Virus record (IMG/VR): IMGVR_UViG_3300037882_001770
Span: 62,001 to 126,000 of that record
Direction: 5' to 3' (one strand)
Length of the DNA: 64,000 bases
Shown: positions 1 through 64,000 of the stretch, piece by piece
How the letters are laid out: each line of letters starts with the position of its first letter
Position numbering within the stretch: the stretch's first letter is position 1
Made by a program: the position numbers and the translations under genes
Notes under the pieces: model-generated
Told to the model about the DNA's origin: nothing
Database searches by the model: none
The model's input: the letters and a program-made list of their open reading frames with translations, nothing else

Positions 1-1
1 T

Positions 2-664
2 AGAATTGTATTGATCGGGGGTCAACAGATACCAACTGATACTGTACGTATAGCTGGCATATTGATCCAAAATATTAGGTTTAGGAGTTATCCTGGCGTT
101 GTCGCCGCCACCAAACTGTGCGGTGATAATCTGTTGGGCAGTTGCGCCGCCGCCAGATGGAACATTGTCGTCGTTGCGGGCGCCAACACCAGCAGTTTGA
201 TTGGAAGTAGCACCCGGGTCGTTTAAATTTATTGCCGGAGTGCTTTGTGTTTCATCTAATGTGCGAACTTCGTCATCTGTGCCAGATTCTTCTGTGTTGT
301 TTGTTTCGGTTACATACCCAGTTGTTGAATCTGGGGTTAATGTTGTACGGGCCGCGGTGATTCTCCCGACCGGCTCAAGTATTTGATTTGCTGATTGTGG
401 GTTTTGTGTATTTGCTCTATCATCTCGTGCCTGCTGACTCACAGTGACTACTTCACCAGAACTAGCAGTAGACGTAGATTGAACGCCATTTAATTGGTTT
501 CTTAATGCAGTAAGCTCTGCCTGCTGTATCTGCAACTGATCGTTGAGAGCCCGCTCTAGCGTAGCATTACTGCTGTTGATTGCCGCTTGAAGTTGCTGTA
601 TGGTTCGACTAACCTCGTTCTGCAATTTAAAAATTCGAGCAGAAAGTTCGGAACTAGTTGACAT
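2..664 (-). CDS. 5' part of a baseplate hub/tail-associated protein, running off the window start (absent from the ORF track)
   Basis: Manual translation from ATG at 664 gives MSTSSELSARIFKLQ...PKPNILDQYASYTYSISWYLLTPDQYNS with no stop before position 1. It starts just after the stop of 666..965. Confidence 0.6.
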   Translation of the reverse strand, partial: MSTSSELSARIFKLQNEVSRTIQQLQAAINSSNATLERALNDQLQIQQAELTALRNQLNGVQSTSTASSGEVVTVSQQARDDRANTQNPQSANQILEPVGRITAARTTLTPDSTTGYVTETNNTEESGTDDEVRTLDETQSTPAINLNDPGATSNQTAGVGARNDDNVPSGGGATAQQIITAQFGGGDNARITPKPNILDQYASYTYSISWYLLTPDQYNS

Positions 665-665
665 A

Positions 666-965
666 TTAGAATCCTAAAGTATTTTTAAGTGTTGTAATCT
701 TGGGCAGGTAGATCAAGGTGTCGGCTTTGAAGTCCAACGGCGGCTTTTGTAAAGTGTTAGGGTTGCGTTGATAAAACACCCACCATAAGTTTGGATTTTC
801 ATAAAGGTCAAATGCCAGCAAATCGGGCCTGTACTGATAAGTTTGATTTATTTTAAAAGCAATATCGTCTGTTAATTTTGGAATAGGTCTATTGACCATG
901 ACATCTAAAAAGAACTGGCTATAGCCTGTTTGGAAATAAGGACTAGTTGAGTCGTATGTAGCCAT
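666..965 (-). CDS. Baseplate wedge protein, T4 gp53-like (LysM-like)
   Basis: YQYRPDLLAFDLYENPNLWWVF motif, 99 aa, baseplate context. Confidence 0.7.
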   Translation of the reverse strand: MATYDSTSPYFQTGYSQFFLDVMVNRPIPKLTDDIAFKINQTYQYRPDLLAFDLYENPNLWWVFYQRNPNTLQKPPLDFKADTLIYLPKITTLKNTLGF

Positions 966-2179
966 TACCAGAATCCTCCTTTGAGTAGATCGCCGTTGGC
1001 AAATTGCTTGAGGCTAAATTGTTTACTAACTTGTTGTCGACTCTGAACTGGCAACAAGGTCAGGTTAATTTCCATTTTGGTGGGCACATAGGTTGGGCGA
1101 TTAAGTCCTAATGTAGGTGGGGCAAACGGAGTTGGCACTGCGCCGGCCGGTATCAATGCGGCTGCCAAACGATTGAGACTACCAAACAGACTGTTGGTGC
1201 TGACGCTTTGACGATCTCGAAGAGTTGTCAAATTTACACCGTTTTGGTTTGGGCTTCCGGCCCGTACATAATCCACATCGGCTGGCAAGTTGTAGTTGAA
1301 TGATTGTATTAAACAAGGATGTTCGTTAAATTGATATTCACCGAGACCGGTTAGATATACCAATGGTGGCGGGCTTCCCCGTTCGGTATCTTGACCGTAG
1401 AACATTTTGGTAGCAGATTTTAAAAAGTGTATCACTGCTAACAAATAATTGGCGTCAGCTGTTCCTTGGGCCGTAAACGTTGCTCTCATTGAGATTGCAT
1501 CAACATAACTATTTTGATAAAAATATCCACGATAGTTGCTGTGCGTTAAATCATACGCACTATAATTGGCCTTGTATACTGTGTCAATTTGTGGTGTATA
1601 CGGAAAAATAATTCCATCAGTTACTGCCAACGGCTGTAATATTCCGGGTTGAGGGGCATTGTACAAATATTTACTTTGTGGTGCTAACCGTAACCGTACT
1701 CGCCAGTCACCGTTGTTGATTTGTCGACGTTGTTGAGCAATGGTTTGCTGTTGACGTGCTTGTTCTCTCGCAGCTGTTTCTCTATCTGCATCAGCTTGTG
1801 CCTGTGTTGCTGGCTCTACAAATCCACTGCCCACATAAACTGGATTGTTGTCTTCGTCTAAGGTCCACCCAGGATTAATGTTTCCATCGTCGTCGTAGGG
1901 TGTTTCTCCATCTGGGCCAGCTGGATATTGATATACTGTATTTCCAGGAACGTCCCTGGCATTTAACAATACTGGACCGGTTGACTCATCAATTGGTGGC
2001 TCAAATCCATCATCAATGAATGCCTGGTCTTGTGCAAATAATATAGCCTCTTGTTGAGTCAGCCCTGAAGCTACTGTTGCGCCCGAATTTACGTCAACAA
2101 CTTCCCAACTTCCGGTCAACTCGTTAAGCAGAGGTTGGTAATTACCGGGTGTCTGTGGTGATGTGTTTAGCTCGGCCAT
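965..2179 (-). CDS. Baseplate/tail-tube initiator-like protein (gp48/gp54 class) with acidic N-terminal extension
   Basis: DWRVRL...GIIFPYTP...THSNY...PPPLVYL...FNEHPCLIQSFNYNLP motifs; TAATG overlap with the gp53-like gene. Confidence 0.55.
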   Translation of the reverse strand: MAELNTSPQTPGNYQPLLNELTGSWEVVDVNSGATVASGLTQQEAILFAQDQAFIDDGFEPPIDESTGPVLLNARDVPGNTVYQYPAGPDGETPYDDDGNINPGWTLDEDNNPVYVGSGFVEPATQAQADADRETAAREQARQQQTIAQQRRQINNGDWRVRLRLAPQSKYLYNAPQPGILQPLAVTDGIIFPYTPQIDTVYKANYSAYDLTHSNYRGYFYQNSYVDAISMRATFTAQGTADANYLLAVIHFLKSATKMFYGQDTERGSPPPLVYLTGLGEYQFNEHPCLIQSFNYNLPADVDYVRAGSPNQNGVNLTTLRDRQSVSTNSLFGSLNRLAAALIPAGAVPTPFAPPTLGLNRPTYVPTKMEINLTLLPVQSRQQVSKQFSLKQFANGDLLKGGFW

Positions 2180-2238
2180 ATTTGTTTTCCTATGCTATAT
2201 TTACCGCAAAAATAAACTACTCGTATAATGATTTCTGG

Positions 2239-2266
2239 TTGACATTAGCCAAAAATATGCTACAAT
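2239..2266 (+). promoter_or_regulatory. sigma70-type promoter for the late sigma gene
   Basis: TTGACA-16-TACAAT with TG extension; AGGAG upstream of the GTG start. Confidence 0.65.
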
Positions 2267-2291
2267 AAATATATTAATAGGAGACTTATCT

Positions 2292-3206
2292 GTGGCCACT
2301 TCATCACTGCCAAGAACACCAGCAAAAACCAATTATCTCAACAACAGGGATATTTTGAAAGAAATACACCTAAGCAAAAATACATATTGCACCTATAGAG
2401 ACCCAGTTCTAGATCATCAATATGATATTATCTTGCCCACTATTTTAAAAATCAATCAGCGGACTATTGCAGAAGCTAGACGCAATCGTGCTGATCGGCT
2501 AAAACGTGAGGGCATTATTGTAGACCCTAAAAAGATCCCAAATACCGATTTAGTGTTTAGAATCACGTGCTGGGAACACATACCAATGGCGCCCAAAAAA
2601 ATATCTAAAACTGCTGCAAAGAAGAAAAAAATTGAAGACATTTTTGAACTTGATTTGCTCGAAGAAGATGACCCATTAGCTGACTTAATTGAAGTTCCGG
2701 TACTAGACGAAAAACACGTGAGGCTTAATTTTCCACCATTTTATCACTATCGCTTAGATGAAAACAAGGAACTGTTCCAGGTAGGAAAAAGTCATTGGAT
2801 TGGAGATTTTGAGAACGGCGAGTTCTCTAAGGATCACGGAACAATGACTAGAAAACTTGCCACAATGTTTATGAAACTGTGTGAGCGATATGCTACTAGA
2901 TCAAACTGGCGTGGCTATACCTACAACGAAGAAATGCGTGGTCAGGCCTTGTTGCAATTGAGTCAGATTGGCCTACAGTTTGACGAATCAAAAAGTCAAA
3001 ATCCATTTGCTTACTATACAGCGGCTATTACTAACTCGTTTACTAGAATTTTGAATTTGGAAAAGAAAAATCAAAATATTCGTGACGACATGTTGGAAAT
3101 GAACGGATTGAACCCTTCGTGGACTAGACAGAATGCCGGAAAGAAAAATCCAAATTTTGGTGCCGCGGTCACTATCACTGCTGGCGAAGACTACGAAGCT
3201 TCTTAA
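2292..3206 (+). CDS. Late-transcription sigma factor, T4 gp55-like
   Basis: YATRSNWRGYTYNEEM...QFDESKSQNPFAYYTAAITNSFTRIL motif. Confidence 0.85.
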   Translation: MATSSLPRTPAKTNYLNNRDILKEIHLSKNTYCTYRDPVLDHQYDIILPTILKINQRTIAEARRNRADRLKREGIIVDPKKIPNTDLVFRITCWEHIPMAPKKISKTAAKKKKIEDIFELDLLEEDDPLADLIEVPVLDEKHVRLNFPPFYHYRLDENKELFQVGKSHWIGDFENGEFSKDHGTMTRKLATMFMKLCERYATRSNWRGYTYNEEMRGQALLQLSQIGLQFDESKSQNPFAYYTAAITNSFTRILNLEKKNQNIRDDMLEMNGLNPSWTRQNAGKKNPNFGAAVTITAGEDYEAS

Positions 3207-3215
3207 CCAGTTGGG

Positions 3216-3244
3216 TTGCAAAACCCAAAATTATCCTGTATACT
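3216..3244 (+). promoter_or_regulatory. sigma70-type promoter, probably leaderless transcript
   Basis: TTGCAA-17-TATACT, ATG at 3252 only 7 nt downstream. Confidence 0.6.
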
Positions 3245-3251
3245 TGATGAT

Positions 3252-4268
3252 ATGACAAATCTATTTCGTAAGACTGCGGTCTGCACAGACATACATTTTG
3301 GATTAAAATCAAACAGTCTTGTACACAATCAAGACTGCTCTGACTTTATTGACTGGTTTATTGATACAGCCAAAAAACAAGGGTGTGAAACCGGAATGTT
3401 TTTAGGCGATTGGCATCATCATAGAGCCAGTATTAATCTACAGACCCTGCATTTTAGTTTAAAAAGTTTACAAAAACTATCTGCGGCATTTGATAATTTT
3501 TATTTTATTCCAGGCAATCACGATCTGTATTATCGAGACAAACGCGACATACACGGAGCAGAATGGGCTCAGCACTTGCCCAATATTCATGTGGTCAACG
3601 ATTGGTTTCACGAAGGCGGTGTAACCATTGCTCCGTGGCTGGTCGGCGATGACCACAAAAAAATACAGAAACTAAACAGTCAGTATGTATTTGGCCATTT
3701 CGAGTTGCCGCACTTTAAGATGAATGCCATGGTAGAAATGCCCGATCATGGAGAGATTCACGTAGATCACTTTAGCGGAGTAGGCGAAGTGTATTCTGGG
3801 CATTTCCATTTGCGACAAAACAAACGCAATATCAACTATATCGGAAACTGTTTCCCCCACAACTTTGCCGACGCCGGCGATGCGGCCCGTGGCATGATGG
3901 TACTAGAGTGGGGGAAACCTGCAAAATACCATGCATGGCCCGGACAACCCCTGTATCGTGTGCTTAAACTGAGCCAGGTCATTGACGATGCGTCCAGTAT
4001 GCTGGCCAGCAACATGCATGTTCGGGTAGAGTTAGACATTGATATCAGCTACGAAGAAGCTAATTTTATTAAAGAAACCTTTATCAAAGATTATAATTTG
4101 CGAGAGATGGCACTGTTACCGGTCAAGAGTACTGCGGTAGATTTAGATCTTGCCCCAGGCGAGATCAAGTTTGAAAGTGTCGACCAAATTGTCACAGATC
4201 AAATCACCAATATTGAGTCTGAGTTTTATGATCCAAAGTTATTGTTAAAAATATATCAAAATCTATGA
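3252..4268 (+). CDS. Recombination nuclease subunit gp47 (Mre11/SbcD-like)
   Basis: Metallophosphoesterase motifs TDIHFG, GDWHH, PGNHD, GHFE, SGHFH; start reassigned to MTNLFRK. Confidence 0.92.
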   Translation: MTNLFRKTAVCTDIHFGLKSNSLVHNQDCSDFIDWFIDTAKKQGCETGMFLGDWHHHRASINLQTLHFSLKSLQKLSAAFDNFYFIPGNHDLYYRDKRDIHGAEWAQHLPNIHVVNDWFHEGGVTIAPWLVGDDHKKIQKLNSQYVFGHFELPHFKMNAMVEMPDHGEIHVDHFSGVGEVYSGHFHLRQNKRNINYIGNCFPHNFADAGDAARGMMVLEWGKPAKYHAWPGQPLYRVLKLSQVIDDASSMLASNMHVRVELDIDISYEEANFIKETFIKDYNLREMALLPVKSTAVDLDLAPGEIKFESVDQIVTDQITNIESEFYDPKLLLKIYQNL

Positions 4269-6028
4269 TTCATATAAAAAATCTAACTGTTAAAAACTTC
4301 ATGAGTGTGGGCAATGCTACCCAAGCTATTGATTTTGACCGCACTGATCTTACCCTGGTACTAGGTGAAAACTTGGATTTGGGTGGTGACGGCAGTCGTA
4401 ACGGCACCGGTAAAACTACAATTATTAATGCTCTTAGCTATGCGTTGTACGGGCAAGCCTTGAGTAACATTCGTAAAGACAATTTAGTAAACAAAACCAA
4501 CGGTAAGAACATGCTGGTCAGCCTAGACTTTATAGTAGGTAGTCAAGAATATCGAATCGAACGTGGGCGCAAACCTAACGTGCTAAAGTTTTATGTAAAC
4601 AACAAAGAACAAGAAATTACCGACGAGGCACAGGGCGACTCGAGAGAAACGCAGGACGCTATTGAGCACACTTTGGGATTAAGCCACGACATGTTCAAAC
4701 ACATTCTAGCACTCAACACTTATACTGAGCCATTCTTGAGTCTTAAAGCAAACGATCAACGCACTATCATTGAGCAACTGCTGGGCATCACAATGTTAAG
4801 TGAACGTGCTGACAAGATTAAAGAACTTAACAAACAAACCAAAGACGGAATTACACAAGAAGAATTTCGGATTCGTGCAGTTCAAGAAGCCAACAAACGC
4901 ATCGAGGAACAGATCGAATCACTTAAACGCAGACAAGTCATGTGGGTGACTAAACATGAAGAAGAGAAAACAAAACTTGAGGCCGCGCTGGCAAGCCTGC
5001 AAGAGATTGACATTACAGCTGAGATTGCGGCACACAAAGAACATTCAGCTTGGGACCAGAAGCGCAAGGATATCAACGAACTATCAGGAGCTATTAGCCG
5101 GGCAAAGACGGATACCGATCGAGAGAATAAAGCCATTGTCAAACTGGAGGCGGAGATTGCGTCGCTTGAAGCTCATACATGCCATACGTGCGGTCAAGCC
5201 TTCCACGACTCCAAGCACCAACAGGTGTTGGCGGGTAAGCAGAAAACTTTGGCAGAGGCGAGAACAGCAAGCCAAGAACATAGCGTTCTCCTATCAGAGC
5301 TACAGGTTGCCCACGACTCCTTGGGCACGTTAGGTAAACCACCTAAAATGTTCTACGACAAAGAATCTGATGCTATTCATCACCAAGCCACATTGACCAA
5401 TTTAGAAAAACAAATTGCCAACAAGGCCACAGAAGTAGATCCGTATACTGAACAAATTGAAGATATGCAACACCAAGCCCTCCAGGAAATCACTTATGAC
5501 ACACTTAATGAACTTACTCGTTTGCAAGAGCACCAAGAATTTCTACTCAAACTGCTCACCAGCAAAGACAGCTTTATCCGCAAAAAAATTATTGAACAAA
5601 ATCTTAGCTATCTAAATGCCAGACTAACACATTATCTAGATCGTGTAGGTTTACCACACACCGTAGTGTTCCAAAATGATCTAACTGTTAGTATCGAAGA
5701 ACTGGGGCGCGAGCTAGACTTTGACAATCTAAGCCGTGGTGAGCGCAATAGGCTGATCCTAAGCATGAGCTGGGCATTCCGTGATGTATTTGAAAGTCTA
5801 TACCAACCCATCAACTTGTTGTTCATAGACGAGATGATTGACAACGGTCTAGATACATCGGGTGTAGAAAATGCGCTGGCATTGCTAAAACAAATGAGTC
5901 GTGAGCGCCACAAGAGTATCTGGTTGGTCAGTCATAGAGACGAACTGGCTGGTCGAGTAGAAAACATTCTCAAAGTGGTCAAAGAAAATGGGTTTACCAG
6001 CTATAATACTGACGTAGAAATTTCATGA
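4265..6028 (+). CDS. Recombination ATPase gp46 (Rad50/SbcC-like)
   Basis: Walker A GSRNGTGKTT, coiled coil with CHTC zinc hook, signature LSRGE, Walker B LLFIDE. Confidence 0.95.
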   Translation: MIHIKNLTVKNFMSVGNATQAIDFDRTDLTLVLGENLDLGGDGSRNGTGKTTIINALSYALYGQALSNIRKDNLVNKTNGKNMLVSLDFIVGSQEYRIERGRKPNVLKFYVNNKEQEITDEAQGDSRETQDAIEHTLGLSHDMFKHILALNTYTEPFLSLKANDQRTIIEQLLGITMLSERADKIKELNKQTKDGITQEEFRIRAVQEANKRIEEQIESLKRRQVMWVTKHEEEKTKLEAALASLQEIDITAEIAAHKEHSAWDQKRKDINELSGAISRAKTDTDRENKAIVKLEAEIASLEAHTCHTCGQAFHDSKHQQVLAGKQKTLAEARTASQEHSVLLSELQVAHDSLGTLGKPPKMFYDKESDAIHHQATLTNLEKQIANKATEVDPYTEQIEDMQHQALQEITYDTLNELTRLQEHQEFLLKLLTSKDSFIRKKIIEQNLSYLNARLTHYLDRVGLPHTVVFQNDLTVSIEELGRELDFDNLSRGERNRLILSMSWAFRDVFESLYQPINLLFIDEMIDNGLDTSGVENALALLKQMSRERHKSIWLVSHRDELAGRVENILKVVKENGFTSYNTDVEIS

Positions 6029-6074
6029 CTTTAAAAAAAATACATTTCCCAAAAGACATGATAACTATAAGTCC

Positions 6075-6503
6075 ATGGTATGGCTTTATGAACAAAAACA
6101 AATCGAAACACTACCCGAAGACTGTGTCGGTTTTGTCTATTTGATTACAAATAACATCACTGGCCGAAAGTATATTGGAAAAAAATTAGCAAAATTTAGT
6201 AAAACTTCATACAAAGTAGTAAAATTAAAGAACGGCAACAAAAAACGCAAGAAAATCAAAAGTAAAATAGATTCAGACTGGCAGCTATACTATGGCAGCA
6301 ACGATCAACTCAACAAAGACATTGCAGAGCTAGGCTCAGACAACTTCACAAGAGAAATATTATTTTATTGCAACTCAAAGGCATCCTGTAGTTACATAGA
6401 AGCTAGAGAACAATTTAATCATAGAGTATTAGAATCAGACGACTACTATAACGGACAGATTGTATGCCGTATACACGGTAGTCACATAAAAAATAAAATT
6501 TAG
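6075..6503 (+). CDS. Small GIY-YIG family nuclease
   Basis: GFVYLITNNITGRKYIGKK and YYGS...E...YN catalytic pattern; basic KLKNGNKKRKKIK insert; no NUMOD tail. Confidence 0.8.
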   Translation: MVWLYEQKQIETLPEDCVGFVYLITNNITGRKYIGKKLAKFSKTSYKVVKLKNGNKKRKKIKSKIDSDWQLYYGSNDQLNKDIAELGSDNFTREILFYCNSKASCSYIEAREQFNHRVLESDDYYNGQIVCRIHGSHIKNKI

Positions 6504-6860
6504 ATAGGCAGCTTTACTGACTCTGTGCTGGGTGTTTGATCCAGCCCCATCGAGGAACGGTGAGATACCCGGTCTAGAACTTTGGGCGTCAAAGGCAATT
6601 GCTAACTTAAGGCAACAAATGGTTAGGGCTCCGTTGAAAAAGATACGACCCTTGCTTATAGGACTTGGATTTATTATCGGGTTACTAGGGTTCCGTTGAT
6701 TTGTGAAGCTAGAGTAAGGGGTACCGGTCAACCGCCTCTGCGTTGGAAACAACAATCTCTTTATAATAAATGACTGCTGTCACTCGGATAATGTGAAAAG
6801 AAGTCAATTCACCGTATTACGGTGAATTGTGACCACATAATCTGGATAATGCTAAAGAAA
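6504..6860 (+). ncRNA. Candidate large structured non-coding RNA (boundaries and strand tentative)
   Basis: Largest gap without a credible ORF. Stems: GCTGG/CCAGC 6527-6545, CTTTG/CAAAG 6580-6594, GTTG-GAAA-CAAC 6742-6753, and the perfect 11-bp CAATTCACCGT/ACGGTGAATTG 6805-6829. Confidence 0.55.
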
Positions 6861-6944
6861 GACAAATAAAAAATTATGTGTGAGCTTTAGCGAAACACAT
6901 AGATCTCTAAGAGATCTCACATAGTCAGCACTAAATAATATACT

Positions 6945-7457
6945 ATGAAAACCCTAAGAGAAATGATGGATTTAATCGAATCTGCTCAAACAGTAGCAGA
7001 ATTCGCACCAAGCGGCATTTATAAACCGCCTGTGATTCCTCGTGAACCTGGTAAGGATCCGTTTGAAGATGATCCCCGTAGCACAACTGTATCCAAAGTT
7101 CAACAACTATTAGACGCCGGCAAGAGTGTATTTGTATTGTTACCGGGTGCTAGAGGTCGTGCAATTGGCACACAAATTGGCGACGATCACTCTTGGTTAA
7201 ATGTTCAATACAAAGGCTGGAAAGATCCTAAGACTCGCAGTAACGCTCGATTAACAGTAAATCTAAAAGCCGACGACGATTCTTCACTAACGCTAACTCC
7301 GGGTAGTCAATTCACTGACAATAAAGATCGCCCATTTGACTATACTTTATCCGGTGAGGCTAAAACCAGCGGTCGCGGATTATTTGAAGTCGAGTTAGAA
7401 GAAGAAATATCCGACGATGCTGTGCGTCGTGTGGAACAACTCGCTCAGTATAAATAA
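6945..7457 (+). CDS. Hypothetical protein, possible internal head protein
   Basis: N-terminus MKTLREMMDLIES resembles a T4 capsid-targeting sequence; TAAATA late promoter 7 nt upstream. Confidence 0.5.
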   Translation: MKTLREMMDLIESAQTVAEFAPSGIYKPPVIPREPGKDPFEDDPRSTTVSKVQQLLDAGKSVFVLLPGARGRAIGTQIGDDHSWLNVQYKGWKDPKTRSNARLTVNLKADDDSSLTLTPGSQFTDNKDRPFDYTLSGEAKTSGRGLFEVELEEEISDDAVRRVEQLAQYK

Positions 7458-7516
7458 AGGTGTAGTTCGCGGGACGGCAATCCCCAACTACTCTAACGCT
7501 TTGAAGGAGCATCAGC
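7449..7516 (+). promoter_or_regulatory. Late promoter plus structured leader of GIY-YIG homing endonuclease
   Basis: TATAAATA, then stems TAGTT/AACTA, GGGA/TCCC and GCT/AGC (the last around the SD); same architecture at 48721-48789. Confidence 0.75.
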
Positions 7517-8092
7517 TTGAAACATATTTACAATAAACTTAATCCCCCATCTGGATTCTACATCTACGCTTATATTAGAGAAAACGGAACACCTTACTAT
7601 ATCGGCAAAGGCAAGGGTATACGAGCCTGGGTAAGTCATGCTAACAAAGGCAAAGGAGCTCATACACCCAAAGACAAATCAAGAATTATAGTTTGTGAAT
7701 CTAATTTAACAGAAATAGGTGCCTTTGCGTTAGAGCGTAGATACATTCGTTGGTATGGACGCAAAGATCTAGGCACAGGTATTTTACTAAACAAAACAGA
7801 CGGTGGCGAAGGCACAGCTAATACCATTAGAACCGTATCGGAAGAAACTAAAATAAAAATTGGATCTGCTAATAAGGGCAGAGTTCAGACCGAAGAAACA
7901 CGAGCTAAACGAAGTGCGTCTCTCAAAGGAAGAAAGCCTTCAGAAGAATCAAACATTAAGCGTGGAGCAAAAGCAAGAGGTAGAGTTCTTGGCCCACAGT
8001 CAGAAGAACGAAAAGCTAAAACAAGTCTTTTAATTAAACAATGGTGGGCGGAACGAAAAGCGTTAGAATTGATCGGGCCAGTCGCGAAATAA
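7517..8092 (+). mobile_element. Free-standing GIY-YIG homing endonuclease with NUMOD3-type repeats
   Basis: [30 protein letters not shown] and [26 protein letters not shown] repeats; TTG start behind AAGGAG. Confidence 0.85.
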
Positions 8093-8398
8093 CGCATGCT
8101 GGATGTCACCTGCTACGAATTGATTGAAGCTCTTGTGTTTAACTTCAAGCTCGCCCTCTAAAGGTGCTACTCGCTTAAAGGCTTCATCCATCTGAGCCAT
8201 GTTTTTAAATTCCATCAAAATCATCCATTCGGGAAGATCCGCTACAGATCGAAAACCCATTTTGCATCTGGTAATTCTGTATGATTCCATTTTGCCTTCT
8301 GAAATCAAATGATCAAAGAAACTTTTCATTCCGTTGACCCATTCTAAATCAGAGATGTCGCCTTCTTTGTTTGCCCAAATTGTGTATAAGTCTGCCAT
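8063..8398 (-). CDS. DUF6614-like protein
   Basis: Pattern YTIWAN...YRITRCKMG...[10 protein letters not shown]...ALFRDWPD recognised from memory. Confidence 0.55.
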
Positions 8399-8832
8399 TA
8401 TTGTAGTGTCCCTAAAATTTCAAAGCCTTTGAGGCCTTGTTTGTACAAGTGTGCTTGGTCAAGATACAAGTATTTGAAACCACGTTCTCTATAGATAGCA
8501 CACTCTGTTTTTAAACTTTCTATGCCTAGTCTAGTCTTTGGATTATGGTAGGTCCATGCAAACTGACTGGCTAGAACGTTTTCCCTGTCGTAGCGTTTCA
8601 TCAAACTAAACGCTACCAATTGCCCTTCTTCGTAATATCCAATTACATCAGTATCGAGATCTGTAAACTGACTGTCAAAAAGTGGCATTACGCTTGCAAA
8701 GTGTTTGTAGATACAATAGGTTCTGTAGATATCTTGTAGTTGTGCAATGTTGGGTTCGTGTAGATATTTCCAGTCAACCTGCGGTTGATATGTAGTTTCT
8801 TCCAATCGTATTCTAGCAAATTGATAAGTCAT
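8398..8832 (-). CDS. GNAT-fold protein resembling the C-terminal domain of arginyl/leucyl-tRNA-protein transferases (ATE1/Bpt)
   Basis: YRTYCIYKH...VIGYYEEGQLVAFS...RLGIESLKTECAIYRERGFKYLYL parallels ATE_C motifs. Confidence 0.55.
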   Translation of the reverse strand: MTYQFARIRLEETTYQPQVDWKYLHEPNIAQLQDIYRTYCIYKHFASVMPLFDSQFTDLDTDVIGYYEEGQLVAFSLMKRYDRENVLASQFAWTYHNPKTRLGIESLKTECAIYRERGFKYLYLDQAHLYKQGLKGFEILGTLQ

Positions 8833-9332
8833 CTGCGTGGATCTTCTCTATGGTGGAACAGCATTTCTAAATATTCCTCCGGCCAAGTATCATAAAATCC
8901 TTTGGCTCCCATGACTTTTGCTTTGTCATTTAGGTCACTTAGGCTTTGAACCAATGCTAGTGCGTATGTTCCTTGATTCATGCAAACACCATTAACCATT
9001 TCCGAATCGTCTGGGTGATCTGCTAATGCCAGTAAATTGTTGCGAACCAAAAACTGTTCATTGAGGTTGTTGATGGTTGTGTTAAATTGGTTGGCGGCAT
9101 AATGATGCCCTTCGTAGACCACAATAACTACGCTTTTGTTTATGCCGTTACGACTAATTTCCGCCAAGTCGGAACCCAAATCTTTGCCAAGTCTTACTTC
9201 AAAGTCACGTTCCAGTCTGGCTTTACGAGCATACGGACAAGGCGGCCACCCACCCAGTGCTGGATTTTTAACTTCTACAAAATCCACAAGCCAGCGTTCA
9301 ATATCTAATTTTACAGTATCTAAGTTTAACAT
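8829..9332 (-). CDS. DUF1415-like protein
   Basis: IERWLVDFV...WPPCPYA...ADHP motif. Confidence 0.55.
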   Translation of the reverse strand: MLNLDTVKLDIERWLVDFVEVKNPALGGWPPCPYARKARLERDFEVRLGKDLGSDLAEISRNGINKSVVIVVYEGHHYAANQFNTTINNLNEQFLVRNNLLALADHPDDSEMVNGVCMNQGTYALALVQSLSDLNDKAKVMGAKGFYDTWPEEYLEMLFHHREDPRR

Positions 9333-9544
9333 TAAAAGAAAGGTAATCCTGATTTTTTTGTTGTTTCTAGATTGTCTTTGACCAACTGACTAATTACAGA
9401 TCTTTCGCTAGTGCTGAGTTGCATGGCTTGATCGTAGGTTATTCCACCTCTCATATACCAACACATGGTCAACGCCTCCTTACGTATGTCTACAGTTTCT
9501 TTTTCCATCTGATCAACCATCTTGGAAATTTGATCAGAGTTCAA
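9332..9544 (-). CDS. Baseplate hub assembly protein, gp51-like
   Basis: 70 aa, WYMRGGITYDQAMQL...ER motif, follows the gp26-like gene. Confidence 0.6.
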   Translation of the reverse strand: MNSDQISKMVDQMEKETVDIRKEALTMCWYMRGGITYDQAMQLSTSERSVISQLVKDNLETTKKSGLPFF

Positions 9545-9546
9545 GA

Positions 9547-10386
9547 TTAGGAGGCGGGCCCGAAAAAACTGGACATATCCAATGTTACTGTTTGTTCGTA
9601 TTCGTGTTTACACTCAGGGCAAGTTATGTTGATTGGCTGTAACTCACCGCTGGATTTGATATCAATAATATGATCTCTGATCTTGTTAAACAAAGTGCGA
9701 TCACAATTTTTCAAAAGTTCTTCAATGTATTCGGGTTCGGTTACCATGGACTGTGGTGTCTTAACAGCGGATATGCTTTGTGCCAATGCCTTGACTGTGA
9801 TTTCGGTCACTCGTTTAAGGGCTGCACTCAACGCTGACATTTTTTCAGTGTCAGGCACATCCGTATCGGGCAACACCTGCAATAGCTTTTGCTGTTCAAA
9901 TTGCAGTTGATTGTTGTCATTGAGATTTTTGTAGGTCATGGGTCTAAAGTAGATTTCCATGTCACCTGATTTGATTGTTTTGGAATAGTCGGGCGCCCGC
10001 ATGCGATCTAACACACTGCGCAAGTCTAGCACATGCTCGCATTCGTGTTGGCATTTTGGACATCTTGTGCCAAAATCCATGCTATGGCCGTAACTAGCAA
10101 TTCGTATAGCTACTAACAAGGTATCCACATCCATGGCAGGTGTAGCCCAGGCATCTTTGACGGACGGAATACAGCTCTCAATGGCATTAACTGTAGCCTG
10201 TCCGTTGTACAACGCATCCGGTGTGCGATAGTTAATTTCGTCGATTGCAGTCATGGGCAACACCGGCACTTCGCCGTTGGTTGGCATTTCCAATGCGCCA
10301 GGCGGATAAAACTGCCCTTGGCTGGGTAAACGTATATAAATCGACGGTTGTCTAAAATATTGTTGTAAAGGGTTGTTTGCGCTCAT
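9547..10386 (-). CDS. Baseplate hub subunit, gp26-like
   Basis: NPLQQYFRQP..YIRLPS, MTAIDE...LLVAIRIASYG, two CxxC motifs (CPKC, CPEC). Confidence 0.75.
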   Translation of the reverse strand: MSANNPLQQYFRQPSIYIRLPSQGQFYPPGALEMPTNGEVPVLPMTAIDEINYRTPDALYNGQATVNAIESCIPSVKDAWATPAMDVDTLLVAIRIASYGHSMDFGTRCPKCQHECEHVLDLRSVLDRMRAPDYSKTIKSGDMEIYFRPMTYKNLNDNNQLQFEQQKLLQVLPDTDVPDTEKMSALSAALKRVTEITVKALAQSISAVKTPQSMVTEPEYIEELLKNCDRTLFNKIRDHIIDIKSSGELQPINITCPECKHEYEQTVTLDMSSFFGPAS

Positions 10387-10410
10387 TTTTTACCTCGGTA
10401 AATAGTAATT

Positions 10411-12618
10411 ATGGCAGACCAATTCGACCCCCAACAATTTCAAGAAGCGTTAGAAGCCTACGAAAACGAAATACGTACTCTGGGCAAGGCCACGGCCGAA
10501 ACAAGAGCTGCATTCCAAGACGCCAAAGCGGCAATAAGACAGCACCAAGCACAAGTGGATGCATCCTGGAAAAAATTAGGAACAAGCGCCACCGACCTGA
10601 CAAAAGGTCTGTACAAAGGCGAAAAAGGTGTTGGTGTTTTTGGAGATGCAGTCGAAACTGCTGGAACTGCGTTACAGACACTAATACTGTTGATACCGGG
10701 CATTGGAATTGCAGCCAAGGCGGCAGCTTTTGCTATTGGCGCCTTTGCTAAGGGTGTTAACGCAGCTGCAAAACAGGGCGATCAACTTTATAAAACCTAT
10801 CAGGATCTAAGCAAAGCCGGCGCAACAACATCTGGCGGTATCCAAGATGTCTTTAGCAACATGCAGAAGTTTGGATATGGCCTCGAGGAACTGGATAAAA
10901 TGGTTTCGTTGGTGTCGGCTAATGCCGAAACCTTGGCCAAATTCAGTTTAACAGCCGGCGAAGGTGCCAGCGCATTTGCCCAAGGCATGCAACAGCTACA
11001 ACGAGATCAGAGTCTACGTGAACTGGGCAAAACCACAGACGATATCAATAATGCTGGCGCCGCATACATTAGACAGCAGGTAGCACTGGGCAGAAATCAA
11101 CGAGACATTGGAGATTCACTCAACAAGACCACTAGAGCTTATATTTTAGAACTGGATCATTTACAGCGCCTGACAGGTAAGAGTGCAGAACAGTTACAAA
11201 AAGAACAAGACGAAGCTCTTGCCGAAGATGCGTACAATCAAGTCATGTCCGAGTTGCAAGATCGTGCCGCCCAAGGCGATGCGGCAGCCGCAGCTCAGAT
11301 AGAAAAAATCAAATCAGTCATGGCAAACATATCGCCTGACTTGCGTAAAGAACTAGCACTCAGTATTGGTGGTGATGTAAGTGCCGCACAAAAATTAATG
11401 ATGTCAGCACCTAGCTTGCTGGGCAACGTGATGAATGAAAGCAAGGGCACAATTGATACCTTGCGTGAAGCTGGAAAAGATCTAACTAGAACCGCAGATG
11501 TGTTTGGTAAAGGTGCCAAAGTTGGTGCGTACGACAGAGAAATTTTTGGCACACTCAAAGATGCTCGAGTGTTTGGCAAGGCACTGGAAAATATTGAAGA
11601 ACGTGATATTGCTGCCAAGAAAAATGCCCACGTTATTGACGATTCAACCAAGTCCATAACCGAAACGCAAATAGCACAAATGAACAGCAGAGATGCTCTG
11701 CAAGGGTTTGTACAACTTGGGGTTGCTCCGGCCACTGCTGCCCTGGGAGGCCTAGCATCAGCAGTTGATGATGTGACCAGTATGTTACCGGGCGCCAAGT
11801 CCACTCCGGGCAAAGGAATGAATACTCCTGGATACGGTGCACAAGGTACCGGCACTAGAGGTGGCAGTGTCGGAAGCATGGCCGCTGGAGCAGCCACAGG
11901 CGCAGTAGTTGGATCAGTTGTTCCAGTTATTGGAACCGGTATTGGTGCAGCCATTGGCGCAGCCGCTGGATACCTTGGATACGGTGCATTTGGTGGCACA
12001 TCAGACAAGCCCGAGGATTACTTAAAATTTGGTGGGCAAAGCGGAAGCAAGGAAGCGTTTGGCAAACTAAACCCAGACATTCAGAAAAGTTTGCTGGCCG
12101 CCGGCAAACAGTACAAAGACATCACAGGCAACATGTTGACCGTTAACAGCGCCTTCCGAGACAGCGAAAAACAAAAAGAGCTGTATGACGCATGGATAGC
12201 CCGTGGCAAAACTGGCATGCCGGTGGCGCCCCCAGGCAGAAGCTCGCACGAAACCGGGCAAGCTGTGGACATTGAACAAGGCAAAAACGATCGCCAGGCG
12301 ATTTCGGCACTTAATGCAGCAGGTTTGTTCCAGACGGTGGCCAACGATCCGGTACACTTTAGCAAAACCAGCGGATACAAATTTGGCGGTATTGCAACCG
12401 GTCCCAGCAGCGGCTACCAGACTCTGTTGCATGGCACAGAAGCTGTGGTGCCCTTACCAGACGGCAAAACAATTCCAGTAGAAATACCCGGATTTACAAC
12501 CAATCTGACAGACCAAACTAGTTTAATGACGCAACAGCTTGACAAGTTAGACGAGCTGGTTAGAACTATGCAAACTCAAGTTAGTGTCAGCACTAAGATA
12601 TTACAACATACACAATAA
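10411..12618 (+). CDS. Tape-measure-like tail protein with C-terminal peptidase M15 (VanY-like) domain
   Basis: Ala/Gly-rich helical N-terminus; SAFR...Q...APPGRSSHETGQAVDI...DPVHF zinc-peptidase motifs; GGIATGP...LHGTEAVVPL tail. Confidence 0.7.
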   Translation: MADQFDPQQFQEALEAYENEIRTLGKATAETRAAFQDAKAAIRQHQAQVDASWKKLGTSATDLTKGLYKGEKGVGVFGDAVETAGTALQTLILLIPGIGIAAKAAAFAIGAFAKGVNAAAKQGDQLYKTYQDLSKAGATTSGGIQDVFSNMQKFGYGLEELDKMVSLVSANAETLAKFSLTAGEGASAFAQGMQQLQRDQSLRELGKTTDDINNAGAAYIRQQVALGRNQRDIGDSLNKTTRAYILELDHLQRLTGKSAEQLQKEQDEALAEDAYNQVMSELQDRAAQGDAAAAAQIEKIKSVMANISPDLRKELALSIGGDVSAAQKLMMSAPSLLGNVMNESKGTIDTLREAGKDLTRTADVFGKGAKVGAYDREIFGTLKDARVFGKALENIEERDIAAKKNAHVIDDSTKSITETQIAQMNSRDALQGFVQLGVAPATAALGGLASAVDDVTSMLPGAKSTPGKGMNTPGYGAQGTGTRGGSVGSMAAGAATGAVVGSVVPVIGTGIGAAIGAAAGYLGYGAFGGTSDKPEDYLKFGGQSGSKEAFGKLNPDIQKSLLAAGKQYKDITGNMLTVNSAFRDSEKQKELYDAWIARGKTGMPVAPPGRSSHETGQAVDIEQGKNDRQAISALNAAGLFQTVANDPVHFSKTSGYKFGGIATGPSSGYQTLLHGTEAVVPLPDGKTIPVEIPGFTTNLTDQTSLMTQQLDKLDELVRTMQTQVSVSTKILQHTQ

Positions 12619-12636
12619 CCCGCTAAATATAAAACT

Positions 12637-14430
12637 ATGTCATGGAAAAAATATTTCAAAGTTGCTGACACAAACGGACAACTTAGCCCAATATCAGGGC
12701 AGAACCAATTTGGGTTGCCTGGCTACAATCGTCAAACAGGCGGCGGTGCTAACTTAGCTACTGGCAACGATTTTGCATTTCGTAACTATGCTAGCCGGCT
12801 TCCAGAAGTATATTCTGGACACCCAAATCGAATCGAGCGTTATAACCAATATGAAAACATGGATTGTGACTCAGAAGTTAATGCCTGTTTGGACATTATC
12901 GCCGAGTTCTCGACGCAGATCAATGAAGACAATCAGACTCCGTTTGAAATCAGTTTTTCAGACAAGCCAACAGATCACGAAGTAGACATTATCAAAAAGC
13001 AATTACAGCAGTGGACCAAGTTAAACAAGTTAGATCAACGTATTTTTAAATTGTTCCGCAACACCATCAAGTATGGTGATCAAGTATTTGTGCGTGACCC
13101 AGAAACATTTGAAATGTACTGGGTTGACATGGTAAAGGTAGCACGTATTATTGTAAACGAAAGCGAAGGCAAGCGGCCTGAACAATACGTTATTCGTGAT
13201 ATCAATCCTAATTTTCAAAATTTAAGTATTGCAGCCAAAACAACTAGCGACTACTATGTGAGCCGAGCCATGGGTGGTGGAATGCAAACCAATCCAACTA
13301 ACCCAGGTGGTGGTGGAGGAGGAAACGGTGGCGGAGACGTGGGCAATAGCAGATTTACACAAGCTATGAACGAAACCTGCCTGGATGCTCGACATGTGAT
13401 ACACATGAGCCTAAATGAGGGTCTGGATTACTTCTGGCCATTTGGACAAAGTATCCTAGAAAACATATTCAAAGTTTTCAAACAAAAAGAATTGCTTGAA
13501 GACTCGGTGTTGATCTATCGTGTACAACGTGCACCAGAGCGCAGAATTTTCAAAATTGACGTGGGCAATATGCCTAGTCACATGGCCATGGCCTTTGTTG
13601 AGCGGGTTAAAAACGAGATGCATCAGCGTCGTATTCCTACTAATTCTGGCGGTGGTAACAACATGATGGATGCTAGTTATAATCCGTTGTCAATCAACGA
13701 AGATTACTTTTTCCCTCAAACTGCCGAAGGTCGCGGATCTAGCGTGGAAACCTTGCCAGGCGGATCAAATCTAGGTGAAATTGACGATTTAAAATATTTT
13801 AACAACAAAATGGCACGTGGATTGCGTGTACCAAGTAGCTACTTGCCAACCGGTCCTGATGACTCAGACCGTGCAATGAATGACGGTCGAGTAGGCACAG
13901 CACTGATTCAAGAATACCGTTTTAACCAGTACTGCGAACGGTTACAAACGTTGATTATGCAAAAACTTGACGATGAATTCAAAATGTTCATGCGTTGGAG
14001 AGGCTTTAACATCGATTCTGGGCTGTTTAACATTACCCTGTGCGCACCACAAAACTTTGCCAGCTATCGTCAAGCCGAGCTAGATACCAGTCGTATTACA
14101 GCATTTACACAGCTAGAGCAGATGCCGTATTTTAGCAAACGTTTTATGATGAAACGTTATCTTGGATTGACTGAAGAAGAAATTGTTGAAAACGAACAGC
14201 TTTGGAAAGAAGAACGTGATCAGCCTGAGCTACAGACAACACAAGGACAAGATCTACGCAGTATCGGTATTACACCTGCCGGTATTGAGTCGGATTTAGC
14301 AACTGGTGAAGAGTTGGCATCAACTGAAACTGGTCTAGAAGCCGGAGCTCCGCAGGGCGGCGTACCACCGGCTGCACCAACCAGCACTGCTCCTACCGGA
14401 CCGGCAGCGCCTTCGGTGCCAGGATTATAA
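12637..14430 (+). CDS. Portal protein gp20
   Basis: LEDSVLIYRVQRAPERRIFKIDVGNMP, EDYFFP...GRGSSVETLPGGSNLGEIDD. Confidence 0.95.
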   Translation: MSWKKYFKVADTNGQLSPISGQNQFGLPGYNRQTGGGANLATGNDFAFRNYASRLPEVYSGHPNRIERYNQYENMDCDSEVNACLDIIAEFSTQINEDNQTPFEISFSDKPTDHEVDIIKKQLQQWTKLNKLDQRIFKLFRNTIKYGDQVFVRDPETFEMYWVDMVKVARIIVNESEGKRPEQYVIRDINPNFQNLSIAAKTTSDYYVSRAMGGGMQTNPTNPGGGGGGNGGGDVGNSRFTQAMNETCLDARHVIHMSLNEGLDYFWPFGQSILENIFKVFKQKELLEDSVLIYRVQRAPERRIFKIDVGNMPSHMAMAFVERVKNEMHQRRIPTNSGGGNNMMDASYNPLSINEDYFFPQTAEGRGSSVETLPGGSNLGEIDDLKYFNNKMARGLRVPSSYLPTGPDDSDRAMNDGRVGTALIQEYRFNQYCERLQTLIMQKLDDEFKMFMRWRGFNIDSGLFNITLCAPQNFASYRQAELDTSRITAFTQLEQMPYFSKRFMMKRYLGLTEEEIVENEQLWKEERDQPELQTTQGQDLRSIGITPAGIESDLATGEELASTETGLEAGAPQGGVPPAAPTSTAPTGPAAPSVPGL

Positions 14431-14437
14431 ATACAAG

Positions 14438-14656
14438 ATGATCCTTAACGAATTATACCAACGTAGTCCTGATGCTTATCAGGATCTTAGTCAAGACAAC
14501 AGCCAACCCGAGTTGGAAAATCTTCGTAAAACTCGGCTGACGTTAAAACAGATCAACAAGTTGCGTCAAATGAATGATGTTCGCAGTTATGAATACAAAG
14601 AAAAGCTCAAACAGGTGCGTCAACAGTATGCACCGCCGGCTCAGCCACTAGTATAA
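14438..14656 (+). CDS. Small head-associated protein
   Basis: 72 aa, between portal and core genes, own TATAAATA promoter. Confidence 0.55.
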   Translation: MILNELYQRSPDAYQDLSQDNSQPELENLRKTRLTLKQINKLRQMNDVRSYEYKEKLKQVRQQYAPPAQPLV

Positions 14657-14753
14657 AAAAATAGGCCATTTCTGGCCATATTTCTACCCTAAAAGTACCA
14701 AGATTATAGATAATATGTAAATATATCTACGAGCCATACCTTAAGGAGAAATT

Positions 14754-15572
14754 ATGACATCGAAATTTGAACAGTTAATTGAATATGTAATTAACGATGA
14801 AGAAGCAAAAGCTAAAGAGCTTTTCCACGATATCGTGGTAGAAAAATCCCGTGAAATTTATGAAAATTTAATGGATGAGTCTGAAGAGTTAGACGAAGAG
14901 TCTGACGCTGAGCGCGACGATCATGCCGAAAAAGCTGGCGAAAAAGTAGCCAAGGATATTGAGTATGACGAAAAGATGGACGAATCATTTGGCGGCGACG
15001 CCAGTGACGACTTGATCGACGACGTAGAAGCCGAAGAACAAGGCATGCAAGAAGCCGAAGAAGAAGTCGAAATCGACGCCGAAGAAGAAGGCGAAGGCGA
15101 TATTGAAGACCGCGTTGTTGACTTAGAAGACAAGTTAGACGAATTAATGGCTGAATTTGAAGCTCTTATGGGCGACGAAGAAGTTGAAACTTCAGACGAC
15201 GAAGTAGTTGACATTGACGGCGGCGACGCTTTGGAAATGGACGACACAGACACAGCTGAATTCAGCGACGAGGAAATGGGCATGATGGAAGCTGTTAGTT
15301 TAGCAGCGGCACCAAAGCCAGTGACTTCTGAGCCAGCAGGTACAAACACCAAAAGCACAAACGCTAACAACAGCGGTGCAGCAGGTGCAGCGGCTAAGCC
15401 AGTTACAACAACTGGTGCAGAAGCTAAAGGTCGTCCAGCACCATCAGCTGGTGAGTTAATTGGTAAAGTACAAAATTCTGTAGGCGGTAACAAAACAATG
15501 TCTCCAGCTACCAAGCCAGTTACAACTCAAGCCACTGGTGTTAATACAAAAACACCTTTTCCTAAGGCTTAA
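14754..15572 (+). CDS. Acidic prohead core protein (gp67/68-like position)
   Basis: Very Asp/Glu-rich, many xxE sites, directly upstream of the protease; strong SD. Confidence 0.6.
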   Translation: MTSKFEQLIEYVINDEEAKAKELFHDIVVEKSREIYENLMDESEELDEESDAERDDHAEKAGEKVAKDIEYDEKMDESFGGDASDDLIDDVEAEEQGMQEAEEEVEIDAEEEGEGDIEDRVVDLEDKLDELMAEFEALMGDEEVETSDDEVVDIDGGDALEMDDTDTAEFSDEEMGMMEAVSLAAAPKPVTSEPAGTNTKSTNANNSGAAGAAAKPVTTTGAEAKGRPAPSAGELIGKVQNSVGGNKTMSPATKPVTTQATGVNTKTPFPKA

Positions 15573-15580
15573 TTAGAGAT

Positions 15581-16231
15581 ATGGCTCGATATCTACAAGA
15601 ACATCTAAGCTTCACTCAAGCACGTGCCGAGGTACTGCTCGAGGAAGCCAAAGATGGCTCTGGACAGAAAACCATGAAGTTAAAGGGTATCTGCATTGAG
15701 GGCGGCGTACGAAACGCAAACGAGCGAGTATATCCAGTAAGTGAAATTGCCAAAGCAGTAGACACTATCAACGAACAAATTAAAACAGGTCATTCGGTAC
15801 TGGGCGAAGTTGATCACCCAGATGATCTTAAAATTAATTTGGATCGTGTAAGTCACATGATTGAAAACATGTGGATGGATGGCCCTGCAGGAATGGGCAC
15901 ACTCAAGATATTACCTACACCGATGGGCGAACTGGTTAAAACCATGTTGCAGTCTGGTGTTAAATTAGGGGTTAGTAGTCGTGGATCAGGAAATGTAAAC
16001 GACGCAAACGGACATGTCAGTGACTTTGAAATTGTCACTGTAGATGTGGTTGCTCAGCCAAGTGCTCCAAATGCATATCCAACAGCAATTTATGAAGGTC
16101 TCTTGAATCACAGAGGCGGTCAGAAATTATTAGATATGTTCAAAGACCCGGCGCAGAGCGGCAAAGCACAGAGATATGTAAAAAGCGAAGTAATTCGTTT
16201 GATACAAGGTCTCAAGATTGAAGGGAAATAA
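15581..16231 (+). CDS. Prohead protease gp21
   Basis: NANERVYP, LGEVDHP, LDRVSH, GVSSRGSG, DVVAQPSAPNA. Confidence 0.95.
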   Translation: MARYLQEHLSFTQARAEVLLEEAKDGSGQKTMKLKGICIEGGVRNANERVYPVSEIAKAVDTINEQIKTGHSVLGEVDHPDDLKINLDRVSHMIENMWMDGPAGMGTLKILPTPMGELVKTMLQSGVKLGVSSRGSGNVNDANGHVSDFEIVTVDVVAQPSAPNAYPTAIYEGLLNHRGGQKLLDMFKDPAQSGKAQRYVKSEVIRLIQGLKIEGK

Positions 16232-16232
16232 T

Positions 16233-17327
16233 ATGCTAGATGCTATTAAACCGTTACTAGATAGCGACTTGATTAACGAAGAAGCTCAACAGCAGATCTC
16301 AGAAGCATGGGAAGCAAAGTTGAACGAAGCTCGTGAACAGGTACGTGCAGAACTCCGCGAAGAGTTTGCACAACGCTATGAGCATGACAAAACAGTGATG
16401 GTGGAAGCCCTAGATCGTATGGTAACAGAAGGTCTTGCAGTAGAACTACAACAAGTACAAGCCGAAAAGCAAGCACTTGCTGAAGATCGTGTCAAGTTCC
16501 AAACCAAAATGAGCGAAAGCGCCACAAAGTTTAATAACTTTATGGTAACCAAATTGGCTGAAGAAATTGGCGAACTGCGCAAAGACCGCAAGATGCATAA
16601 CGAAGGTATGGAAAAGCTGGAAGGCTTTGTTGTACATGCACTTGCACGTGAGATTCAAGAATTTGCACAAGACAAACAAGACGTAGTTAACACTAAGGTT
16701 CGTTTGGTGCGTGAAGCTCGTAATCAGTTGGAAACACTCAAAGCTCGATTCGTAACAGAATCGGCTAAGAAAATGTCCAACGCTGTTAGCACACATCTTA
16801 AGGCTGAACTTAACCAGTTGCAAGAAGACATTAAAGTTGCTCGCGAGAACAATTTTGGTCGTCGTATTTTTGAAGCATACGCAGCAGAATTTGGTGCTAC
16901 TCATTTAAATGAGAAAGCCGAAGTTCGCAAGTTGCATGATATGATTGCTCAGAAAGATGCAAAACTGGCCGAGGCCATCGAAATCACCCAGAAGGCTAAG
17001 ACCCTGGTTGAATCAAAAGAACGCGAAATGCGTATCCTTAAAGAATCTAATCAGCGTGAAGCTGCTTTAGAGGAACTGCTGTCTCCTTTAAACAAGGAAA
17101 AAGCAGAAGTGATGCGTAATTTGCTCGAAAGCGTACAGACAGCACGTTTGTCCAATGCTTTTGAAAAGTATCTACCAGCTGTCCTCGCAGAAGGTTCAGT
17201 AAAAGCCAATAAGGTGATTACAGAATCAGTAAGCGTAGCAACTGGCGATAAATCTGCCCGTGTCATTGAAGAAGAAAATCAAAGCGAAAGCCAAATTATC
17301 GACTTCAAGCGGTTGGCAGGGCTGTAA
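16233..17327 (+). CDS. Prohead core scaffold gp22
   Basis: Coiled-coil protein between gp21 and gp23; start MLDAIK; C-terminal KRLAGL. Confidence 0.85.
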   Translation: MLDAIKPLLDSDLINEEAQQQISEAWEAKLNEAREQVRAELREEFAQRYEHDKTVMVEALDRMVTEGLAVELQQVQAEKQALAEDRVKFQTKMSESATKFNNFMVTKLAEEIGELRKDRKMHNEGMEKLEGFVVHALAREIQEFAQDKQDVVNTKVRLVREARNQLETLKARFVTESAKKMSNAVSTHLKAELNQLQEDIKVARENNFGRRIFEAYAAEFGATHLNEKAEVRKLHDMIAQKDAKLAEAIEITQKAKTLVESKEREMRILKESNQREAALEELLSPLNKEKAEVMRNLLESVQTARLSNAFEKYLPAVLAEGSVKANKVITESVSVATGDKSARVIEEENQSESQIIDFKRLAGL

Positions 17328-17354
17328 TTTAAAGATTAAACAAAGGAGACTTAA

Positions 17355-18551
17355 ATGTCACAAGAATTATTAGAAGGTCGTTGGGACGATACCAAAGAAG
17401 CGTTGCTAGAAGGCCTACAAGGCTCAAAGCGCAATTCCATGAGCGTTATCCTCGAGAACACAAAGAAGTACTTGAAAGAGAACGCTTCTGCAGGTTCAAC
17501 AACATCTGGCAACATTGCTACACTTAACCGTGTAATTCTGCCAGTTATTCGACGTGTTATGCCAACAGTTATTGCTAACGAGTTGGTAGGCGTACAGCCA
17601 ATGACAGGTCCAGTGGGTCAGATTCACACATTACGTGTTCGTTATGCTCAGTCTTTAACAGACAACAGCGCAGCGGCAACAAGCGTAACAGCTGGCCAAG
17701 AAGCATTGTCACCATTCACAATCGCTACAGCGTATTCCACAGTTCCAACAGCTCAAACTGTTGCAACAGGCTACACTGGTAACAACACAGCGAACATGGA
17801 AGGTACAGGCGGTAAGCAAATTTCTGTACAGATCTTGAAACAAGCTGTTGAAGCTAAGACACGTAAGTTACAAGCTCGTTGGACATTTGAATCTGCACAA
17901 GACGCACAAGCCATGCATGGTATTGACGTTGAAGCAGAAATCATGGCTGCTCTTGCACAAGAGATCACAGCTGAGATTGATCAAGAGATCCTCTTGTCTT
18001 TACGTACATTGGCTGCTACAGAGTACACATACAACCAAGCTACTGTATCTGGTACTGCTACATTCGTTGGTGACGAACATGCTGCTTTAGCTGTTTTGAT
18101 CAACCGTGTTGCTAACTTGATCGCTCAACGCACACGTCGTGGTGCAGGTAACTACGCTGTTGTAAGTTCTGCTGCTTTAACTGTGTTGCAATCTGCAACA
18201 ACTTCTGCTTTTGCTCGTACAACAGAAGGCACATTCGAAGCACCTACAAACACCAAGTTTGTTGGTACATTGAACGGTGCAATGCGTGTTTTCGTTGATA
18301 GCTATGCTAGCGACACAACACCAGTATTGGTTGGTTACAAAGGTTCATCAGAAGCTGATGCTCCTGCGTTCTACTGCCCATACATTCCTTTGATGAGCTC
18401 AGGCGTTGTATTGGATCCATCAACATTCGAACCAGTCGTATCATTCATGACACGTTACGGCTTCGTTGAGTTGACCAACACAGCATCATCTTTCGGTAAC
18501 GCTGCCGACTATGTTGGGGAAATTGCCGTTCAAAACTTGTCATTCTCTTAA
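17355..18551 (+). CDS. Major capsid protein gp23
   Basis: VGVQPMTGPVGQIHTLR, VEAKTRKLQARW, AEIDQE, FYCPYIPL, FMTRYG. Confidence 0.97.
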   Translation: MSQELLEGRWDDTKEALLEGLQGSKRNSMSVILENTKKYLKENASAGSTTSGNIATLNRVILPVIRRVMPTVIANELVGVQPMTGPVGQIHTLRVRYAQSLTDNSAAATSVTAGQEALSPFTIATAYSTVPTAQTVATGYTGNNTANMEGTGGKQISVQILKQAVEAKTRKLQARWTFESAQDAQAMHGIDVEAEIMAALAQEITAEIDQEILLSLRTLAATEYTYNQATVSGTATFVGDEHAALAVLINRVANLIAQRTRRGAGNYAVVSSAALTVLQSATTSAFARTTEGTFEAPTNTKFVGTLNGAMRVFVDSYASDTTPVLVGYKGSSEADAPAFYCPYIPLMSSGVVLDPSTFEPVVSFMTRYGFVELTNTASSFGNAADYVGEIAVQNLSFS

Positions 18552-18595
18552 TCAGAGATTGTTTGTTTTATTCAACCCAGGGATGGGAAGAATGG

Positions 18596-18619
18596 AAAAG
18601 CCCCGAAAGGGGCTTTTTT
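18596..18619 (+). terminator. Intrinsic terminator after gp23
   Basis: AAAAGCCCC-GAAA-GGGGCTTTTTT. Confidence 0.9.
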
Positions 18620-18640
18620 GTTGGCCACATAAATATTGTT

Positions 18641-18775
18641 ATGATAACAGCAATAAATTTTTCTGGTAGCAACAAGATTAAACACCCGGTGGTTATTGGA
18701 AACCCTGCCGGGTATTATCACGCAACACCAGCACCGGTAGCAGTGCCGGTACACATAAAAACAGTAGGTAACTAA
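18641..18775 (+). CDS. Small hypothetical protein (44 aa)
   Basis: TAAATA 5 nt upstream of the ATG; TAATG coupling to the next gene. Confidence 0.45.
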   Translation: MITAINFSGSNKIKHPVVIGNPAGYYHATPAPVAVPVHIKTVGN

Positions 18776-19077
18776 TGGCAAACCCACCTCCACCATATGA
18801 AAACATAACAGGCATCAGTCGCACTGTCATGAAAGACAATGCACAAGAGACTGTTACTAACTATAACGGAAATGCTCGTCCGGGCGAAATGACTGTAAAT
18901 CCAAACACCAGTCAAATTTATATAGGCAATACTAACGGCAATTTAAATTTAGTAATCAGTAGCAACGGATCAAATTTGTTTGTGGGCAATGCCAGAGTAT
19001 CAAATACAGTTCCGGCGGGTTTTTATCAAATGTATTACAACCCCACGACCGGTGAAGTAATTTATTACCAGCCCTAA
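18775..19077 (+). CDS. Hypothetical virion protein
   Basis: 100 aa with ARPGEMTVNPNTSQIYIG motif, a type seen in fibre/decoration proteins. Confidence 0.5.
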   Translation: MANPPPPYENITGISRTVMKDNAQETVTNYNGNARPGEMTVNPNTSQIYIGNTNGNLNLVISSNGSNLFVGNARVSNTVPAGFYQMYYNPTTGEVIYYQP

Positions 19078-20225
19078 ATCTTAAACCAACTTAGATATTG
19101 ATGTATTTTGTCAGTAACTGACTGCCAATCGCCCATTACGGGTTGCCGAAACAGTCTAGCACTAGGATACCACGGACTTGAATCTCGACCAAGCAACCAT
19201 CTCCAATCGACTGCATAGTTGTTGAGCATGATCCAGGTAGGGCGACCGAGGGCGCCACTTAAGTGTGACACCGCAGTATCAACTCCAACTACCACATCAA
19301 GATTTTGAATCAATGCTGCTGTGTCGGCCCAACTGCCAATAGTACCTGGAAACAAACTAACCCCAAGGTTAGCTAATTGATCAGACTCGTTGCTGTTGCA
19401 ATCAATTTGCAAATTGATCCATTCGTAGCTTGGATTTTTTTCAATCAGTTGTAGCATGCAATTAAACGGCAATGCCTTGTGTTGATTAATCCACGAATCT
19501 TTTCGGCCACTCCAACAAAAACCAACTCGTAATCGTTTTTTTGCACCAAGATGATCTTGCCAAGCCTTGGCTAAATTTGCATCAGGTGTGATATACTGCA
19601 AAGGAGCCAACAAGTTGTGTAACGTTACTCCTAGCACACCAGGAATACTCATAATAGGAGTCCAATAATCAAAATGTTCAGGAGTATCGCCGGGTTTTAT
19701 GAACTGCTTGACAATCGGGCTTCCGTGTATAAGAGGCACCATGCTAGGATCTAAATCCATTATAACATTTGCGCCCAACGCCTGCAAAGATAATAAAAAT
19801 CTTAAGAATTGTATATTGTCACCGTGGCCCTGCTCACCAATTACCAGTATGGTTTTTTCATTTAGGTCCTGTCCGGCCCACCTGGGTTGATCATATGCTG
19901 GTAAAAGTCCTGCTAGGTGCTCGTACTGCCATCGAGACTCATATGCCGGCCAGCCGTTTGCATAATCTCCTTGCAACAAATAACAAACAGCCAAATTAAA
20001 TCTTGCAGTAATGTTGTCAGGAGCCAACTGAATAGCTCGTTGTAAAAACGGAACAGCTCCAACCGGGTCGCCGACTTCTCTCAACACATTTCCATAATTA
20101 TTAAACGCACCAAAAGACAATCTATCCTGAGTGAGTGCCTGTGCGTAACAGGTCAGTGCTTGCTCGGGGCGGTGATCGGCCCTTGCTTGGTTTCCTTGCT
20201 CTATCAGAAGTTCAATATCATTCAT
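19074..20225 (-). CDS. TPR-repeat plus GT-B (GT9-like) glycosyltransferase
   Basis: N-terminal TPRs (AFNNYGNVLRE, ARFNLAVCYL), EQGHGDNIQF, LDVVVGVDTAVSHLSGALGRP; start reassigned to MNDIELL. Confidence 0.8.
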   Translation of the reverse strand: MNDIELLIEQGNQARADHRPEQALTCYAQALTQDRLSFGAFNNYGNVLREVGDPVGAVPFLQRAIQLAPDNITARFNLAVCYLLQGDYANGWPAYESRWQYEHLAGLLPAYDQPRWAGQDLNEKTILVIGEQGHGDNIQFLRFLLSLQALGANVIMDLDPSMVPLIHGSPIVKQFIKPGDTPEHFDYWTPIMSIPGVLGVTLHNLLAPLQYITPDANLAKAWQDHLGAKKRLRVGFCWSGRKDSWINQHKALPFNCMLQLIEKNPSYEWINLQIDCNSNESDQLANLGVSLFPGTIGSWADTAALIQNLDVVVGVDTAVSHLSGALGRPTWIMLNNYAVDWRWLLGRDSSPWYPSARLFRQPVMGDWQSVTDKIHQYLSWFKI

Positions 20226-20271
20226 TGCTATATTTAATTTGATGCGCCGACCCTGTAGATTATCTGGTTGC

Positions 20272-20370
20272 CATAAATACTTGTCAACGTAATACTGCGT
20301 TTTATGCGGGTAATAAACCCCCCGCGTAGCGGCTAGAACCCGCATGGGACTTCTTTAAGGAGAAAACAAA
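20272..20370 (+). promoter_or_regulatory. Late promoter and GC-rich structured 5' leader
   Basis: CATAAATA at 20272; ATGCGGGT (20304) can pair with CCCGCGT (20321) or ACCCGCAT (20338); AAGGAG SD. Confidence 0.5.
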
Positions 20371-21156
20371 ATGGGTCGTCCACTTAAAATTAAAAAAATT
20401 ATCGAAACCGGCGGTAACGGTAAAGATATCGGTTTCAATGCATTTGATCAATTGACAGCACCAACATTGCCAATTGGCGGCACTATGGAATCTAGCATGT
20501 TTCTTGGTGTAGTCGGTGGTGTTCAACCAACTACAATTGCTACGGCAGCATATCCGATTGTTAAATGCGAAGTTAACATTACTAACAGCGCCAGCGGCCA
20601 AACTCCTGGACTAATCATCCGTCAAAAAGGTGCTCGCAAATTCATGGTTGCTACAACAACCGCAATTGATCCTGAAAATGCAGTACCAAACTCAACTGTA
20701 GCGTTGCGTATTGCTGTAGTTGGCGATACAGACTGGTCGGCTATGGGTGCTCCGGTAGGATATGGTATTGGCACAATCTTTACACCAACAGCAGCATCAG
20801 CAGCGGGCACAACCGGCACAGCACAGGAAGTAGGCACATGTGTACTAACTAGTGACCTAACACCAACTGCTGGCAATATGAGCATTAGTTTCTTTGCTGG
20901 CGCATCTGATTCTACTGAACAGGCAATTAGCAAATTAACTAACAAGTTCTTGAGCGACTTTACAGGTGGTGAAACAGGCGGCAGTGCCAATACAGGCGAT
21001 GTTTGGAATCCTGCACTAGTAGCGCAAAACGTTCGTTATGATGCCAATTTCTTCAGCGACGAAGGCACAGAAATCAAGTCTGGTGCCGAAGCAGAAACAT
21101 TTGCCAACACAACTGGCCAATTAGATCTTGCTATTGTTGAAAAATACACTTCGTAA
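20371..21156 (+). CDS. Hypothetical virion structural protein
   Basis: 261 aa, Thr/Ala/Gly-rich, MGRPLK start, IIRQKGARKFMV; strong SD. Confidence 0.55.
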   Translation: MGRPLKIKKIIETGGNGKDIGFNAFDQLTAPTLPIGGTMESSMFLGVVGGVQPTTIATAAYPIVKCEVNITNSASGQTPGLIIRQKGARKFMVATTTAIDPENAVPNSTVALRIAVVGDTDWSAMGAPVGYGIGTIFTPTAASAAGTTGTAQEVGTCVLTSDLTPTAGNMSISFFAGASDSTEQAISKLTNKFLSDFTGGETGGSANTGDVWNPALVAQNVRYDANFFSDEGTEIKSGAEAETFANTTGQLDLAIVEKYTS

Positions 21157-21172
21157 TTTGTAGTAACCCAAG

Positions 21173-21204
21173 ATCCTTACAGCTATATACTGTAAGGATT
21201 TTTT
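21173..21204 (+). terminator. Hairpin with T-run, likely terminator
   Basis: ATCCTTACAG-7-CTGTAAGGAT followed by TTTTT. Confidence 0.65.
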
Positions 21205-21792
21205 ATGACCACAGCATTTGTACTAGGCAACGGCATTAGCCGAAAAGCAATTTCACTACTGCACCTGCGGCAATACGGTCCTATCTATGGATGTAATGCA
21301 TTATATCGCGATTTTACCCCCGATGTATTGGTGGCAACCGATCGCCCAATATCGGCACAGATACAAGACAGTGGCTACCCGATGAAAAATAAATTCTATA
21401 CCAGACGCCCGTTTACAGGGCACGGCGCACTACCAGTGCCAACAGATTATTTTGGTTACAGCTCTGGTCCTATTGCTACAGGGATAGCCGCCCTGGATGG
21501 ATACAGCACCATATATCTTATTGGATTTGACATGGGGCCCAGCCCCACACAAGGATTCAACAACATATATGCCGACACTGAATTTTATAGAACATCAACA
21601 TCAAACCCAACTTACACAGGAAATTGGATCAAACAGCTATGTCATGTCATGACTGACTTTCCGACCATAAAATTTATAAGAATCATGGGCCCAACTAGCT
21701 CAACAATAAAAGAGTTTGACTCACTTAAAAATTTGGAATATCTAGATTTGTCCACTTTTGCAGACCGCATAAATAATCAAAAGGATCTTTAA
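21205..21792 (+). CDS. CstII/Maf(DUF115)-like glycosyltransferase-fold protein
   Basis: AFVLGNGIS, YGCNALY, PDVLVATD, SSGPIA...GYSTIYLIGFDM. Confidence 0.65.
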   Translation: MTTAFVLGNGISRKAISLLHLRQYGPIYGCNALYRDFTPDVLVATDRPISAQIQDSGYPMKNKFYTRRPFTGHGALPVPTDYFGYSSGPIATGIAALDGYSTIYLIGFDMGPSPTQGFNNIYADTEFYRTSTSNPTYTGNWIKQLCHVMTDFPTIKFIRIMGPTSSTIKEFDSLKNLEYLDLSTFADRINNQKDL

Positions 21793-22392
21793 ATGGCTAG
21801 TTATAAGAACATCAGCGGCAATTGGTATATCACAGTGGAAAACGGTGTTGGCACGATCTATGTTGACGGTAACTTGGATGTGACCGGTAATATTACCTAC
21901 GTCAGCGAACTAGCGGTCAATGATGCATTTATTATTGTGGCAGCAAACAATACAGGCACAGTAACCAGCATGGGCTTGATTGCTCAAAAAACAGACACAG
22001 CATTTGCCGGATTTAGATTCAACACTATTACCAGCGAATGGGAAGTTAGTCCCAGTGTGGCCGAAGACGGCTCTCCAATTTCCCCATACACTGGCATAGT
22101 TACAGGAAACGTCGCAGTTGGTGGATCAAATACACAGGTACAGTTCAACAATAACGGTAGCTTTGGCGCAACTGGAAATTTGACATTCAATTCGGTAACC
22201 AACACACTGACCCTAGGCGGCCCACAAGTTTTTGCAAATATTATAACCACCCCGTCGACTGTGGTTGATTCAGTTAGTTTGTACCATAAAGGAGTCGGAC
22301 AGGGCGACACTGGACTATATGTAGTAAGCCCAACGGTTGATTCAGAATTGATCAGTTCGACTCAAGCTAAAAAGTTTTCAATTATATTTTAA
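21793..22392 (+). CDS. Tail-fibre-associated protein
   Basis: GNLDVTGNITY, GGSNTQVQFNNNGSFG fibre motifs. Confidence 0.6.
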   Translation: MASYKNISGNWYITVENGVGTIYVDGNLDVTGNITYVSELAVNDAFIIVAANNTGTVTSMGLIAQKTDTAFAGFRFNTITSEWEVSPSVAEDGSPISPYTGIVTGNVAVGGSNTQVQFNNNGSFGATGNLTFNSVTNTLTLGGPQVFANIITTPSTVVDSVSLYHKGVGQGDTGLYVVSPTVDSELISSTQAKKFSIIF

Positions 22393-22401
22393 GGAATAAT
22401 C

Positions 22402-22716
22402 ATGGCAATAACATCAGCACTAATCACAACATCGGCGGCCAACGTATATGCCAGCGTGGGCAATACCGCGGTAACCTGGCTATCAATTACTAATTATGGT
22501 GCAGCCAATGCAACAGCCAATGTGCATGTGGTACCATCAGGCGGCACAGCTAACGTTCAAAATCAAATTATTTCGGTTATTGAAATTGTAGCAGGTGACA
22601 CCTACCAAATCTATGCCGGTAATGAAAAATTGTTATTGGGTAACGACGACACAGTTCAAGCGGTGGCCAACGCAAACACTTTACTAAATGCAGTGACAAG
22701 TTTTACATCGGTGTAA
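22402..22716 (+). CDS. Small beta-rich virion protein
   Basis: 104 aa in the fibre cluster, with SD. Confidence 0.5.
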   Translation: MAITSALITTSAANVYASVGNTAVTWLSITNYGAANATANVHVVPSGGTANVQNQIISVIEIVAGDTYQIYAGNEKLLLGNDDTVQAVANANTLLNAVTSFTSV

Positions 22717-23114
22717 TGGGAAATTTTGTAAAAAATCGACAATTACAGTCAGGTAGTACTGGCGTGGTACTGCCTACTGGAAGTTCGGCGAATCGACCTG
22801 ATACCGCAGTGTTTGGCATGATACGTTATAATACAGATATTGGATTTTGTGAATTTTATAACGGTAGTATTTGGCAAAACATGGGTGTTGGCGGAGTGGT
22901 TAGCTACACAGTTGATGATTTTACAGGTGACGGCAGTACCACGGTGTTTACTATGAGTTTGGCTGAAAGTATTGCTACTCAACTCATAGTATTTGTAGGA
23001 TCAATTTATCAAATAGCTGTGACGAACTACACAGTTAATGGCGGTTTTGACATATCTTTTACTTCTGCTCCACCAGCAGGGATACCAATTAACGTTATTC
23101 ATACTGAAAATTAA
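22716..23114 (+). CDS. Short fibre/baseplate-associated protein
   Basis: LPTGSSANRP...GMIRYNT module plus FTGDGSTTVFT domain. Confidence 0.6.
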   Translation: MGNFVKNRQLQSGSTGVVLPTGSSANRPDTAVFGMIRYNTDIGFCEFYNGSIWQNMGVGGVVSYTVDDFTGDGSTTVFTMSLAESIATQLIVFVGSIYQIAVTNYTVNGGFDISFTSAPPAGIPINVIHTEN

Positions 23115-23147
23115 ACAGATAAATATCCTATCATAGGGATATAATAT

Positions 23148-24206
23148 ATGGGAATTAGCTTTGTTGCAGGATCGATGCTTAATAGCGACCTCCAACGAGA
23201 TTCTGATCTTGCATTCAATACTAACCTACTTTATATTGACGTCAGCGGCAATGCGGTAGGCATCAACACAACTACTCCTGCATCTGCACTTGAAGTTGTT
23301 GGCAATATAACAGTTGGTAATGTGCTGATTTCTAACACCGGAAATATCAGTGCTGGCAACGTTTGGATTAACAATTTAAGCAATCCAGTAGCAAATTCAG
23401 ATGCAGCTACTAAATTTTACGTTGACTCGACTAGTGCAAATGTGCTAGGTAATTTAGCAATCAGCAATACCACAATTACAACAAATCTAGCCGATGGAAA
23501 TATTACTTTAACATCCACTGGCAACGGAATTACGCAAGTGTCGGGCTCGGCTGGATTTGGAATTCCTGTTGGGAATACCTCGCAACGCCCAAGTGTGCCA
23601 TTGGTTGGCACACTGCGTTATAATTCGTCTACTAACTTTTTAGAAATATATGATGGCAGCGGATGGGTATCTGCTGCTGGAACCACATCTGCAGTCACAA
23701 ATCAAACTATCGAGCCCGACGGAGGGTCAGCAGTTTATACGCTAGACCAATCAACTACAGCCGTAAGTATTTTGGTCACGATCAACGGTATCAGTCAAAC
23801 ACCCGGAATTGACTACACTGTGGCCGCAGATCAAATTACTTTTACAACAGTTCCGTTGAGCTCTGATATTGTGCAGGTTCGTTTTATTGCCACCACTACC
23901 ACAGTAACAGAAATTACAAATAGTAGCGGCAATACATCGGTCCAAGCAACCGACGCCAGTACCATTAATTTTGAAATCAATTCAGCATTGGCAGCACAAA
24001 TAACCAGCGCCAAGATTGTTAATCTTGCTAGCAGTCACAGTTTACAACTACCAGCATATACCACAGCAAATGCCACAGCATTGGCCAATGTGGCCACAGG
24101 CCAAGTCATATACGTGTCCGACGGCAATGCCGGACAACCGTGCCTAGCGGTATACAGCGCCGGTGCTTTTAAACGAATTGCCCTGGGCAACACAATTTCT
24201 ACCTAA
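23148..24206 (+). CDS. Tail fibre protein
   Basis: NPVANSDAATKFYVD, IPVGNTSQRP...GTLRYN, GQVIYVSDG modules. Confidence 0.7.
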   Translation: MGISFVAGSMLNSDLQRDSDLAFNTNLLYIDVSGNAVGINTTTPASALEVVGNITVGNVLISNTGNISAGNVWINNLSNPVANSDAATKFYVDSTSANVLGNLAISNTTITTNLADGNITLTSTGNGITQVSGSAGFGIPVGNTSQRPSVPLVGTLRYNSSTNFLEIYDGSGWVSAAGTTSAVTNQTIEPDGGSAVYTLDQSTTAVSILVTINGISQTPGIDYTVAADQITFTTVPLSSDIVQVRFIATTTTVTEITNSSGNTSVQATDASTINFEINSALAAQITSAKIVNLASSHSLQLPAYTTANATALANVATGQVIYVSDGNAGQPCLAVYSAGAFKRIALGNTIST

Positions 24207-24268
24207 AACCCTCTCCAAACAGCATTATTCTCTGTTTGCCATAAATATGGTATAAATGGAGACTTGAC

Positions 24269-27200
24269 ATGGCCGTTACACGAATAAAGAATAATCAGAT
24301 TACTGATGCAACTGTTGTTGCTAGTGCAAAACTAGTTGACTACTCGATTACCGCTGGAAAAATTGCTAATAATTTAACCTACGGTAGTGATTTAACGATC
24401 GCCGGTAACCTAACCGTTAACGGAAATACAACCACAATTGACACCACTGTTGTAACAGTCGAAGATCCAATGATCAGCTTGGCCTACAACCAATCAGGAA
24501 GTCCTACACTGGACATTGGTTGGATCGGGGTGCGCGGCACTGCAAACAATGTGGCCTTTATCTGGGACGAAAGTGCCTTAGAATTTGCGGCAGCCTTTAC
24601 CACAGACGATATTGGTAACACCACTATTTCTCTTATTGGCTATGCCAATCTCCATGTTTTAAACGCCAACGTTGCTGGCAATATCTCTATAGGTGGCAAC
24701 GTTGACATTACTGGCAACATTACAAGTATCAACGTAACTGGCAACATTACCGGTGGCAATCTTAACACTCCGGGTCTAGCCAGCGTAGTTGGCAATGTGA
24801 TTGGTGGCAATATCAGTACAGCTGGATTGATTACAGCGGTTGGCAATATCAACTCGGGTGCTAACATTGTGGCAACTGCCAATGTAATTGGTGGCAATAT
24901 CAGCACAGCTGGATTGATTACAGCCGCAGGAAATATTTTAACAAGCGGTATAGTTACTGCTACGGGCAATGTCACTGGTGGTAATTTACTCACCGGTGGT
25001 CTGATTAGTGCCACAGGTAACATCAATTCAGATGCCAATATTGTGGCAACTGCCAACGTGATCGGTGGCAATGTTTCAACTGCTGGATTGGTAACTGCTA
25101 CAGGTAATGTCACAGGTGGTAATTTACTCACCGGCGGTCTGATTAGTGCCACGGGCAACATCAACGGTGGCAATTTGTATTCAGCTGGTACTGTTACCGC
25201 AGTTGGTAATATTACTGCACCGTATTTTATTGGTAATATTATTGGTAATGTTGATGCAGCAGGCGCTAACACACAGGTACAATTCAACGACAGTGACATC
25301 CTAGCTGGCTCAGCTGGATTTACATTTGACAAAACAGCAAATCTAGTAACAGTCACTGGCAACATTCAAGGCGGCAATTTAAGAACAGCAGGACTAGCGT
25401 CAGTAACAGGTAACATCAATTCAGATGCCAATATTGTGGCAACTGCCAACGTGATCGGTGGAAACATCTCAACTGCTGGATTGGTAACTGCTACAGGTAA
25501 TGTCACAGGTGGCAACTTGATTACCACAGGTGTTGCCACAGTAACAGGTAACATCAATTCAGATGCCAATATTGTGGCAACTGCCAACGTGATAGGTGGC
25601 AATATTTCAACAGCTGGATTGATAACAGCCACAGGAAATGTAACCGGTGGCAACTTGATTACCACAGGTGTTGCCACAGTAACGGGTAACATCAATTCGG
25701 GCGCCAACGTGATAGTGGCAGCCAACGTGATTGGTGGAAATATTTCAACAGCTGGTCTAGTGACTGCAACTGGAAACATTACCGGTGGCAACTTAAGATC
25801 GGCTGTGATAACTTCACCAAGTAGTGATATAACCATTACCAGTGATTCTGCAAATGCCAACGTTGTTATTACTCCTAAAGGCACCGGTAACGTAGTTCTT
25901 AACAATGCTTACATCAACAATTTAAGAGATCCTATACTAGCACAAGATGCTGCATCTAAACAATATGTTGATGATGCAGTGTCTTCGGGTATCACAATTC
26001 ATACTCCGGTACGAGTTGAGTCTCCAACAGCTCTCAACGGAACTTATGCGCAGGGCGGAACTACTGCTACGGTGACCAGCACAGTAGCAGGTAACACAGT
26101 GGTGTTTGGTTCTGCAATCAGTCCTCAAGTAAATGATCAATATTGGTTTACCAGTTCGTTCAGTGGTATTCTAGCAAACACACCATACTTTGTTGTAAGT
26201 GCACCAAACACCAGTGCTGCAGTGTTGAGTATCACCTACAGTGGTGCTCCGGTCACAGACATTACTAGCGCAACTGGGTTAACTCAACCAGTGAGAATTA
26301 ATTCTGGTGTTGGTGCTACATTGACCAATGCTGGTGCAAATGCAACATTGGTTATCGACGGCGTTACTCTAAGTAACACCAACCGTGTGTTGATCTATCA
26401 ACAGGCCAATGCAGTACACAACGGTGTATACGTGGTTAGTGAAGCTGGTAATGCTACCACTGCCTGGCAGTTGACACGTAGTGATGATATGAACACCTAT
26501 GCTCCTGATGACCTCAACGGATTAGATGCAGGTGATTATTTCTATGTTCAAGAAGGTGACACTGGTGCAGGCGAAAGTTATGTGATGACCGCTCCGGTTG
26601 GACCAACAATCATTGGTTATGCCAATCTAACATTTACACAGTTTAGCGCCAGTCAAGTTTACTCAGCCAATACGAGTGCTGGTTTGAGTTTGATTGGTAC
26701 AGTATTCTCAGCTAAAGTTGACAACAACACTACAGCATTTGACGGCGGCGGCAATATCATTGTTAAAGCCGGCGCAAATTTAACAACTCCAAACATTGGT
26801 GCTGCAACCGGAACAAGTCTAAGCGTAACCGGCAACATCACCGGTAGTAATGTTGTAGCTACTAATGGTTTTTTTGGCAACGTAAATCTAACAGGCGATA
26901 TTGTTGTTAACAGCTTAACTGCAAATACATTTGTTAGTGCCACTGGTAATGTGATCGGCGGTAATATCAGTACAGCTGGACTAGTAACCGCTACAGGAAA
27001 TGTAACTGGTAGCAACTTGATCACAGGTGGACTAGTAACTGCTACTGGTAACGTAACAGGCGGCAATTTAATTACTGCAGGGTTGATTACAGCCACGGGT
27101 AATGTAACCGGTAATAACGTTACTGCACTCAATCAACTTGGTGCAGCAACTCTGAGTCTAAGTGGCAACGTAACTTCTGCACTCAATGTAACTGGAAACA

Positions 27201-29917
27201 TTGCTGGTGGAAACATCTCCACAGCCGGATTAGTAACTGCCACAGGTAACATCAATTCGGGCGCTAACATCGTGGCCACTGCCAATGTGATTGGTGGAAA
27301 CATCTCAACTGCTGGACTAGTAACTGCCACAGGTAACATCAATTCGGGCGCTAACATCGTGGCCACTGCCAATGTAATTGGTGGTAACTTGATCACTGCA
27401 GGTGTTGCTACGGTAACAGGTAACATCAATTCAGATGCCAATATTGTGGCAACCGCCAATGTAATTGGTGGTAATATCTCAACTGCTGGATTAGTAACTG
27501 CCACAGGCAATGTCACAGGTGGTAACTTGATCACTGCAGGTGTTGCTACTGTAACAGGCAACATCAATTCGGGTGCTAACATCGTGGCCACTGCCAATGT
27601 AATTGGTGGAAACATCTCAACTGCTGGATTAGTAACTGCCACAGGTAATGTCACCGGCGGCAATATCAACACAGCCGGATTGGCTAGCGTCACAGGCAAC
27701 GTAATTGGTGGTAATATCTCAACTGCTGGATTGGTCAATGCCACAGGCAATATCACCGGCGGTAACATAATTGGAAACACCAGTGGTAAATTTGGTAATA
27801 TTGTAATCTCAGGCGATGACATCACCGACACAAACGGTCGAGTCAATATCAACACCGCCGGAGCCGATGTTGACTTTGCAGTCAACGGTGACACAGTAGC
27901 CAATGTGTTTTACGTTGACGCCGGAACAGGCACAGCTAGCTTTGGTACAGCTACACAAACTACCAATGCACTGGTATCATTTAATACACCAACATCAGTG
28001 TTGATGCCAGTGGGTAATACACTGCAACGTCCAAGCGTGGGCGTCACAGGTATGCTGCGTTTTAACACCACTGATAACAATTTTGAAGTATACGATAACT
28101 CAGCCTGGACCGCAGTTGGTGTTCCGGAGTTTACAGTTATTGCAGACAGTCAGTTCAATGGTGACGGATCAACTGTTGCGTTTACAATCCTTGCAGATCA
28201 AACAACCAATAGCTGTATTGTAAGTATCAACGGTGTGGTACAGATTCCAGTTACTGCATACTCTGTGTCTGGCACTACTTTGACATTTACAGAAGCTCCG
28301 CTAGCAGGCGACGTCATTGATGTACGTCAAATTACTAGTACTACCACAGTTACCGCTCTCAGCAACAGCAGCGGCAATGCCGAAGTCAGCGTGAGTGATA
28401 CTGATTCAATAGTAAACATTCGTGGCAATTTAGTTCCAATTGCTAGTAACACATACAGCCTTGGAAATGCAACACACAGCTGGGATAGTTTGTATGTAGC
28501 TGGTAATACAATTTATCTAGGCACATTACAGCTCAAACAAGCAAGTGCAGACACCTTTGCAGTTTACACCGCTGATGGTATAACTGCAGCCAACATTGAC
28601 GTGGGCAGTATTGACGTTCAGTCTATCACACAAGGGACCAGTGCAATTGGTATTGCTGGCAACAACGGCAATGCTTATATCACAGTGGGCGGAACAGCCA
28701 ATGTGGTTGTAACAGCAACCACTGGACAGTTTGTAACTGGAATACAGTCGGTTACTGGCAACATCACTGGCGGCAACATCAGTACAGCGGGACTAATAAC
28801 AGCCGTGGGTAACGTAACGGGCGGCAATATCAGAACCGGCGGACTAATCAGCGCTACTGGCAACATAACCGGTGCCAACTTGAGCATAACAGCAGATGCA
28901 GTAATTACCGGAAACTTAACAGTTAACGGTACCACTACCACAATCAACTCCAACACAATTACCACTAACGACAAGGCCATTACATTAGGTAACAATCAAT
29001 CAACTGGGTCTGCGTTGGATGGTTCTGGAATTGATGTTGGTAGCAACTCACTGGCAACATGGAAATTCAACAACGCAACTACTAGCTGGCAAAGCAATAT
29101 TGGTATTACACCAAGTGCCAATGCTACACTTTCCTTGGGCGGCACAAGTAATTATTGGGGAACTCTGTATGCCAATGCAGTTATAGTGGCCACAACAGCA
29201 GGAGTAACAGGCAATATCACCGGCGGAAATATATTAACAGCTGGATTGATCAGTGCAACTGGCACTATTACTGGCACAGGTAATATCACCGGCGGCAATA
29301 TCAACACAGCCGGATTGGCTAGTATTACTGGTAATGTAATTGGTGGTAATATCTCAACTGCTGGATTGATCAGTGCAACTGGCTCCATTACTGGTGCAGC
29401 TATAACAGGCTCAAGCCTAACAGTGGGCACCGGTAACGTAACAGCGGGCAACATTGTCAATGGCAATGCCAATGGAGTGGGTAATATTGGTAGTTCAACC
29501 ACATACTATAATACTGTATTTGCCAAAGCAACTTCGGCACAATATGCCGACCTGGCAGAAAAATATGTAGCTGATGCCGAATATGCTCCTGGTACGGTAG
29601 TGATATTTGGCGGCTCAGCAGAAGTCACTGTTAATGCGACAGATGCGGACCGTAGGGTTGCTGGGGTAGTATCTACAAATCCAAGCTACATCATGAACGG
29701 TGGGTTAGAAGCCGACTACGTGGCAACTGTGGCGTTAACTGGACGTGTACCGTGTTTTGTAATTGGCCCAGTTAAGAAAGGTGACATGATAGTTGCTGCT
29801 GGGTTAGGCCGTGCTAGAGCCGAGCAAGATCCACGAGTTGGTACTGTAATCGGTAAAGCACTTGAAGATTTTGATGGTATCGAAGGCACAATTGAAGTTG
29901 TGGTAGGTCGATTCTAA
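24269..29917 (+). CDS. Long tail fibre/adhesin (1882 aa) with repeat stalks and C-terminal chaperone-type domain
   Basis: Dozens of TGN(I/V)TGGN(I/L)xTAGL repeats; ends with YADLAEKY...VALTGRVPC...IGKA...IEVVVGR. Confidence 0.85.
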   Translation: MAVTRIKNNQITDATVVASAKLVDYSITAGKIANNLTYGSDLTIAGNLTVNGNTTTIDTTVVTVEDPMISLAYNQSGSPTLDIGWIGVRGTANNVAFIWDESALEFAAAFTTDDIGNTTISLIGYANLHVLNANVAGNISIGGNVDITGNITSINVTGNITGGNLNTPGLASVVGNVIGGNISTAGLITAVGNINSGANIVATANVIGGNISTAGLITAAGNILTSGIVTATGNVTGGNLLTGGLISATGNINSDANIVATANVIGGNVSTAGLVTATGNVTGGNLLTGGLISATGNINGGNLYSAGTVTAVGNITAPYFIGNIIGNVDAAGANTQVQFNDSDILAGSAGFTFDKTANLVTVTGNIQGGNLRTAGLASVTGNINSDANIVATANVIGGNISTAGLVTATGNVTGGNLITTGVATVTGNINSDANIVATANVIGGNISTAGLITATGNVTGGNLITTGVATVTGNINSGANVIVAANVIGGNISTAGLVTATGNITGGNLRSAVITSPSSDITITSDSANANVVITPKGTGNVVLNNAYINNLRDPILAQDAASKQYVDDAVSSGITIHTPVRVESPTALNGTYAQGGTTATVTSTVAGNTVVFGSAISPQVNDQYWFTSSFSGILANTPYFVVSAPNTSAAVLSITYSGAPVTDITSATGLTQPVRINSGVGATLTNAGANATLVIDGVTLSNTNRVLIYQQANAVHNGVYVVSEAGNATTAWQLTRSDDMNTYAPDDLNGLDAGDYFYVQEGDTGAGESYVMTAPVGPTIIGYANLTFTQFSASQVYSANTSAGLSLIGTVFSAKVDNNTTAFDGGGNIIVKAGANLTTPNIGAATGTSLSVTGNITGSNVVATNGFFGNVNLTGDIVVNSLTANTFVSATGNVIGGNISTAGLVTATGNVTGSNLITGGLVTATGNVTGGNLITAGLITATGNVTGNNVTALNQLGAATLSLSGNVTSALNVTGNIAGGNISTAGLVTATGNINSGANIVATANVIGGNISTAGLVTATGNINSGANIVATANVIGGNLITAGVATVTGNINSDANIVATANVIGGNISTAGLVTATGNVTGGNLITAGVATVTGNINSGANIVATANVIGGNISTAGLVTATGNVTGGNINTAGLASVTGNVIGGNISTAGLVNATGNITGGNIIGNTSGKFGNIVISGDDITDTNGRVNINTAGADVDFAVNGDTVANVFYVDAGTGTASFGTATQTTNALVSFNTPTSVLMPVGNTLQRPSVGVTGMLRFNTTDNNFEVYDNSAWTAVGVPEFTVIADSQFNGDGSTVAFTILADQTTNSCIVSINGVVQIPVTAYSVSGTTLTFTEAPLAGDVIDVRQITSTTTVTALSNSSGNAEVSVSDTDSIVNIRGNLVPIASNTYSLGNATHSWDSLYVAGNTIYLGTLQLKQASADTFAVYTADGITAANIDVGSIDVQSITQGTSAIGIAGNNGNAYITVGGTANVVVTATTGQFVTGIQSVTGNITGGNISTAGLITAVGNVTGGNIRTGGLISATGNITGANLSITADAVITGNLTVNGTTTTINSNTITTNDKAITLGNNQSTGSALDGSGIDVGSNSLATWKFNNATTSWQSNIGITPSANATLSLGGTSNYWGTLYANAVIVATTAGVTGNITGGNILTAGLISATGTITGTGNITGGNINTAGLASITGNVIGGNISTAGLISATGSITGAAITGSSLTVGTGNVTAGNIVNGNANGVGNIGSSTTYYNTVFAKATSAQYADLAEKYVADAEYAPGTVVIFGGSAEVTVNATDADRRVAGVVSTNPSYIMNGGLEADYVATVALTGRVPCFVIGPVKKGDMIVAAGLGRARAEQDPRVGTVIGKALEDFDGIEGTIEVVVGRF
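24700..25800 (+). repeat. Coding tandem repeat tract 1 in the long fibre (approximate limits)
   Basis: Near-identical copies of GGTAACATCAATTCAGATGCCAATATTGTGGCAACTGCCAACGTG. Confidence 0.8.
26820..27770 (+). repeat. Coding tandem repeat tract 2 in the long fibre (approximate limits)
   Basis: Includes an 87-nt-period duplication starting at 27239 and 27326. Confidence 0.8.
29447..29541 (+). repeat. 95-bp block identical to 32034-32128
   Basis: GGCAACATTGTCAATGG...GCAACTTCGGCACA compared base by base. Confidence 0.9.
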
Positions 29918-29931
29918 ACAAAAACTCTGCC

Positions 29932-29963
29932 AAAATAGGACTCCTACGGAGTCCTATTTTTTT
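29932..29963 (+). terminator. Intrinsic terminator, potentially bidirectional
   Basis: AAAATAGGACTCC-TAC-GGAGTCCTATTTTTTT. Confidence 0.85.
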
Positions 29964-29993
29964 GACTAAATATTTCATGCTAATGGATATATC

Positions 29994-31112
29994 ATGGGAT
30001 TAACTAGACTTCGGGCCGAGCAGATATCAGACATAGACTATAAACAGGCTGTGCGTGTGATTGCGGTGGCCAATGTCACATTGATAGGAGGAGCGCCTAG
30101 CCAAGTCGACGGCGTGGCTGTTAGCATAGGTGATAGAATTTTAGTAAATGGTCAACTTACTGGAAGCCAAAACGGGATTTATCAAGTACAAACTGTAGGG
30201 TCAGGGTCAACCGGTACGTGGATTCGTGCTGCAGATACCAATACTACCGGTGAATTGGAAGCGGGGACTATTGTTATGGTCACCGAAGGCACAGTTTATA
30301 AAGATACGCAGTGGAAGTTGACCACCAACAATCCTATCATAATCGGGACCACAAGTCTTACCTTTGAGCAGAATTCGGCTTTTGCTTTTGGTAATATATT
30401 TGCTAATAGCACCGCAGTTCTGGCTAACACAGTGGGGGATGTTCTTACTCTAACAGCCGGCAACAACATACAAATTACTGGTAACAATACTAACAAATCT
30501 GTGTCTATCGGAGTTACAGGCCTTAGCATCAACTCGATAGCTAACGGTACGTCTAACGTAAATGTGGTTAGTGCAGGTGGCAACGTCACAGTGGGGGTGG
30601 CTGGTACCAGTAATGTAGTAGTGGTTTCTGCATCGGGCATGAACATCTCCGGAAATCTTATTACTACCGCAGTTGCGTCAGACTTGGTTCCTAGTGTTGA
30701 TATTGGATTTAGTTTGGGCAACGTCACCAACCGGTGGGCAAACTTATATCTATCAGGCAATACAATTTATCTTGGTAATAGTATTATTACTGAAACCGCC
30801 AATGGTGACATTGTTATTGAAAACGCTGGCAGTTTTGCGGTGCCAGTCGGAAACACCGCACAACGAAGCGAAGTTCAGGGAGCTATACGATTCAATACCA
30901 CCATTAACGCATTTGAAACCTACGACGGCGCTGGGTGGAATACTGTGGCATATGGCAATGCCAGCGATTTTCCATTTGGAGAATACGGCGATTTATCTGA
31001 AAATAACAGCGACGCATTTGGAATTAGCACTGTAGAATCATTTGACTGTAACAACGAAGGCACTATTGTGGTTGTCAATTTGGGTGCCGGGGAAGCGTAC
31101 CTGGGTGCATAA
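29994..31112 (+). CDS. Tail fibre protein
   Basis: DYKQAVRV...VDGV...GDRILV...QNGIY domain; VPVGNTAQR...GAIRFNT module. Confidence 0.7.
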   Translation: MGLTRLRAEQISDIDYKQAVRVIAVANVTLIGGAPSQVDGVAVSIGDRILVNGQLTGSQNGIYQVQTVGSGSTGTWIRAADTNTTGELEAGTIVMVTEGTVYKDTQWKLTTNNPIIIGTTSLTFEQNSAFAFGNIFANSTAVLANTVGDVLTLTAGNNIQITGNNTNKSVSIGVTGLSINSIANGTSNVNVVSAGGNVTVGVAGTSNVVVVSASGMNISGNLITTAVASDLVPSVDIGFSLGNVTNRWANLYLSGNTIYLGNSIITETANGDIVIENAGSFAVPVGNTAQRSEVQGAIRFNTTINAFETYDGAGWNTVAYGNASDFPFGEYGDLSENNSDAFGISTVESFDCNNEGTIVVVNLGAGEAYLGA

Positions 31113-31133
31113 ATATAAGATACAGGGGAAATC

Positions 31134-32516
31134 ATGCCAACAGTAGTGCAATTTAGACGTGGAAACACCACACAAAATAACAACTTCACCGGAGCAATTG
31201 GTGAGATATCCGTGGACACCACTCTGAATGTTCTACGAGTTGCAGACGGATCCACAGCTGGCGGATTTGCATTAGTTGGCCAATCTGCATCACAAACAAT
31301 AACAAATAAAATATATCAAGGATCGATTGTAAGTGTTACTGGTAATATCACAAGCGGAAATTTGCTAGTCAATACAGACGCAGTTATTACAGGAAATCTA
31401 ACAGTAAATGGCACAACAATCACAGTAAACAGTAACACTGTCACAATTAACGATAAGTTTATCAATGTTGCTAATAATGCTAGTACAAGTACATTGGCCG
31501 ATGGCGGTGGTATTGGAGTTGGCCCAGTGGGCGCAGAATATGCCAAGTTAGAGTATGATCAGGCAACCAATACATGGAACACTAATATAGGTATCTCTAT
31601 AACTGGTAATCTTAGTGCAACTGGCAACATCACAGGCGGTAATTTTGTAGGAACACTTAATGGGTCAGGCGCAAATGTAACGGCTATCAGTGCCACAAAT
31701 ATTTCTAGTGGTACTTTGAACCAGGCAAGATTGGCTAACTCTGCTGTAACATTGGGAAGCACATCACTGGTACTAGGTGCCACAGTCACAACAATAGCTG
31801 GCTTAACTAGTATAACAAGTAATACATTTGTTGGTGCATTAACTGGGGCGGCTACCACAGCCGGTACGGTAACCACAGCGGCGCAACCAAATATTACTAG
31901 CGTTGGTACGCTAACGACTGTCAGCGTAACAGGCAATGTCACTGGCGGTAATGTTCGAACAGCTGGATTGATCAGTGCAACTGGCTCCATTACTGGTTCT
32001 AGTTTAACAGTAGGCACAGGCAACATAACCGCAGGCAACATTGTCAATGGCAATGCCAATGGAGTGGGTAATATTGGTAGTTCAACCACATACTATAATA
32101 CTGTATTTGCCAAAGCAACTTCGGCACAGTACGCCGACCTGGCAGAGATGTATGTAGCTGATCAAAATTATTTGCCTGGCACCGTGGTGATATTTGGCGG
32201 CTCACACGAAATTACATCCGCAACGCATACACATAGTGCGCAAATTGCTGGAGTAATCTCAACCAATCCAAGTTATCTAATGAATAGTGCGCAAGAAGGA
32301 GCACATGTCTTGCCAGTAGCATTAACTGGCCGTGTTCCTTGTCAAGTAGTTGGTACAATAGCCAAGGGCGATAGATTGGTTGCTAGTAATTTACCTGGAG
32401 TTGCAACAGCATTAGACATGTTGCAATATCAACCCGGCTGTATCATTGGCAAGGCTATAGAAACATACAATTCTTTAGACGTTGGCGTTATTGAAGTGGT
32501 CGTTGGAAGATTATAA
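31134..32516 (+). CDS. Tail fibre protein with Mtd_N-like N-terminus and chaperone-type C-terminus
   Basis: VQFRRGNTTQNNNFTGAIGEISVDT; YADLAEMY...LTGRVPCQV...IEVVVGR. Confidence 0.75.
   Translation: MPTVVQFRRGNTTQNNNFTGAIGEISVDTTLNVLRVADGSTAGGFALVGQSASQTITNKIYQGSIVSVTGNITSGNLLVNTDAVITGNLTVNGTTITVNSNTVTINDKFINVANNASTSTLADGGGIGVGPVGAEYAKLEYDQATNTWNTNIGISITGNLSATGNITGGNFVGTLNGSGANVTAISATNISSGTLNQARLANSAVTLGSTSLVLGATVTTIAGLTSITSNTFVGALTGAATTAGTVTTAAQPNITSVGTLTTVSVTGNVTGGNVRTAGLISATGSITGSSLTVGTGNITAGNIVNGNANGVGNIGSSTTYYNTVFAKATSAQYADLAEMYVADQNYLPGTVVIFGGSHEITSATHTHSAQIAGVISTNPSYLMNSAQEGAHVLPVALTGRVPCQVVGTIAKGDRLVASNLPGVATALDMLQYQPGCIIGKAIETYNSLDVGVIEVVVGRL
32034..32128 (+). repeat. 95-bp block identical to 29447-29541
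   Basis: Direct comparison. Confidence 0.9.
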
Positions 32517-33178
32517 TGCAAGCGCGGTATCGACAAGAATACCCAGGTGAATTTGTTGTGTTGCGTACTACATGGTCTGCTGGAAAAAAACAACAAGAGC
32601 GAGAGTGGATTGACAACCCAATTGAAAATCAACATCTTAGTCATCGTGCTGCATGTATAGGAACCAATTCAGACCTAGCAAGACTTGACCACACCCGCTT
32701 ACAAACGCATCGCGGGGGTTTGTTAGGTAGTAAAAAATTGCAAACGTACGGAACCGGAGACATTGCCTTGACCATGCGATTAGACTTTGCAGTTGAGCTG
32801 GATAATGAAAAATTGCAACAACTGAAAGCATTGCAGTACACCGAGCACAATATTGTATATACTAACACCAAGTTGTGTATTGCAAATCCGGGGTCTTGTT
32901 ATCTTATCCCCTACACACCAAATTTACAAACTGAAGTTGTGCCAATATATCTGGCAGCGTTTGACGGCCATCATGAAATTTTTCTAATAGGTTACAACAA
33001 CGATTCCTCAATTGCCAGCACAGGTTGGATTTCTCAGGTGGCCACAATTATGACTGCTTATTCAGGTACAAAGTTTTTTGTAGTTGGAACAAAATCTAAT
33101 ATTCCACCAAGCTGGTTTGATTGTCCAAATGTAGAACACATGGACTATAGGAAATTTATCACATATTGCGACGTTTAG
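32516..33178 (+). CDS. Divergent CstII/Maf-like protein, probable paralogue of 21205..21792
   Basis: AACIGTNSD, QTYG...LDFAV, IYLAAFDGHHEIFLIGY and KFFVVG match the same scaffold. Confidence 0.5.
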   Translation: MQARYRQEYPGEFVVLRTTWSAGKKQQEREWIDNPIENQHLSHRAACIGTNSDLARLDHTRLQTHRGGLLGSKKLQTYGTGDIALTMRLDFAVELDNEKLQQLKALQYTEHNIVYTNTKLCIANPGSCYLIPYTPNLQTEVVPIYLAAFDGHHEIFLIGYNNDSSIASTGWISQVATIMTAYSGTKFFVVGTKSNIPPSWFDCPNVEHMDYRKFITYCDV

Positions 33179-33603
33179 ATCAGCTGTTCAACAGACTGAA
33201 TTTTATTTTGCACCGCTTCAAAATTTACAGTACTCCATAATCCGGGATGCATAGGTTTTGGCCACACACCAGAATTTAACCAAGCCCAACCACAGTGTTC
33301 GTCATTTAACACAGGAATAAATTCAGAGGCTACACTACAAAAAAATGTATGGTACGCAAACCCGTGATCTGAAGTGGTGAATTTTTCTAACGGAATTAAT
33401 TTTAAATATGCAGGCATTGTGCCCAACTCTTCGGTGCATTCTCTAGTGATGGCGTCCATCAGTGTTTCGCCCGCATCAATCTTGCCACCCGGTAATCCCC
33501 AAGCACCCGGATGTTTAGGATCATTGCGCATAAGATATAGATATCGACCAGTGTTGACTGAGTAAAACCAAACACCTACTGCATTTACAGAACTAGGTTC
33601 CAT
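33175..33603 (-). CDS. Nudix hydrolase
   Basis: WGLPGGKIDAGETLMDAITRECTEELG Nudix box; start reassigned to MEPSSV. Confidence 0.9.
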   Translation of the reverse strand: MEPSSVNAVGVWFYSVNTGRYLYLMRNDPKHPGAWGLPGGKIDAGETLMDAITRECTEELGTMPAYLKLIPLEKFTTSDHGFAYHTFFCSVASEFIPVLNDEHCGWAWLNSGVWPKPMHPGLWSTVNFEAVQNKIQSVEQLI

Positions 33604-34979
33604 GTACCTCCTGGGTATAGTCCTTGGTAACTCTTGACCCATGATGTCCCGTTCCACTCGTATTGTATACTGGTTGTTATATTGGTCACATATTGTACAT
33701 TGTTGGGACTAGAAACAGCTTCAAATGCCACGACCCATTTAGTTCCATCATACTCAATTATATCATTAGCAGATGCAACCAACGGTTGTCCTACATTTCC
33801 AGCCCATGCATCTGCATACCCGTTGTCACTTCCGGTGTCTTCGGTAATCAAATAACGCTGACCCACTGTCGCCGGAACAAGCCCAGCACCAGGCCCACTT
33901 CTTAACGGATCAATTACAGCATTGACTGGTGGTAACGTATTTTGTGGTACAGTGTCTTCGTCAATAGTAAACAGTAAAAACCGATCATCAGTAGGATCAA
34001 ACGCCACGGTGCCAACTACTTCGGTACCATCATCTTGCTCGAGACGTATTAAACTAACACCGGGCCGTAGTACTCCATACATGCCAATGACAGCTGACCA
34101 TAGCAAATTGCTTGGGGGACTGTCGGGCGGAGTAAGACTGGAATTTGGTTCGTCAACAACCTGTTGTGGACGTAACACCTGTAACTTGTTGCCAATCAAC
34201 AAAGCCTGGTACGAATAAGGTGTAAACACCTGTCGAGTGCCCAACAACAAATCATTGTCCAGCACAGCATTTGACGCATCGCCCTGCGCATCAAACACAT
34301 TGGCAATAATACGCTCAACTACACCCAACTTCTTGACCTTGGCCGGACTTGAGATCCAGATAGGCAACGCAAACGTTAAGGTAGCAATATCAATTGGGTC
34401 GTCTGTGCCCATTGGAATGACCCGGTTGGTCCACTGTACACTTTCTAGTTCAACTACACTAAGACTGGTCCAGTCAATGTAATTGTCAGTACTTTGTATT
34501 TCCAGTGCTGGATTAAATAACACCAAAATTTGTTCTAGCAATTGCATTTTTTGATTAGTGTTACTGGTCCATATATCCAATTTCATTGTCAGTTTGTAAG
34601 GAACCGGCATTAGTCGTTCAATAGTAAATGCGTTGCCTTGCGTGGTTTCGTAGGTGTCGGTGGTATCGTCGTAGGTTCGTTGTCTAACTGCTATTCTACT
34701 CACAAAATTTGGTTCTTGCATTCTAGGACGATCGTAATCCAATCCGGTGATGTAAAATGTCATCTGCGGAGTTGATGGCATAGTGCTGGACGAATTATTT
34801 TGCAATACAGTTTGCGCTTGTCTAGACCAATCACCATATTTTACTGGAACCCGAACCAGTGTGTGTTCGGTGCCCTCTTCGTTGCGTCCATACTCAACTG
34901 CAAAGTTACTAAAAATTCTAGCAAACTGTAACATGAAACGACGTATTTGTTCATCGTAGAAAAAATTAGTGAGAGCCAT
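33585..34979 (-). CDS. Tail completion/sheath stabiliser gp15 with C-terminal extension
   Basis: FFYDEQIRRF, VPVKYG, MPVPYKL...DIWT...QILVLFNP. Confidence 0.85.
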   Translation of the reverse strand: MALTNFFYDEQIRRFMLQFARIFSNFAVEYGRNEEGTEHTLVRVPVKYGDWSRQAQTVLQNNSSSTMPSTPQMTFYITGLDYDRPRMQEPNFVSRIAVRQRTYDDTTDTYETTQGNAFTIERLMPVPYKLTMKLDIWTSNTNQKMQLLEQILVLFNPALEIQSTDNYIDWTSLSVVELESVQWTNRVIPMGTDDPIDIATLTFALPIWISSPAKVKKLGVVERIIANVFDAQGDASNAVLDNDLLLGTRQVFTPYSYQALLIGNKLQVLRPQQVVDEPNSSLTPPDSPPSNLLWSAVIGMYGVLRPGVSLIRLEQDDGTEVVGTVAFDPTDDRFLLFTIDEDTVPQNTLPPVNAVIDPLRSGPGAGLVPATVGQRYLITEDTGSDNGYADAWAGNVGQPLVASANDIIEYDGTKWVVAFEAVSSPNNVQYVTNITTSIQYEWNGTSWVKSYQGLYPGGTWNLVL

Positions 34980-35458
34980 TATAGTTCTCCTCTTTTACGA
35001 GCTTCTCGTGTGTAGGCAGATTGACTCATCAAAATTTTTGTATCGTCGTTGTGCATTTTGCCTTTCATTGCTCCACCGTCTCTACGTTTCCATCCGCCAA
35101 TGGTATTAGTTGCATGACGTAATTTTTGAACTTGGCGCATCTTCTCAATGCTTTCTGCACTATGTTTTTTATTGCCGCCGGTTTCTCGATTATTATACAA
35201 AATAATTCCTTGTTCTTTTAATTTATTCGCCCACAAAGTTTCTAACTCATTAAGGCGTTCAATTGTATCGGCTTGATCAACGACTTTCCAGATAAAGTTT
35301 TTAACACCGTGTTTACGCATACTATCATACAAATGGCTTTTTTTGCCTTTACGCATCATATCACAGTGAGCATACCAACGCATTTTAGCATTTGCCTGTA
35401 TTGTTTGGCCTACATACATCTTACCATTGACAAGATTTTTAACAGTATAAATGTACAT
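34979..35458 (-). mobile_element. Free-standing GIY-YIG homing endonuclease (NUMOD3-like)
   Basis: YIYTVKNLVNGKMYVGQT, YNNRETGG, HSAESIEKMR; TAATG overlaps at both ends. Confidence 0.85.
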
Positions 35459-36801
35459 TATCTTCCTGGTGGTCTTGGATTTGGAGGCAAGTTACCGCCC
35501 TGGTCACCGTTGTCGGCATTGGGCTTAAGAATCTCGCTGAGACTTTGTCTGCTTGGTATATTGCCCAGGTCCGTAGTTGACACAGTGTATGGGTTATTGA
35601 CAAAGCCGGCACGTTGACTTTGTGCACCTGGATTGGCTAAATTAAGATCAGTGCGTACCTGCTCTTCAATTTTGACCCAACTGGCTCCGTTGAATCGGAA
35701 CAGACGATTTGGGAAATAATCTAACCGCAATGCATAATCGCCGGCAACTGGATTGGCTGGAAAATTAACACCCGGGGTTACCGGCAAGCCATTCGGTGCA
35801 ATACCGTCACCGGTTAGATATCCTAGTGTATATCCATCTGACCGAGGGGTTATCCCCTCACCGCCTTGTGTGCCATCCACGGTTGGGGAAGTATCGTCGG
35901 CAGTCAATCCAGCACTGCTCGGTTGGCCAGTTTCGTTAGTTGGCAAAATATAAAATTTAACAGTATCGTATCCCGACAACGGTAATTCTGCATAGGCTTG
36001 TGTAAGTATGGCATCGTTGATTTGCAAATCTTTTGGTCGAGTGCTGTCTTTGTCGGCAATTGTGTCCGGAGTTATTGCTGTCCAATATTCAGTATCAGTA
36101 ATTGGTGTTCCGGGCGGCACTGGTTTATTAGCCTGATAATACAAATCACCATCTTGCACTTTTTCGCCTTGTGGATAGAAATTACCAGGATCCCAAACAT
36201 TTGGCGGCATAAATGGCTTGTCAAGTACATCCTTGTACTCTTGAGCATTTACAAGTGGTGTGGCTTTGACCCGCCAAAGGTGCGGTAACCAAGTTTGACT
36301 AAAGCCTTCACTAGCAAATGCCGCGTCTTGAATTACATAATATCTTGGCAATGCCTTGACAAGAGAAGTATCAAGTGGATTGTAATCTTTTAAATTTGGA
36401 AACTCTAACACATCACCAGCCATTAATTTACGACCAACCGAGTCAATCATGTCGTTGTAGTGGAACGTAATAAACAAAGTATCGTTGTTTAAAAACAATC
36501 CAAATTGTGTTAGATCAAAGTCAATGTCCTGCACACGATACACACCACGCATGATAAAAACATCAGGAGCATATGATCGGTCACGGTTTTCGCCCAGAAG
36601 CAGGTCTTCAATAAACAATGGGTTTTCAGTATCATACACCGGTAACGTTGCATCGTTATCTCCGGCATCACCTGTTTTTGGTCCTAGATATTTGTGAACA
36701 TAAATGTCCAACCCGCCAACAGTGTACATTTCACTGATTGTGCGGTCCAAAAACTGGTAGTCATTGGTTCTGTTTGGGCGATAAAGACTCAAGCGTGGCA
36801 T
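35458..36801 (-). CDS. Neck protein gp14-like with internal insertion
   Basis: EMYTVGG..IYVHKYLG, DLTQFGLFLNND, GRKLMAGDVLE. Confidence 0.75.
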   Translation of the reverse strand: MPRLSLYRPNRTNDYQFLDRTISEMYTVGGLDIYVHKYLGPKTGDAGDNDATLPVYDTENPLFIEDLLLGENRDRSYAPDVFIMRGVYRVQDIDFDLTQFGLFLNNDTLFITFHYNDMIDSVGRKLMAGDVLEFPNLKDYNPLDTSLVKALPRYYVIQDAAFASEGFSQTWLPHLWRVKATPLVNAQEYKDVLDKPFMPPNVWDPGNFYPQGEKVQDGDLYYQANKPVPPGTPITDTEYWTAITPDTIADKDSTRPKDLQINDAILTQAYAELPLSGYDTVKFYILPTNETGQPSSAGLTADDTSPTVDGTQGGEGITPRSDGYTLGYLTGDGIAPNGLPVTPGVNFPANPVAGDYALRLDYFPNRLFRFNGASWVKIEEQVRTDLNLANPGAQSQRAGFVNNPYTVSTTDLGNIPSRQSLSEILKPNADNGDQGGNLPPNPRPPGR

Positions 36802-36823
36802 AGTCTAGTATTTATGGGCGTGA

Positions 36824-36852
36824 TTGACTTGAAAATCAAAACGTCGTATAAT
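36824..36852 (+). promoter_or_regulatory. Consensus sigma70 promoter
   Basis: TTGACT-17-TATAAT, ATG 6 nt downstream. Confidence 0.8.
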
Positions 36853-36858
36853 TACAAA

Positions 36859-37113
36859 ATGGACGAACTATTTCAACGCCTAGACCTAGCAGAACGTGCT
36901 ATTGCTACAGTTAAAAACAAAGTGGCCAGACGCGACCTGTTAAAAATGGTAAAAGCCATAGATCGAGCTATAGTGACCGCAGATATGGAAAGTGTTGAAT
37001 GTCGCCGTGTTAAAAAAGAAACAGTGCGTTACCGAGAGCTAGTACAAAATGTAAACGATTTACTCACAAATTTGGAGCAACATATAACCTTCGCTAGTTT
37101 ACTTCGTGGTTGA
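36859..37113 (+). CDS. Hypothetical helical early protein (84 aa)
   Basis: Start reassigned to MDELFQRL, directly behind the promoter. Confidence 0.6.
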   Translation: MDELFQRLDLAERAIATVKNKVARRDLLKMVKAIDRAIVTADMESVECRRVKKETVRYRELVQNVNDLLTNLEQHITFASLLRG

Positions 37114-37138
37114 CCTTTTGAATATTTCACTGTAAAAT
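37110..37138 (+). promoter_or_regulatory. sigma70 promoter
   Basis: TTGACC-17-TAAAAT, ATG at 37146 7 nt downstream. Confidence 0.7.
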
Positions 37139-37145
37139 GCAAGCT

Positions 37146-38294
37146 ATGGCTAAAAACGAAATTGTAATTAAACGACTAAACCCCAAGGGTGCCGAAACCA
37201 AATACGTGGGCTTTGAGCCCGAGTGGAAGTTTCAACCAACACCCGAAAACCGCGTTAGTGCATTTGCCAATGCGTTTCAGTGGTACAATTACCACTACGG
37301 AAAAAAAGACGCCAAGGAAATGTTGTGTCACTATCTTGAACACAATCATCGCCCCAAGGACGCCAAACTCATGCGGGGAATTCCTGACAGCCAAATCCGT
37401 GTGACACCGGCCTGGGTTTGTCGCATGACCTTGTTGGGGTTAGAACTCACCGAACACGAACAGTGCAATATCGATGAACAAATTGCACAAATGCTCAAGT
37501 CCAAACAGGAAATCAAACGTGAAAAAGCCGACGTGGATGCAGATGCAGCAGTGGCCAAACTGACAATTCAAGATCATCTACGTGAAAAAGTAAGTGAGTG
37601 TTGTGGCGAACTCGAAGGCATGTTCGATGACTTTATTGTAGCCGGTGCCAAGATGTCAGCGGACTTCAAGCCCATTGCACTCATGCGTGGCATGAACATC
37701 AGCCCCAACATGATCAGTACAGTAACAGCAGTATGGGAGCTACGACTGGCCGAGTTCAATGAAGTGTTGACCACAGACGATGATCAACTGATTGAAGGCT
37801 ACAGCCACCTCAGCAAAAATCAACTCAAGCAGTGTGTGAAATTTTGTGAAACTGTGTTGGCTGATTGCGGTTCGTACGTTTCTATCAAGAAAACCGAACG
37901 CAAACCCAGGGCGAAGAAAACGGTTAGTCCAGAAAAGCAAGCAAGTAAATTCAAATATCTTAGGGAATTTCCAGAACTTAAAATCAAATCTGAGGCTGCA
38001 GCAAAATTGGTCAATGCATCAGAAGCTTGGTTGTATGATACTGCAAAACGCAAATTGATACATGTACTAGCAGATGCGCATCTGGGTACATTTACAGTAA
38101 AAGGATCAGCAGTTATAGCGTTTGATTCGTTGACAACTGTGCAGAAAACGCTACGAAAACCAGCGGAGCAAATCAAAGCAGTAATGGCCGGCGGCAAGCC
38201 GGCAATGCGTAAAGAATTTGGTGCAATCAAATCAACAGAAACCAAGTGGAACGGACGTGGCAACGAGAATCTTGTGATACTTAAGGCCTGGTAA
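37146..38294 (+). CDS. Hypothetical protein (~382 aa) with basic C-terminal region
   Basis: Long ORF with phage-like codon usage; no motif recognised. Confidence 0.7.
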   Translation: MAKNEIVIKRLNPKGAETKYVGFEPEWKFQPTPENRVSAFANAFQWYNYHYGKKDAKEMLCHYLEHNHRPKDAKLMRGIPDSQIRVTPAWVCRMTLLGLELTEHEQCNIDEQIAQMLKSKQEIKREKADVDADAAVAKLTIQDHLREKVSECCGELEGMFDDFIVAGAKMSADFKPIALMRGMNISPNMISTVTAVWELRLAEFNEVLTTDDDQLIEGYSHLSKNQLKQCVKFCETVLADCGSYVSIKKTERKPRAKKTVSPEKQASKFKYLREFPELKIKSEAAAKLVNASEAWLYDTAKRKLIHVLADAHLGTFTVKGSAVIAFDSLTTVQKTLRKPAEQIKAVMAGGKPAMRKEFGAIKSTETKWNGRGNENLVILKAW

Positions 38295-38314
38295 CTCCAA
38301 CACTAAATATTGGG

Positions 38315-39205
38315 ATGCGTCAAATACCCAATAAAGTTGATTTTTATATCACAAATGTTTGTAATTTAACTTGCGATCGTTGCAATCGCTTTAACAACTT
38401 TGATTTTAAAGGTTGGCAACGCTGGAGCGATTACGAGCAAACATACACCAAATGGAGCGAACTAGTTCGACTTCGTGCAATCACTATCATGGGCGGAGAA
38501 CCGTTCCTTAACCCTTCGTTGGGTGAGTGGATACAAGGACTGAACCGTCTATTTGGAATCGAGATACAAGTTTTGACCAATGGTAGTAGATTCAAGTACA
38601 GCAAAGATCTGTATCCACTGTTTCTTTATCGTAGTCCACAAACTCAAGCTCTGAATCACATCGGTGTAAGTTTGCACAACATGGCCGACTGGGAAGCCAT
38701 GCGAGAAGATATACATTATTTTCTCGAAGGCCCGGTCAAAGAATACAAAAAAGGCGATCCTGAAAATATCTGGAACAGCGATTGGTATTTTATTGACAAG
38801 AATGGCATAATGGTCAATGTGTACGTCAGTAATAATTTTGGAAACGCAGCCATAAAAGTAAACGAGTACAGTCGATTTGTACTGCACAACAATCCTATAG
38901 AGTTGGCACACCAAAACTGCGCCTTTGTCAAATGGAAAAGTTATCATTTCATCAAGGGCAAGCTGTACAAGTGCGGACCTGCTGCACTAATGCCCGAGTT
39001 TGATCTCCAGCATCCGTTTGATATATCAGACGAAGACCGACTGTTGTTGAATTCCTACAAAGCATTAGACCCTGACAACTATGCCGACTACCATGAAGAA
39101 TTTTTTAATAATTTAGACAATCCTATTGCACAATGTAAATTTTGCCCTACAACGTACGATGCTATAACCATTTACCCTGTTCGTAAGGGCAAGGGTTTTA
39201 AATAA
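38315..39205 (+). CDS. Radical SAM protein
   Basis: CNLTCDRC (CxxxCxxC), IMGGEPF, LTNG; C-terminal LYKC...CKFC. Confidence 0.85.
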   Translation: MRQIPNKVDFYITNVCNLTCDRCNRFNNFDFKGWQRWSDYEQTYTKWSELVRLRAITIMGGEPFLNPSLGEWIQGLNRLFGIEIQVLTNGSRFKYSKDLYPLFLYRSPQTQALNHIGVSLHNMADWEAMREDIHYFLEGPVKEYKKGDPENIWNSDWYFIDKNGIMVNVYVSNNFGNAAIKVNEYSRFVLHNNPIELAHQNCAFVKWKSYHFIKGKLYKCGPAALMPEFDLQHPFDISDEDRLLLNSYKALDPDNYADYHEEFFNNLDNPIAQCKFCPTTYDAITIYPVRKGKGFK

Positions 39206-39228
39206 ATACTGGATCAAGGAACACATAT

Positions 39229-39996
39229 ATGGCCCAAGCAGAAAGCACGTTAGATACACTAAAACAGCAATTGATCGAGTATGTTCGATTACAACTGGGC
39301 GATCAAATCGTTGACCTTGAATTGGATCCAGCACACTACGAGTCAGCTTATCAAAAAACAATTGGGGTGTACCGTCAACGAGCACAAAATGCCTACGAGG
39401 AAAGTTACAGCTTTATGGAGCTGGTCAGAGACGTCAACATCTACACTTTGCCACAGGAAGTGATCAGTGTCAGACAAATTTTCCGTAGAACATTCGGCGA
39501 TTCAACTGGTCCTTTTGCATCAAACTTTGATCCGTTCAGTCAGGCCAGTATGAACGTATATCTTATGAACTTCAACGTGGCAGGTGGACTTGCTACTTAT
39601 GACTTTTACAGCCAGTATGTGGAACTAGCTGGTCGCATGTTTGGCGCCTACATGAACTATACATGGAATCCGGTCACTAAAAAACTACAATTGATTCGAG
39701 ACCCCAAAGGCACAGGAGAGAATGTGTTGCTTTGGACTTACAATTTAAAACCAGAAGTTAACATGTTGAGCGACTTTCAAATTAGCCAATGGATTCGCGA
39801 CTACATGACTGCTAATTGCAAATATATCATTGGCGAAGCACGAGAAAAATTTCAAAGCATTGCAGGCCCTCAGGGCGGCACCAGCCTAAATGGCTCAGCT
39901 ATGAAAGCCGAAGCACAGACTCAAATGGATGCCAAAATTGAAGAACTTAAAAACTATGTGGATGGTTCGCAACCATTGACTTGGGTAATTGGTTAA
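39229..39996 (+). CDS. Neck protein gp13
   Basis: LQLG...VDLELDPAHY, YTLPQEVISVRQIF, WIRDY..A.CK..IGEAREKF..IAGPQGG.SLNG. Confidence 0.85.
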   Translation: MAQAESTLDTLKQQLIEYVRLQLGDQIVDLELDPAHYESAYQKTIGVYRQRAQNAYEESYSFMELVRDVNIYTLPQEVISVRQIFRRTFGDSTGPFASNFDPFSQASMNVYLMNFNVAGGLATYDFYSQYVELAGRMFGAYMNYTWNPVTKKLQLIRDPKGTGENVLLWTYNLKPEVNMLSDFQISQWIRDYMTANCKYIIGEAREKFQSIAGPQGGTSLNGSAMKAEAQTQMDAKIEELKNYVDGSQPLTWVIG

Positions 39997-40003
39997 AACA
40001 CGC

Positions 40004-40032
40004 TAGACTTTATTCTAAAATCCTGCTATAAT
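40004..40032 (+). promoter_or_regulatory. sigma70 promoter
   Basis: TAGACT-17-TATAAT, ATG 6 nt downstream. Confidence 0.7.
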
Positions 40033-40038
40033 TATAGC

Positions 40039-40560
40039 ATGGACCTAATGATCGACTTAGAAGGCCTGGGCACAGGACCTGACACTACTATTCTAACTAT
40101 TGCCGCACAGGCATTTGACCCATTTGGCGAACAAGATTTTAAACAGCAGTACTATGCCAGAGTTACTTTGGAAAGTCAAGAAAATCGTAGCATACAGCAA
40201 GGCACCATTGATTGGTGGGCAACTCAGCCAGCAGCCGCACGTGACGAAGCTTTCAATGAAGAAGGTCGAATTCCACTGGATCAGGCGCTGGACGAACTAG
40301 GCAAACTAATTTGGCACAGCAAACGTATCTGGGCACAAGGTCCTACATACGATATGAACATTCTCGAGCATGCATACAAGAGTTATGGAAAACCTATTCC
40401 GTGGCAATTTTATGCTGTGCGTGACAGCCGCACCGTGTTTAGCTTGTGGCCTGATCTACCCAAGCCCCCAACAAGCCATCATGCGCTAGAGGATTGTCGC
40501 AGACAGATCAACTTGTTACAAACTACTCTTAAACATTTTAACATAAAGGCACTAGCATGA
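40039..40560 (+). CDS. DEDDh 3'-5' exoribonuclease (Rv2179c/DUF5051-like)
   Basis: LMIDLEGL, WAQGPTYD, RDSRT, HHALEDC. Confidence 0.85.
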   Translation: MDLMIDLEGLGTGPDTTILTIAAQAFDPFGEQDFKQQYYARVTLESQENRSIQQGTIDWWATQPAAARDEAFNEEGRIPLDQALDELGKLIWHSKRIWAQGPTYDMNILEHAYKSYGKPIPWQFYAVRDSRTVFSLWPDLPKPPTSHHALEDCRRQINLLQTTLKHFNIKALA

Positions 40561-41225
40561 TTATTGGAATTTGTGGATTGATTGGCAGCGGCAAAGATAC
40601 CATTGCAGACTACTTACAAAACATTCACCAGTTTCGGCGAGAAAGTTTTGCCAACACACTCAAAGATGCTGTGAGTGCAGTTTTTGGCTGGGACCGAGAC
40701 ATGTTAGAAGGGCGCACACGTCAAAGCCGTGAGTGGCGTGAACAAGTAGACCCATGGTGGTCTGAACGTTTGAACATGCCTAATCTAACTCCTAGATATG
40801 TGTTGCAAGTCTGGGGTACCGAAGTGGCTCGCAGAAGTTTCCATGACGATATTTGGATTGCTAGTTTAGAAAACAAGCTTCGTAAAACCACAGACGATGT
40901 AGTAATATCAGACTGTCGTTTTCCTAACGAAATTCAAGCAATTAGAAATGCAGGTGGCATTGTTATCCGAGTAAAACGTGGTCCAGAACCTGTTTGGTAC
41001 GAGCTTGCTGAAAAAGTAAACCGCGGCCCTGACAATAACATTGAATGGCGCATGAGTAAAAATCAGCTTGAAACATATGGAATACATGCCAGCGAAACTG
41101 GATGGATTGGAACCAATTTTGACGCAGTAATTGACAACAACGCAGACGGGCTGGATAACTTATATGCTCAGATCAAGCATCTGGTTCAAGATCTCCAGGT
41201 TGCCAGGGCAAATCTGCCCGTTTAA
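40557..41225 (+). CDS. Deoxynucleoside monophosphate kinase (T4 gp1-like)
   Basis: IIGICGLIGSGKDT, TPRYVLQVWGTE, VVISDCRFPNE, HASE. Confidence 0.92.
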   Translation: MIIGICGLIGSGKDTIADYLQNIHQFRRESFANTLKDAVSAVFGWDRDMLEGRTRQSREWREQVDPWWSERLNMPNLTPRYVLQVWGTEVARRSFHDDIWIASLENKLRKTTDDVVISDCRFPNEIQAIRNAGGIVIRVKRGPEPVWYELAEKVNRGPDNNIEWRMSKNQLETYGIHASETGWIGTNFDAVIDNNADGLDNLYAQIKHLVQDLQVARANLPV

Positions 41226-41520
41226 TTTCCTGGGCACAGTTTAGACATATGGTTTTTAAATTGCGTACTCCGCAATTGTGCAGATTGCCATCGATATGAT
41301 ACACCAGTAGTTGACTATTGTACTTGGACCTAAAACCACAGCGATCGCATGTGGGTTTCTTTTTATAGCCCGACAACTGCCATTTGGGAACAGGTGGCTT
41401 TTTTTTCTTGCCTTTTTTGATGCAGTATTCACATCGACTTCGATAATAAACCTGTTCATTGCGATAGCAATTAATAGCACACAACCGTTGATTGCAGGCA
41501 GGACATGTGGGTCGACTCAT
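41173..41520 (-). CDS. Cys-rich zinc-binding HNH-like protein
   Basis: CPAC, CEYC, CDRC, YHIDGNLHNCGVRNLKTICLNC. Confidence 0.7.
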   Translation of the reverse strand: MSRPTCPACNQRLCAINCYRNEQVYYRSRCEYCIKKGKKKKPPVPKWQLSGYKKKPTCDRCGFRSKYNSQLLVYHIDGNLHNCGVRNLKTICLNCAQEIKRADLPWQPGDLEPDA

Positions 41521-41615
41521 CACATACTTATGTAAAACCTTACCGTAAGGGCAGTATTTCGGCTATCTTTTTGACTTATCCGATAAATATTCATAACTAG
41601 AAAAAAGGAATTACC

Positions 41616-44600
41616 ATGGCACTAATATCACCTGGCGTAGAAGTATCAATTGTTGACGAGAGTCAATATATCCCTGCCGCAACCAATTCGGTACCTTACA
41701 TCTTATTGGCCACAGCTCAGAACAAAGTTTCTGGCACTGGCGTGGGTGTTGCGGCTGGAACATTGGCAGCAAATGCTAACAAAACATATTTAATCAGTAG
41801 CCAGCGAGATTTAAGTGCTACGTTTGGAGTTCCTTTCTTTTATAAAACCACAACTGGTACTCCTATCAACGGATACGAACTCAACGAATACGGTTTACTG
41901 GCTGCGTACTCTGCATTGGGTGTATCTAACCGTTGCTATGTACAACGTGTTGACATTGATCTAGCTGAACTCACAGCTACCCTGACACGTCCAACCGGCG
42001 AGCCGGCCAATGGAACATACTGGCTTGATACAGCTAACAGCCTTTGGGGCATTTTTGAATGGAATCAAACCACAGCACAGTTTACCAACAAGGTTCCAAC
42101 TGTTATTACCAACACAGCCAATTTAGAATCTGGCACAACTGTACCATTGCAAAGCATTGGTAGCATTGGTGACTATGCTGTTGTTGCGGCAAGCGTAGAA
42201 AATCCTGTCTACTATAAACGCGGCGGCCCTACTGCTAGTCAATCATCTGCTGCAGAAATCACTAGCCTATACAATACCTGGGTACTGGTTGCTAGCGATG
42301 AGTGGAAGACTGCTTGGCCAACTGTACAAGGCACACTGGCTCCAACTACGTTGACTGCGAACGACACATTTCAAATTAACGGAAACGATTTGTTAGTTCC
42401 GGCATTTCCTGACAACACCGTAACTGGCATAGCCAATTTGATTAATACCACAGGCATCGAAGGCGTGTTTGCTGCCAACATTGGCGGTAAGTTATTCTTA
42501 TATGCCGACAGCACTGCAACTGCCGACGGAAGTACAGCCGGCGAAGGCCTGATAGCAATTGGCAATGGTCCAACTCCAGTTGGTAATCTAATGTCCGCAT
42601 TGGGCATCACTATTGGCGAATATCGTGCTCCTGCATTCCAAAGCTCGTACAGCTACGAAGTTCCGCGCTGGAGAACCACAGATACCAACCCTGAACCAAC
42701 TGGTTCTGTTTGGGAAAAAGACAGCAACGTAAACCTAGGTGCAAACATTGTAATGAAAAAATACAATTCTACACTAGGTTCATTTGTACAAGTACCGGTG
42801 CCAGTCTACATAAACGACTATTATGCAAATTACGGGTTGGACCCAAGTGGCGGCGGAGCAAATATTCCACTAAACACACTGTACGGTCGTACCGACGGCA
42901 TAAATGTGTCTCAATCGGGATTTACAGTGTATAACCGTTATGCAACCGGTCCGACTGTGATTACTGGAACGGTAACAAGCCCAACGTTTATTAACAACAA
43001 TGCCTTTACTATTCGCGCATCAACTCTGGGCTCAGTTGACACTAATCTTGGTACTGTCACTCTTACAACAGCACTTGGGCTCGATGCCGCTGGATTCTGC
43101 TCTGCTGTATCAGCAGCTGGCATACCTTATGTTAGCGCCACAGTCAACAGTGCAGGCGCAATTGTGTTTACCCATTCACTAGGCGGCGACATTGTATTAA
43201 CAAACACTGTTGGCACACCAATTGCTACTGCAGGTATTAATACCACTGTTCGCGGAGTTCGCAACGACGTAAGCGGCACTAGATTGGTCTTGTCAAATTG
43301 GACGTCAGATCCATTCTTTACCTACACTGCCAGTACCACCGCTCCAGACCAAGATCCAGCAGATGGTCGTCTATGGTATTACAGTGCTACAGATCAAGTA
43401 GATATCATGATTCAAAACAACGGCTCGTGGCTTGGCTATCAAAACGTAACTAACGATGTTCGTGGCGACGATCTTAGTGAAACCAATGCTGCCGGTCCAA
43501 TTGTAAGCACTACAGCACCAACTACACAAACTGATGACTCTGCATCACCATTGGTCTACGGTGATTTGTGGCTCAACACCAGCGACTTGGAAAATTATCC
43601 TTTGTTATACCGTTGGACTAACGTTGATGGGAACGGACAGTGGGTACAACTTGACAACACAGATCAAACTACCGAAAATGGTATATTGTTTGCAGATGCA
43701 CGTTGGGCACCAAATGGAACCACAGATCCAATTACAGACGCAATTCCAACAATCACCAGTTTATTAACTAGCAATTATTTGGATCTTGATGCTCCAAATC
43801 CTGGACTATATCCACAAGGCATGTTGTTGTTTAATACTCGTCGTAGTGGATTCAATGTCAAGAGTTTCCAGGTAGATTACTTTAACTCGACCACATTCCC
43901 AGATGACACATTGCCGACTGTTACCAACGCATGGGTCACTGCTAGTGGCAACAAGAACGACGGCGCACCATACATGGGACGCCAGGCACAAAGAGCATTG
44001 ATTGTAGCTGCCCTCAAGTCCGGTATCGATACCAGTACCACTGCTAGAGAAGAACAGAACCAATTTAACTTGTTGGCGTGTACACAGTATCCTGAATTGA
44101 TTCCTAACTTGATTGCTCTCAACAACGAACGCAACAACACAGCATTTGTGGTTGGAGATACACCATTGAGATTGACCCCAGACGAGGTAGTTAATTGGGC
44201 AACAAACGCAGATGGTACTGGCTTGCCTACTGCCGACGGTCTAACAACAGGAGATGTATATTCAGCTGTGTTCTACCCAAGTTGCCAAACAACTGACCTA
44301 AGTGGTAGTGCAGTAGTAACAGCACCAAGTCACATGATGATTAGAACAATTATTCGCAGTGACGAAGTAGCGTTTCCGTGGTTAGCACCAGCAGGTACAC
44401 GCCGCGGTGTAGTTGACAATGCTACACAAATTGGTTACATTAATGAAATCACAGGCGAGTTTGAAAGTCTAGGTGTACGTCAAGGTCTACGTGACTTGTT
44501 GTACGAAAATCGTATCAACCCAATCACATTTGTGCCCGGTGTTGGTATTACCAACTTTGGTAACAAGACTGCAACATCTATTGCAACTGCAATGGATCGC

Positions 44601-44918
44601 ATCAATGTAGCACGTCTAGTAGCATTTATTCGTAGCAGACTTGATACAATTGGTAAACAATTCTTGTTTGAACCAAATGATCAAATCACACGTAATGAGA
44701 TTACCAATGCAATTGACAGCTTGATGATTGATCTTGTGGCCAAACGTGGTATCTATGACTATTTGGTAGTGTGCGATCTTACAAACAACACACCAGCACG
44801 TATTGATCGTAACGAATTGTATGTTGATATTGCGATTGAGCCGGTTAAAGCAGTTGAATTTATTTACATACCAGTGCGTATTAAAAACACTGGAGAAATT
44901 TCTGGAACAGCTAGCTAA
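41616..44918 (+). CDS. Tail sheath protein gp18 (1100 aa)
   Basis: MALISPGVEVSIVDES; WLAPAGTRRG, LYENRINPI, DRINVARL, IDRNELYVDIAIEPVKAVEFI. Confidence 0.95.
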   Translation: MALISPGVEVSIVDESQYIPAATNSVPYILLATAQNKVSGTGVGVAAGTLAANANKTYLISSQRDLSATFGVPFFYKTTTGTPINGYELNEYGLLAAYSALGVSNRCYVQRVDIDLAELTATLTRPTGEPANGTYWLDTANSLWGIFEWNQTTAQFTNKVPTVITNTANLESGTTVPLQSIGSIGDYAVVAASVENPVYYKRGGPTASQSSAAEITSLYNTWVLVASDEWKTAWPTVQGTLAPTTLTANDTFQINGNDLLVPAFPDNTVTGIANLINTTGIEGVFAANIGGKLFLYADSTATADGSTAGEGLIAIGNGPTPVGNLMSALGITIGEYRAPAFQSSYSYEVPRWRTTDTNPEPTGSVWEKDSNVNLGANIVMKKYNSTLGSFVQVPVPVYINDYYANYGLDPSGGGANIPLNTLYGRTDGINVSQSGFTVYNRYATGPTVITGTVTSPTFINNNAFTIRASTLGSVDTNLGTVTLTTALGLDAAGFCSAVSAAGIPYVSATVNSAGAIVFTHSLGGDIVLTNTVGTPIATAGINTTVRGVRNDVSGTRLVLSNWTSDPFFTYTASTTAPDQDPADGRLWYYSATDQVDIMIQNNGSWLGYQNVTNDVRGDDLSETNAAGPIVSTTAPTTQTDDSASPLVYGDLWLNTSDLENYPLLYRWTNVDGNGQWVQLDNTDQTTENGILFADARWAPNGTTDPITDAIPTITSLLTSNYLDLDAPNPGLYPQGMLLFNTRRSGFNVKSFQVDYFNSTTFPDDTLPTVTNAWVTASGNKNDGAPYMGRQAQRALIVAALKSGIDTSTTAREEQNQFNLLACTQYPELIPNLIALNNERNNTAFVVGDTPLRLTPDEVVNWATNADGTGLPTADGLTTGDVYSAVFYPSCQTTDLSGSAVVTAPSHMMIRTIIRSDEVAFPWLAPAGTRRGVVDNATQIGYINEITGEFESLGVRQGLRDLLYENRINPITFVPGVGITNFGNKTATSIATAMDRINVARLVAFIRSRLDTIGKQFLFEPNDQITRNEITNAIDSLMIDLVAKRGIYDYLVVCDLTNNTPARIDRNELYVDIAIEPVKAVEFIYIPVRIKNTGEISGTAS

Positions 44919-44925
44919 AGTGAAT

Positions 44926-44950
44926 CGGGCAAAACCATAAATTTTGCCCG
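44926..44950 (+). other. Intergenic hairpin between sheath and tube genes
   Basis: CGGGCAAAA/TTTTGCCCG stem, no U-tract; CATAAATA promoter follows. Confidence 0.55.
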
Positions 44951-44990
44951 GTCCAGATACCATAAATAACAGTATATAGGAGAATAACAA

Positions 44991-45626
44991 ATGGCCGTTT
45001 CATCGCTAACCAGAATGACAGTGCCTTTGGCCAGTGACCAAAGCTCACCAACACAGGGCTTATTAATGCCCAAACTTAAATATCGCTTCAGAGTGATATT
45101 TGAAAACTTTGGTGTCTCAACACCAAGAACAGAATTGACTAAACAAGTCATGGACTTTACTCGTCCAGAAGTTAGCTTTGAAGAAATCGCATTGCCTATT
45201 TACAATTCAACAGTTAAATTAGCCGGCAAGCATGCCTGGGGTGATTTAACTTGCCAGTTAAGAGATGATGCCGGCGGACAAGTTAGCCGATTGGTTGGCG
45301 AACAATTGCAAAAGCAATTGGACTTTATGGAACAAAGTTCAGCAGCGTCTGGTATTGACTACAAATTCCTAACACGATTTGAAGTATTGGACGGCGGCAA
45401 CGGCGCAAACGAATCGATTGCATTAGAAACTTGGGAAATTTACGGTTGCTATCTAAAGAGTGTAAACTACAACAACATGGACTACGGTACCAGTGAAGCT
45501 GCTACAATTAGTTTAACTGTGTCATTTGACAATGCAGTACAGACCCCTCCTGGATCTGGCGTTGGTGCAGTTGTTGGAAGAACCATTGGTGACGTAGCCA
45601 CAGGCGCTGGTAACGGTCTAGTATAA
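44991..45626 (+). CDS. Tail tube protein gp19
   Basis: KLKYRFRV, FTRPEVSF, KLAGKHAWG, WEIYGCY. Confidence 0.9.
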   Translation: MAVSSLTRMTVPLASDQSSPTQGLLMPKLKYRFRVIFENFGVSTPRTELTKQVMDFTRPEVSFEEIALPIYNSTVKLAGKHAWGDLTCQLRDDAGGQVSRLVGEQLQKQLDFMEQSSAASGIDYKFLTRFEVLDGGNGANESIALETWEIYGCYLKSVNYNNMDYGTSEAATISLTVSFDNAVQTPPGSGVGAVVGRTIGDVATGAGNGLV

Positions 45627-45630
45627 TCTA

Positions 45631-46779
45631 ATGGCATATTTCGGCGAAGACTTCCTTCAAGGATTCTTTGGAGCCGACGGCCTCAAAGACTACAGCCACG
45701 CTTCTAAGACTTTCCAAACCAACGGCTACGAACTTAGTCCTCGCTACAAGTTTCTTTTTCATGTGTTCTTCAATATCAACACAGGGCAAATTCCAGCACT
45801 ACAAAGCACGTTTGGTAACGGTGATGTAGCATCAGTTGGACTCATGGTAAAGAGTGTGCAACTGCCAAGTTATCAAATTGATGTTGAAACACTCAATCAA
45901 TACAATCGTAAACGTTTGGTACAGAAAAAAATTGAATACAATCCTGTGCAGATTGTGTTCAATGACGATCAAGGCGACTTGATTCGAAACATGTGGTACA
46001 ACTATTACAGTTACTATTACAAAGATCCAAGTCAAAAATACGAAGGTGTTCCAGTTACCAATGGTACAATCGGCAATCTAGCAACACTCAGCAACGGCTT
46101 TGGCTACAATACTCGAGACATATACGACAACAGTCGCCAGGTAAATGACTGGGGCTATATCGGTGAAGGCTATCAAGATACCTATGCATTTGGGCCATCT
46201 TTGGGTAATCCCAACAAACCACCATTTTTTCGAGATATTAAAATTTACGGATTGAGTCAAAAAAAGTTTGCGGCCTATGTGCTGGTAAATCCATTGGTTA
46301 CAGAATGGCAACATGATACCTATGATTACAGCCAGGGCAACGGCATAATGACCAACACCATGAGCCTAAGATATGAAACTGTAAAATACTATTCAGGCCC
46401 AATTACCGGCGCACAACCAAGCAACACTGTTGCTGGATTTGCGGATCCAGCGCACTACGACACCAGACGCAGTGCATTGGCACGCCCAGGGTCAACCTCA
46501 ACAGTATTTGGGCAAGGTGGGTTAATTGATGCCGGTACAGGAGTTATTCAAGATCTGGAAGCAATTCTCAGTGGCCGCGGCGGCCTACAAAATGTACTTG
46601 GTGCGGTACAAAAAGCAGGTACAGCATACAACACATTCAAAGACAAAAACATTCGCAGTATTGTCAACACCGAGATTAGAACCGGTGTACCACAAGTATT
46701 GCGTGAAACATTACCTGGTGCTGTAAGACTAGCAGTCAATACCGCCAACGGCATGATATTTCCTACTCCTAAGAAATAG
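45631..46779 (+). CDS. Tail-tube-like baseplate protein (gp19/gp54 fold)
   Basis: KFLFHVFF, VKSVQLPSY, QYNRKRLVQKKIEYNPVQIVFNDD, MSLRYE. Confidence 0.7.
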   Translation: MAYFGEDFLQGFFGADGLKDYSHASKTFQTNGYELSPRYKFLFHVFFNINTGQIPALQSTFGNGDVASVGLMVKSVQLPSYQIDVETLNQYNRKRLVQKKIEYNPVQIVFNDDQGDLIRNMWYNYYSYYYKDPSQKYEGVPVTNGTIGNLATLSNGFGYNTRDIYDNSRQVNDWGYIGEGYQDTYAFGPSLGNPNKPPFFRDIKIYGLSQKKFAAYVLVNPLVTEWQHDTYDYSQGNGIMTNTMSLRYETVKYYSGPITGAQPSNTVAGFADPAHYDTRRSALARPGSTSTVFGQGGLIDAGTGVIQDLEAILSGRGGLQNVLGAVQKAGTAYNTFKDKNIRSIVNTEIRTGVPQVLRETLPGAVRLAVNTANGMIFPTPKK

Positions 46780-46781
46780 CC

Positions 46782-47141
46782 ATGGGCTCAGTAAATTCAA
46801 GCAATCCTAAAATTGATTCGACTGTCAAAATATTTGACGAGTTTTATGCCTACGCAACCAACGTACCGGCACAAGAATATGATGCGGTGTACAGTTATTT
46901 TAGAAGTGTGTTTGGCACAGCCGAAGCCGCCGGTAACTTTACAGTGACCTTGTTTAGAGTCGCCGAAGAATCAGCAACACCAGTGTTGGATCTATTACAG
47001 GACCTGCAAGGACAAAGTACACCAGAGTTGACATTGACTCTGGCCTACTATCTCAACAGCTTGAGAAGTCCTGCTACCCTACTGGGATTAAACAGTCCTA
47101 GTCAACCAAACTATTACGCGGCTAGAAATATCAGATCATGA
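46782..47141 (+). CDS. Hypothetical virion protein
   Basis: 119 aa, in operon with the tube-like gene and gp4. Confidence 0.55.
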   Translation: MGSVNSSNPKIDSTVKIFDEFYAYATNVPAQEYDAVYSYFRSVFGTAEAAGNFTVTLFRVAEESATPVLDLLQDLQGQSTPELTLTLAYYLNSLRSPATLLGLNSPSQPNYYAARNIRS

Positions 47142-47575
47142 GCAAGTTTGCACAGGGCTCTTACATAATTAAAAATAAACAAAAGTACGTAGGCAACGGA
47201 ACACCGCGTTATCGTAGTGGTTGGGAGCATGCATTTATGCGTTTCCTTGACAACAACGACAATGTACACCAGTGGGCCAGCGAAAGTATCAGCATACCGT
47301 ACCGTAACCCAGTTACTGGTAAACAAAGCATGTATGTTCCGGATTTTTTAATCACATACAAGACACGAAACAACACCCTGGTTGCAGAGTTGGTAGAAAT
47401 CAAACCCAAAAAGCAAAGCATTATTGAAAGCAAGATGTCGGAACGAGATCGCATGATTGTAGCAGTAAATTATGCCAAGTGGGATGCCGCTACCAAATGG
47501 GCCAATCGCAATGGCCTAAAGTTTAGAGTAATAACCGAAGACGATCTATTTCATCAAGGTGGTAAACGGCGGTAA
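47138..47575 (+). CDS. Head completion nuclease gp4 (TnsA-like fold)
   Basis: YRSGWE..FM, WASESISIPY, YVPDF, VEIKP, AKW.AA. Confidence 0.9.
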   Translation: MSKFAQGSYIIKNKQKYVGNGTPRYRSGWEHAFMRFLDNNDNVHQWASESISIPYRNPVTGKQSMYVPDFLITYKTRNNTLVAELVEIKPKKQSIIESKMSERDRMIVAVNYAKWDAATKWANRNGLKFRVITEDDLFHQGGKRR

Positions 47576-47582
47576 ATACGCC

Positions 47583-48089
47583 ATGACACGTAAACTTGAA
47601 GAACTGTTTGACATGGCTCCATCGGGCACTGATGTTGAATCACAACCACAGACCACAGAAGAAACACGCTCGGCAATAATTGCAATCGACAGCACAATTG
47701 ACAAAATTGATGCGGCATTACCGGGAGTGCGTGATCTTGATTCAAGTGACCGAGAACTAGACGACATTGCAGCCAAAGCCACAGAAACTTTTGAAAACTT
47801 GACCGATTTGGGATTTAATGTGGACAGCAGATATGCGGCTGAGTTATTTGCAGTGGCCGGAACCATGCTAGGGCATGCTCTTACTGCCAAAACTACCAAA
47901 CTGCAAAAGAAATTAAAAGTTTTAGATTTACAGATGAAAAAGTTAAAATTGGACCAGGATGCAGCCAAGAACAAAGGCGAAGATCCAGATACAATTCCCG
48001 GCGAAGGACAAGTGTTAAACAACCTTAGTCGTAATGAATTATTGGAAAAGTTGATCGGCAACAGAGATCAAAAGAACAAAGACGCATAA
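47583..48089 (+). CDS. Probable terminase small subunit gp16
   Basis: Helical, RYAAELFAVAGTML...KVLDLQMKK resembles the gp16 core; start reassigned to MTRKLEE. Confidence 0.55.
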   Translation: MTRKLEELFDMAPSGTDVESQPQTTEETRSAIIAIDSTIDKIDAALPGVRDLDSSDRELDDIAAKATETFENLTDLGFNVDSRYAAELFAVAGTMLGHALTAKTTKLQKKLKVLDLQMKKLKLDQDAAKNKGEDPDTIPGEGQVLNNLSRNELLEKLIGNRDQKNKDA

Positions 48090-48109
48090 ATATCATATAG
48101 GGAACAAAT

Positions 48110-48718
48110 ATGAAAAATTTTAAAGATTATCTAGCCGAAAGTGCAAGAACCTACAATTATCGCATCAAAATTGTGGGTGATGTTGCTCCTGATTTTGTTA
48201 AATTGCTAAAGGAAAAGTTAGCACAGTTTGACATCATCAAGATGACAGAGTTAAAAACAACCCCGGTTCAAAAAGCACCTGCGGATTTTCCAGCATTTGA
48301 AAATGATCGTGTTTCAAGCATGGACGTAGAGTTTCGTTATCCAGCAATTGAGCCGCAAATCCAACAAATCGCACAGCTACTAGGGCTTGACCCAAATCGT
48401 ATTCGCATGTTAACAACACCGTACGAAGAAAGCATGGCTGAAGAAAAGGACAAGGTTGAAGAACAAAACAAAGATCTATTAACCGATACAGATTTCCCTG
48501 CACCGGATGCTGAACAAAAAGCACTAAGTAAAGATTACTCAGCAGATCCATACAAGCATGCTGTGTTAAAAAATGCGTATCGTAGTGATTTCACTGTGGC
48601 AGGTGGAAAGACTCCGCCAGCAGTTACTACAAATTCAGCACCAATGGGAAATAAAAGCCCAATGACAAAAATTACTCGCCCAGCCAAACCAGCCACTGGC
48701 GCCAACCCGCGTGGCTAA
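48110..48718 (+). CDS. Hypothetical head-associated protein
   Basis: N-terminus MKNFKDYLAES resembles a T4 capsid-targeting sequence. Confidence 0.55.
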   Translation: MKNFKDYLAESARTYNYRIKIVGDVAPDFVKLLKEKLAQFDIIKMTELKTTPVQKAPADFPAFENDRVSSMDVEFRYPAIEPQIQQIAQLLGLDPNRIRMLTTPYEESMAEEKDKVEEQNKDLLTDTDFPAPDAEQKALSKDYSADPYKHAVLKNAYRSDFTVAGGKTPPAVTTNSAPMGNKSPMTKITRPAKPATGANPRG

Positions 48719-48720
48719 CG

Positions 48721-48789
48721 GTAAATAAAAGTGCCCTTCGCGATGCGTCAACATCCAAGGGCTCTAACAGTTTATAAGGAACTATCAGC
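48721..48789 (+). promoter_or_regulatory. Late promoter plus structured leader of HNH endonuclease
   Basis: GTAAATA, stems CCCTT/AAGGG, GATG/CATC and AGTT/AACT; conserved CGC, CTCTAAC and ATCAGC as at 7449-7516. Confidence 0.75.
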
Positions 48790-49434
48790 ATGAGTATTTA
48801 CACCTCTAAAAATTATCGTAAGATTTACGAACAATATCACGGCCCTATTCCAATGGATAACAATGGCCGAACCTATGATATACATCATGTTGATGGCGAT
48901 CATAACAATAATAATCCTGACAATTTAATAGCAGTTTCAATACAAGAACATCATGACATACATCAATCTCGTGGTGACTGGGGTGCGTGTTCTGCTATTT
49001 TAATGAGAATGAAAATATTGCCCGATGAATTATCAAAAAGAGCATCTGAATACAGTATTCAAAGAACCAAAGAAGGGAAGAATGCATTTTCTGGCGGAAG
49101 AATAACAAGAGAAGGAAACGCCAAAAGATTAGCCGACGGCACACATAATTTTTTAAAAAGACCAGATGGCACCAGCATGATATCAGATTTACATGCGGCA
49201 GGAAAAGCATCGTCTAACCCTGTAGTAAAAGAAAAATTAAGAGAAAAAGCATTCCGGCAAATAGCAGAAGGAAAACATGCATTTGTTGGATCAGCAAATA
49301 ATCTTAAAAGAATGTCCAACGGAACACACCCATCGCAAATTAAAAAAACCTGCCCGCATTGCAATAAAACTTGTGATACAGCCAACTACTCTAAGTGGCA
49401 CGGCGATAAGTGTAAAGTCTTAAAAACAGTATAA
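48790..49434 (+). mobile_element. Free-standing HNH homing endonuclease
   Basis: YRKIYEQYHGPIP...DIHHVDGDHNNNNPDNLIAV...H; repeated GxHxF units; C-terminal CPHC...HGDKC. Confidence 0.88.
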
Positions 49435-49462
49435 ATAACATATAATTTACAGGAAAGCAAAA

Positions 49463-51481
49463 ATGTCATTCTTCTATAACCTTAATAAACGCTTGGCAGA
49501 TTTAGCTGCCAAACAAGACCTCACCGAGTCTGTACAAAGTGAGGCTAAAACTAAAAGACTTCCGGGTTTGCCAATCACTCAGAAAGATGTAGAGAAAAAA
49601 TTTGGTGGATCAATGATTAAAATGGCTCAAGCAGCCAAGGAAGCTGGTTTTAGTGATGCTCGCATTACTCAAGCTATGGACGACTTAAAACAAGGTAAAA
49701 ATCCTAATGACGTAGATGAATCGGCATTGCAGGCATATCTAGGCAAAAAGAAATATGGCGAACAGGGCATGAAAGCATTACAAAAGGCCGGACGAGATGG
49801 CGCCAGTAAAGAGAAGATGGCTAAGATTCGGGCGGCACACGACAAAATGGACGAAGCAGACATGGAAGAAGGTAATGCCTTCACTGGTGCATTGGCCAAG
49901 ACACCAAAGGGTGGCAAGTTTAAAGTAGGCAACAAAGAATTTACTGACACAAGCGACCTTGAAGAAGGCTTTAAAGAGATGGATGCCTGGTTAACAGCCC
50001 GTGAAAAAGAAAAAGGCACCGGACGTTACGATAAGAAAAAGATTTCAACTGGTACAGTATACACTCGTAAACCAGAAACATTTGATGACCCAGAAACTGA
50101 TTCAGAGGCCACAGGCGGTGCTCCTAAGCGTCGTGGCCGTCCAAAAGGCAAGGACAAAGGCCCTGAGCGTGTGACAGCCAAGAGTTACAAGTACAAGACA
50201 GGGCGCCCTGCCAAGACCGACGAAGATCTAGATACTGATGGCGTTATGATGACCCGTCAAAGCAACATGAGCAGTGAAAGTGCAGATCCAGCCGATCGTG
50301 GCGAATACGATCGTGAAGGCGAAATGGCCAAACATGATATTAAAACAATTGTGCGTCATGCACAAGCCCTACACAAGATTCTTGGTGACAATGACAATCT
50401 TCCAGAATGGGTACAATCTAAATTGGCCAAGATTGAAGGCATGATGACTTCAGTTGATGACTACATGCAGAATCAGACTGATGAAGAAATGAAAGAAGGA
50501 TGGCGCGGCGGCCTGGCTGGTGAACGCCCATTAATGAAAACAAGACGTTCTGGCGCAGAGACAGCATACGAAGAGATTGTTAGTTTTTTGAAAAGTCCAC
50601 AAAGTGGTATTGAGCCAGTTGCTCGTCAGCATTTAATGAAGTTAGTTAATGAATTGGCTAGACAAGCAACAAAAACTAAAGAAGTGCCTGTAGTTGAAAA
50701 AGCCAAATCAAAAGCACAACAAAAATTCATGGGTATGGTTCACGCCGCACAAAAAGGTGAACGTCCTGCTAGCGGAGCAGTTGCCAAGGTTGCCAAGAGC
50801 ATGGGCAAAAAAGATGCCGAAGATTTTGCCGCCACCAAGCACAAAGGTTTGCCAGAAAAAGTCAAAACCAAAAAAACTGAAGAGGCTAAACCAGACTTTT
50901 TAGATATTGATAAAGACGGCGACAAAAAAGAGTCAATGAAAAAAGCTGCTAGTGAAAAGAAAGAAAAGAAAGTTGAAGAAACATCCACTGATTCAACTTC
51001 CAGTAAAGGTGGCTACAACTTTGGTGGCGGAGTTTACGAAAACTTCAACAGCAAAGTAGAAAACATCATTACCGAAGGCATGAATATCACAGTAAACATG
51101 GCCGCCGGCGACGATGGCGAACCACGCAAGAGTATTACTATCACAGCCGACGGCGCCGAAGCTGACCAATTGGCAGAATTGTTAAAAATGGCAGGACTAG
51201 GCAGTCAATCTGATAAGCAAGAAACTTGTTCATCCTGTGGCGAGTCTGCATGTGCTTGTGACCAAGAAATGGTTGACGAAAATTCACCAGACTGGCCGAC
51301 CGATCAAGTGACCAGTGATGATGCATTGCAATATTCAGGTGGCCTAAACAAACCCAAGTCAACTGGACAAACAACTGTTCCTGTAGTTGCTAGTCAACTA
51401 CGTCGTCAAGTGAGTATGGAAGAAAATGTTGAGCTTGAGCGCAGCTTGTTCAAGTTGTATAAAGATATTTCAGGAAAATAA
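49463..51481 (+). CDS. Large charged putative internal head protein with DUF3008-like and DxDxDG segments
   Basis: Many xxE-small sites; AKSKAQQKFMG...FAATKHKGLPEK; DFLDIDKDGD. Confidence 0.55.
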   Translation: MSFFYNLNKRLADLAAKQDLTESVQSEAKTKRLPGLPITQKDVEKKFGGSMIKMAQAAKEAGFSDARITQAMDDLKQGKNPNDVDESALQAYLGKKKYGEQGMKALQKAGRDGASKEKMAKIRAAHDKMDEADMEEGNAFTGALAKTPKGGKFKVGNKEFTDTSDLEEGFKEMDAWLTAREKEKGTGRYDKKKISTGTVYTRKPETFDDPETDSEATGGAPKRRGRPKGKDKGPERVTAKSYKYKTGRPAKTDEDLDTDGVMMTRQSNMSSESADPADRGEYDREGEMAKHDIKTIVRHAQALHKILGDNDNLPEWVQSKLAKIEGMMTSVDDYMQNQTDEEMKEGWRGGLAGERPLMKTRRSGAETAYEEIVSFLKSPQSGIEPVARQHLMKLVNELARQATKTKEVPVVEKAKSKAQQKFMGMVHAAQKGERPASGAVAKVAKSMGKKDAEDFAATKHKGLPEKVKTKKTEEAKPDFLDIDKDGDKKESMKKAASEKKEKKVEETSTDSTSSKGGYNFGGGVYENFNSKVENIITEGMNITVNMAAGDDGEPRKSITITADGAEADQLAELLKMAGLGSQSDKQETCSSCGESACACDQEMVDENSPDWPTDQVTSDDALQYSGGLNKPKSTGQTTVPVVASQLRRQVSMEENVELERSLFKLYKDISGK

Positions 51482-51484
51482 TAA

Positions 51485-51769
51485 ATGAGCCAAGCTAATG
51501 TAGTTAGTTCTGCAGGTAACATAACCTGGTACACCGACAAAGCAGAGATTGTTGCGCTTGATGATGCAGTTACATATCAAGTGTATGCAACTGCGTTAGG
51601 AAGCGCAGCGGCAGTTGGCAACATCTGGAGTAATGCAGTGTCTGTCGGTGCAAACACAACTGTTCAAATTTATGTAGGTGCTGGTAACAAGCTCACAGTA
51701 ACTGGTACATTTACTGCTGCAGAATTGGGCACTGCAAGCTCTGCACAGTCCGGCGTGATTGGAGGCTAA
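51485..51769 (+). CDS. Small beta-rich hypothetical virion protein
   Basis: 94 aa in a late operon. Confidence 0.5.
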   Translation: MSQANVVSSAGNITWYTDKAEIVALDDAVTYQVYATALGSAAAVGNIWSNAVSVGANTTVQIYVGAGNKLTVTGTFTAAELGTASSAQSGVIGG

Positions 51770-51771
51770 CT

Positions 51772-52146
51772 GTGCGGGCTCAAGAGTTTCTCACTGAGAA
51801 ACGTACGGGCAAAATTGGCCAACGTCGCCAAGTTGGAACTCGTGGATTATCTAAATTTCGGGACCCGGCTGGATTTGATCGCATTTACGAATTAAATCGT
51901 GTGATGATGGCTATAGCTACAGCAGACGGTACCAATGCTCCATTGGATCTAGATACAGAATCTTGGGCCGGTCGTTACAACACAGCACACCCTTACACAG
52001 ACGAAGAAGCCAACATGCTCAAACAAGCACTACGAGCAACAGGCAGTGAACATCACGATTTAAATCGAGGTGATAATCGCAGCCAAGAGTTGAAATCAAC
52101 GCATACCAAAAGTCCTGTACAGGCATTCAAAGGTTATCCAAGATGA
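51772..52146 (+). CDS. Hypothetical head-associated protein, paralogue A
   Basis: MRAQEFLTE start; ends SPVQAFKGYPR. Confidence 0.6.
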   Translation: MRAQEFLTEKRTGKIGQRRQVGTRGLSKFRDPAGFDRIYELNRVMMAIATADGTNAPLDLDTESWAGRYNTAHPYTDEEANMLKQALRATGSEHHDLNRGDNRSQELKSTHTKSPVQAFKGYPR

Positions 52147-52529
52147 GAGCCCGCGAGTTCATGGTAGAACAACGAGAACTTCCGCCCGAACAGTCTGACC
52201 CTATGCGTTACACTTACGTGATTCCAGGACTCAGTGCTAGTGATCCTTATAACAATTATCGATTTGGTGTGGCTATGGCTCGTGCCAGAAGCGATGCTGG
52301 CACAGACGGAATAACCGACGATATGCCCGAGTGGACACCCGAAACAGCATTTGGCGAACACGGTGTTGTAGTTGGTATGAATAGTGGAATTGAACAAATA
52401 ATTGACCAAGCCCTAGCAATGACCAACACTGCTGGCGGCAAAGAACTAGTAAGCACAGCTGATAGCCAAGAACCCGCATTAGTTGATACAACAAGTCCTG
52501 TACAGGCATTTAAAGGATACCCAAGATAA
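52143..52529 (+). CDS. Hypothetical head-associated protein, paralogue B
   Basis: MRAREFMVE start; ends SPVQAFKGYPR. Confidence 0.6.
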   Translation: MRAREFMVEQRELPPEQSDPMRYTYVIPGLSASDPYNNYRFGVAMARARSDAGTDGITDDMPEWTPETAFGEHGVVVGMNSGIEQIIDQALAMTNTAGGKELVSTADSQEPALVDTTSPVQAFKGYPR

Positions 52530-54010
52530 TGGCTATTCCAGATCCAACGCAAGTCGCACCGTGGTATCTACGTAATATCACACAAGCTCTGGCTCTCAAT
52601 GAGTCTACAGGTAATGTGTATGTGCGCACAGATGCGCAACTTACAATTGGCAATGTTGGTAATGTTAATGTAACCGATGTTGAAATTTTAGCATTAGGCA
52701 ACATTGATATCTCTGGCAACACTATGCCGGTGTCAGGCAATGTTACAGTATTTCAAGGCACAGATCCCTGGACAGTAACTGGAAACGTAAACGTCACCGG
52801 CGGCAATGTTGCAACGACCATTGTTGGAACAAATCTTGATGCATTTGGTCGTCTACGAGTCAGCAACCCGTTTACTCTGTTTGACAGTCAAAATCTTTAC
52901 GTAGATGGAGGCCAGTTTTCAAACATCACGGCCACAGGCGGCAACATAGCGTATGTGGCCAGTGAAAGTAGTTTTAACCTTTCTGTCACTGGAGCCATCG
53001 GCTCCAGTACAATTACCCAGAGCAAGACCACACAACCTTATCAACCTGGCAAGAGTTTATTAAGCATGAACTCGTTTGCTTTTGCGACCCTGGCCGCAGG
53101 ATGTCGTCAGCGTGTAGGCTACTTTACTGCCTCCAATGGTGTGTATTTTGAAGCCGACGGCGAAGATCTATATTTGGTAATCCGCAGTAGTGCATCGGGC
53201 AGTCTACAAGAAGAACGCATAGCTCAAGGCGCATGGAACGGTGACCGGCTTACTGGACTAGGTGGGGCCAACAACCCTACTGGCATAGATCTGGATCCGG
53301 CCTTGACCAACATATTTTGGTGCGATATTGAGTGGTTGGGTGTGGGCAATGTGCGTGCCGGGTTCATCATCGACGGCAATTTTATAGTGTGCCACACTTT
53401 TCAACATGCCAATCAGGCCGGCAATACTCGTGTGTACATGACTTCGGCTACTTTGAATCCCCGCTACGAAATAACCAATACTGCCAATACCACTGGGGCT
53501 AGAACTATGAAACAGATCTGCTCTACAGTGATCTCAGAAGGTGGTTACTCTCCCACACCCACAATCAACTATGTGGTCAGCGGCATACAACCCACACGTA
53601 TTTCCACAGGTAATGTGTATACCAACTTGGCCACTATCAGACTGAATCCTGCGTATCCAGATGCTGTGGTAACTCCTGCACAGGTTGATCTCCTGCTCAC
53701 CGATGTTCAATATGGTGTCTTTCAGTTAGTAGTGGGTGCCAGCAATGTGGCCGGCCTGACTTATGCCAACGTCGATGGCGGAGTAGTACAGGCCAATACC
53801 AGCCCGGTTCAAATTGGTGACGGAACTGTGGTCTATTCTGGAGTTAGCAGTAGCCGCGATACATTTGCTGTGAGCGAGGACGTGTCACGTAGATTACAAT
53901 TAGCTCGTCAAGCCAATGGTACACCCATAACTTTGACTCTGTGTGTAGGATATGGTCAAAACAATGCTGACGTAATCTGGAAGTTTGGTTGGTCTGAAAT
54001 TACTAGTTAA
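52529..54010 (+). CDS. Hypothetical beta-rich virion protein (possible lectin/concanavalin-like core)
   Basis: DAFGRLRVSNP, YQPGKS, RVGYF...NGVYF, IEWLGVGNVRAGF. Confidence 0.5.
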   Translation: MAIPDPTQVAPWYLRNITQALALNESTGNVYVRTDAQLTIGNVGNVNVTDVEILALGNIDISGNTMPVSGNVTVFQGTDPWTVTGNVNVTGGNVATTIVGTNLDAFGRLRVSNPFTLFDSQNLYVDGGQFSNITATGGNIAYVASESSFNLSVTGAIGSSTITQSKTTQPYQPGKSLLSMNSFAFATLAAGCRQRVGYFTASNGVYFEADGEDLYLVIRSSASGSLQEERIAQGAWNGDRLTGLGGANNPTGIDLDPALTNIFWCDIEWLGVGNVRAGFIIDGNFIVCHTFQHANQAGNTRVYMTSATLNPRYEITNTANTTGARTMKQICSTVISEGGYSPTPTINYVVSGIQPTRISTGNVYTNLATIRLNPAYPDAVVTPAQVDLLLTDVQYGVFQLVVGASNVAGLTYANVDGGVVQANTSPVQIGDGTVVYSGVSSSRDTFAVSEDVSRRLQLARQANGTPITLTLCVGYGQNNADVIWKFGWSEITS

Positions 54011-54024
54011 AAAGAAAAATAAAA

Positions 54025-54459
54025 ATGAAAAAACTATTAGCACTATTATTACTAGTTCCTGTACTAGCACTGGCACAAAAAGCACCCAAGGGTGTGACCT
54101 ACGATGCACAGGTATTGAGAGTGAGTGATGGCGATACTATTGTTATTTCTGCACCATTTCTGCCACAGCCTCTTAAGCCAGAATTAGCAGTACGTATCTA
54201 CGGAGTTGACACACCTGAAAAAGGACACAGAGCACAGTGCCCTGCAGAAAATGAGAGAGCACTGATAGCTAGTAAATACACCACACAATTAATTCAGCAA
54301 GGCGGAAAAGTTCAAGTCATACTGTATGCATGGGACAAGTTTGGTGGACGTGTGTTGGGTGACATTATTGTCAATGGACAAAGCATTAGAGCAGGACTCA
54401 TTGCCAATGGTTTAGCACGTGAATACTACGGTGACGCCAAGCAAAGCTGGTGTCAATAA
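54025..54459 (+). CDS. Staphylococcal-nuclease (thermonuclease) family protein with signal peptide
   Basis: MKKLLALLLLVPVLALA; RVSDGDTI, VRIYGVDTPE, DKFGGRVLG, GLA. Confidence 0.9.
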   Translation: MKKLLALLLLVPVLALAQKAPKGVTYDAQVLRVSDGDTIVISAPFLPQPLKPELAVRIYGVDTPEKGHRAQCPAENERALIASKYTTQLIQQGGKVQVILYAWDKFGGRVLGDIIVNGQSIRAGLIANGLAREYYGDAKQSWCQ

Positions 54460-54497
54460 ACAATTACAGATGGAAAAGGCTGGTTAAATAACAGCCT

Positions 54498-55658
54498 ATG
54501 AAAGATTTTTATTGCGCTGCCCCATGGAGGGGCCTACACATCAACCCCCGCGGTGATGTTAAGACTTGCTGTGCTGGCAATCCAAATATGTTAGGAAACC
54601 TCAATACACACACTATTGAACAGGTACTTAACAACACGCACATGATTAATGTTCGCAAATCCTTGGCCCAAGGCATACCTCATGCATATTGCGATAATTG
54701 TGTACAGGCTGAACGATTTGGCGCTGAAAGTGAACGACATTGGCACAATAGAGAAAATCCTGGATTTGACTATGCCACAGCCGGTGATCTATATCAGCAC
54801 CCTACAATTGTGGATGTCAGATGGAATATCACTTGTAATCTTAGTTGTAACTATTGTGCGCCGTCGTGTAGTTCAAAATGGGCAGCCTTGCAAAATGTTC
54901 CTTTTAAGTCGGGCAGCCGTCCTTACTACGAGCAGGTTTGCGATTTTATTGAAAAGCATCAAGAGAATATTCGCGAAGTGGCCCTGGTTGGGGGCGAACC
55001 TTTATTACTACCAGAAAATGAACGACTGTTAGACGTTATTCCAGCCGATAGTACTATTACTATCATTACCAACATGAGTGTTGAGTTAGAAAAAAATAAA
55101 ATTTTTAAAAAACTACAGCAACGATCAAAAGTTGGCTGGTCGATGAGTTTTGACAACATTGGTCAACAATTTGAATATGTTAGGTATGGTGCCAGCTGGG
55201 AGTTGTTAAAGCACAATTTAGCCATAGTCAAAGATTTAATAGCTAACCAAGAACACTGGGCTGGAATACATGCAGTTTATAATTTGTATAATGCTACTCG
55301 GTTGTGTGAACTAAGACAGTTTGCACACGAAAATGGAGTTACTGTACTGTGGCAAAACTTATTTCAGCCTGAATATTTAGATCCAGCTTTGCACAGTAGT
55401 AAAATAGCTACCCTGGCCGCAAATGAAATTGAAAAATTTTATGCTCTAGGAATTCACACCGAGCAAGAAAAAACATTTTTTGATACTGCATTAAGAAATT
55501 ACCAATCGATTGACTCCGAGTTAACCAACCCTAGGTATGAGATAACTAAGAAATTTGTCGAGCACATATATCAAATTGAACATGTTTACCATCCGGACCA
55601 CAGTGGATTATTTGCCAAACTTTGGCCTGAACTGTATTCAGCATTCACTTGGAAATAA
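54498..55658 (+). CDS. Radical SAM protein with N-terminal SPASM/Twitch-like region
   Basis: CAAPW...GDVKTCC...CDNC; CNLSCNYC; LVGGEPLL. Confidence 0.85.
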   Translation: MKDFYCAAPWRGLHINPRGDVKTCCAGNPNMLGNLNTHTIEQVLNNTHMINVRKSLAQGIPHAYCDNCVQAERFGAESERHWHNRENPGFDYATAGDLYQHPTIVDVRWNITCNLSCNYCAPSCSSKWAALQNVPFKSGSRPYYEQVCDFIEKHQENIREVALVGGEPLLLPENERLLDVIPADSTITIITNMSVELEKNKIFKKLQQRSKVGWSMSFDNIGQQFEYVRYGASWELLKHNLAIVKDLIANQEHWAGIHAVYNLYNATRLCELRQFAHENGVTVLWQNLFQPEYLDPALHSSKIATLAANEIEKFYALGIHTEQEKTFFDTALRNYQSIDSELTNPRYEITKKFVEHIYQIEHVYHPDHSGLFAKLWPELYSAFTWK

Positions 55659-55664
55659 GTTGTT

Positions 55665-56234
55665 ATGAATATTGTTCCAATTGATCAACAATTATTTTGC
55701 GTGCAGAATTTTGCACCTCCTGCACTTGTTGACAAAATATTAAATACCAACTGGGTGGCATTGAGCTATCAACGCACACAGTTTCGTAAAGATGGGACAC
55801 CGTGGCTTCGTAGACAGATTGACAGTTCTGCTATTGAATGGCACGCCGAATGGGTAGAATTTTTAAAAACCAAGTGGGAGCAAATAACACAACAGTTAGG
55901 TCCTAGCGGTTGGCCTTACCCAACTTATCCAGAATCAACTTTTTGGTTGGATGAGCCCGGATTTGACTGCGGCATACACACCGACGGTGAGTTGCCCGGA
56001 GCAATGCAGTTATACTGGATAGGCAATTCTAATTTAGGAACAACATTTTATCACAATAAAAATGGTAAAAATATACGTGTACAGTTTAAGTTTGTTGCAA
56101 ATCAAGGCTACGTGATGATAAATTTACCAGATCATCACGGTTATCAATTGCTGCAGTGGCACGGTATGTTAACACCAGTTCCTAAAGATACATTCAGGCT
56201 CAGTAGTTATGTGTGGCCAACAAGGATTTATTAA
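55665..56234 (+). CDS. 2OG-Fe(II) dioxygenase-like protein
   Basis: IHTD...GTTFY...WHG...RLS facial-triad pattern. Confidence 0.7.
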   Translation: MNIVPIDQQLFCVQNFAPPALVDKILNTNWVALSYQRTQFRKDGTPWLRRQIDSSAIEWHAEWVEFLKTKWEQITQQLGPSGWPYPTYPESTFWLDEPGFDCGIHTDGELPGAMQLYWIGNSNLGTTFYHNKNGKNIRVQFKFVANQGYVMINLPDHHGYQLLQWHGMLTPVPKDTFRLSSYVWPTRIY

Positions 56235-57803
56235 ATGAGCAAAAGTTTAGAAGGAGTACTAGTAAAGGCCCCACACAAGCGGACTGCATTTACAGATCAA
56301 CAACTAGAAGAATTTATCAAGTGCGCAGATCCCGATACTGGTCCACAGTACTTTATGGATAATTTTTTCTACATACAGCATCCTACTCGTGGCAAAATGC
56401 TGTATCATCCATTTGATTATCAAGCAAGATTGATTAACGTGTATCATCAGTATCGATACTCAATATCAATGATGCCTCGACAAACTGGTAAGAGTACCAG
56501 CGCCGCCGGATATATCTTATGGTACGCCATGTTTGTACCAGACTCAACAATCTTGATCGCAGCCCACAAATACACCGGCGCTCAAGAAATTATGCAACGT
56601 ATTCGGTTTGCATATGAACTGTGCCCAGATCATATTCGTGCAGGGGTTACTAGTTACAACAAAGGAAGTTTGGATTTTGAAAACGGCAGTCGTATTGTGT
56701 CGGCAACAACTACTGAAACTACCGGTCGTGGTATGAGTATATCCTTACTTTACGCCGACGAGTTTGCATTTGTGAGACCCACTATTGCCAAAGAGTTCTG
56801 GACAGCTATTAGCCCCACACTGGCAACAGGTGGTAAGGCAATTATTACTTCAACACCCAACTCAGACGAAGATCAATTTGCGTTATTGTGGAAAGGTGCT
56901 CTCAAATGCGAAGATGAATTTGGCAATCCAACTGAAGTTGGACAAAACGGATTCAAGGCATACCGCAGTTATTGGAAAGAACACCCAGACCGCGATACAG
57001 CCTGGGGCGAAAGCATGCGGGCACAGTTAGGCGAAGATCGATTCCGTCGAGAAATTGATTGCGAATTTATCATCAATGACGAAACACTAATTGCGCCGGC
57101 CAAGTTGATTGATTTACAAGGGCAAGAACCTTTGTACAAAACCGGCCAGGTACGTTGGTTCAAACGCCCTGAAAAAAATCGTATCTATGTTGTGGCCTTG
57201 GACCCAAGTCTTGGAACTGGTGGTGACCCAAGTGCCATACAGATATTCGAAGCAAATACCACAGAACAAGTTGGAGAATGGCGTCATAATCGCACACCAA
57301 TTCCTGAGCAGGTTCGCATATTGGCCGACGTATGTAGGCATATCAATGAAACTGTACAGGACCCACAAAGCATCTATTTCAGTGTGGAAAACAACACCAT
57401 TGGCGAAGCGGCCCTGATCAGCATTGCAGAATATGGTGAAGAAAACATACAAGGGTATTTTTTAAGTGAGCCCAATGGCGGCGGAAGTCGTAGATACCGC
57501 AAAGGATTCAACACCAGCAACAAGCCCAAACTAGCGGCCTGTAACAAATTTAAAACTTTAATAGAAACCGGCCGTATGAAAATACGCAGTTCTAGTCTGG
57601 TCAGTGAACTCAAAACATTTGTAGCACACGGAGTAGGCTATGCTGCCAAACCAGGCGAAACAGACGATTTAGTCATGGCTGCCTTGCTTGCAGTGCGTAT
57701 GATGCAATTGCTACAAACATACCACACAGAAATGGACACAGCCATGCGAGATCACGGCGATAACATAATAGAACCCATGCCTTTCATTGCTACAATGTAC
57801 TAA
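56235..57803 (+). CDS. Terminase large subunit gp17
   Basis: MMPRQTGKS, LLYADEFAF, ITSTPN, ALDPSLG, DDLVMA. Confidence 0.97.
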   Translation: MSKSLEGVLVKAPHKRTAFTDQQLEEFIKCADPDTGPQYFMDNFFYIQHPTRGKMLYHPFDYQARLINVYHQYRYSISMMPRQTGKSTSAAGYILWYAMFVPDSTILIAAHKYTGAQEIMQRIRFAYELCPDHIRAGVTSYNKGSLDFENGSRIVSATTTETTGRGMSISLLYADEFAFVRPTIAKEFWTAISPTLATGGKAIITSTPNSDEDQFALLWKGALKCEDEFGNPTEVGQNGFKAYRSYWKEHPDRDTAWGESMRAQLGEDRFRREIDCEFIINDETLIAPAKLIDLQGQEPLYKTGQVRWFKRPEKNRIYVVALDPSLGTGGDPSAIQIFEANTTEQVGEWRHNRTPIPEQVRILADVCRHINETVQDPQSIYFSVENNTIGEAALISIAEYGEENIQGYFLSEPNGGGSRRYRKGFNTSNKPKLAACNKFKTLIETGRMKIRSSSLVSELKTFVAHGVGYAAKPGETDDLVMAALLAVRMMQLLQTYHTEMDTAMRDHGDNIIEPMPFIATMY

Positions 57804-57813
57804 ATACAACACT

Positions 57814-59619
57814 ATGGCCGCACAGACACCCGCACAACAACTATATGACTTGCTAGTCAGCAGAAACTTTGACCCAGAATTATTGGACAGCACTGGTAAG
57901 CCCAGCCAAATTCCAAGCGAAACTGAAATTTTTAGTTTTGATTTCCAAACCGAATCCGGTAACGATTACGGAACAGTGGTAATCATGCTAGGAGACGACA
58001 ATAATCTAGAAGTATATTTTGGCGACAACATTGGCCGCGGCATGGATGCCCAAGATAAAAAAGAGTGGTTTGATTTCTTATACCAGATACGAATGTTTTC
58101 CAAACGCAACTTGATGAGTTTTGGACTTAAAAATTTAAATCGTTTGCGTTACAGTATGCAAGGTCAGGCTGCAATCAAAGAAGGCCTGTTTGAATCCTGG
58201 TCAGGTACTCGTACACAAAGTTGGAATGGCAAGCAAACTGAAGCCAGACTAATGATAAAACACAAGCGTCCGCTAGGGGAAACCGATGCACGGTTTCGCT
58301 ATGTTGAAAGTTTGTTTGTAGAAACCGCCGAAGGTGAACGTTACAAGTTGCCATTTACAAAGCTAAGTGGTGGCCGAGCCATGGTAGAGCATGTACGCAA
58401 CGGTGGACGTCCATACGATCAACGTGGCCAACACATTAGTGAAATGGTAAACGAACTCAACGTACTAAGCCGTTTCCGTCGAGCAAATCATGGCAAGATA
58501 TTCGAAGGCGACACAGCACAATTGGTCGAGCATGCAAATCAGTATTATGAAACAGCACAACGCACCTTAAAGAGTCTTGGCACCGCATCGGGATATTCCA
58601 ACTATTTTGAATCTTGGAATCCGGAAACTGTGACAGAACAAAATGTAGTCATTGAGGGTCTCAAGCATTTGTTTGTGACTCAAAGTATTGATCAAAGAAT
58701 TGAAGAAGCCTTGCCAATCTTGGCCCGCATACAACAACAGGGAAACGAAATGAAAGAAGCAAACATATTTGAAGCATGGGCAAATCAGCTCGTAGAAGGA
58801 ACCTGGGCCGTTCCAGACACTCCAGAAAAACAAGAGCAATTGGTTACATTGATGAGCAAAGAGTTTCCGGTGGGCGCCGACGCCACCAACGCCACAGAAC
58901 AGTTGTATGATTTGATCGGCGATGACGTGCTATTTGATCAATTAGAAGATCTGGCTGCCAATGATGCCAACGCAGACTGTCGTCAGCTTGTGTATGACCG
59001 TATGCAAGAGCTAGCAGACAATCCAGACATTGCAGAAGTGATGGCAAAATTTACTGTGGATGCGGATATTTCTGCAGAGCCTATAAACGAAAGCCAACTG
59101 ATGGATGCAACCGGTGAAACAATTGGTCATATCTTGAATCGTTTTAAATACGAAGTTAAGAAGTTTGAACAAAACAGTGAACTAGATGATGACTTATACC
59201 ATGCACTGTTTGATTATTGGAACGATGCTGGCGAAATTCCTTACGGTGTACAAAAGGCACGTGACGGAGACCCATATGAATGGGTAGCACAGAATTTACA
59301 AAGTCATTTGTTGGGCGGTGGTATTGTTGGTGGTAATCCAGATGAAGACCGTGGCCTTGAGCGTGAGAGCGTCATGCACGGCGACTATGCTGAAGAAACT
59401 AAAGAGAGTGACGCTGATCTTTTTACTGAAGCTACGTGCAACATGACCGAATCTGGTGAAGCATGCCCGGTGCATGGTGTAAAAGAATGTTGGGGATCTG
59501 ATGATGCTAGCCCATTAGCAGGACAATACGGACATTCGGGCAAAATGAAAGCAGTGGACAAGTCCGCAGATTTCTTAGACAGGTTAAAAGAATTGTCAGG
59601 TCTATTACGTACACGATAA
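57814..59619 (+). CDS. Large hypothetical virion/head protein
   Basis: TAAATA 7 nt upstream; many xxE sites (LFES, IFEA, LVEG, INES, FTEA); ends DRLKELSGL. Confidence 0.6.
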   Translation: MAAQTPAQQLYDLLVSRNFDPELLDSTGKPSQIPSETEIFSFDFQTESGNDYGTVVIMLGDDNNLEVYFGDNIGRGMDAQDKKEWFDFLYQIRMFSKRNLMSFGLKNLNRLRYSMQGQAAIKEGLFESWSGTRTQSWNGKQTEARLMIKHKRPLGETDARFRYVESLFVETAEGERYKLPFTKLSGGRAMVEHVRNGGRPYDQRGQHISEMVNELNVLSRFRRANHGKIFEGDTAQLVEHANQYYETAQRTLKSLGTASGYSNYFESWNPETVTEQNVVIEGLKHLFVTQSIDQRIEEALPILARIQQQGNEMKEANIFEAWANQLVEGTWAVPDTPEKQEQLVTLMSKEFPVGADATNATEQLYDLIGDDVLFDQLEDLAANDANADCRQLVYDRMQELADNPDIAEVMAKFTVDADISAEPINESQLMDATGETIGHILNRFKYEVKKFEQNSELDDDLYHALFDYWNDAGEIPYGVQKARDGDPYEWVAQNLQSHLLGGGIVGGNPDEDRGLERESVMHGDYAEETKESDADLFTEATCNMTESGEACPVHGVKECWGSDDASPLAGQYGHSGKMKAVDKSADFLDRLKELSGLLRTR

Positions 59620-59658
59620 CTATAATGTAACACTAACAACTTGGTTTTATAAATAAGC

Positions 59659-60606
59659 ATGCTCAAAGCATGCTTTTTTATGAATATACTCAATACTCTT
59701 AGAACCGAAAAAGACGGAACCTACAATACCAACATCGCAAATCGAGATCCCTTGCGTATCATTGATCATGCTCTGGGGTTTGACAAAAATTTCAAATGTG
59801 AAGTGTTGGATCAACTGCATGCTCAAACGGATCATCGCCGTACTGTGGCCACTGAGTATATATTCAACAAACAAATACGAAACACTTACTCTAAATTTGA
59901 TTTTGTATTCGATGTCAACACCTGGTATCAAGAAAACGGTATTGATAACCTACAAATATTTGAAAACTCTTCTAAAAAAAATCTAAATTCTTTTATTTGT
60001 TCCTTTAACAATTCGCCGCACGTTGGCAGAAAGTTACTGGTCAGTGCCTTACATTATTATGGATTTTTTAATCCAGAAACCTGCAGCAAAACATTCACAT
60101 TGGAGCCTTATGAGATAATTGGAACCCTGTATGATTATGTTGGAGATCGGGCGGACTGGTATAAAAAGTTTTTTAACGGTTCGCAATGCCCAGATTTTTA
60201 TCAGACACGCTACATATTTGGTTCTATGGTCAGCATGGATCATGGTAGAAATCAACAGCATCTCAAATCCAAAATTGACAACAGCTTTTTACATATAGTT
60301 AGCGAAACCATGCCTACCAGTTATTATCCATTTGTCACTGAAAAATTTTTATACAGTGTGGTTCAAAAAGGTTTGTTTTTGTCCTATGCACAGCCCAGGT
60401 GGCACCGACATGTTGAATATTATTACGGATTTCGACGCTACACTCGTATTTTTAACTATGACTTTGATAGTATAGCCAATCCTCCGCAACGACTAATTGC
60501 ATTACTTGACATGATATCAAAGTTCAGCAAACTAAAACCGTTAGATTGGCACGACTTGTATGCTGTAGAAAAAGAAACCATTGATTTTAATTTTGATCAT
60601 TTCTGA
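59659..60606 (+). CDS. Glycosyltransferase-like protein; frame stays open past the TGA to TAA at 60738
   Basis: IVSETM...VTEKF...GF.RYT.IFNYDFD pattern; in-frame TGA followed by 43 sense codons. Confidence 0.5.
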   Translation: MLKACFFMNILNTLRTEKDGTYNTNIANRDPLRIIDHALGFDKNFKCEVLDQLHAQTDHRRTVATEYIFNKQIRNTYSKFDFVFDVNTWYQENGIDNLQIFENSSKKNLNSFICSFNNSPHVGRKLLVSALHYYGFFNPETCSKTFTLEPYEIIGTLYDYVGDRADWYKKFFNGSQCPDFYQTRYIFGSMVSMDHGRNQQHLKSKIDNSFLHIVSETMPTSYYPFVTEKFLYSVVQKGLFLSYAQPRWHRHVEYYYGFRRYTRIFNYDFDSIANPPQRLIALLDMISKFSKLKPLDWHDLYAVEKETIDFNFDHF

Positions 60607-60744
60607 AGCGGCAATTATTTAAAACATTTAGAAAAACGTGTGGGGCGAAATGGAACCATTGCATCATTTGACAACCAAGTCCGTGCAAAAATCAAGTTTG
60701 CCGACTTGTTTCAAGTAATAGAGCAAACACAATCATAAATACTC

Positions 60745-60773
60745 TTGACGTTGTACAAGCACTAGTATATACT
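60745..60773 (+). promoter_or_regulatory. sigma70 promoter for the ssb operon, adjacent to a late CATAAATA
   Basis: TTGACG-17-TATACT. Confidence 0.7.
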
Positions 60774-60867
60774 ACACAAGTGATACAAACTTTACAGCAT
60801 CACAGGCAACTTAGATCTAGCAATAGATAGGCAACGCATTTTATAAAACTTAGAAAGGCAACTTAAA

Positions 60868-61842
60868 ATGGCATCATTAGCAGAAATACGAGCAAGACTC
60901 GCAGCTTCAGAAGGCAAACAACAAGGCGGCAACTCCACAGGTGGTGATAATGCAATTTACCCACACTGGAACATGGAAGAAGGCCAGTCCGCAACATTAA
61001 GATTCCTCCCCGACGGTAACACAAAGAACACATTCTTCTGGCAAGAACGTGCCATGATTCGTTTACCATTCAATGGTATCAAGGGCGAAGGCGATTCAAA
61101 ACAAGTTTATGTACAAGTTCCTTGCATGGAAATGTGGCAAGAAACTTGTCCAGTGCTGACCGAAGTACGTGGTTGGTTCAAAGACAAGAGCCTTGAAGAA
61201 ATGGGCCGTAAGTACTGGAAAAAACGCAGTTACATTTTCCAAGGCTTTGTTCGCGAGAATCCAATCGCTGACGACAAGACTCCAGCAAACCCAATTCGCC
61301 GATTCATTATTGGTCCACAAATTTTTGCTACTATCAAGTCAGCATTGATGGATCCAGAATTAGAAGAATTGCCAACAGACCTGATGCGTGGATTGGACTT
61401 CCGTATTAGCAAAACAGCCAAAGGTGGCTTTGCTGACTACTCTACATCAAAGTGGGCACGTAAAGAAACTGCACTCGACGAAGCTGAAATGGCAACAATT
61501 GAGCAACATGGACTGTTTGATTTGAGTACGTTCCTGCCGAAGAAACCGACCGAAGCAGAAGTCAAAGTTATTAAAGAAATGTTTGAAGCGTCAGTTGATG
61601 GTCAAAGCTATGATACAGAACGTTGGGGTCAGTATTTCCGCCCAGCAGGTGTATCAGCTCCAGCCGGCACAACAACAGAATCAGCGCCAGCACCTGCAGC
61701 AGTTAATACTCCTGCACCAGCTGTGACGTCTAGTTTTGATGACGAAGAGCCACCAGTGGCGGCTGCACCAATTGAAGCCAAACCTTCGACACAAAAAGCC
61801 GAAGATATTTTAGCAATGATTCGTGCTCGTCAAAAGGCGTAA
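60868..61842 (+). CDS. Single-stranded DNA-binding protein gp32
   Basis: LRFLP, CPV...WFKD...GRKYWKKRSY, GLDFRI...GFADYSTSKW, acidic tail. Confidence 0.92.
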   Translation: MASLAEIRARLAASEGKQQGGNSTGGDNAIYPHWNMEEGQSATLRFLPDGNTKNTFFWQERAMIRLPFNGIKGEGDSKQVYVQVPCMEMWQETCPVLTEVRGWFKDKSLEEMGRKYWKKRSYIFQGFVRENPIADDKTPANPIRRFIIGPQIFATIKSALMDPELEELPTDLMRGLDFRISKTAKGGFADYSTSKWARKETALDEAEMATIEQHGLFDLSTFLPKKPTEAEVKVIKEMFEASVDGQSYDTERWGQYFRPAGVSAPAGTTTESAPAPAAVNTPAPAVTSSFDDEEPPVAAAPIEAKPSTQKAEDILAMIRARQKA

Positions 61843-61854
61843 GCATTTAGTCTA

Positions 61855-61888
61855 ATAATAACACAAGAGGCAACTCTTGTGTTATTAT
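61855..61888 (+). terminator. 15-bp perfect hairpin with GCAA loop between gp32 and uvsX
   Basis: ATAATAACACAAGAG-GCAA-CTCTTGTGTTATTAT. Confidence 0.7.
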
Positions 61889-61915
61889 ATCTTATATAAC
61901 TACAGAGGTAATACG

Positions 61916-62971
61916 ATGGGAAAACCATTTGACGTATCAAAGTTCCGCAAGGACATCACCAAGAGCATTGACGGTCTCAGTATCGGATTTAATGACCCCA
62001 CAGACTGGATTAGCACAGGCAACTTTGCACTAAACTATCTAATCTCAGGAGACTTTAACAAAGGCATTCCGCTAGGCAAAGTTACAGTATTTGCTGGCGA
62101 GTCTGGCGCAGGTAAAAGTTATTTCTGCTCGGGTAATATTATTAAAAATGCACAAGAACAAGGTATTTTTGTTATCTTAATTGACTCAGAAAACGCACTA
62201 GATGAAGATTGGCTCAAAGCCCTAGGTGTAGACACTAGTGATAGTAAATTGCTTAAACTCAGCATGGCCATGATTGATGATGTGGCTAAAACAATTAGCA
62301 CATTTATGAGTGATTACAAAGCTCTACCCGACGGCGAGCGACCAAAGGTGTTATTTGTAATTGATTCATTGGGCATGTTGCTAACTCCTACTGATGTTAA
62401 TCAGTTTGATGCGGGTGAAATGAAAGGTGATCTGGGTCGTAAGCCCAAGGCACTTACTGCATTGGTTCGTAATTGTGTAAACATGTTCGGTAGTTACAAT
62501 GTAGGTTTGGTATGTACCAATCATACCTATGCCAGCCAAGACATGTTTGACCCCGACGACAAGATTTCTGGCGGCCAGGGCTTTATCTACGCATCAAGTA
62601 TTGTGGTAGCCATGAAGAAGATGAAGCTGAAAGAGGACGAGGACGGCAATAAGATTACCGATGTCATGGGTATCCGTGCCGGGTGTAAAGTAATGAAAAC
62701 ACGCTATGCCAAACCATTTGAAGGCGTGCAGGTCAAGATTCCTTATGAAACAGGCATGAACCCGTACTCGGGCATGGTAGACATGGCTGAGAAACGTGGC
62801 CTACTCAAGAAAGAAGGCAACAGCCTAGTGTTTGTGACCAGCGATGGAGAAATTATCAAACAGTTTCGCAAAAAGTGGGAATCGAACGAAGGTGGGTGTT
62901 TAGATAAACTTATGGTTGATTTTAATAATCAAAAAACGGTAAGTACTGAAGACACAGCTACGGAGGAATAA
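61916..62971 (+). CDS. uvsX: RecA-like recombinase UvsX
   Basis: FAGESGAGKS, LIDSENA, VIDSLG, NHTY, ISGG; start reassigned to MGKPF. Confidence 0.93.
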   Translation: MGKPFDVSKFRKDITKSIDGLSIGFNDPTDWISTGNFALNYLISGDFNKGIPLGKVTVFAGESGAGKSYFCSGNIIKNAQEQGIFVILIDSENALDEDWLKALGVDTSDSKLLKLSMAMIDDVAKTISTFMSDYKALPDGERPKVLFVIDSLGMLLTPTDVNQFDAGEMKGDLGRKPKALTALVRNCVNMFGSYNVGLVCTNHTYASQDMFDPDDKISGGQGFIYASSIVVAMKKMKLKEDEDGNKITDVMGIRAGCKVMKTRYAKPFEGVQVKIPYETGMNPYSGMVDMAEKRGLLKKEGNSLVFVTSDGEIIKQFRKKWESNEGGCLDKLMVDFNNQKTVSTEDTATEE

Positions 62972-62973
62972 CA

Positions 62974-63231
62974 ATGTCAGTGGATTTAAGCAAAGAAATT
63001 TGGGACGAGCTCAAACGCTATATCAATACAGTTGATCGTGACGAAGCAGCAGAAACACTGGTATCGGTTTTAATTGACAACGATGCAGATGCAGCCGATA
63101 TCAAAAATGTTTTTAAAAGCGATAGTGAAATAAAGCGAGCCTTGGCCAGTTATCTTCAGGATCATGCAGACGATTACGAAGAGGACGAGGATGAAGACGA
63201 AGAGTACGACGATGATGAAGAGGATTACTAA
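62974..63231 (+). CDS. Small acidic hypothetical protein
   Basis: 85 aa with a D/E tail, between uvsX and uvsY. Confidence 0.6.
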   Translation: MSVDLSKEIWDELKRYINTVDRDEAAETLVSVLIDNDADAADIKNVFKSDSEIKRALASYLQDHADDYEEDEDEDEEYDDDEEDY

Positions 63232-63233
63232 CA

Positions 63234-63686
63234 TTGTGGTATAGTAAAGTTGTTGCAAATCTTGGCGCTATTCCGGACTTTATAGCCCATTACGAGCGCG
63301 AACTCGAACTTGCTAAAACCGATTGCAGGGTAGGCGGATTAATAGAAAAAAATATTACTGCCTTGCCCGGCATTACCGAGCATAGATTTAACCAGCTTCA
63401 AGAAATTGAAGCGGTGTTAAACTTTCTTAATATTCAATTGCGAAAGATTCGCCGCAAGCATTTTCAAAAATATCTTGAAGGATATCAACGTGCTCTAACC
63501 AGCCGAGACGCAGAAAAGTATGTGGATGGTGAGGATGAAGTCATAGATTTTGAAACCTTAATCAACGAAGTCGCATTACTACGCAACAAATATCTGGGCA
63601 TCATGAAAGCCATGGAAAGTAAAAACTTTATGTTAGGGCATGTAGTAAGATTACGAGCCGCAGGCATGGAAGATATATCTCTATAA
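63234..63686 (+). CDS. uvsY: Recombination mediator UvsY-like
   Basis: KYLEGY...TSRDAEKYVDGEDEV...LRNKYLGIMKA. Confidence 0.75.
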   Translation: MWYSKVVANLGAIPDFIAHYERELELAKTDCRVGGLIEKNITALPGITEHRFNQLQEIEAVLNFLNIQLRKIRRKHFQKYLEGYQRALTSRDAEKYVDGEDEVIDFETLINEVALLRNKYLGIMKAMESKNFMLGHVVRLRAAGMEDISL

Positions 63687-64000
63687 TGTTTGCACGTCCA
63701 GAAGAAAGTCATGTTCACAGTTTAGAAACATTAAACGCACTCTACGAGTACGATGATTTTATGGGCAGTATTAAATCAGTAGTGGATATTGGTTGCGGCG
63801 CAGGGCTGGATACCGAATGGTGGGCAACAAGAACAACCAGAGACGACAATCCAGAACCATTAAATATTGAATGTGTTGGAATTGATCTTTTACCTAACCT
63901 GCCCATGGCAAGAAAATACCCAAACATTAAATATCGATCAGCTGACTTTGAAGAAAACATCTCCAGTTTTACTAAAAATAAATTTGATGTGTTATGGTGC
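63686..64000 (+). CDS. Class I SAM-dependent methyltransferase, 5' part (absent from the ORF track)
   Basis: Manual translation MFARPEESH...SVVDIGCGAGLD...VGIDL...FDVLWC, open to the window end; TAATG coupling. Confidence 0.8.
   Translation, partial: MFARPEESHVHSLETLNALYEYDDFMGSIKSVVDIGCGAGLDTEWWATRTTRDDNPEPLNIECVGIDLLPNLPMARKYPNIKYRSADFEENISSFTKNKFDVLWC

What the first reader, a model, noticed from the sequence alone, without database searches (positions are those of the whole stretch)
8063..10386. ATE/Bpt-like aminoacyl-transferase triad translationally coupled to baseplate hub genes
Seen: gp26-like, gp51-like, DUF1415-like, GNAT and DUF6614-like genes are chained by a 2-nt gap and TAATG/ATGA overlaps. 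The GNAT protein parallels the ATE1/Bpt C-terminal domain but lacks the Cys-containing N-terminal domain, while the neighbouring DUF1415-like protein carries a CPYA motif. Established: ATE1 and Bpt transfer Arg or Leu from tRNA to protein N-termini, creating N-degrons. Inference: a split or minimal tRNA-dependent transferase that modifies virion or host proteins or manipulates ClpS-dependent proteolysis.
Basis: partly seen in the sequence, partly recalled or inferred. Interest (0 to 1): 0.68.

Follow-up and report, generated by a model that had tools for sequence, protein, structure and literature searches.

The report
Truncated phage ATE/Bpt-like transferase cassette
A clade of giant freshwater phages carries a conserved three-gene cassette built around a stripped-down relative of the enzymes that tag protein N-termini with an amino acid for degradation, which may let the phage steer protein breakdown, though its real substrate is still unknown.

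Summary
The five minus-strand genes and their junctions are real. The 144-aa protein (p144) is a truncated relative of the ATE1/Bpt aminoacyl-tRNA-protein transferases, not an ordinary acetyltransferase. Its family profile hits only ATE1 in the PDB (E 4e-8), and longer viral relatives pass Pfam ATE_C. The catalytic Tyr-Lys pair, the Phe/Trp flank and the acidic pocket residue (Glu110 = KlAte1 Glu277) are conserved. It lacks ATE_N, the C-terminal tail and the basic tRNA-binding helix.

The cassette p167-p144-DUF6614 is kept in all 80 related viral loci examined. The p167/p144 and p144/DUF6614 adjacencies also recur in other arrangements. The link to baseplate genes is only positional: Atu_ph07 and Phosso have the hub pair without the cassette.

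p167 is not an ATE_N substitute. It is DUF6875/DUF1415-like, and its best solved match is the thiolate-haem hydroxylase AglA. Its Cys is invariant, and it occurs alone in other phages.

The phage also encodes ClpS, a ClpA-like ATPase, ClpX and two ClpP. Two long viral relatives sit beside a Clp_N ATPase or near ClpS.

Best reading (about 0.4): a phage mini aminoacyl (probably arginyl) transferase feeding an N-degron route. A guanidino small-molecule pathway is a serious rival.

The parts
9547..10386 (-). gp26-like baseplate hub subunit (279 aa). It is the first gene of the minus-strand unit and the only one with a clear GAGG ribosome-binding site. It diverges from the 735-aa VanY-domain gene across a 24-bp spacer.
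   Evidence: PF12322 T4_baseplate E 2.9e-17; phrog_150 baseplate hub E 2.8e-17. Sequence read. Homologous hub genes in Atu_ph07 and Phosso.
9332..9544 (-). p70, a 70-aa ORF with a TTG start, 2 nt after the gp26-like stop. It is a hub-associated small protein. The 'gp51-like' label rests on position only.
   Evidence: No Pfam, NCBIfam or PHROG match. tblastn finds full-length homologues (31-34% identity) directly after the hub gene in Atu_ph07 and Phosso. Kept in 75 related loci, median 63% identity.
8829..9332 (-). p167, a 167-aa alpha/beta sandwich protein with an invariant Cys32 in the PPCPYA motif. It is DUF6875/DUF1415-like and a candidate thiolate-ligated cofactor (haem?) protein.
8398..8832 (-). 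p144, a 144-aa single GNAT domain. It is a truncated viral member of the ATE_C (ATE1/Bpt) lineage. Key residues: Tyr130-Lys131, Phe91/Trp93, Ser106, Glu110.
8063..8398 (-). p111, a 111-aa DUF6614 protein and the last gene of the unit. Its 3' end overlaps the convergent NUMOD3 endonuclease-like gene (7517-8092) by 30 nt.
   Evidence: PF20319 E 3.8e-21. Median 87% identity in 79 related loci, as conserved as the portal. Adjacent to p144 homologues in L083, L091 and L116. Only a sub-threshold PDB lead: the coproheme decarboxylase N-domain, E 0.068.

Best explanation
p144 is a stripped-down, virus-specific offshoot of the Bpt/ATE1 aminoacyl-transferase family.

Shown:
- It is one complete GNAT domain.
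- It keeps the residues that experiments on KlAte1 identify as essential. Tyr130-Lys131 match Tyr303-Lys304. Glu110 matches Glu277, the negative charge that holds the arginine side chain; this position is Gln in the Leu-transferring Bpt. Phe91/Trp93 match the hydrophobic flank.
- It has lost the ATE_N acceptor domain, the C-terminal tail and the basic helix. All three are still present in 225-268-aa viral relatives.
- It is the centre of a conserved accessory cassette: p167 (Cys protein of the DUF6875/DUF1415 type), then p144, then DUF6614.
- In a clade of about 320-350-kb freshwater jumbo phages of the Rak2/PA5oct/Atu_ph07 kind, this cassette has been added to the 3' end of the baseplate-hub gene pair. 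It is read from the same strand with overlapping stop/start codons.

Inferred:
- p144 transfers a basic amino acid, most likely Arg, from an activated ester donor onto a primary amine. By family precedent the donor is host aminoacyl-tRNA, since the phage has no tRNA genes.
- The most likely acceptors are protein N-termini. That would create or edit N-degrons that the phage's own ClpS, ClpA-like ATPase and ClpP act on.
- p167 and DUF6614 are needed partners that supply what the truncated enzyme lost (acceptor or donor handling), or that chemically process the product.

The position next to baseplate genes is a matter of genome architecture, not function.
For: Homology to ATE1/Bpt:
- ATE_C is the only Pfam family hit by p144 and its relatives.
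- The profile of 45 family members finds only ATE1 chains in the PDB, at E 3.8e-8 to 1.3e-7.
- Alignment with two bacterial ATE_C proteins shows invariant R7, F45, L102, G103, Y123, Y130 and K131, and near-invariant E110.
- E is present in 40/45, K131 in 42/45, W93 in 44/45 and F91 in 42/45 family members.

Experimental meaning of these residues (PMC9351520; bioRxiv 10.1101/2022.07.20.500667):
- K304A and Y303F are inactive.
- E277K is inactive, while E277D behaves like wild type.

Fold: pLDDT 95.7. The best matches are aa-tRNA-dependent enzymes.

Cassette conservation:
- The cassette is kept in 80 of 80 loci.
- A p167-p144 pair with an ATGA overlap occurs in a different neighbourhood.
- p144-DUF6614 occurs in L083, L091 and L116.
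- A p167 homologue lies convergent with long form P0275.

N-degron context:
- The genome encodes ClpS (77 bits; 61 bits to E. coli ClpS), a 759-aa ClpA-like ATPase, ClpX and two ClpP.
- ClpS is present in 4 of 4 near-complete genomes of the clade.
- Long form P0336 lies directly after a Clp_N-AAA ATPase.
- Long form P0342 lies 3.5 kb from a ClpS gene.

No tRNA genes are found in the window or the genome.
Against: - p144 lacks the ATE_N pocket that reads the acceptor N-terminus (PMC9351520).
- It lacks the basic helix that binds the tRNA acceptor stem in every characterised aa-tRNA transferase. The segment between R7 and Y39 is 31 aa with net charge about -2. In long forms it is 41-47 aa with net charge +2 to +10.
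- Only two of the four Arg-pocket positions are ATE1-like (S106, E110). A88 and L122 are Bpt-like.
- The two Bacteroidota ATE_C proteins also carry Glu at this position. Glu therefore may not be specific for Arg.
- ClpS is also present in Atu_ph07 and Phosso, which lack any p144 relative. Co-occurrence with Clp genes is therefore not specific.
- The partners look like small-molecule enzymes: p167 resembles AglA, and an amidinotransferase is inserted in the cassette in some relatives.
- There is no evidence of expression or of protein-protein contact (one search gave no verdict).
Confidence: 0.4

Rival explanations
1. Small-molecule or peptide pathway. The cassette makes or edits an arginine- or guanidino-containing metabolite. 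It might instead decorate a non-protein amine such as a cell-wall precursor, a lipid, a polyamine or a modified DNA base. In this reading p144 forms an amide bond on a small acceptor, as Sba18/Sbb17, FemX and MprF do. p167 acts as a thiolate-haem oxygenase of the AglA type. DUF6614 acts as a small alpha+beta-barrel helper enzyme.
For: - p144 is a bare GNAT with no protein-acceptor domain.
- The best Foldseek hit is the aa-tRNA-dependent peptide synthase Sba18 (E 3e-6). The best VIA hits are MprF, L-PGS and FemX.
- p167's only standout solved match is AglA, a guanidine N-hydroxylase with a Cys-ligated haem (PMC12866846). The Cys of p167 is invariant.
- In 8-9 of 80 related loci, an L-arginine:glycine amidinotransferase-like gene sits inside the cassette at either of two junctions. 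It hits PDB 2jdx at E 3.9e-11 and keeps the His and Cys motifs.
- p111 has a sub-threshold resemblance to a haem enzyme domain.
Against: - No characterised ATE_C-family enzyme acts on small molecules.
- The amidinotransferase-like family is multi-copy and sits at varying positions in these genomes. Its presence in the cassette may reflect mobility rather than function.
- p167 homologues occur alone in small podophages.
Confidence: 0.25
2. Split ATE. p167 replaces the missing Cys-containing ATE_N domain and docks on p144 to rebuild a two-domain aminoacyl-tRNA-protein transferase.
For: - The p167-p144 adjacency with an ATGA overlap is tight in 76 of 80 loci, and also in a distant context.
- The p167-associated subfamily is the one that lost the basic segment.
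- p167 carries an invariant Cys.
Against: - No ATE_N similarity is found at E<=10.
- The fold is unrelated, being DUF6875/DUF1415/AglA-like.
- p167 is acidic (pI 5.2), which is unlike a tRNA-binding part.
- A p167 homologue accompanies long form P0275, which keeps its own N-terminal region.
- p167 homologues exist in phages with no ATE_C-like gene.
- The complex prediction gave no verdict, so it is evidence for neither side.
Confidence: 0.1
3. Ordinary acyl-CoA N-acetyltransferase, for example one that modifies a virion or host protein or an antibiotic-like compound.
For: - p144 lacks the basic tRNA-binding helix.
Against: - p144 hits no acetyltransferase Pfam family. One relative hits Acetyltransf_6 at E 0.046 against ATE_C at 1.1e-4.
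- The family profile finds only ATE1.
- The Q/R-x-x-G-x-G/A CoA-pyrophosphate motif is absent. The stretch P98-K-T-R-L-G-I-E-S does not fit it (sequence).
- The Lys that stabilises the tetrahedral intermediate in FemX and ATE1 is invariant.
Confidence: 0.07
4. The cassette acts on the virion or baseplate. It would modify or help assemble hub proteins with which it is co-transcribed.
For: - The cassette shares a strand with gp26 and p70, with overlapping codons. No internal terminator or promoter stands out above chance.
- The arrangement is conserved throughout the clade.
Against: - Atu_ph07 and Phosso have the hub pair but no cassette.
- A distant p167-p144 pair lies beside Thy1, and other relatives lie in unrelated contexts.
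- Homing-endonuclease-like genes insert exactly at the p70/p167 boundary in 7 loci. This marks the boundary as a seam between two units.
Confidence: 0.05

Closest known systems
Bacterial Bpt (Leu-tRNA-protein transferase; ATE_N + ATE_C; Leu/N-degron pathway)
   Same: The GNAT core is homologous. Alignment with two Bacteroidota ATE_C proteins shows the invariant R7, L102-G103, Y123 and Y130-K131 motifs. Long viral relatives align along their whole length, including the N-terminal 'NGW' element and the C-terminal tail. The genome context contains ClpS and ClpA/ClpP, as in bacteria.
   Different: p144 is 144 aa, against about 235-260 aa. It has no ATE_N, no C-terminal tail and no basic helix. The pocket residue is Glu, where V. 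vulnificus Bpt has Gln189 (PMC9351520). It is encoded by a phage and flanked by p167 and DUF6614.
Eukaryotic ATE1 arginyltransferase (PDB 7wfx, 7tif, 8e3s)
   Same: It is the only significant PDB sequence match (E 3.8e-8). The equivalents of Tyr303, Lys304, Glu277, Ser273, Phe258 and Trp260 are conserved.
   Different: ATE1 is about 500 aa. [quoted passage not shown] Two pocket positions (A88, L122) are not ATE1-like.
Other aa-tRNA-dependent GNAT transferases (MprF/aaPGS, FemX, Aat L/F-transferase, Sba18/Sbb17)
   Different: All of them are two-domain or tandem-GNAT enzymes, and p144 aligns only to their C-terminal GNAT. There is no detectable sequence similarity to them.
AglA and the YqcI/YcgG family (thiolate-haem guanidine N-hydroxylases), for p167
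   Different: There is no sequence-level match. p167 is 167 aa against 243 aa, so it lacks the long substrate-gating loops. Haem binding is untested. The Pfam affinity is to DUF6875/DUF1415, not PF08892.
ClpS and ClpP genes of jumbo phages (Iyer et al. 2021, PMC7824862)
   Same: The genome carries ClpS and true ClpP, as already described for some jumbo phages.
   Different: That survey mentions no aminoacyl transferase. Here a Bpt/ATE-like gene is present in the same genome, and in other viral contigs it lies next to Clp genes.

Membership tests
ATE1/Bpt aminoacyl-tRNA-protein transferases | ATE_C GNAT domain (PF04377) | tested here: met
   The window protein scores 20.5 bits, E 7.9e-4, below the 25-bit cut-off. 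Relatives score 27-35 bits, above the cut-off. The family profile hits only ATE1 in the PDB, E 3.8e-8.
ATE1/Bpt aminoacyl-tRNA-protein transferases | ATE_N domain (PF04376) with a Cys cluster and the basic pocket that reads the acidic N-terminal residue | tested here: not met
   There is no ATE_N match anywhere in the 317-kb genome at E<=10. p144 starts just before the invariant Arg that follows ATE_N in full-length proteins.
ATE1/Bpt aminoacyl-tRNA-protein transferases | Catalytic Tyr-Lys pair (KlAte1 Tyr303/Lys304; FemX Lys305) | tested here: met
   Y130-K131 is invariant across viral and bacterial homologues and present in 43/45 and 42/45 family members. Its essentiality is shown in PMC9351520.
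ATE1/Bpt aminoacyl-tRNA-protein transferases | Acidic residue at the bottom of the donor pocket (Arg-specific ATE1: Glu/Asp277; Leu-specific Bpt: Gln189) | tested here: met
   E110 aligns with ScATE1 D277 and KlAte1 E277. E is present in 40 of 45 members. The other pocket positions are mixed: S106 is ATE1-like, while A88 and L122 are Bpt-like.
ATE1/Bpt aminoacyl-tRNA-protein transferases | Positively charged helix that binds the tRNA acceptor stem | tested here: not met
   The segment between R7 and Y39 is 31 aa with K+R 3, D+E 5. Long viral forms have 41-47 aa with K+R 8-16. This is a sequence-based test only.
ATE1/Bpt aminoacyl-tRNA-protein transferases | Transfer of an amino acid from aa-tRNA to a protein N-terminus | not testable with these tools
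   This needs an in vitro assay.
Acyl-CoA-dependent GNAT acetyltransferases | Match to an acetyltransferase family, and the Q/R-x-x-G-x-G/A CoA-binding motif after strand 4 | tested here: not met
   p144 hits no acetyltransferase Pfam family at E<=1. The motif is absent from residues 94-106 (sequence). Structure alone cannot exclude this family.
DUF1415 / DUF6875 (p167) | Pfam model match | tested here: inconclusive
   The window protein has no hit, and DUF1415 has no hit in the genome at E<=10. Nine of 19 family members hit DUF6875, best E 7.4e-4. Atlas clusters carrying DUF6875/DUF1415 match at TM 0.83-0.84, feature score 0.94.
YqcI/YcgG thiolate-haem hydroxylases (p167) | AglA-type sandwich fold with a Cys axial ligand; haem binding | tested here: inconclusive
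DUF6614 (p111) | Pfam model match | tested here: met
   PF20319 E 3.8e-21, 75.7 bits, covering 107 of 116 model positions.
T4 gp26 baseplate hub | Pfam T4_baseplate match | tested here: met
   PF12322 E 2.9e-17; phrog_150.
T4 gp51 hub assembly catalyst (p70) | Sequence similarity to gp51 | tested here: not met
   There is no family match in Pfam, NCBIfam or PHROGs. Only the position after the hub gene is analogous.
Bacterial Leu/N-degron pathway (system level) | ClpS N-recognin, a ClpA-type unfoldase with a Clp_N domain, ClpP peptidase, and an aminoacyl transferase | tested here: inconclusive
   The phage genome has ClpS (77 bits), a 759-aa Clp_N+AAA+AAA_2+D2-small ATPase, and two ClpP of 269 and 98 bits. 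p144 is the only candidate transferase, and its activity is unproven. ClpS also occurs in relatives without p144.

The most novel reading that the evidence does not exclude
The cassette is a new three-protein chemistry, not a cut-down Bpt. p144 would install an arginine on an amine (a protein N-terminus or a small acceptor) without the usual tRNA-binding helix, perhaps from a non-tRNA donor handed over by a partner. p167, a minimal thiolate-haem protein of the AglA type, would then N-hydroxylate or otherwise oxidise the guanidino group. DUF6614 would assist. The result would be a previously unknown modified N-terminal residue or guanidino metabolite made by phages during infection.
Probability: 0.1. 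Interest if true: 0.85.

Novelty: new variant of a known kind. Interest (0 to 1): 0.62.

Why it matters
ATE1 and Bpt are the enzymes that write N-degrons. In the literature searched here, none has been described in a virus. None is known to work as a bare 144-aa GNAT domain.

The family is abundant. About 2,800 clusters at 90% identity turned up in metagenomes, and at least 576 IMG/VR contigs carry a relative.

It sits in jumbo phages that carry their own ClpS, ClpA-like ATPase, ClpX and ClpP. If it is active, it would give phages a way to mark host or phage proteins for timed destruction. It would also define the minimal catalytic unit of this enzyme class.

If the acceptor turns out to be a small molecule, it would extend the ATE_C lineage to metabolite chemistry. 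It would also give a first functional handle on three families of unknown function: DUF6875/DUF1415, DUF6614 and phrog_28122.

Tried and rejected
Searches that found nothing:
- blastn of the region, and tblastn of p144 and p111, against 50,697 cultured phage records: no match.
- phmmer of p144 alone against the PDB: nothing. Only the family profile worked.
- NCBIfam: nothing useful for any of the five proteins.
- DUF1415 and ATE_N models against the whole phage genome at E<=10: nothing.
- Foldseek PDB and a PDB profile search for p167: nothing significant.
- Pfam found nothing for the inserted 381-aa ORF, although phmmer against the PDB identified it.
- tRNA scan of the window and genome: none, apart from one doubtful permuted tmRNA call.
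- Literature searches for phage arginyltransferase, DUF1415 and ATE_C found nothing relevant.

Jobs that gave no verdict or could not run:
- Complex prediction of p167 with p144 scored 0.00 in both runs. The verdict was 'no answer', so it counts for neither side.
It was repeated with the closer set A3.

Expression:
- The T4 late-promoter motif TATAAATA gave 4 matches against 3.0 expected, with none before the operon.
- Sigma-70 and terminator scans of 7400-11000 were not above shuffles.
- No public run holds more than 7% of the sampled words and none is RNA, so read laying was not used and there is no expression evidence.

Ideas considered and dropped:
- A functional link to the baseplate was dropped, because cultured relatives have the hub pair without the cassette.
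- The specific co-occurrence of ClpS with p144 as an argument was weakened, because ClpS is also in Atu_ph07 and Phosso, which lack p144.
- The amidinotransferase insertion as proof of an arginine pathway was weakened, because the family is multi-copy and mobile in these genomes.


Full report
WHAT IS THERE

The window is bases 62,001-126,000 of a 317,493-bp linear IMG/VR virus record, estimated 89% complete. Its major capsid protein is 62-67% identical to those of Sinorhizobium phage Phosso, Vibrio phage 2.275.O, Pseudomonas phage PA5oct and Rak2-like Escherichia phages. It is therefore a jumbo myovirus of that group, with T4-type portal and capsid genes.

Five ORFs lie head to tail on the minus strand:
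- 9547-10386 (279 aa)
- 9332-9544 (70 aa, TTG start)
- 8829-9332 (167 aa, 'p167')
- 8398-8832 (144 aa, 'p144')
- 8063-8398 (111 aa, 'p111')

The junctions are a 2-nt gap, TAATG, ATGA and TAATG. Only the first gene has an obvious GAGG ribosome-binding site. This fits translational coupling but does not prove it. No promoter or terminator signal inside the unit exceeds chance.

THE FIVE PROTEINS

- The 279-aa protein is a gp26-type baseplate hub subunit (PF12322, E 2.9e-17; phrog_150).
- The 70-aa protein matches no family. Its only homologues are small ORFs that directly follow the hub gene in Atu_ph07 and Phosso. 'gp51-like' is therefore an analogy of position only.
- p111 is a clear DUF6614 member (E 3.8e-21).
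- p167 and p144 are treated below.

P144 IS AN ATE/BPT RELATIVE, NOT AN ACETYLTRANSFERASE

Sequence evidence:
- p144 alone hits only ATE_C, and below the curated cut-off (20.5 against 25 bits).
- The exhaustive representative search found 119 relatives.
- The 225-268-aa relatives hit ATE_C above the cut-off, and several short ones do too. No acetyltransferase family competes.
- A profile of 45 family members finds only ATE1 chains in the PDB, at E 3.8e-8 to 1.3e-7, with nothing else below E 1.

Structural evidence:
- The AlphaFold2 model is confident (pLDDT 95.7) and is one complete GNAT domain.
- Foldseek ranks the aa-tRNA-dependent peptide synthase Sba18, KlAte1 and MprF first.
- CoA-dependent tandem GNATs (VipF, N-myristoyltransferase) are within 1-2 Z units. 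Structure alone therefore does not decide the matter.

Residue evidence is more telling. For KlAte1, K304A and Y303F are inactive. E277K is inactive, while E277D behaves like wild type. The Arg pocket is Ser255/Ser273/Glu277/Tyr289, against Ala/Ala/Gln/Leu in the Leu-transferring Bpt (PMC9351520). ScATE1 adds the Phe258/Trp260 flank (bioRxiv 10.1101/2022.07.20.500667). Through the HMM alignment, these positions map onto p144 as follows:
- Tyr303-Lys304 map to Y130-K131.
- Glu277 maps to E110.
- Ser273 maps to S106.
- Ser255 maps to A88.
- Tyr289 maps to L122.
- The Phe258/Trp260 flank maps to F91/W93.

In the family, K131 is kept in 42/45, Y130 in 43/45, E110 in 40/45, W93 in 44/45 and F91 in 42/45. 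Y130-K131 is invariant when two bacterial ATE_C proteins are added.

WHAT P144 LACKS

- The alignment with long viral forms and bacterial ATE_C proteins shows that p144 begins just before the invariant Arg that follows the ATE_N region. It ends before the C-terminal 'W-G-x-x-W-S-x-D' tail.
- ATE_N is found nowhere in the genome at E<=10.
- The basic segment between R7 and Y39 is missing. In long forms it is 41-47 aa with 8-16 Lys/Arg. In all short forms it is 30-40 aa (31 in p144) with net charge -6 to +2, about -2 in p144.
- This segment corresponds to the positively charged helix that binds the tRNA acceptor stem in ATE1, FemX and the PG synthases (PMC9351520, PMC10115844).

Use of tRNA as donor is therefore inferred from family membership and from the conserved catalytic residues. 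It is not secure.

P167

- The AlphaFold2 model is confident (pLDDT 95.0). Foldseek finds nothing in the PDB.
- Atlas neighbours with TM 0.83-0.84 carry DUF6875 and DUF1415. Nine of 19 family members hit DUF6875 weakly.
- Cys32 of the CPYA motif is invariant down to 26% identity, in HMO-2011, CRP-345 and S-SCSM2R.

p167 is thus a DUF6875/DUF1415-type protein with a functionally essential Cys. It is not an ATE_N analogue.

IS THE TRIAD REAL?

- At least 576 IMG/VR contigs encode a p144 relative.
- In the best 80, every contig that reaches far enough has the order gp26, p70, p167, p144, p111.
- The p167-p144 ATGA overlap is kept in 76 of 80.
- p111 (median 87% identity) is as conserved as the portal (85%). 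It is far more conserved than gp26 (57%) or p167 (56%).
- p144's 76% is inflated, because the loci were chosen by similarity to p144.

The adjacencies also recur outside this clade:
- A 40%-identical p144 with a 29%-identical p167 upstream, again with an ATGA overlap, but beside Thy1 and without DUF6614.
- p167-p144-DUF6614 on two short contigs, one of them (L091) from a marine sample.
- A p167 homologue convergent with the long form P0275, and a p144-like gene divergent from DUF6614.

Against strict interdependence, p167 homologues occur in phages that have no ATE_C-like gene.

LINK TO THE BASEPLATE

In Atu_ph07 and Phosso the hub gene and the p70 homologue form a two-gene unit, in the same place between the gp46/47-like nuclease genes and the portal. 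In Phosso the synteny is exact. There is no cassette.

In seven related loci a homing-endonuclease-like gene sits exactly at the p70/p167 junction.

The cassette is therefore an add-on to the end of the hub unit.

LINK TO CLP PROTEOLYSIS

The same phage genome encodes the following, all outside the window:
- ClpS (77 bits; 61 bits to E. coli ClpS), next to Cpn60- and Hsp20-like genes.
- ClpX.
- A 759-aa ATPase with Clp_N, AAA, AAA_lid_9, AAA_2 and D2-small domains.
- Two ClpP, at 269 and 98 bits.

ClpS is present in four of four near-complete genomes of the clade.

Of six long-form contexts examined, one (seen on two contigs) lies directly after a Clp_N-AAA ATPase. Another lies 3.5 kb from a ClpS gene on a 45-kb contig that also carries a UvsW-like helicase gene.

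ClpS and ClpP in jumbo phages are already described (PMC7824862). A transferase is not.

The caveat is that Atu_ph07 and Phosso have ClpS but no p144 relative.

AN ARGININE THEME

In 8-9 of the 80 loci a 381-415-aa gene sits inside the cassette, in the same direction and with abutting codons. It lies either between p167 and p144 or between p144 and p111, and the copies at the two positions are 59% identical.

It is an L-arginine:glycine amidinotransferase relative. It hits 2jdx at E 3.9e-11, and also HsvA, StrB1 and SxtG. The His and C-terminal His-Cys motifs are invariant.

Together with the Glu pocket of p144 and the AglA-like fold of p167, this makes three independent pointers to arginine or guanidino chemistry.

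The amidinotransferase-like family is, however, multi-copy and variably placed in these genomes. Its insertion may reflect mobility.

CONCLUSION

- Right: there is a minimal ATE/Bpt-type enzyme in a conserved triad, in a phage that has its own ClpS pathway.
- Not supported: that p167 is the missing half.
- Not supported: that the baseplate genes are functionally involved.

I put 0.4 on an aminoacyl (probably arginyl) transferase acting on protein N-termini in a Clp-linked route. I put 0.25 on a small-molecule guanidino pathway. The rest is spread over the other rivals.

No evidence of expression or of binding could be obtained.

Noticed in passing
L008:1272-2417; L024, L069, L071 (between p167 and p144); L009, L061, L065, L067 (between p144 and p111); G000:16866-17882, outside the window: An L-arginine:glycine amidinotransferase-like gene (381-415 aa; PDB 2jdx E 3.9e-11) is inserted inside the cassette at either of two junctions in some relatives. 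The family is multi-copy in the clade's genomes. The focal genome's own 339-aa paralogue lies about 45 kb upstream of the window and did not show the C-terminal His-Cys motif in a simple pattern check.
   Followed up: partly
Outside the window, genome coordinates G000:C1 about 173.9-178.6 kb, 198.8-202.9 kb and 256.6-258.9 kb: The phage carries a large proteostasis set. ClpX, a Cpn60-like gene, Hsp20 and ClpS lie in one neighbourhood. Two ClpP genes lie next to a radical-SAM/SPASM protein. A 759-aa ClpA-like two-ring ATPase lies elsewhere.
   Followed up: partly
L086:3225-5765 and L087; L108:1178-5783: Long-form viral ATE_C proteins (254-260 aa) lie directly after a 499-aa Clp_N+AAA ATPase and a 69-aa ORF, or 3.5 kb from a 95-aa ClpS gene. 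These contigs come from other metagenomes and look viral (DNA polymerase III alpha, RNase T, UvsW).
   Followed up: partly
window 6075-6503 (+), 7517-8092 (+); L003, L049, L051, L052, L055, L058, L059 between p70 and p167: Homing-endonuclease-like genes surround the cassette: a SegE-type GIY-YIG gene (E 1.7e-32) and a NUMOD3 protein whose 3' end overlaps p111 by 30 nt. A 227-242-aa phrog_314-like ORF is inserted at the p70/p167 seam in seven relatives.
   Followed up: partly
window 10411-12618 (+): A 735-aa protein with a VanY D-Ala-D-Ala carboxypeptidase domain (E 4.6e-9) starts only 24 bp from the divergent gp26-like gene and precedes the portal. Each gene's promoter must therefore lie inside the other gene. 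It is poorly conserved (25-58% identity) among relatives.
   Followed up: no
L114, L115 (contigs of 183 kb and 148 kb in a Haliscomenobacter MAG); L116 (Legionella MAG); L117 (Bacteroidales MAG): p111, p144 and p167 homologues at 75-92% identity lie on contigs binned into freshwater bacterial MAGs. These are most likely phage contigs that were mis-binned. The two large Haliscomenobacter-bin contigs sum to about one phage genome and are at best a weak host hint. The same MAG has two bacterial ATE_C proteins without N-terminal cysteines (L118, L120).
   Followed up: partly
window 19074-20345 (-): A 423-aa protein with TPR repeats and a weak heptosyltransferase (Glyco_transf_9) match lies on the minus strand among capsid-region genes.
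   Followed up: no
G000:C1:314202-314640, outside the window: ARAGORN calls a permuted tmRNA-like gene with a 28-residue tag. It finds no tRNA genes in the whole 317-kb genome, which is unusual for a jumbo phage. The record is only about 89% complete.
   Followed up: no
Literature: bioRxiv 10.1101/2024.04.14.589459: An ORF of phage DruSM1 predicted to belong to DUF6614 was reported to counter Druantia type I defence. This is the only functional mention of the family that I found. Its relation to p111 was not tested.
   Followed up: no

What the first reader, a model, noticed from the sequence alone, without database searches (positions are those of the whole stretch)
19074..33178. Flagellin-type glycosyltransferase architectures bracket the tail-fibre cluster: possible virion glycosylation system
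Seen: a TPR plus GT-B gene (19074-20225) and a CstII/Maf-like gene (21205-21792) precede the fibre genes. A second Maf-like paralogue (32516-33178) is TAATG-coupled to the last fibre gene. The fibres are very rich in Ser/Thr and carry dozens of N-x-S/T triplets. Established: Maf proteins and the TPR plus GT-B enzyme FlmG are the two known classes of flagellin O-glycosyltransferase, and glycosylated virions are known in some actinophages. Inference: this phage may glycosylate its fibres for shielding, stability or adhesion. A further GT-like gene, a methyltransferase, radical SAM enzymes and a 2OG oxygenase in the window could tailor the sugar.
Basis: partly seen in the sequence, partly recalled or inferred. 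Interest (0 to 1): 0.78.

Follow-up and report, generated by a model that had tools for sequence, protein, structure and literature searches.

The report
Flagellin-type glycosyltransferases in phage virion module
An uncultivated 317-kb jumbo phage carries close structural relatives of both known kinds of bacterial flagellin sugar-adding enzymes, wedged between its capsid gene and its fibre genes, which suggests, but does not prove, that it puts sugars on its own virion proteins.

Summary
The core observation holds. 19074-20225 (minus strand) encodes a TPR + GT-B protein. Its model superposes on Caulobacter FlbA/FlmG (TM 0.87, E 1.8e-25). Its best bacterial homologue (37% identity) lies in a flagellin-flaF-flbT locus. 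21205-21792 encodes a 195-aa minimal Maf/CstII-like domain (Maf 5mu5 Z 12.8, CstII Z 10.5; profile hits CstII at 4e-8). 32516-33178 is its paralogue (hhalign 98%) and overlaps the last fibre gene by TAATG, but it has lost the nucleotide-binding motifs.

Synteny is conserved across many metagenomic relatives. The Maf-like gene always lies between the capsid gene and fibre-like genes. The paralogue lies at the end of the fibre cluster, always followed by a NUDIX gene. The FlmG-like gene is facultative (29/53) and has a conserved sigma70-type promoter. In seven related contigs a sulfotransferase, FkbM methyltransferase, second TPR-GT and GT4-methyltransferase-GT2 cassette sits just upstream of the paralogue.

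Virion-protein O-glycosylation is the best reading (about 0.55). The acceptor (fibres, the 261-aa neighbour or the capsid) and the donor are unknown.

The N-x-S/T excess comes from a 17-residue fibre repeat. The extra GT, methyltransferase and 2OG oxygenase were not found in the window.

The parts
19074..20225 (-). FlmG-like protein O-glycosyltransferase candidate (383 aa): about 3 TPR repeats (aa 1-105) plus a compact GT-B domain of GT9 type (aa about 120-383)
   Evidence: Pfam TPR families and PF01075. AF2 model pLDDT 88. Foldseek against AFDB Swiss-Prot: Caulobacter FlbA (596 aa) TMq 0.87, E 1.8e-25; next best are GT9 heptosyltransferases at TM about 0.5. PDB: SPINDLY/OGT and WaaF. 37% identity to a Rhodovastum TPR-GT in a flagellin-flaF-flbT locus. 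Present in 29 of 53 related loci.
20259..20287 (-). sigma70-type promoter-like site (TTGACA-17-GATAAT, 11 of 12) facing the FlmG-like gene
   Evidence: An equivalent site scoring at least 10 of 12, at the same distance, is present in 27 of 38 distinct intergenic regions of relatives.
20272..20279 (+). CATAAATA late-promoter-like motif upstream of the 261-aa gene
   Evidence: Nine copies in the window against 4.0 +/- 1.9 expected, all co-oriented with and 8-150 nt upstream of a gene start. [CT]ATAAATA sits 92-101 nt upstream of the 261-aa gene in 26 of 38 relatives.
20371..21156 (+). 261-aa Thr/Gly/Ala-rich protein of unknown fold; candidate abundant virion protein and candidate acceptor
   Evidence: No Pfam, PHROG, NCBIfam or PDB match. 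Conserved in 43 of 53 loci. Every locus with the FlmG-like gene also has it. Followed by a strong hairpin plus U-run.
21170..21204 (+). stem-loop plus U-run (terminator/attenuator) ending one base before the ATG of the Maf-like gene
   Evidence: Sequence. RNA fold -15.9 kcal/mol, z -5.85 against shuffles.
21205..21792 (+). minimal Maf/CstII-like (GT42 / MptE-like superfamily) transferase candidate, 195 aa ('GT42a')
   Evidence: AF2 pLDDT 95.6. VIA-align: Maf 5mu5 Z 12.8, CstII Z 10.5, MptE HPPK Z 9.7. Family profile hits CstII/CstI at E 4e-8 over the GNGxS...CN and SSG...GxD motifs. A 36%-identical relative carries Pfam PF01973. 3327 homologues.
21793..32516 (+). cluster of seven fibre-like virion genes (199, 104, 132, 352, 1882, 372 and 460 aa)
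   Evidence: PHROG tail fibre, head decoration and virion structural families; Pfam Mtd_N and Phage_T7_tail. 17-residue repeats. A fibre-like gene lies directly downstream of GT42a in 71 of 72 loci.
32516..33178 (+). 220-aa paralogue of the Maf-like protein ('GT42b') with degenerate nucleotide-binding motifs; start overlaps the stop of the last fibre gene
   Evidence: hhalign 98%, E 2.3e-13. Atlas structural match to a viral MptE-like cluster, TM 0.62-0.64. TAATG overlap. In relatives, NUDIX lies downstream in 79 of 79 loci, a fibre-like gene is the nearest recognised upstream gene in 53 of 60, and the gap is 10 bp or less in 32 of 57.
33175..33657 (-). NUDIX hydrolase gene, convergent with GT42b and overlapping it by 4 bp; invariably linked to GT42b
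   Evidence: Pfam PF00293, E 1.3e-16. 79 of 79 loci. Any role in the system is speculative.

Best explanation
The locus is a phage-encoded cytoplasmic protein O-glycosylation system. It is built from the two enzyme types that bacteria use to glycosylate flagellin, and here it is aimed at virion surface proteins.

1. A FlmG-type enzyme has a short TPR arm for binding the acceptor protein and a GT-B catalytic domain. It is made from its own sigma70-type promoter, probably before the late proteins.
2. A stripped-down Maf/CstII-type catalytic domain (GT42a) is transcribed with the late structural genes, by read-through of the hairpin that follows the 261-aa gene.
3. A motif-degenerate paralogue (GT42b) is translationally coupled to the last fibre gene. 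It probably acts as a non-catalytic or re-purposed partner (adaptor or chaperone) for the fibres.

By analogy with FlmG, Maf, CstII and WaaZ, the donors would be CMP-activated (non)ulosonic acids (Pse, Leg or Kdo type) taken from the host pool. The acceptors would be Ser/Thr of the fibre proteins and/or the 261-aa protein next to the capsid gene.

Shown: the folds and homologies, the motif conservation and loss, the conserved gene order, the conserved promoter-like sites, and the glycan-tailoring cassette in relatives.
Inferred: enzymatic activity, donor, acceptor, timing and biological benefit (shielding, adhesion or stability).
For: FlmG homology:
- Model against Caulobacter FlbA (596 aa, the length and history given for FlmG in PMC7591256): TMq 0.87, rmsd 3.1 A over 406 columns, 24% identity, E 1.8e-25. 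The next hits have E 5e-9.
- The best plasmid-borne homologue has 37% identity over 98% of the length and sits beside flagellin, flaF and flbT.
- FlmG's TPR domain binds the acceptor and its GT-B domain sets the donor (PMC7591256).

Maf/GT42 homology:
- (WaaZ Kdo transferase, TMq 0.59).
- The residues conserved with CstII are invariant in the family: G8-N9-G10-x-S12, C30-N31, S86-S87-G88, G107-F108-D109.

Linkage to virion genes:
- GT42a lies 56-7400 bp after the capsid gene in 53 of 53 loci, and directly before a fibre-like gene in 71 of 72.
- GT42b closes the fibre cluster.
- Late-promoter-like CATAAATA motifs flank the genes.

Independent support:
- Seven related contigs carry a sulfotransferase, an FkbM methyltransferase, a second TPR-GT and a GT4-methyltransferase-GT2 fusion between giant S/T-rich proteins and GT42b.
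- An unrelated 44-kb podovirus has a TPR-GT two genes after its capsid gene, followed by an FkbM methyltransferase and a galT-like gene.
Against: - There is no direct evidence that any virion protein is modified.
- No sugar-nucleotide pathway gene was seen in the 64-kb window. About 250 kb of the genome was not examined.
- The CstII catalytic His188 has no conserved counterpart in the family.
- The window protein itself does not reach any Pfam model.
- The fold is shared with MptE and thiamin pyrophosphokinases.
- More distant homologues of GT42a sit next to the large terminase in T5-like contigs, and next to UvsY/UvsW or gp59 in pelagiphages. Fibre linkage is therefore a property of this clade, not of the family.
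- The FlmG-like gene is missing from 24 of 53 relatives and is transcribed divergently from a host-type promoter. This would also fit a host-directed role.
- GT42b lacks the nucleotide-binding motifs.
Confidence: 0.55

Rival explanations
1. Host-directed glycosylation. The FlmG-like enzyme (and perhaps GT42a) modifies host flagellin or another host surface protein or glycan during infection. The purpose could be to change motility, to block adsorption of competing (for example flagellotropic) phages, or to remodel LPS or capsule. The position inside the virion module would then be incidental.
For: - Both closest characterised relatives act on flagellin.
- The nearest bacterial homologue is in a flagellin locus.
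- The gene is on the opposite strand to the late genes and has a conserved sigma70-type promoter, suggesting early, host-polymerase expression.
- It is facultative in the clade, like an accessory host-interaction gene.
- The GT42 fold also includes LOS sialyltransferases and the WaaZ Kdo transferase.
Against: - The TPR arm is about 105 aa, against 313 aa in FlmG; only FlmG residues 192-590 align.
- GT42a and GT42b are co-transcribed or translationally coupled with late virion genes.
- The gene order with capsid and fibre genes is kept over wide divergence.
- The tailoring cassette of relatives is inserted in the fibre operon.
Confidence: 0.15
2. The two small proteins are not glycosyltransferases. 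They are nucleotide-binding proteins of the MptE / thiamin-pyrophosphokinase kind (pyrophosphoryl transfer to a small molecule), or they have become assembly factors. GT42b would be a fibre assembly chaperone, given its position after the distal fibre gene.
For: - MptE HPPK (Z 9.7) and thiamin pyrophosphokinases (Z 8.5-9.0) are also good structural matches; see also AFDB.
- There is no conserved His at the CstII base position.
- GT42b has lost GNGxS, CN, SSG and the GxD aspartate.
- GT42b occupies the classical chaperone position, overlapping the fibre stop codon.
- In L072 the fibre cluster and GT42b are absent together.
Against: - For GT42a, sequence profiles reach GT42 sialyltransferases (E 4e-8) but no kinase at E up to 10.
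- The best structural match is Maf, with the longest alignment (165 residues).
- The motifs that match CstII are those that hold CMP in that enzyme (the role is from my knowledge of the CstII structures; the alignment is).
- GT42b keeps many invariant charged residues (for example H65-R66-G67-G68, K74, D90, D150, H152, E154). That is unusual for a mere chaperone.
Confidence: 0.15
3. The enzymes glycosylate a non-protein phage component such as modified DNA bases, as many phage glycosyltransferases do.
For: - Pelagiphage homologues of GT42a lie among replication and recombination genes.
- DNA glycosylation is the commonest known role of phage GTs (discussed in PMC12619734).
Against: - A TPR arm is a protein-binding module.
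- No known DNA glycosyltransferase has the GT42/Maf fold (my knowledge).
- No base-hypermodification genes were seen next to the genes.
- The tight linkage is to capsid and fibre genes.
Confidence: 0.05

Closest known systems
FlmG (FlbA) of Caulobacter crescentus, the TPR + GT-B flagellin pseudaminyl/legionaminyl transferase (PMC7591256; bioRxiv 10.1101/2022.03.25.485807)
   Same: Same two-part architecture and same fold over the last TPRs and the whole GT-B domain (TMq 0.87, 24% identity). A bacterial homologue 37% identical to the phage protein sits in a flagellin-flaF-flbT locus.
   Different: - The phage protein has 383 aa, not 596; most of the 313-aa TPR domain is missing.
- It is encoded in a phage virion module with no flagellar or Pse/Leg genes nearby.
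- Acceptor and donor are unknown.
Maf (motility accessory factor, MAF_flag10 / PF01973) flagellin glycosyltransferases, e.g. Magnetospirillum Maf 5mu5 and Shewanella Maf-1/Maf-2 with GlfM (bioRxiv 10.1101/2023.12.03.569772)
   Same: - The 195-aa protein superposes on the central catalytic domain of Maf (Z 12.8, 165 residues).
- Like Maf-2, it has no acceptor-binding domain of its own and so may need a partner.
   Different: - Only the central domain is present (195 aa against about 630).
- The window protein does not reach PF01973.
- There is no GlfM-like four-helix-bundle gene. Instead there is a degenerate paralogue.
- The context is viral.
CstII / CstI (GT42) lipooligosaccharide sialyltransferases of Campylobacter
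   Same: Family profile match at E 4e-8 over the N-terminal GNGxS...CN and central SSG...GxD motifs. Z 10.5.
   Different: - No counterpart of the catalytic His188.
- Shorter, and without the lid and C-terminal parts.
- The likely acceptor is a protein, not LOS.
Virion glycosylation of mycobacteriophages (Freeman et al. 2023, cited in PMC12619734) and virus-encoded glycosylation of Mimivirus fibrils (my knowledge)
   Same: Virus-encoded glycosyltransferase genes placed among structural genes. Some relatives have variable tailoring cassettes.
   Different: - Different enzyme families (flagellin-type OGTs).
- The host is probably Gram-negative.
- The phages are jumbo myoviruses.
- No experimental evidence exists here.
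GT9 heptosyltransferases and the autotransporter heptosyltransferases Aah / TibC / BimC
   Same: The GT-B domain gives the weak Pfam PF01075 and TIGR02193 hits and TM 0.43-0.50 to WaaF, WaaC, Aah and BimC.
   Different: These matches are much weaker than the match to FlmG. They have no TPR arm. They are only the broader superfamily.

Membership tests
FlmG-type flagellin O-glycosyltransferase | N-terminal TPR domain followed by a C-terminal GT-B domain in one polypeptide | tested here: met
   Pfam TPR_1/2/11/12/16/17/19 and PF01075. The model has 7 helices at aa 3-103, then two Rossmann lobes.
FlmG-type flagellin O-glycosyltransferase | Specific homology to FlmG rather than to GT-B enzymes in general | tested here: met
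   AFDB Swiss-Prot top hit is Caulobacter FlbA, E 1.8e-25, TMq 0.87; the next hit has E 5e-9 and TM 0.49. Equating FlbA with FlmG rests on the same species, the same 596-aa length and the flbA papers cited for flmG in PMC7591256. That identity is an inference.
FlmG-type flagellin O-glycosyltransferase | Encoded with flagellin / flaF / flbT or Pse/Leg biosynthesis genes | tested here: not met
   There are no flagellar or nonulosonic-acid genes in the window. The nearest bacterial homologue does meet this feature.
FlmG-type flagellin O-glycosyltransferase | Binds flagellin through the TPR domain and transfers Pse or Leg from the CMP-sugar | not testable with these tools
   Needs a binding assay and reconstitution.
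Maf (MAF_flag10, PF01973) flagellin glycosyltransferase | Central MAF_flag10 catalytic domain | tested here: inconclusive
   The fold matches Maf 5mu5 residues 272-513 at Z 12.8. The window protein gives no PF01973 hit. 18 of 67 family members give weak hits, and one 36%-identical relative gives a clear hit.
Maf (MAF_flag10, PF01973) flagellin glycosyltransferase | Flanking N- and C-terminal domains (including TPR in Maf-1), or a GlfM partner, for flagellin binding | tested here: not met
   The protein is 195 aa and all of it aligns to the central domain. No GlfM-like gene was recognised.
Maf (MAF_flag10, PF01973) flagellin glycosylt­ransferase | Essential catalytic aspartate (D247 / D261 in Shewanella Maf-1 / Maf-2) | tested here: inconclusive
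   D109 is invariant and D46 nearly so in the family. No residue-level alignment to Maf was available.
GT42 sialyltransferase (CstII / CstI) | Conserved CMP-binding motifs | tested here: met
   HMM alignment to CstII residues 1-34 and 120-189. These residues are invariant in the family.
GT42 sialyltransferase (CstII / CstI) | Catalytic base His188 | tested here: not met
   No invariant His in 40 close or 67 diverse family members. In the HMM alignment His188 faces a Thr/Gly position. The alignment is loose at that point.
MptE-like 6-hydroxymethylpterin pyrophosphokinase | Homology to archaeal MptE closer than to the glycosyltransferases of the same fold | tested here: not met
   MptE scores Z 9.7 over 130 residues, against Maf at 12.8 over 165 and CstII at 10.5 over 174. 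The family profile finds no MptE or TPK chain at E up to 10.
Active Maf/GT42-type transferase (applied to the paralogue 32516-33178) | Retention of the GNGxS, CN, SSG and GxD motifs | tested here: not met
   In the profile-profile alignment these positions read G-(S/T)-x-x-D, T-G, variable and G-Y-N.
Phage virion glycosylation system | Glycan covalently attached to a virion protein, dependent on the phage GT genes | not testable with these tools
   Only genomic linkage could be tested.

The most novel reading that the evidence does not exclude
A widespread clade of uncultivated jumbo phages decorates its virion with (non)ulosonic-acid glycans using captured flagellin-glycosylation enzymes.

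The system would be three-part:
- an early-expressed FlmG-type enzyme with a shortened TPR arm re-targeted to a phage protein;
- a minimal Maf-type catalytic domain;
- a catalytically degenerate Maf paralogue, coupled to the distal fibre gene, that serves as the acceptor-specificity factor. This would be a viral analogue of the Maf-2/GlfM tripartite system.

Sub-lineages would further sulfate and methylate the glycan.
Probability: 0.15. Interest if true: 0.85.

Novelty: new variant of a known kind. Interest (0 to 1): 0.64.

Why it matters
Protein glycosylation of phage particles has so far been shown in only a few actinophages, where it alters immune recognition. If the present reading is right, three things follow.
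- A very abundant environmental jumbo-phage clade does the same with a different, flagellin-type machinery. The Maf-like gene has thousands of metagenomic homologues.
- The Maf/FlmG enzyme families would have a second natural class of acceptors.
- It would provide very small (195 aa) candidate ulosonic-acid transferases, and a short-TPR FlmG, for glyco-engineering.

It would also bear on how phage fibres avoid proteases or tune adhesion. Finally, it gives a first functional lead for phrog_30607, a large phage family of unknown function.

Tried and rejected
- Near-identical DNA search against isolated phages: no match. Among isolates, only pelagiphage myoviruses carry GT42a homologues.
- Single-sequence and close-family profile searches of PDB sequences for the two small proteins gave nothing, or chance DARPin hits. 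Only the diverse 67-member profile reached CstII.
- The GT domain alone against PDB sequences: nothing.
- The 261-aa protein: no family or PDB match, even with a 24-member profile.
- PHROG scans of the neighbours of two distant GT42a homologues (L085, L009) were uninformative.
- The contexts of two other phage TPR-GT/GT9 hits (MW202713, RHph_X2_30) were not telling.
- I fetched E. coli neuB to look for nonulosonic-acid synthases in the clade. I dropped the plan, because a single-protein query reaches only close relatives and at most 80 loci are returned.
- Walking the 317-kb contig: one look-up was not on record. The other showed baseplate genes upstream of the window.
- The promoter/terminator scanner missed the hairpin before 21205. 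It was confirmed by folding.
Only two models could be made, so GT42b was not modelled here; the evidence for it comes from the Atlas.

Full report
WHAT THE WINDOW IS

The window is part of a 317,493-bp viral contig (JGI 3300037882 Ga0394681_067011 = IMGVR_UViG_3300037882_001770), about positions 62,001-126,000.

It is a jumbo myovirus with T4-type morphogenesis genes:
- portal, 12637-14430;
- prohead protease, scaffold and gp23-like capsid protein, 17355-18551;
- gp15, 33585-34979 (-);
- gp13-like adaptor, sheath (41616-44918), tube and large terminase;
- gp55-like late sigma factor.

The capsid protein is about 62-67% identical to those of PA5oct, GAP32, CBB and related jumbo phages. There is no near DNA match among isolated phages.

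CHECK OF THE OBSERVATION

All three genes exist at the stated coordinates.

The TPR gene is on the minus strand. The mechanical ORF runs to 20345, but homologues are 381-382 aa and a promoter-like site lies inside the extension.

The ATG of 32516-33178 overlaps the TAA of the 460-aa fibre gene. 21793 follows 21792 without a gap.

The fibre proteins have 19-25% Ser+Thr, 9-11% Asn and 11-14% Gly. The N-x-S/T count is above composition only in the 1882-aa protein (68 against 47 +/- 6, z 3.5). There, 39 of the 68 are G-N-[IVL]-[ST] within a 17-residue, 51-nt repeat. They are also irrelevant to O-linking enzymes.

Two radical SAM genes are real. The further GT, methyltransferase and 2OG oxygenase were not found.

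THE TPR-GT PROTEIN IS A FlmG-FAMILY MEMBER

- Pfam gives TPR families and a short but above-threshold GT9 match. NCBIfam gives a weak heptosyltransferase I match over the D-x-D-T-x-x-x-H-L motif region.
- The AF2 model (pLDDT 88) matches TPR-GT41 protein O-glycosyltransferases (SPINDLY, OGT) and GT9 enzymes in the PDB.
- In AlphaFold DB Swiss-Prot one hit stands far above all others: Caulobacter FlbA, 596 aa, E 1.8e-25, TM 0.87 by the query, rmsd 3.1 A, 24% identity, aligned to residues 192-590.
- FlmG is described as a 596-residue Caulobacter protein with a 313-aa TPR domain and a GT-B domain. The papers cited for its earlier genetics are the flbA papers. I take FlbA to be FlmG; this is an inference.
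- At sequence level the best plasmid or chromid homologue (Rhodovastum, 37% identity over 98% of the protein, E 2e-66) lies beside flagellin, flaF and flbT.
- The phage protein is therefore a FlmG homologue with a much shortened TPR arm.

THE 195-aa PROTEIN IS A MINIMAL Maf/GT42 DOMAIN

- The protein itself hits no Pfam family. It belongs to a very large, almost purely viral family: 3327 close homologues, 1012 representatives at the 50% level, and phrog_30607.
- A profile of 67 diverse members finds CstII, CstI and a Pasteurella sialyltransferase at E 4e-8 to 2e-6. The match covers two motif blocks that are invariant in the family.
- Members give weak PF01973 and PF06002 hits. A 36%-identical fused homologue carries a clear PF01973 domain.
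- The AF2 model (pLDDT 95.6) aligns best to the central domain of Magnetospirillum Maf (Z 12.8). Next come CstII (10.5), CstI (9.9), MptE HPPK (9.7) and thiamin pyrophosphokinases (about 9).
- AFDB adds the WaaZ Kdo transferase (TMq 0.59).
- The glycosyltransferases of this fold use CMP-activated ulosonic or nonulosonic acids (my knowledge). The Maf and FlmG papers show Pse, Leg and occasionally Kdo as donors.
- The family has no conserved His at the position of the CstII base.

THE 220-aa PROTEIN IS A DEGENERATE PARALOGUE

- Profile-profile comparison gives 98% probability, E 2.3e-13, over 161 columns.
- The Atlas holds a model that matches a viral MptE-like cluster at TM 0.62-0.64.
- The G-N-G-x-S, C-N, S-S-G and G-x-D motifs are replaced.
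- A different set of charged residues and an inserted H-R-G-G-L-L-G-S-K-K loop are invariant.
- It is either a pseudo-enzyme (adaptor or chaperone) or has a different chemistry.

GENE ORDER AND EXPRESSION SIGNALS

I examined 80 IMG/VR loci holding GT42a homologues (43-67% identity).
- All 53 loci that cover the interval have GT42a 56-7400 bp downstream of the capsid gene.
- 71 of 72 have a fibre-like gene immediately downstream.
- The 261-aa gene is present in 43 of 53.
- The FlmG-like gene is present in 29 of 53. It occurs only in the closer relatives, and only where the 261-aa gene is present. Relatedness confounds this co-occurrence.

In 79 loci holding GT42b:
- the NUDIX gene is always the downstream neighbour;
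- a fibre-like gene is the nearest recognised upstream gene in 53 of 60;
- the gap is 10 bp or less in 32 of 57.

One contig (L072) goes straight from GT42a to NUDIX and gp15. It lacks the fibre cluster and GT42b together. This ties GT42b to the fibres, and ties GT42a and the FlmG-like gene to the capsid-proximal module.

CATAAATA occurs nine times (4.0 +/- 1.9 expected). It is always co-oriented with, and just upstream of, a gene start, including the 261-aa, 199-aa, 1882-aa and 460-aa genes. With a gp55-like sigma factor in the window, it is probably the late promoter.

GT42a has no such motif. It follows a stable hairpin plus U-run, which suggests attenuated read-through from the promoter of the 261-aa gene.

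The FlmG-like gene is preceded by TTGACA-17-GATAAT. An equivalent site is conserved in 27 of 38 distinct relatives. This suggests transcription by unmodified host polymerase, that is, early.

SUPPORT FROM RELATIVES

Seven related contigs carry a gene cassette between giant S/T-rich (RCC1-repeat-like) proteins and GT42b. It consists of:
- a sulfotransferase;
- an FkbM methyltransferase;
- a second TPR-GT (24% identical to the window's over the GT domain);
- a 938-aa GT4-methyltransferase-GT2 fusion;
- in one contig, a protein with an APS-kinase-like P-loop (my reading of its N-terminus).

An unrelated 44-kb podovirus has a TPR-GT two genes after its capsid gene, followed by an FkbM methyltransferase and a galT-like gene.

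These are what one expects of a variable glycan-building locus that serves virion proteins.

WHAT ARGUES FOR CAUTION

- Distant GT42a homologues sit beside the large terminase in T5-like contigs, and beside UvsY/UvsW or gp59 in pelagiphages.
- No donor pathway was seen in the window.
- The fold is shared with kinases.
- The FlmG-like gene could be host-directed.
- Nothing here shows a modified protein.
- I found no paper describing Maf- or FlmG-like enzymes in phages. The library is not exhaustive.

VERDICT

Virion-protein O-glycosylation is the best-supported reading (about 0.55). The acceptor is open: it could be the fibres, the 261-aa protein or the capsid. The donor is also open. Among known systems, this is a new variant of phage virion glycosylation, built from flagellin-type enzymes.

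Noticed in passing
window 18628, 20272, 21768, 24240, 31108, 36816(-), 44961, 48085, 60734: CATAAATA occurs 9 times (4.0 +/- 1.9 expected). It is always co-oriented with, and 8-150 nt upstream of, a gene start. It is probably this clade's T4-type late promoter; a gp55-like late sigma factor is encoded at 2292-3206.
   Followed up: partly
window 24269-29917: The 1882-aa fibre is largely built of 17-residue (51-nt) repeats of the form T-G-N-V-T-G-G-N-I-S-T-A-G-L-V-T-A, in several blocks.
   Followed up: partly
window 29402-29628 and 31989-32215: A 227-nt module, 85% identical, is shared by the 3' part of the 1882-aa fibre gene and the 460-aa fibre gene. This suggests module exchange between fibre genes.
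   Followed up: no
window 6075-6503, 7517-8092, 34979-35458(-), 47138-47575, 48790-49434: Five homing-endonuclease-type genes are scattered through the morphogenesis region: SegE-like GIY-YIG, a NUMOD3 protein, GIY-YIG, TnsA-like and HNH. One lies between gp15 and the next structural gene.
   Followed up: no
window 38315-39205 and 54498-55658: Two radical SAM genes lie inside the structural region. The first is weakly viperin/MoaA-like and is absent from the same position in relative L008. The second is a confident twitch-domain radical SAM with an N-terminal SPASM-like part (NF033640, 217 bits).
   Followed up: partly
window 33175-33657 (-): A NUDIX hydrolase gene is convergent with, and overlaps by 4 bp, the Maf-like paralogue. 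It is its downstream neighbour in 79 of 79 related loci. A role in nucleotide-sugar turnover is conceivable but untested.
   Followed up: partly
L178-L184 (for example L105:2-5706, L183:14511-15350): A sub-lineage carries a sulfotransferase, an FkbM methyltransferase, a second TPR-GT, a GT4-methyltransferase-GT2 fusion and an APS-kinase-like P-loop protein. The cassette lies between giant RCC1-repeat-like proteins and the Maf-like paralogue.
   Followed up: partly
L072 (IMGVR_UViG_3300027749_001410): In this contig the Maf-like gene is followed directly by NUDIX and gp15. The whole fibre cluster and the paralogue are missing. This could be a natural deletion variant or an assembly artefact.
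   Followed up: partly
L006 / L007 (T5-like contigs), 8001-8594 / 7139-7732: A 32%-identical homologue of the Maf-like protein overlaps the start of the large terminase gene in T5-like phages. The family is therefore spread over very different phage types.
   Followed up: no
window 8398-8832 (-): A 144-aa ORF gives a weak hit to the C-terminal domain of arginine-tRNA-protein transferase (PF04377, E 8e-4, below the cut-off).
   Followed up: no
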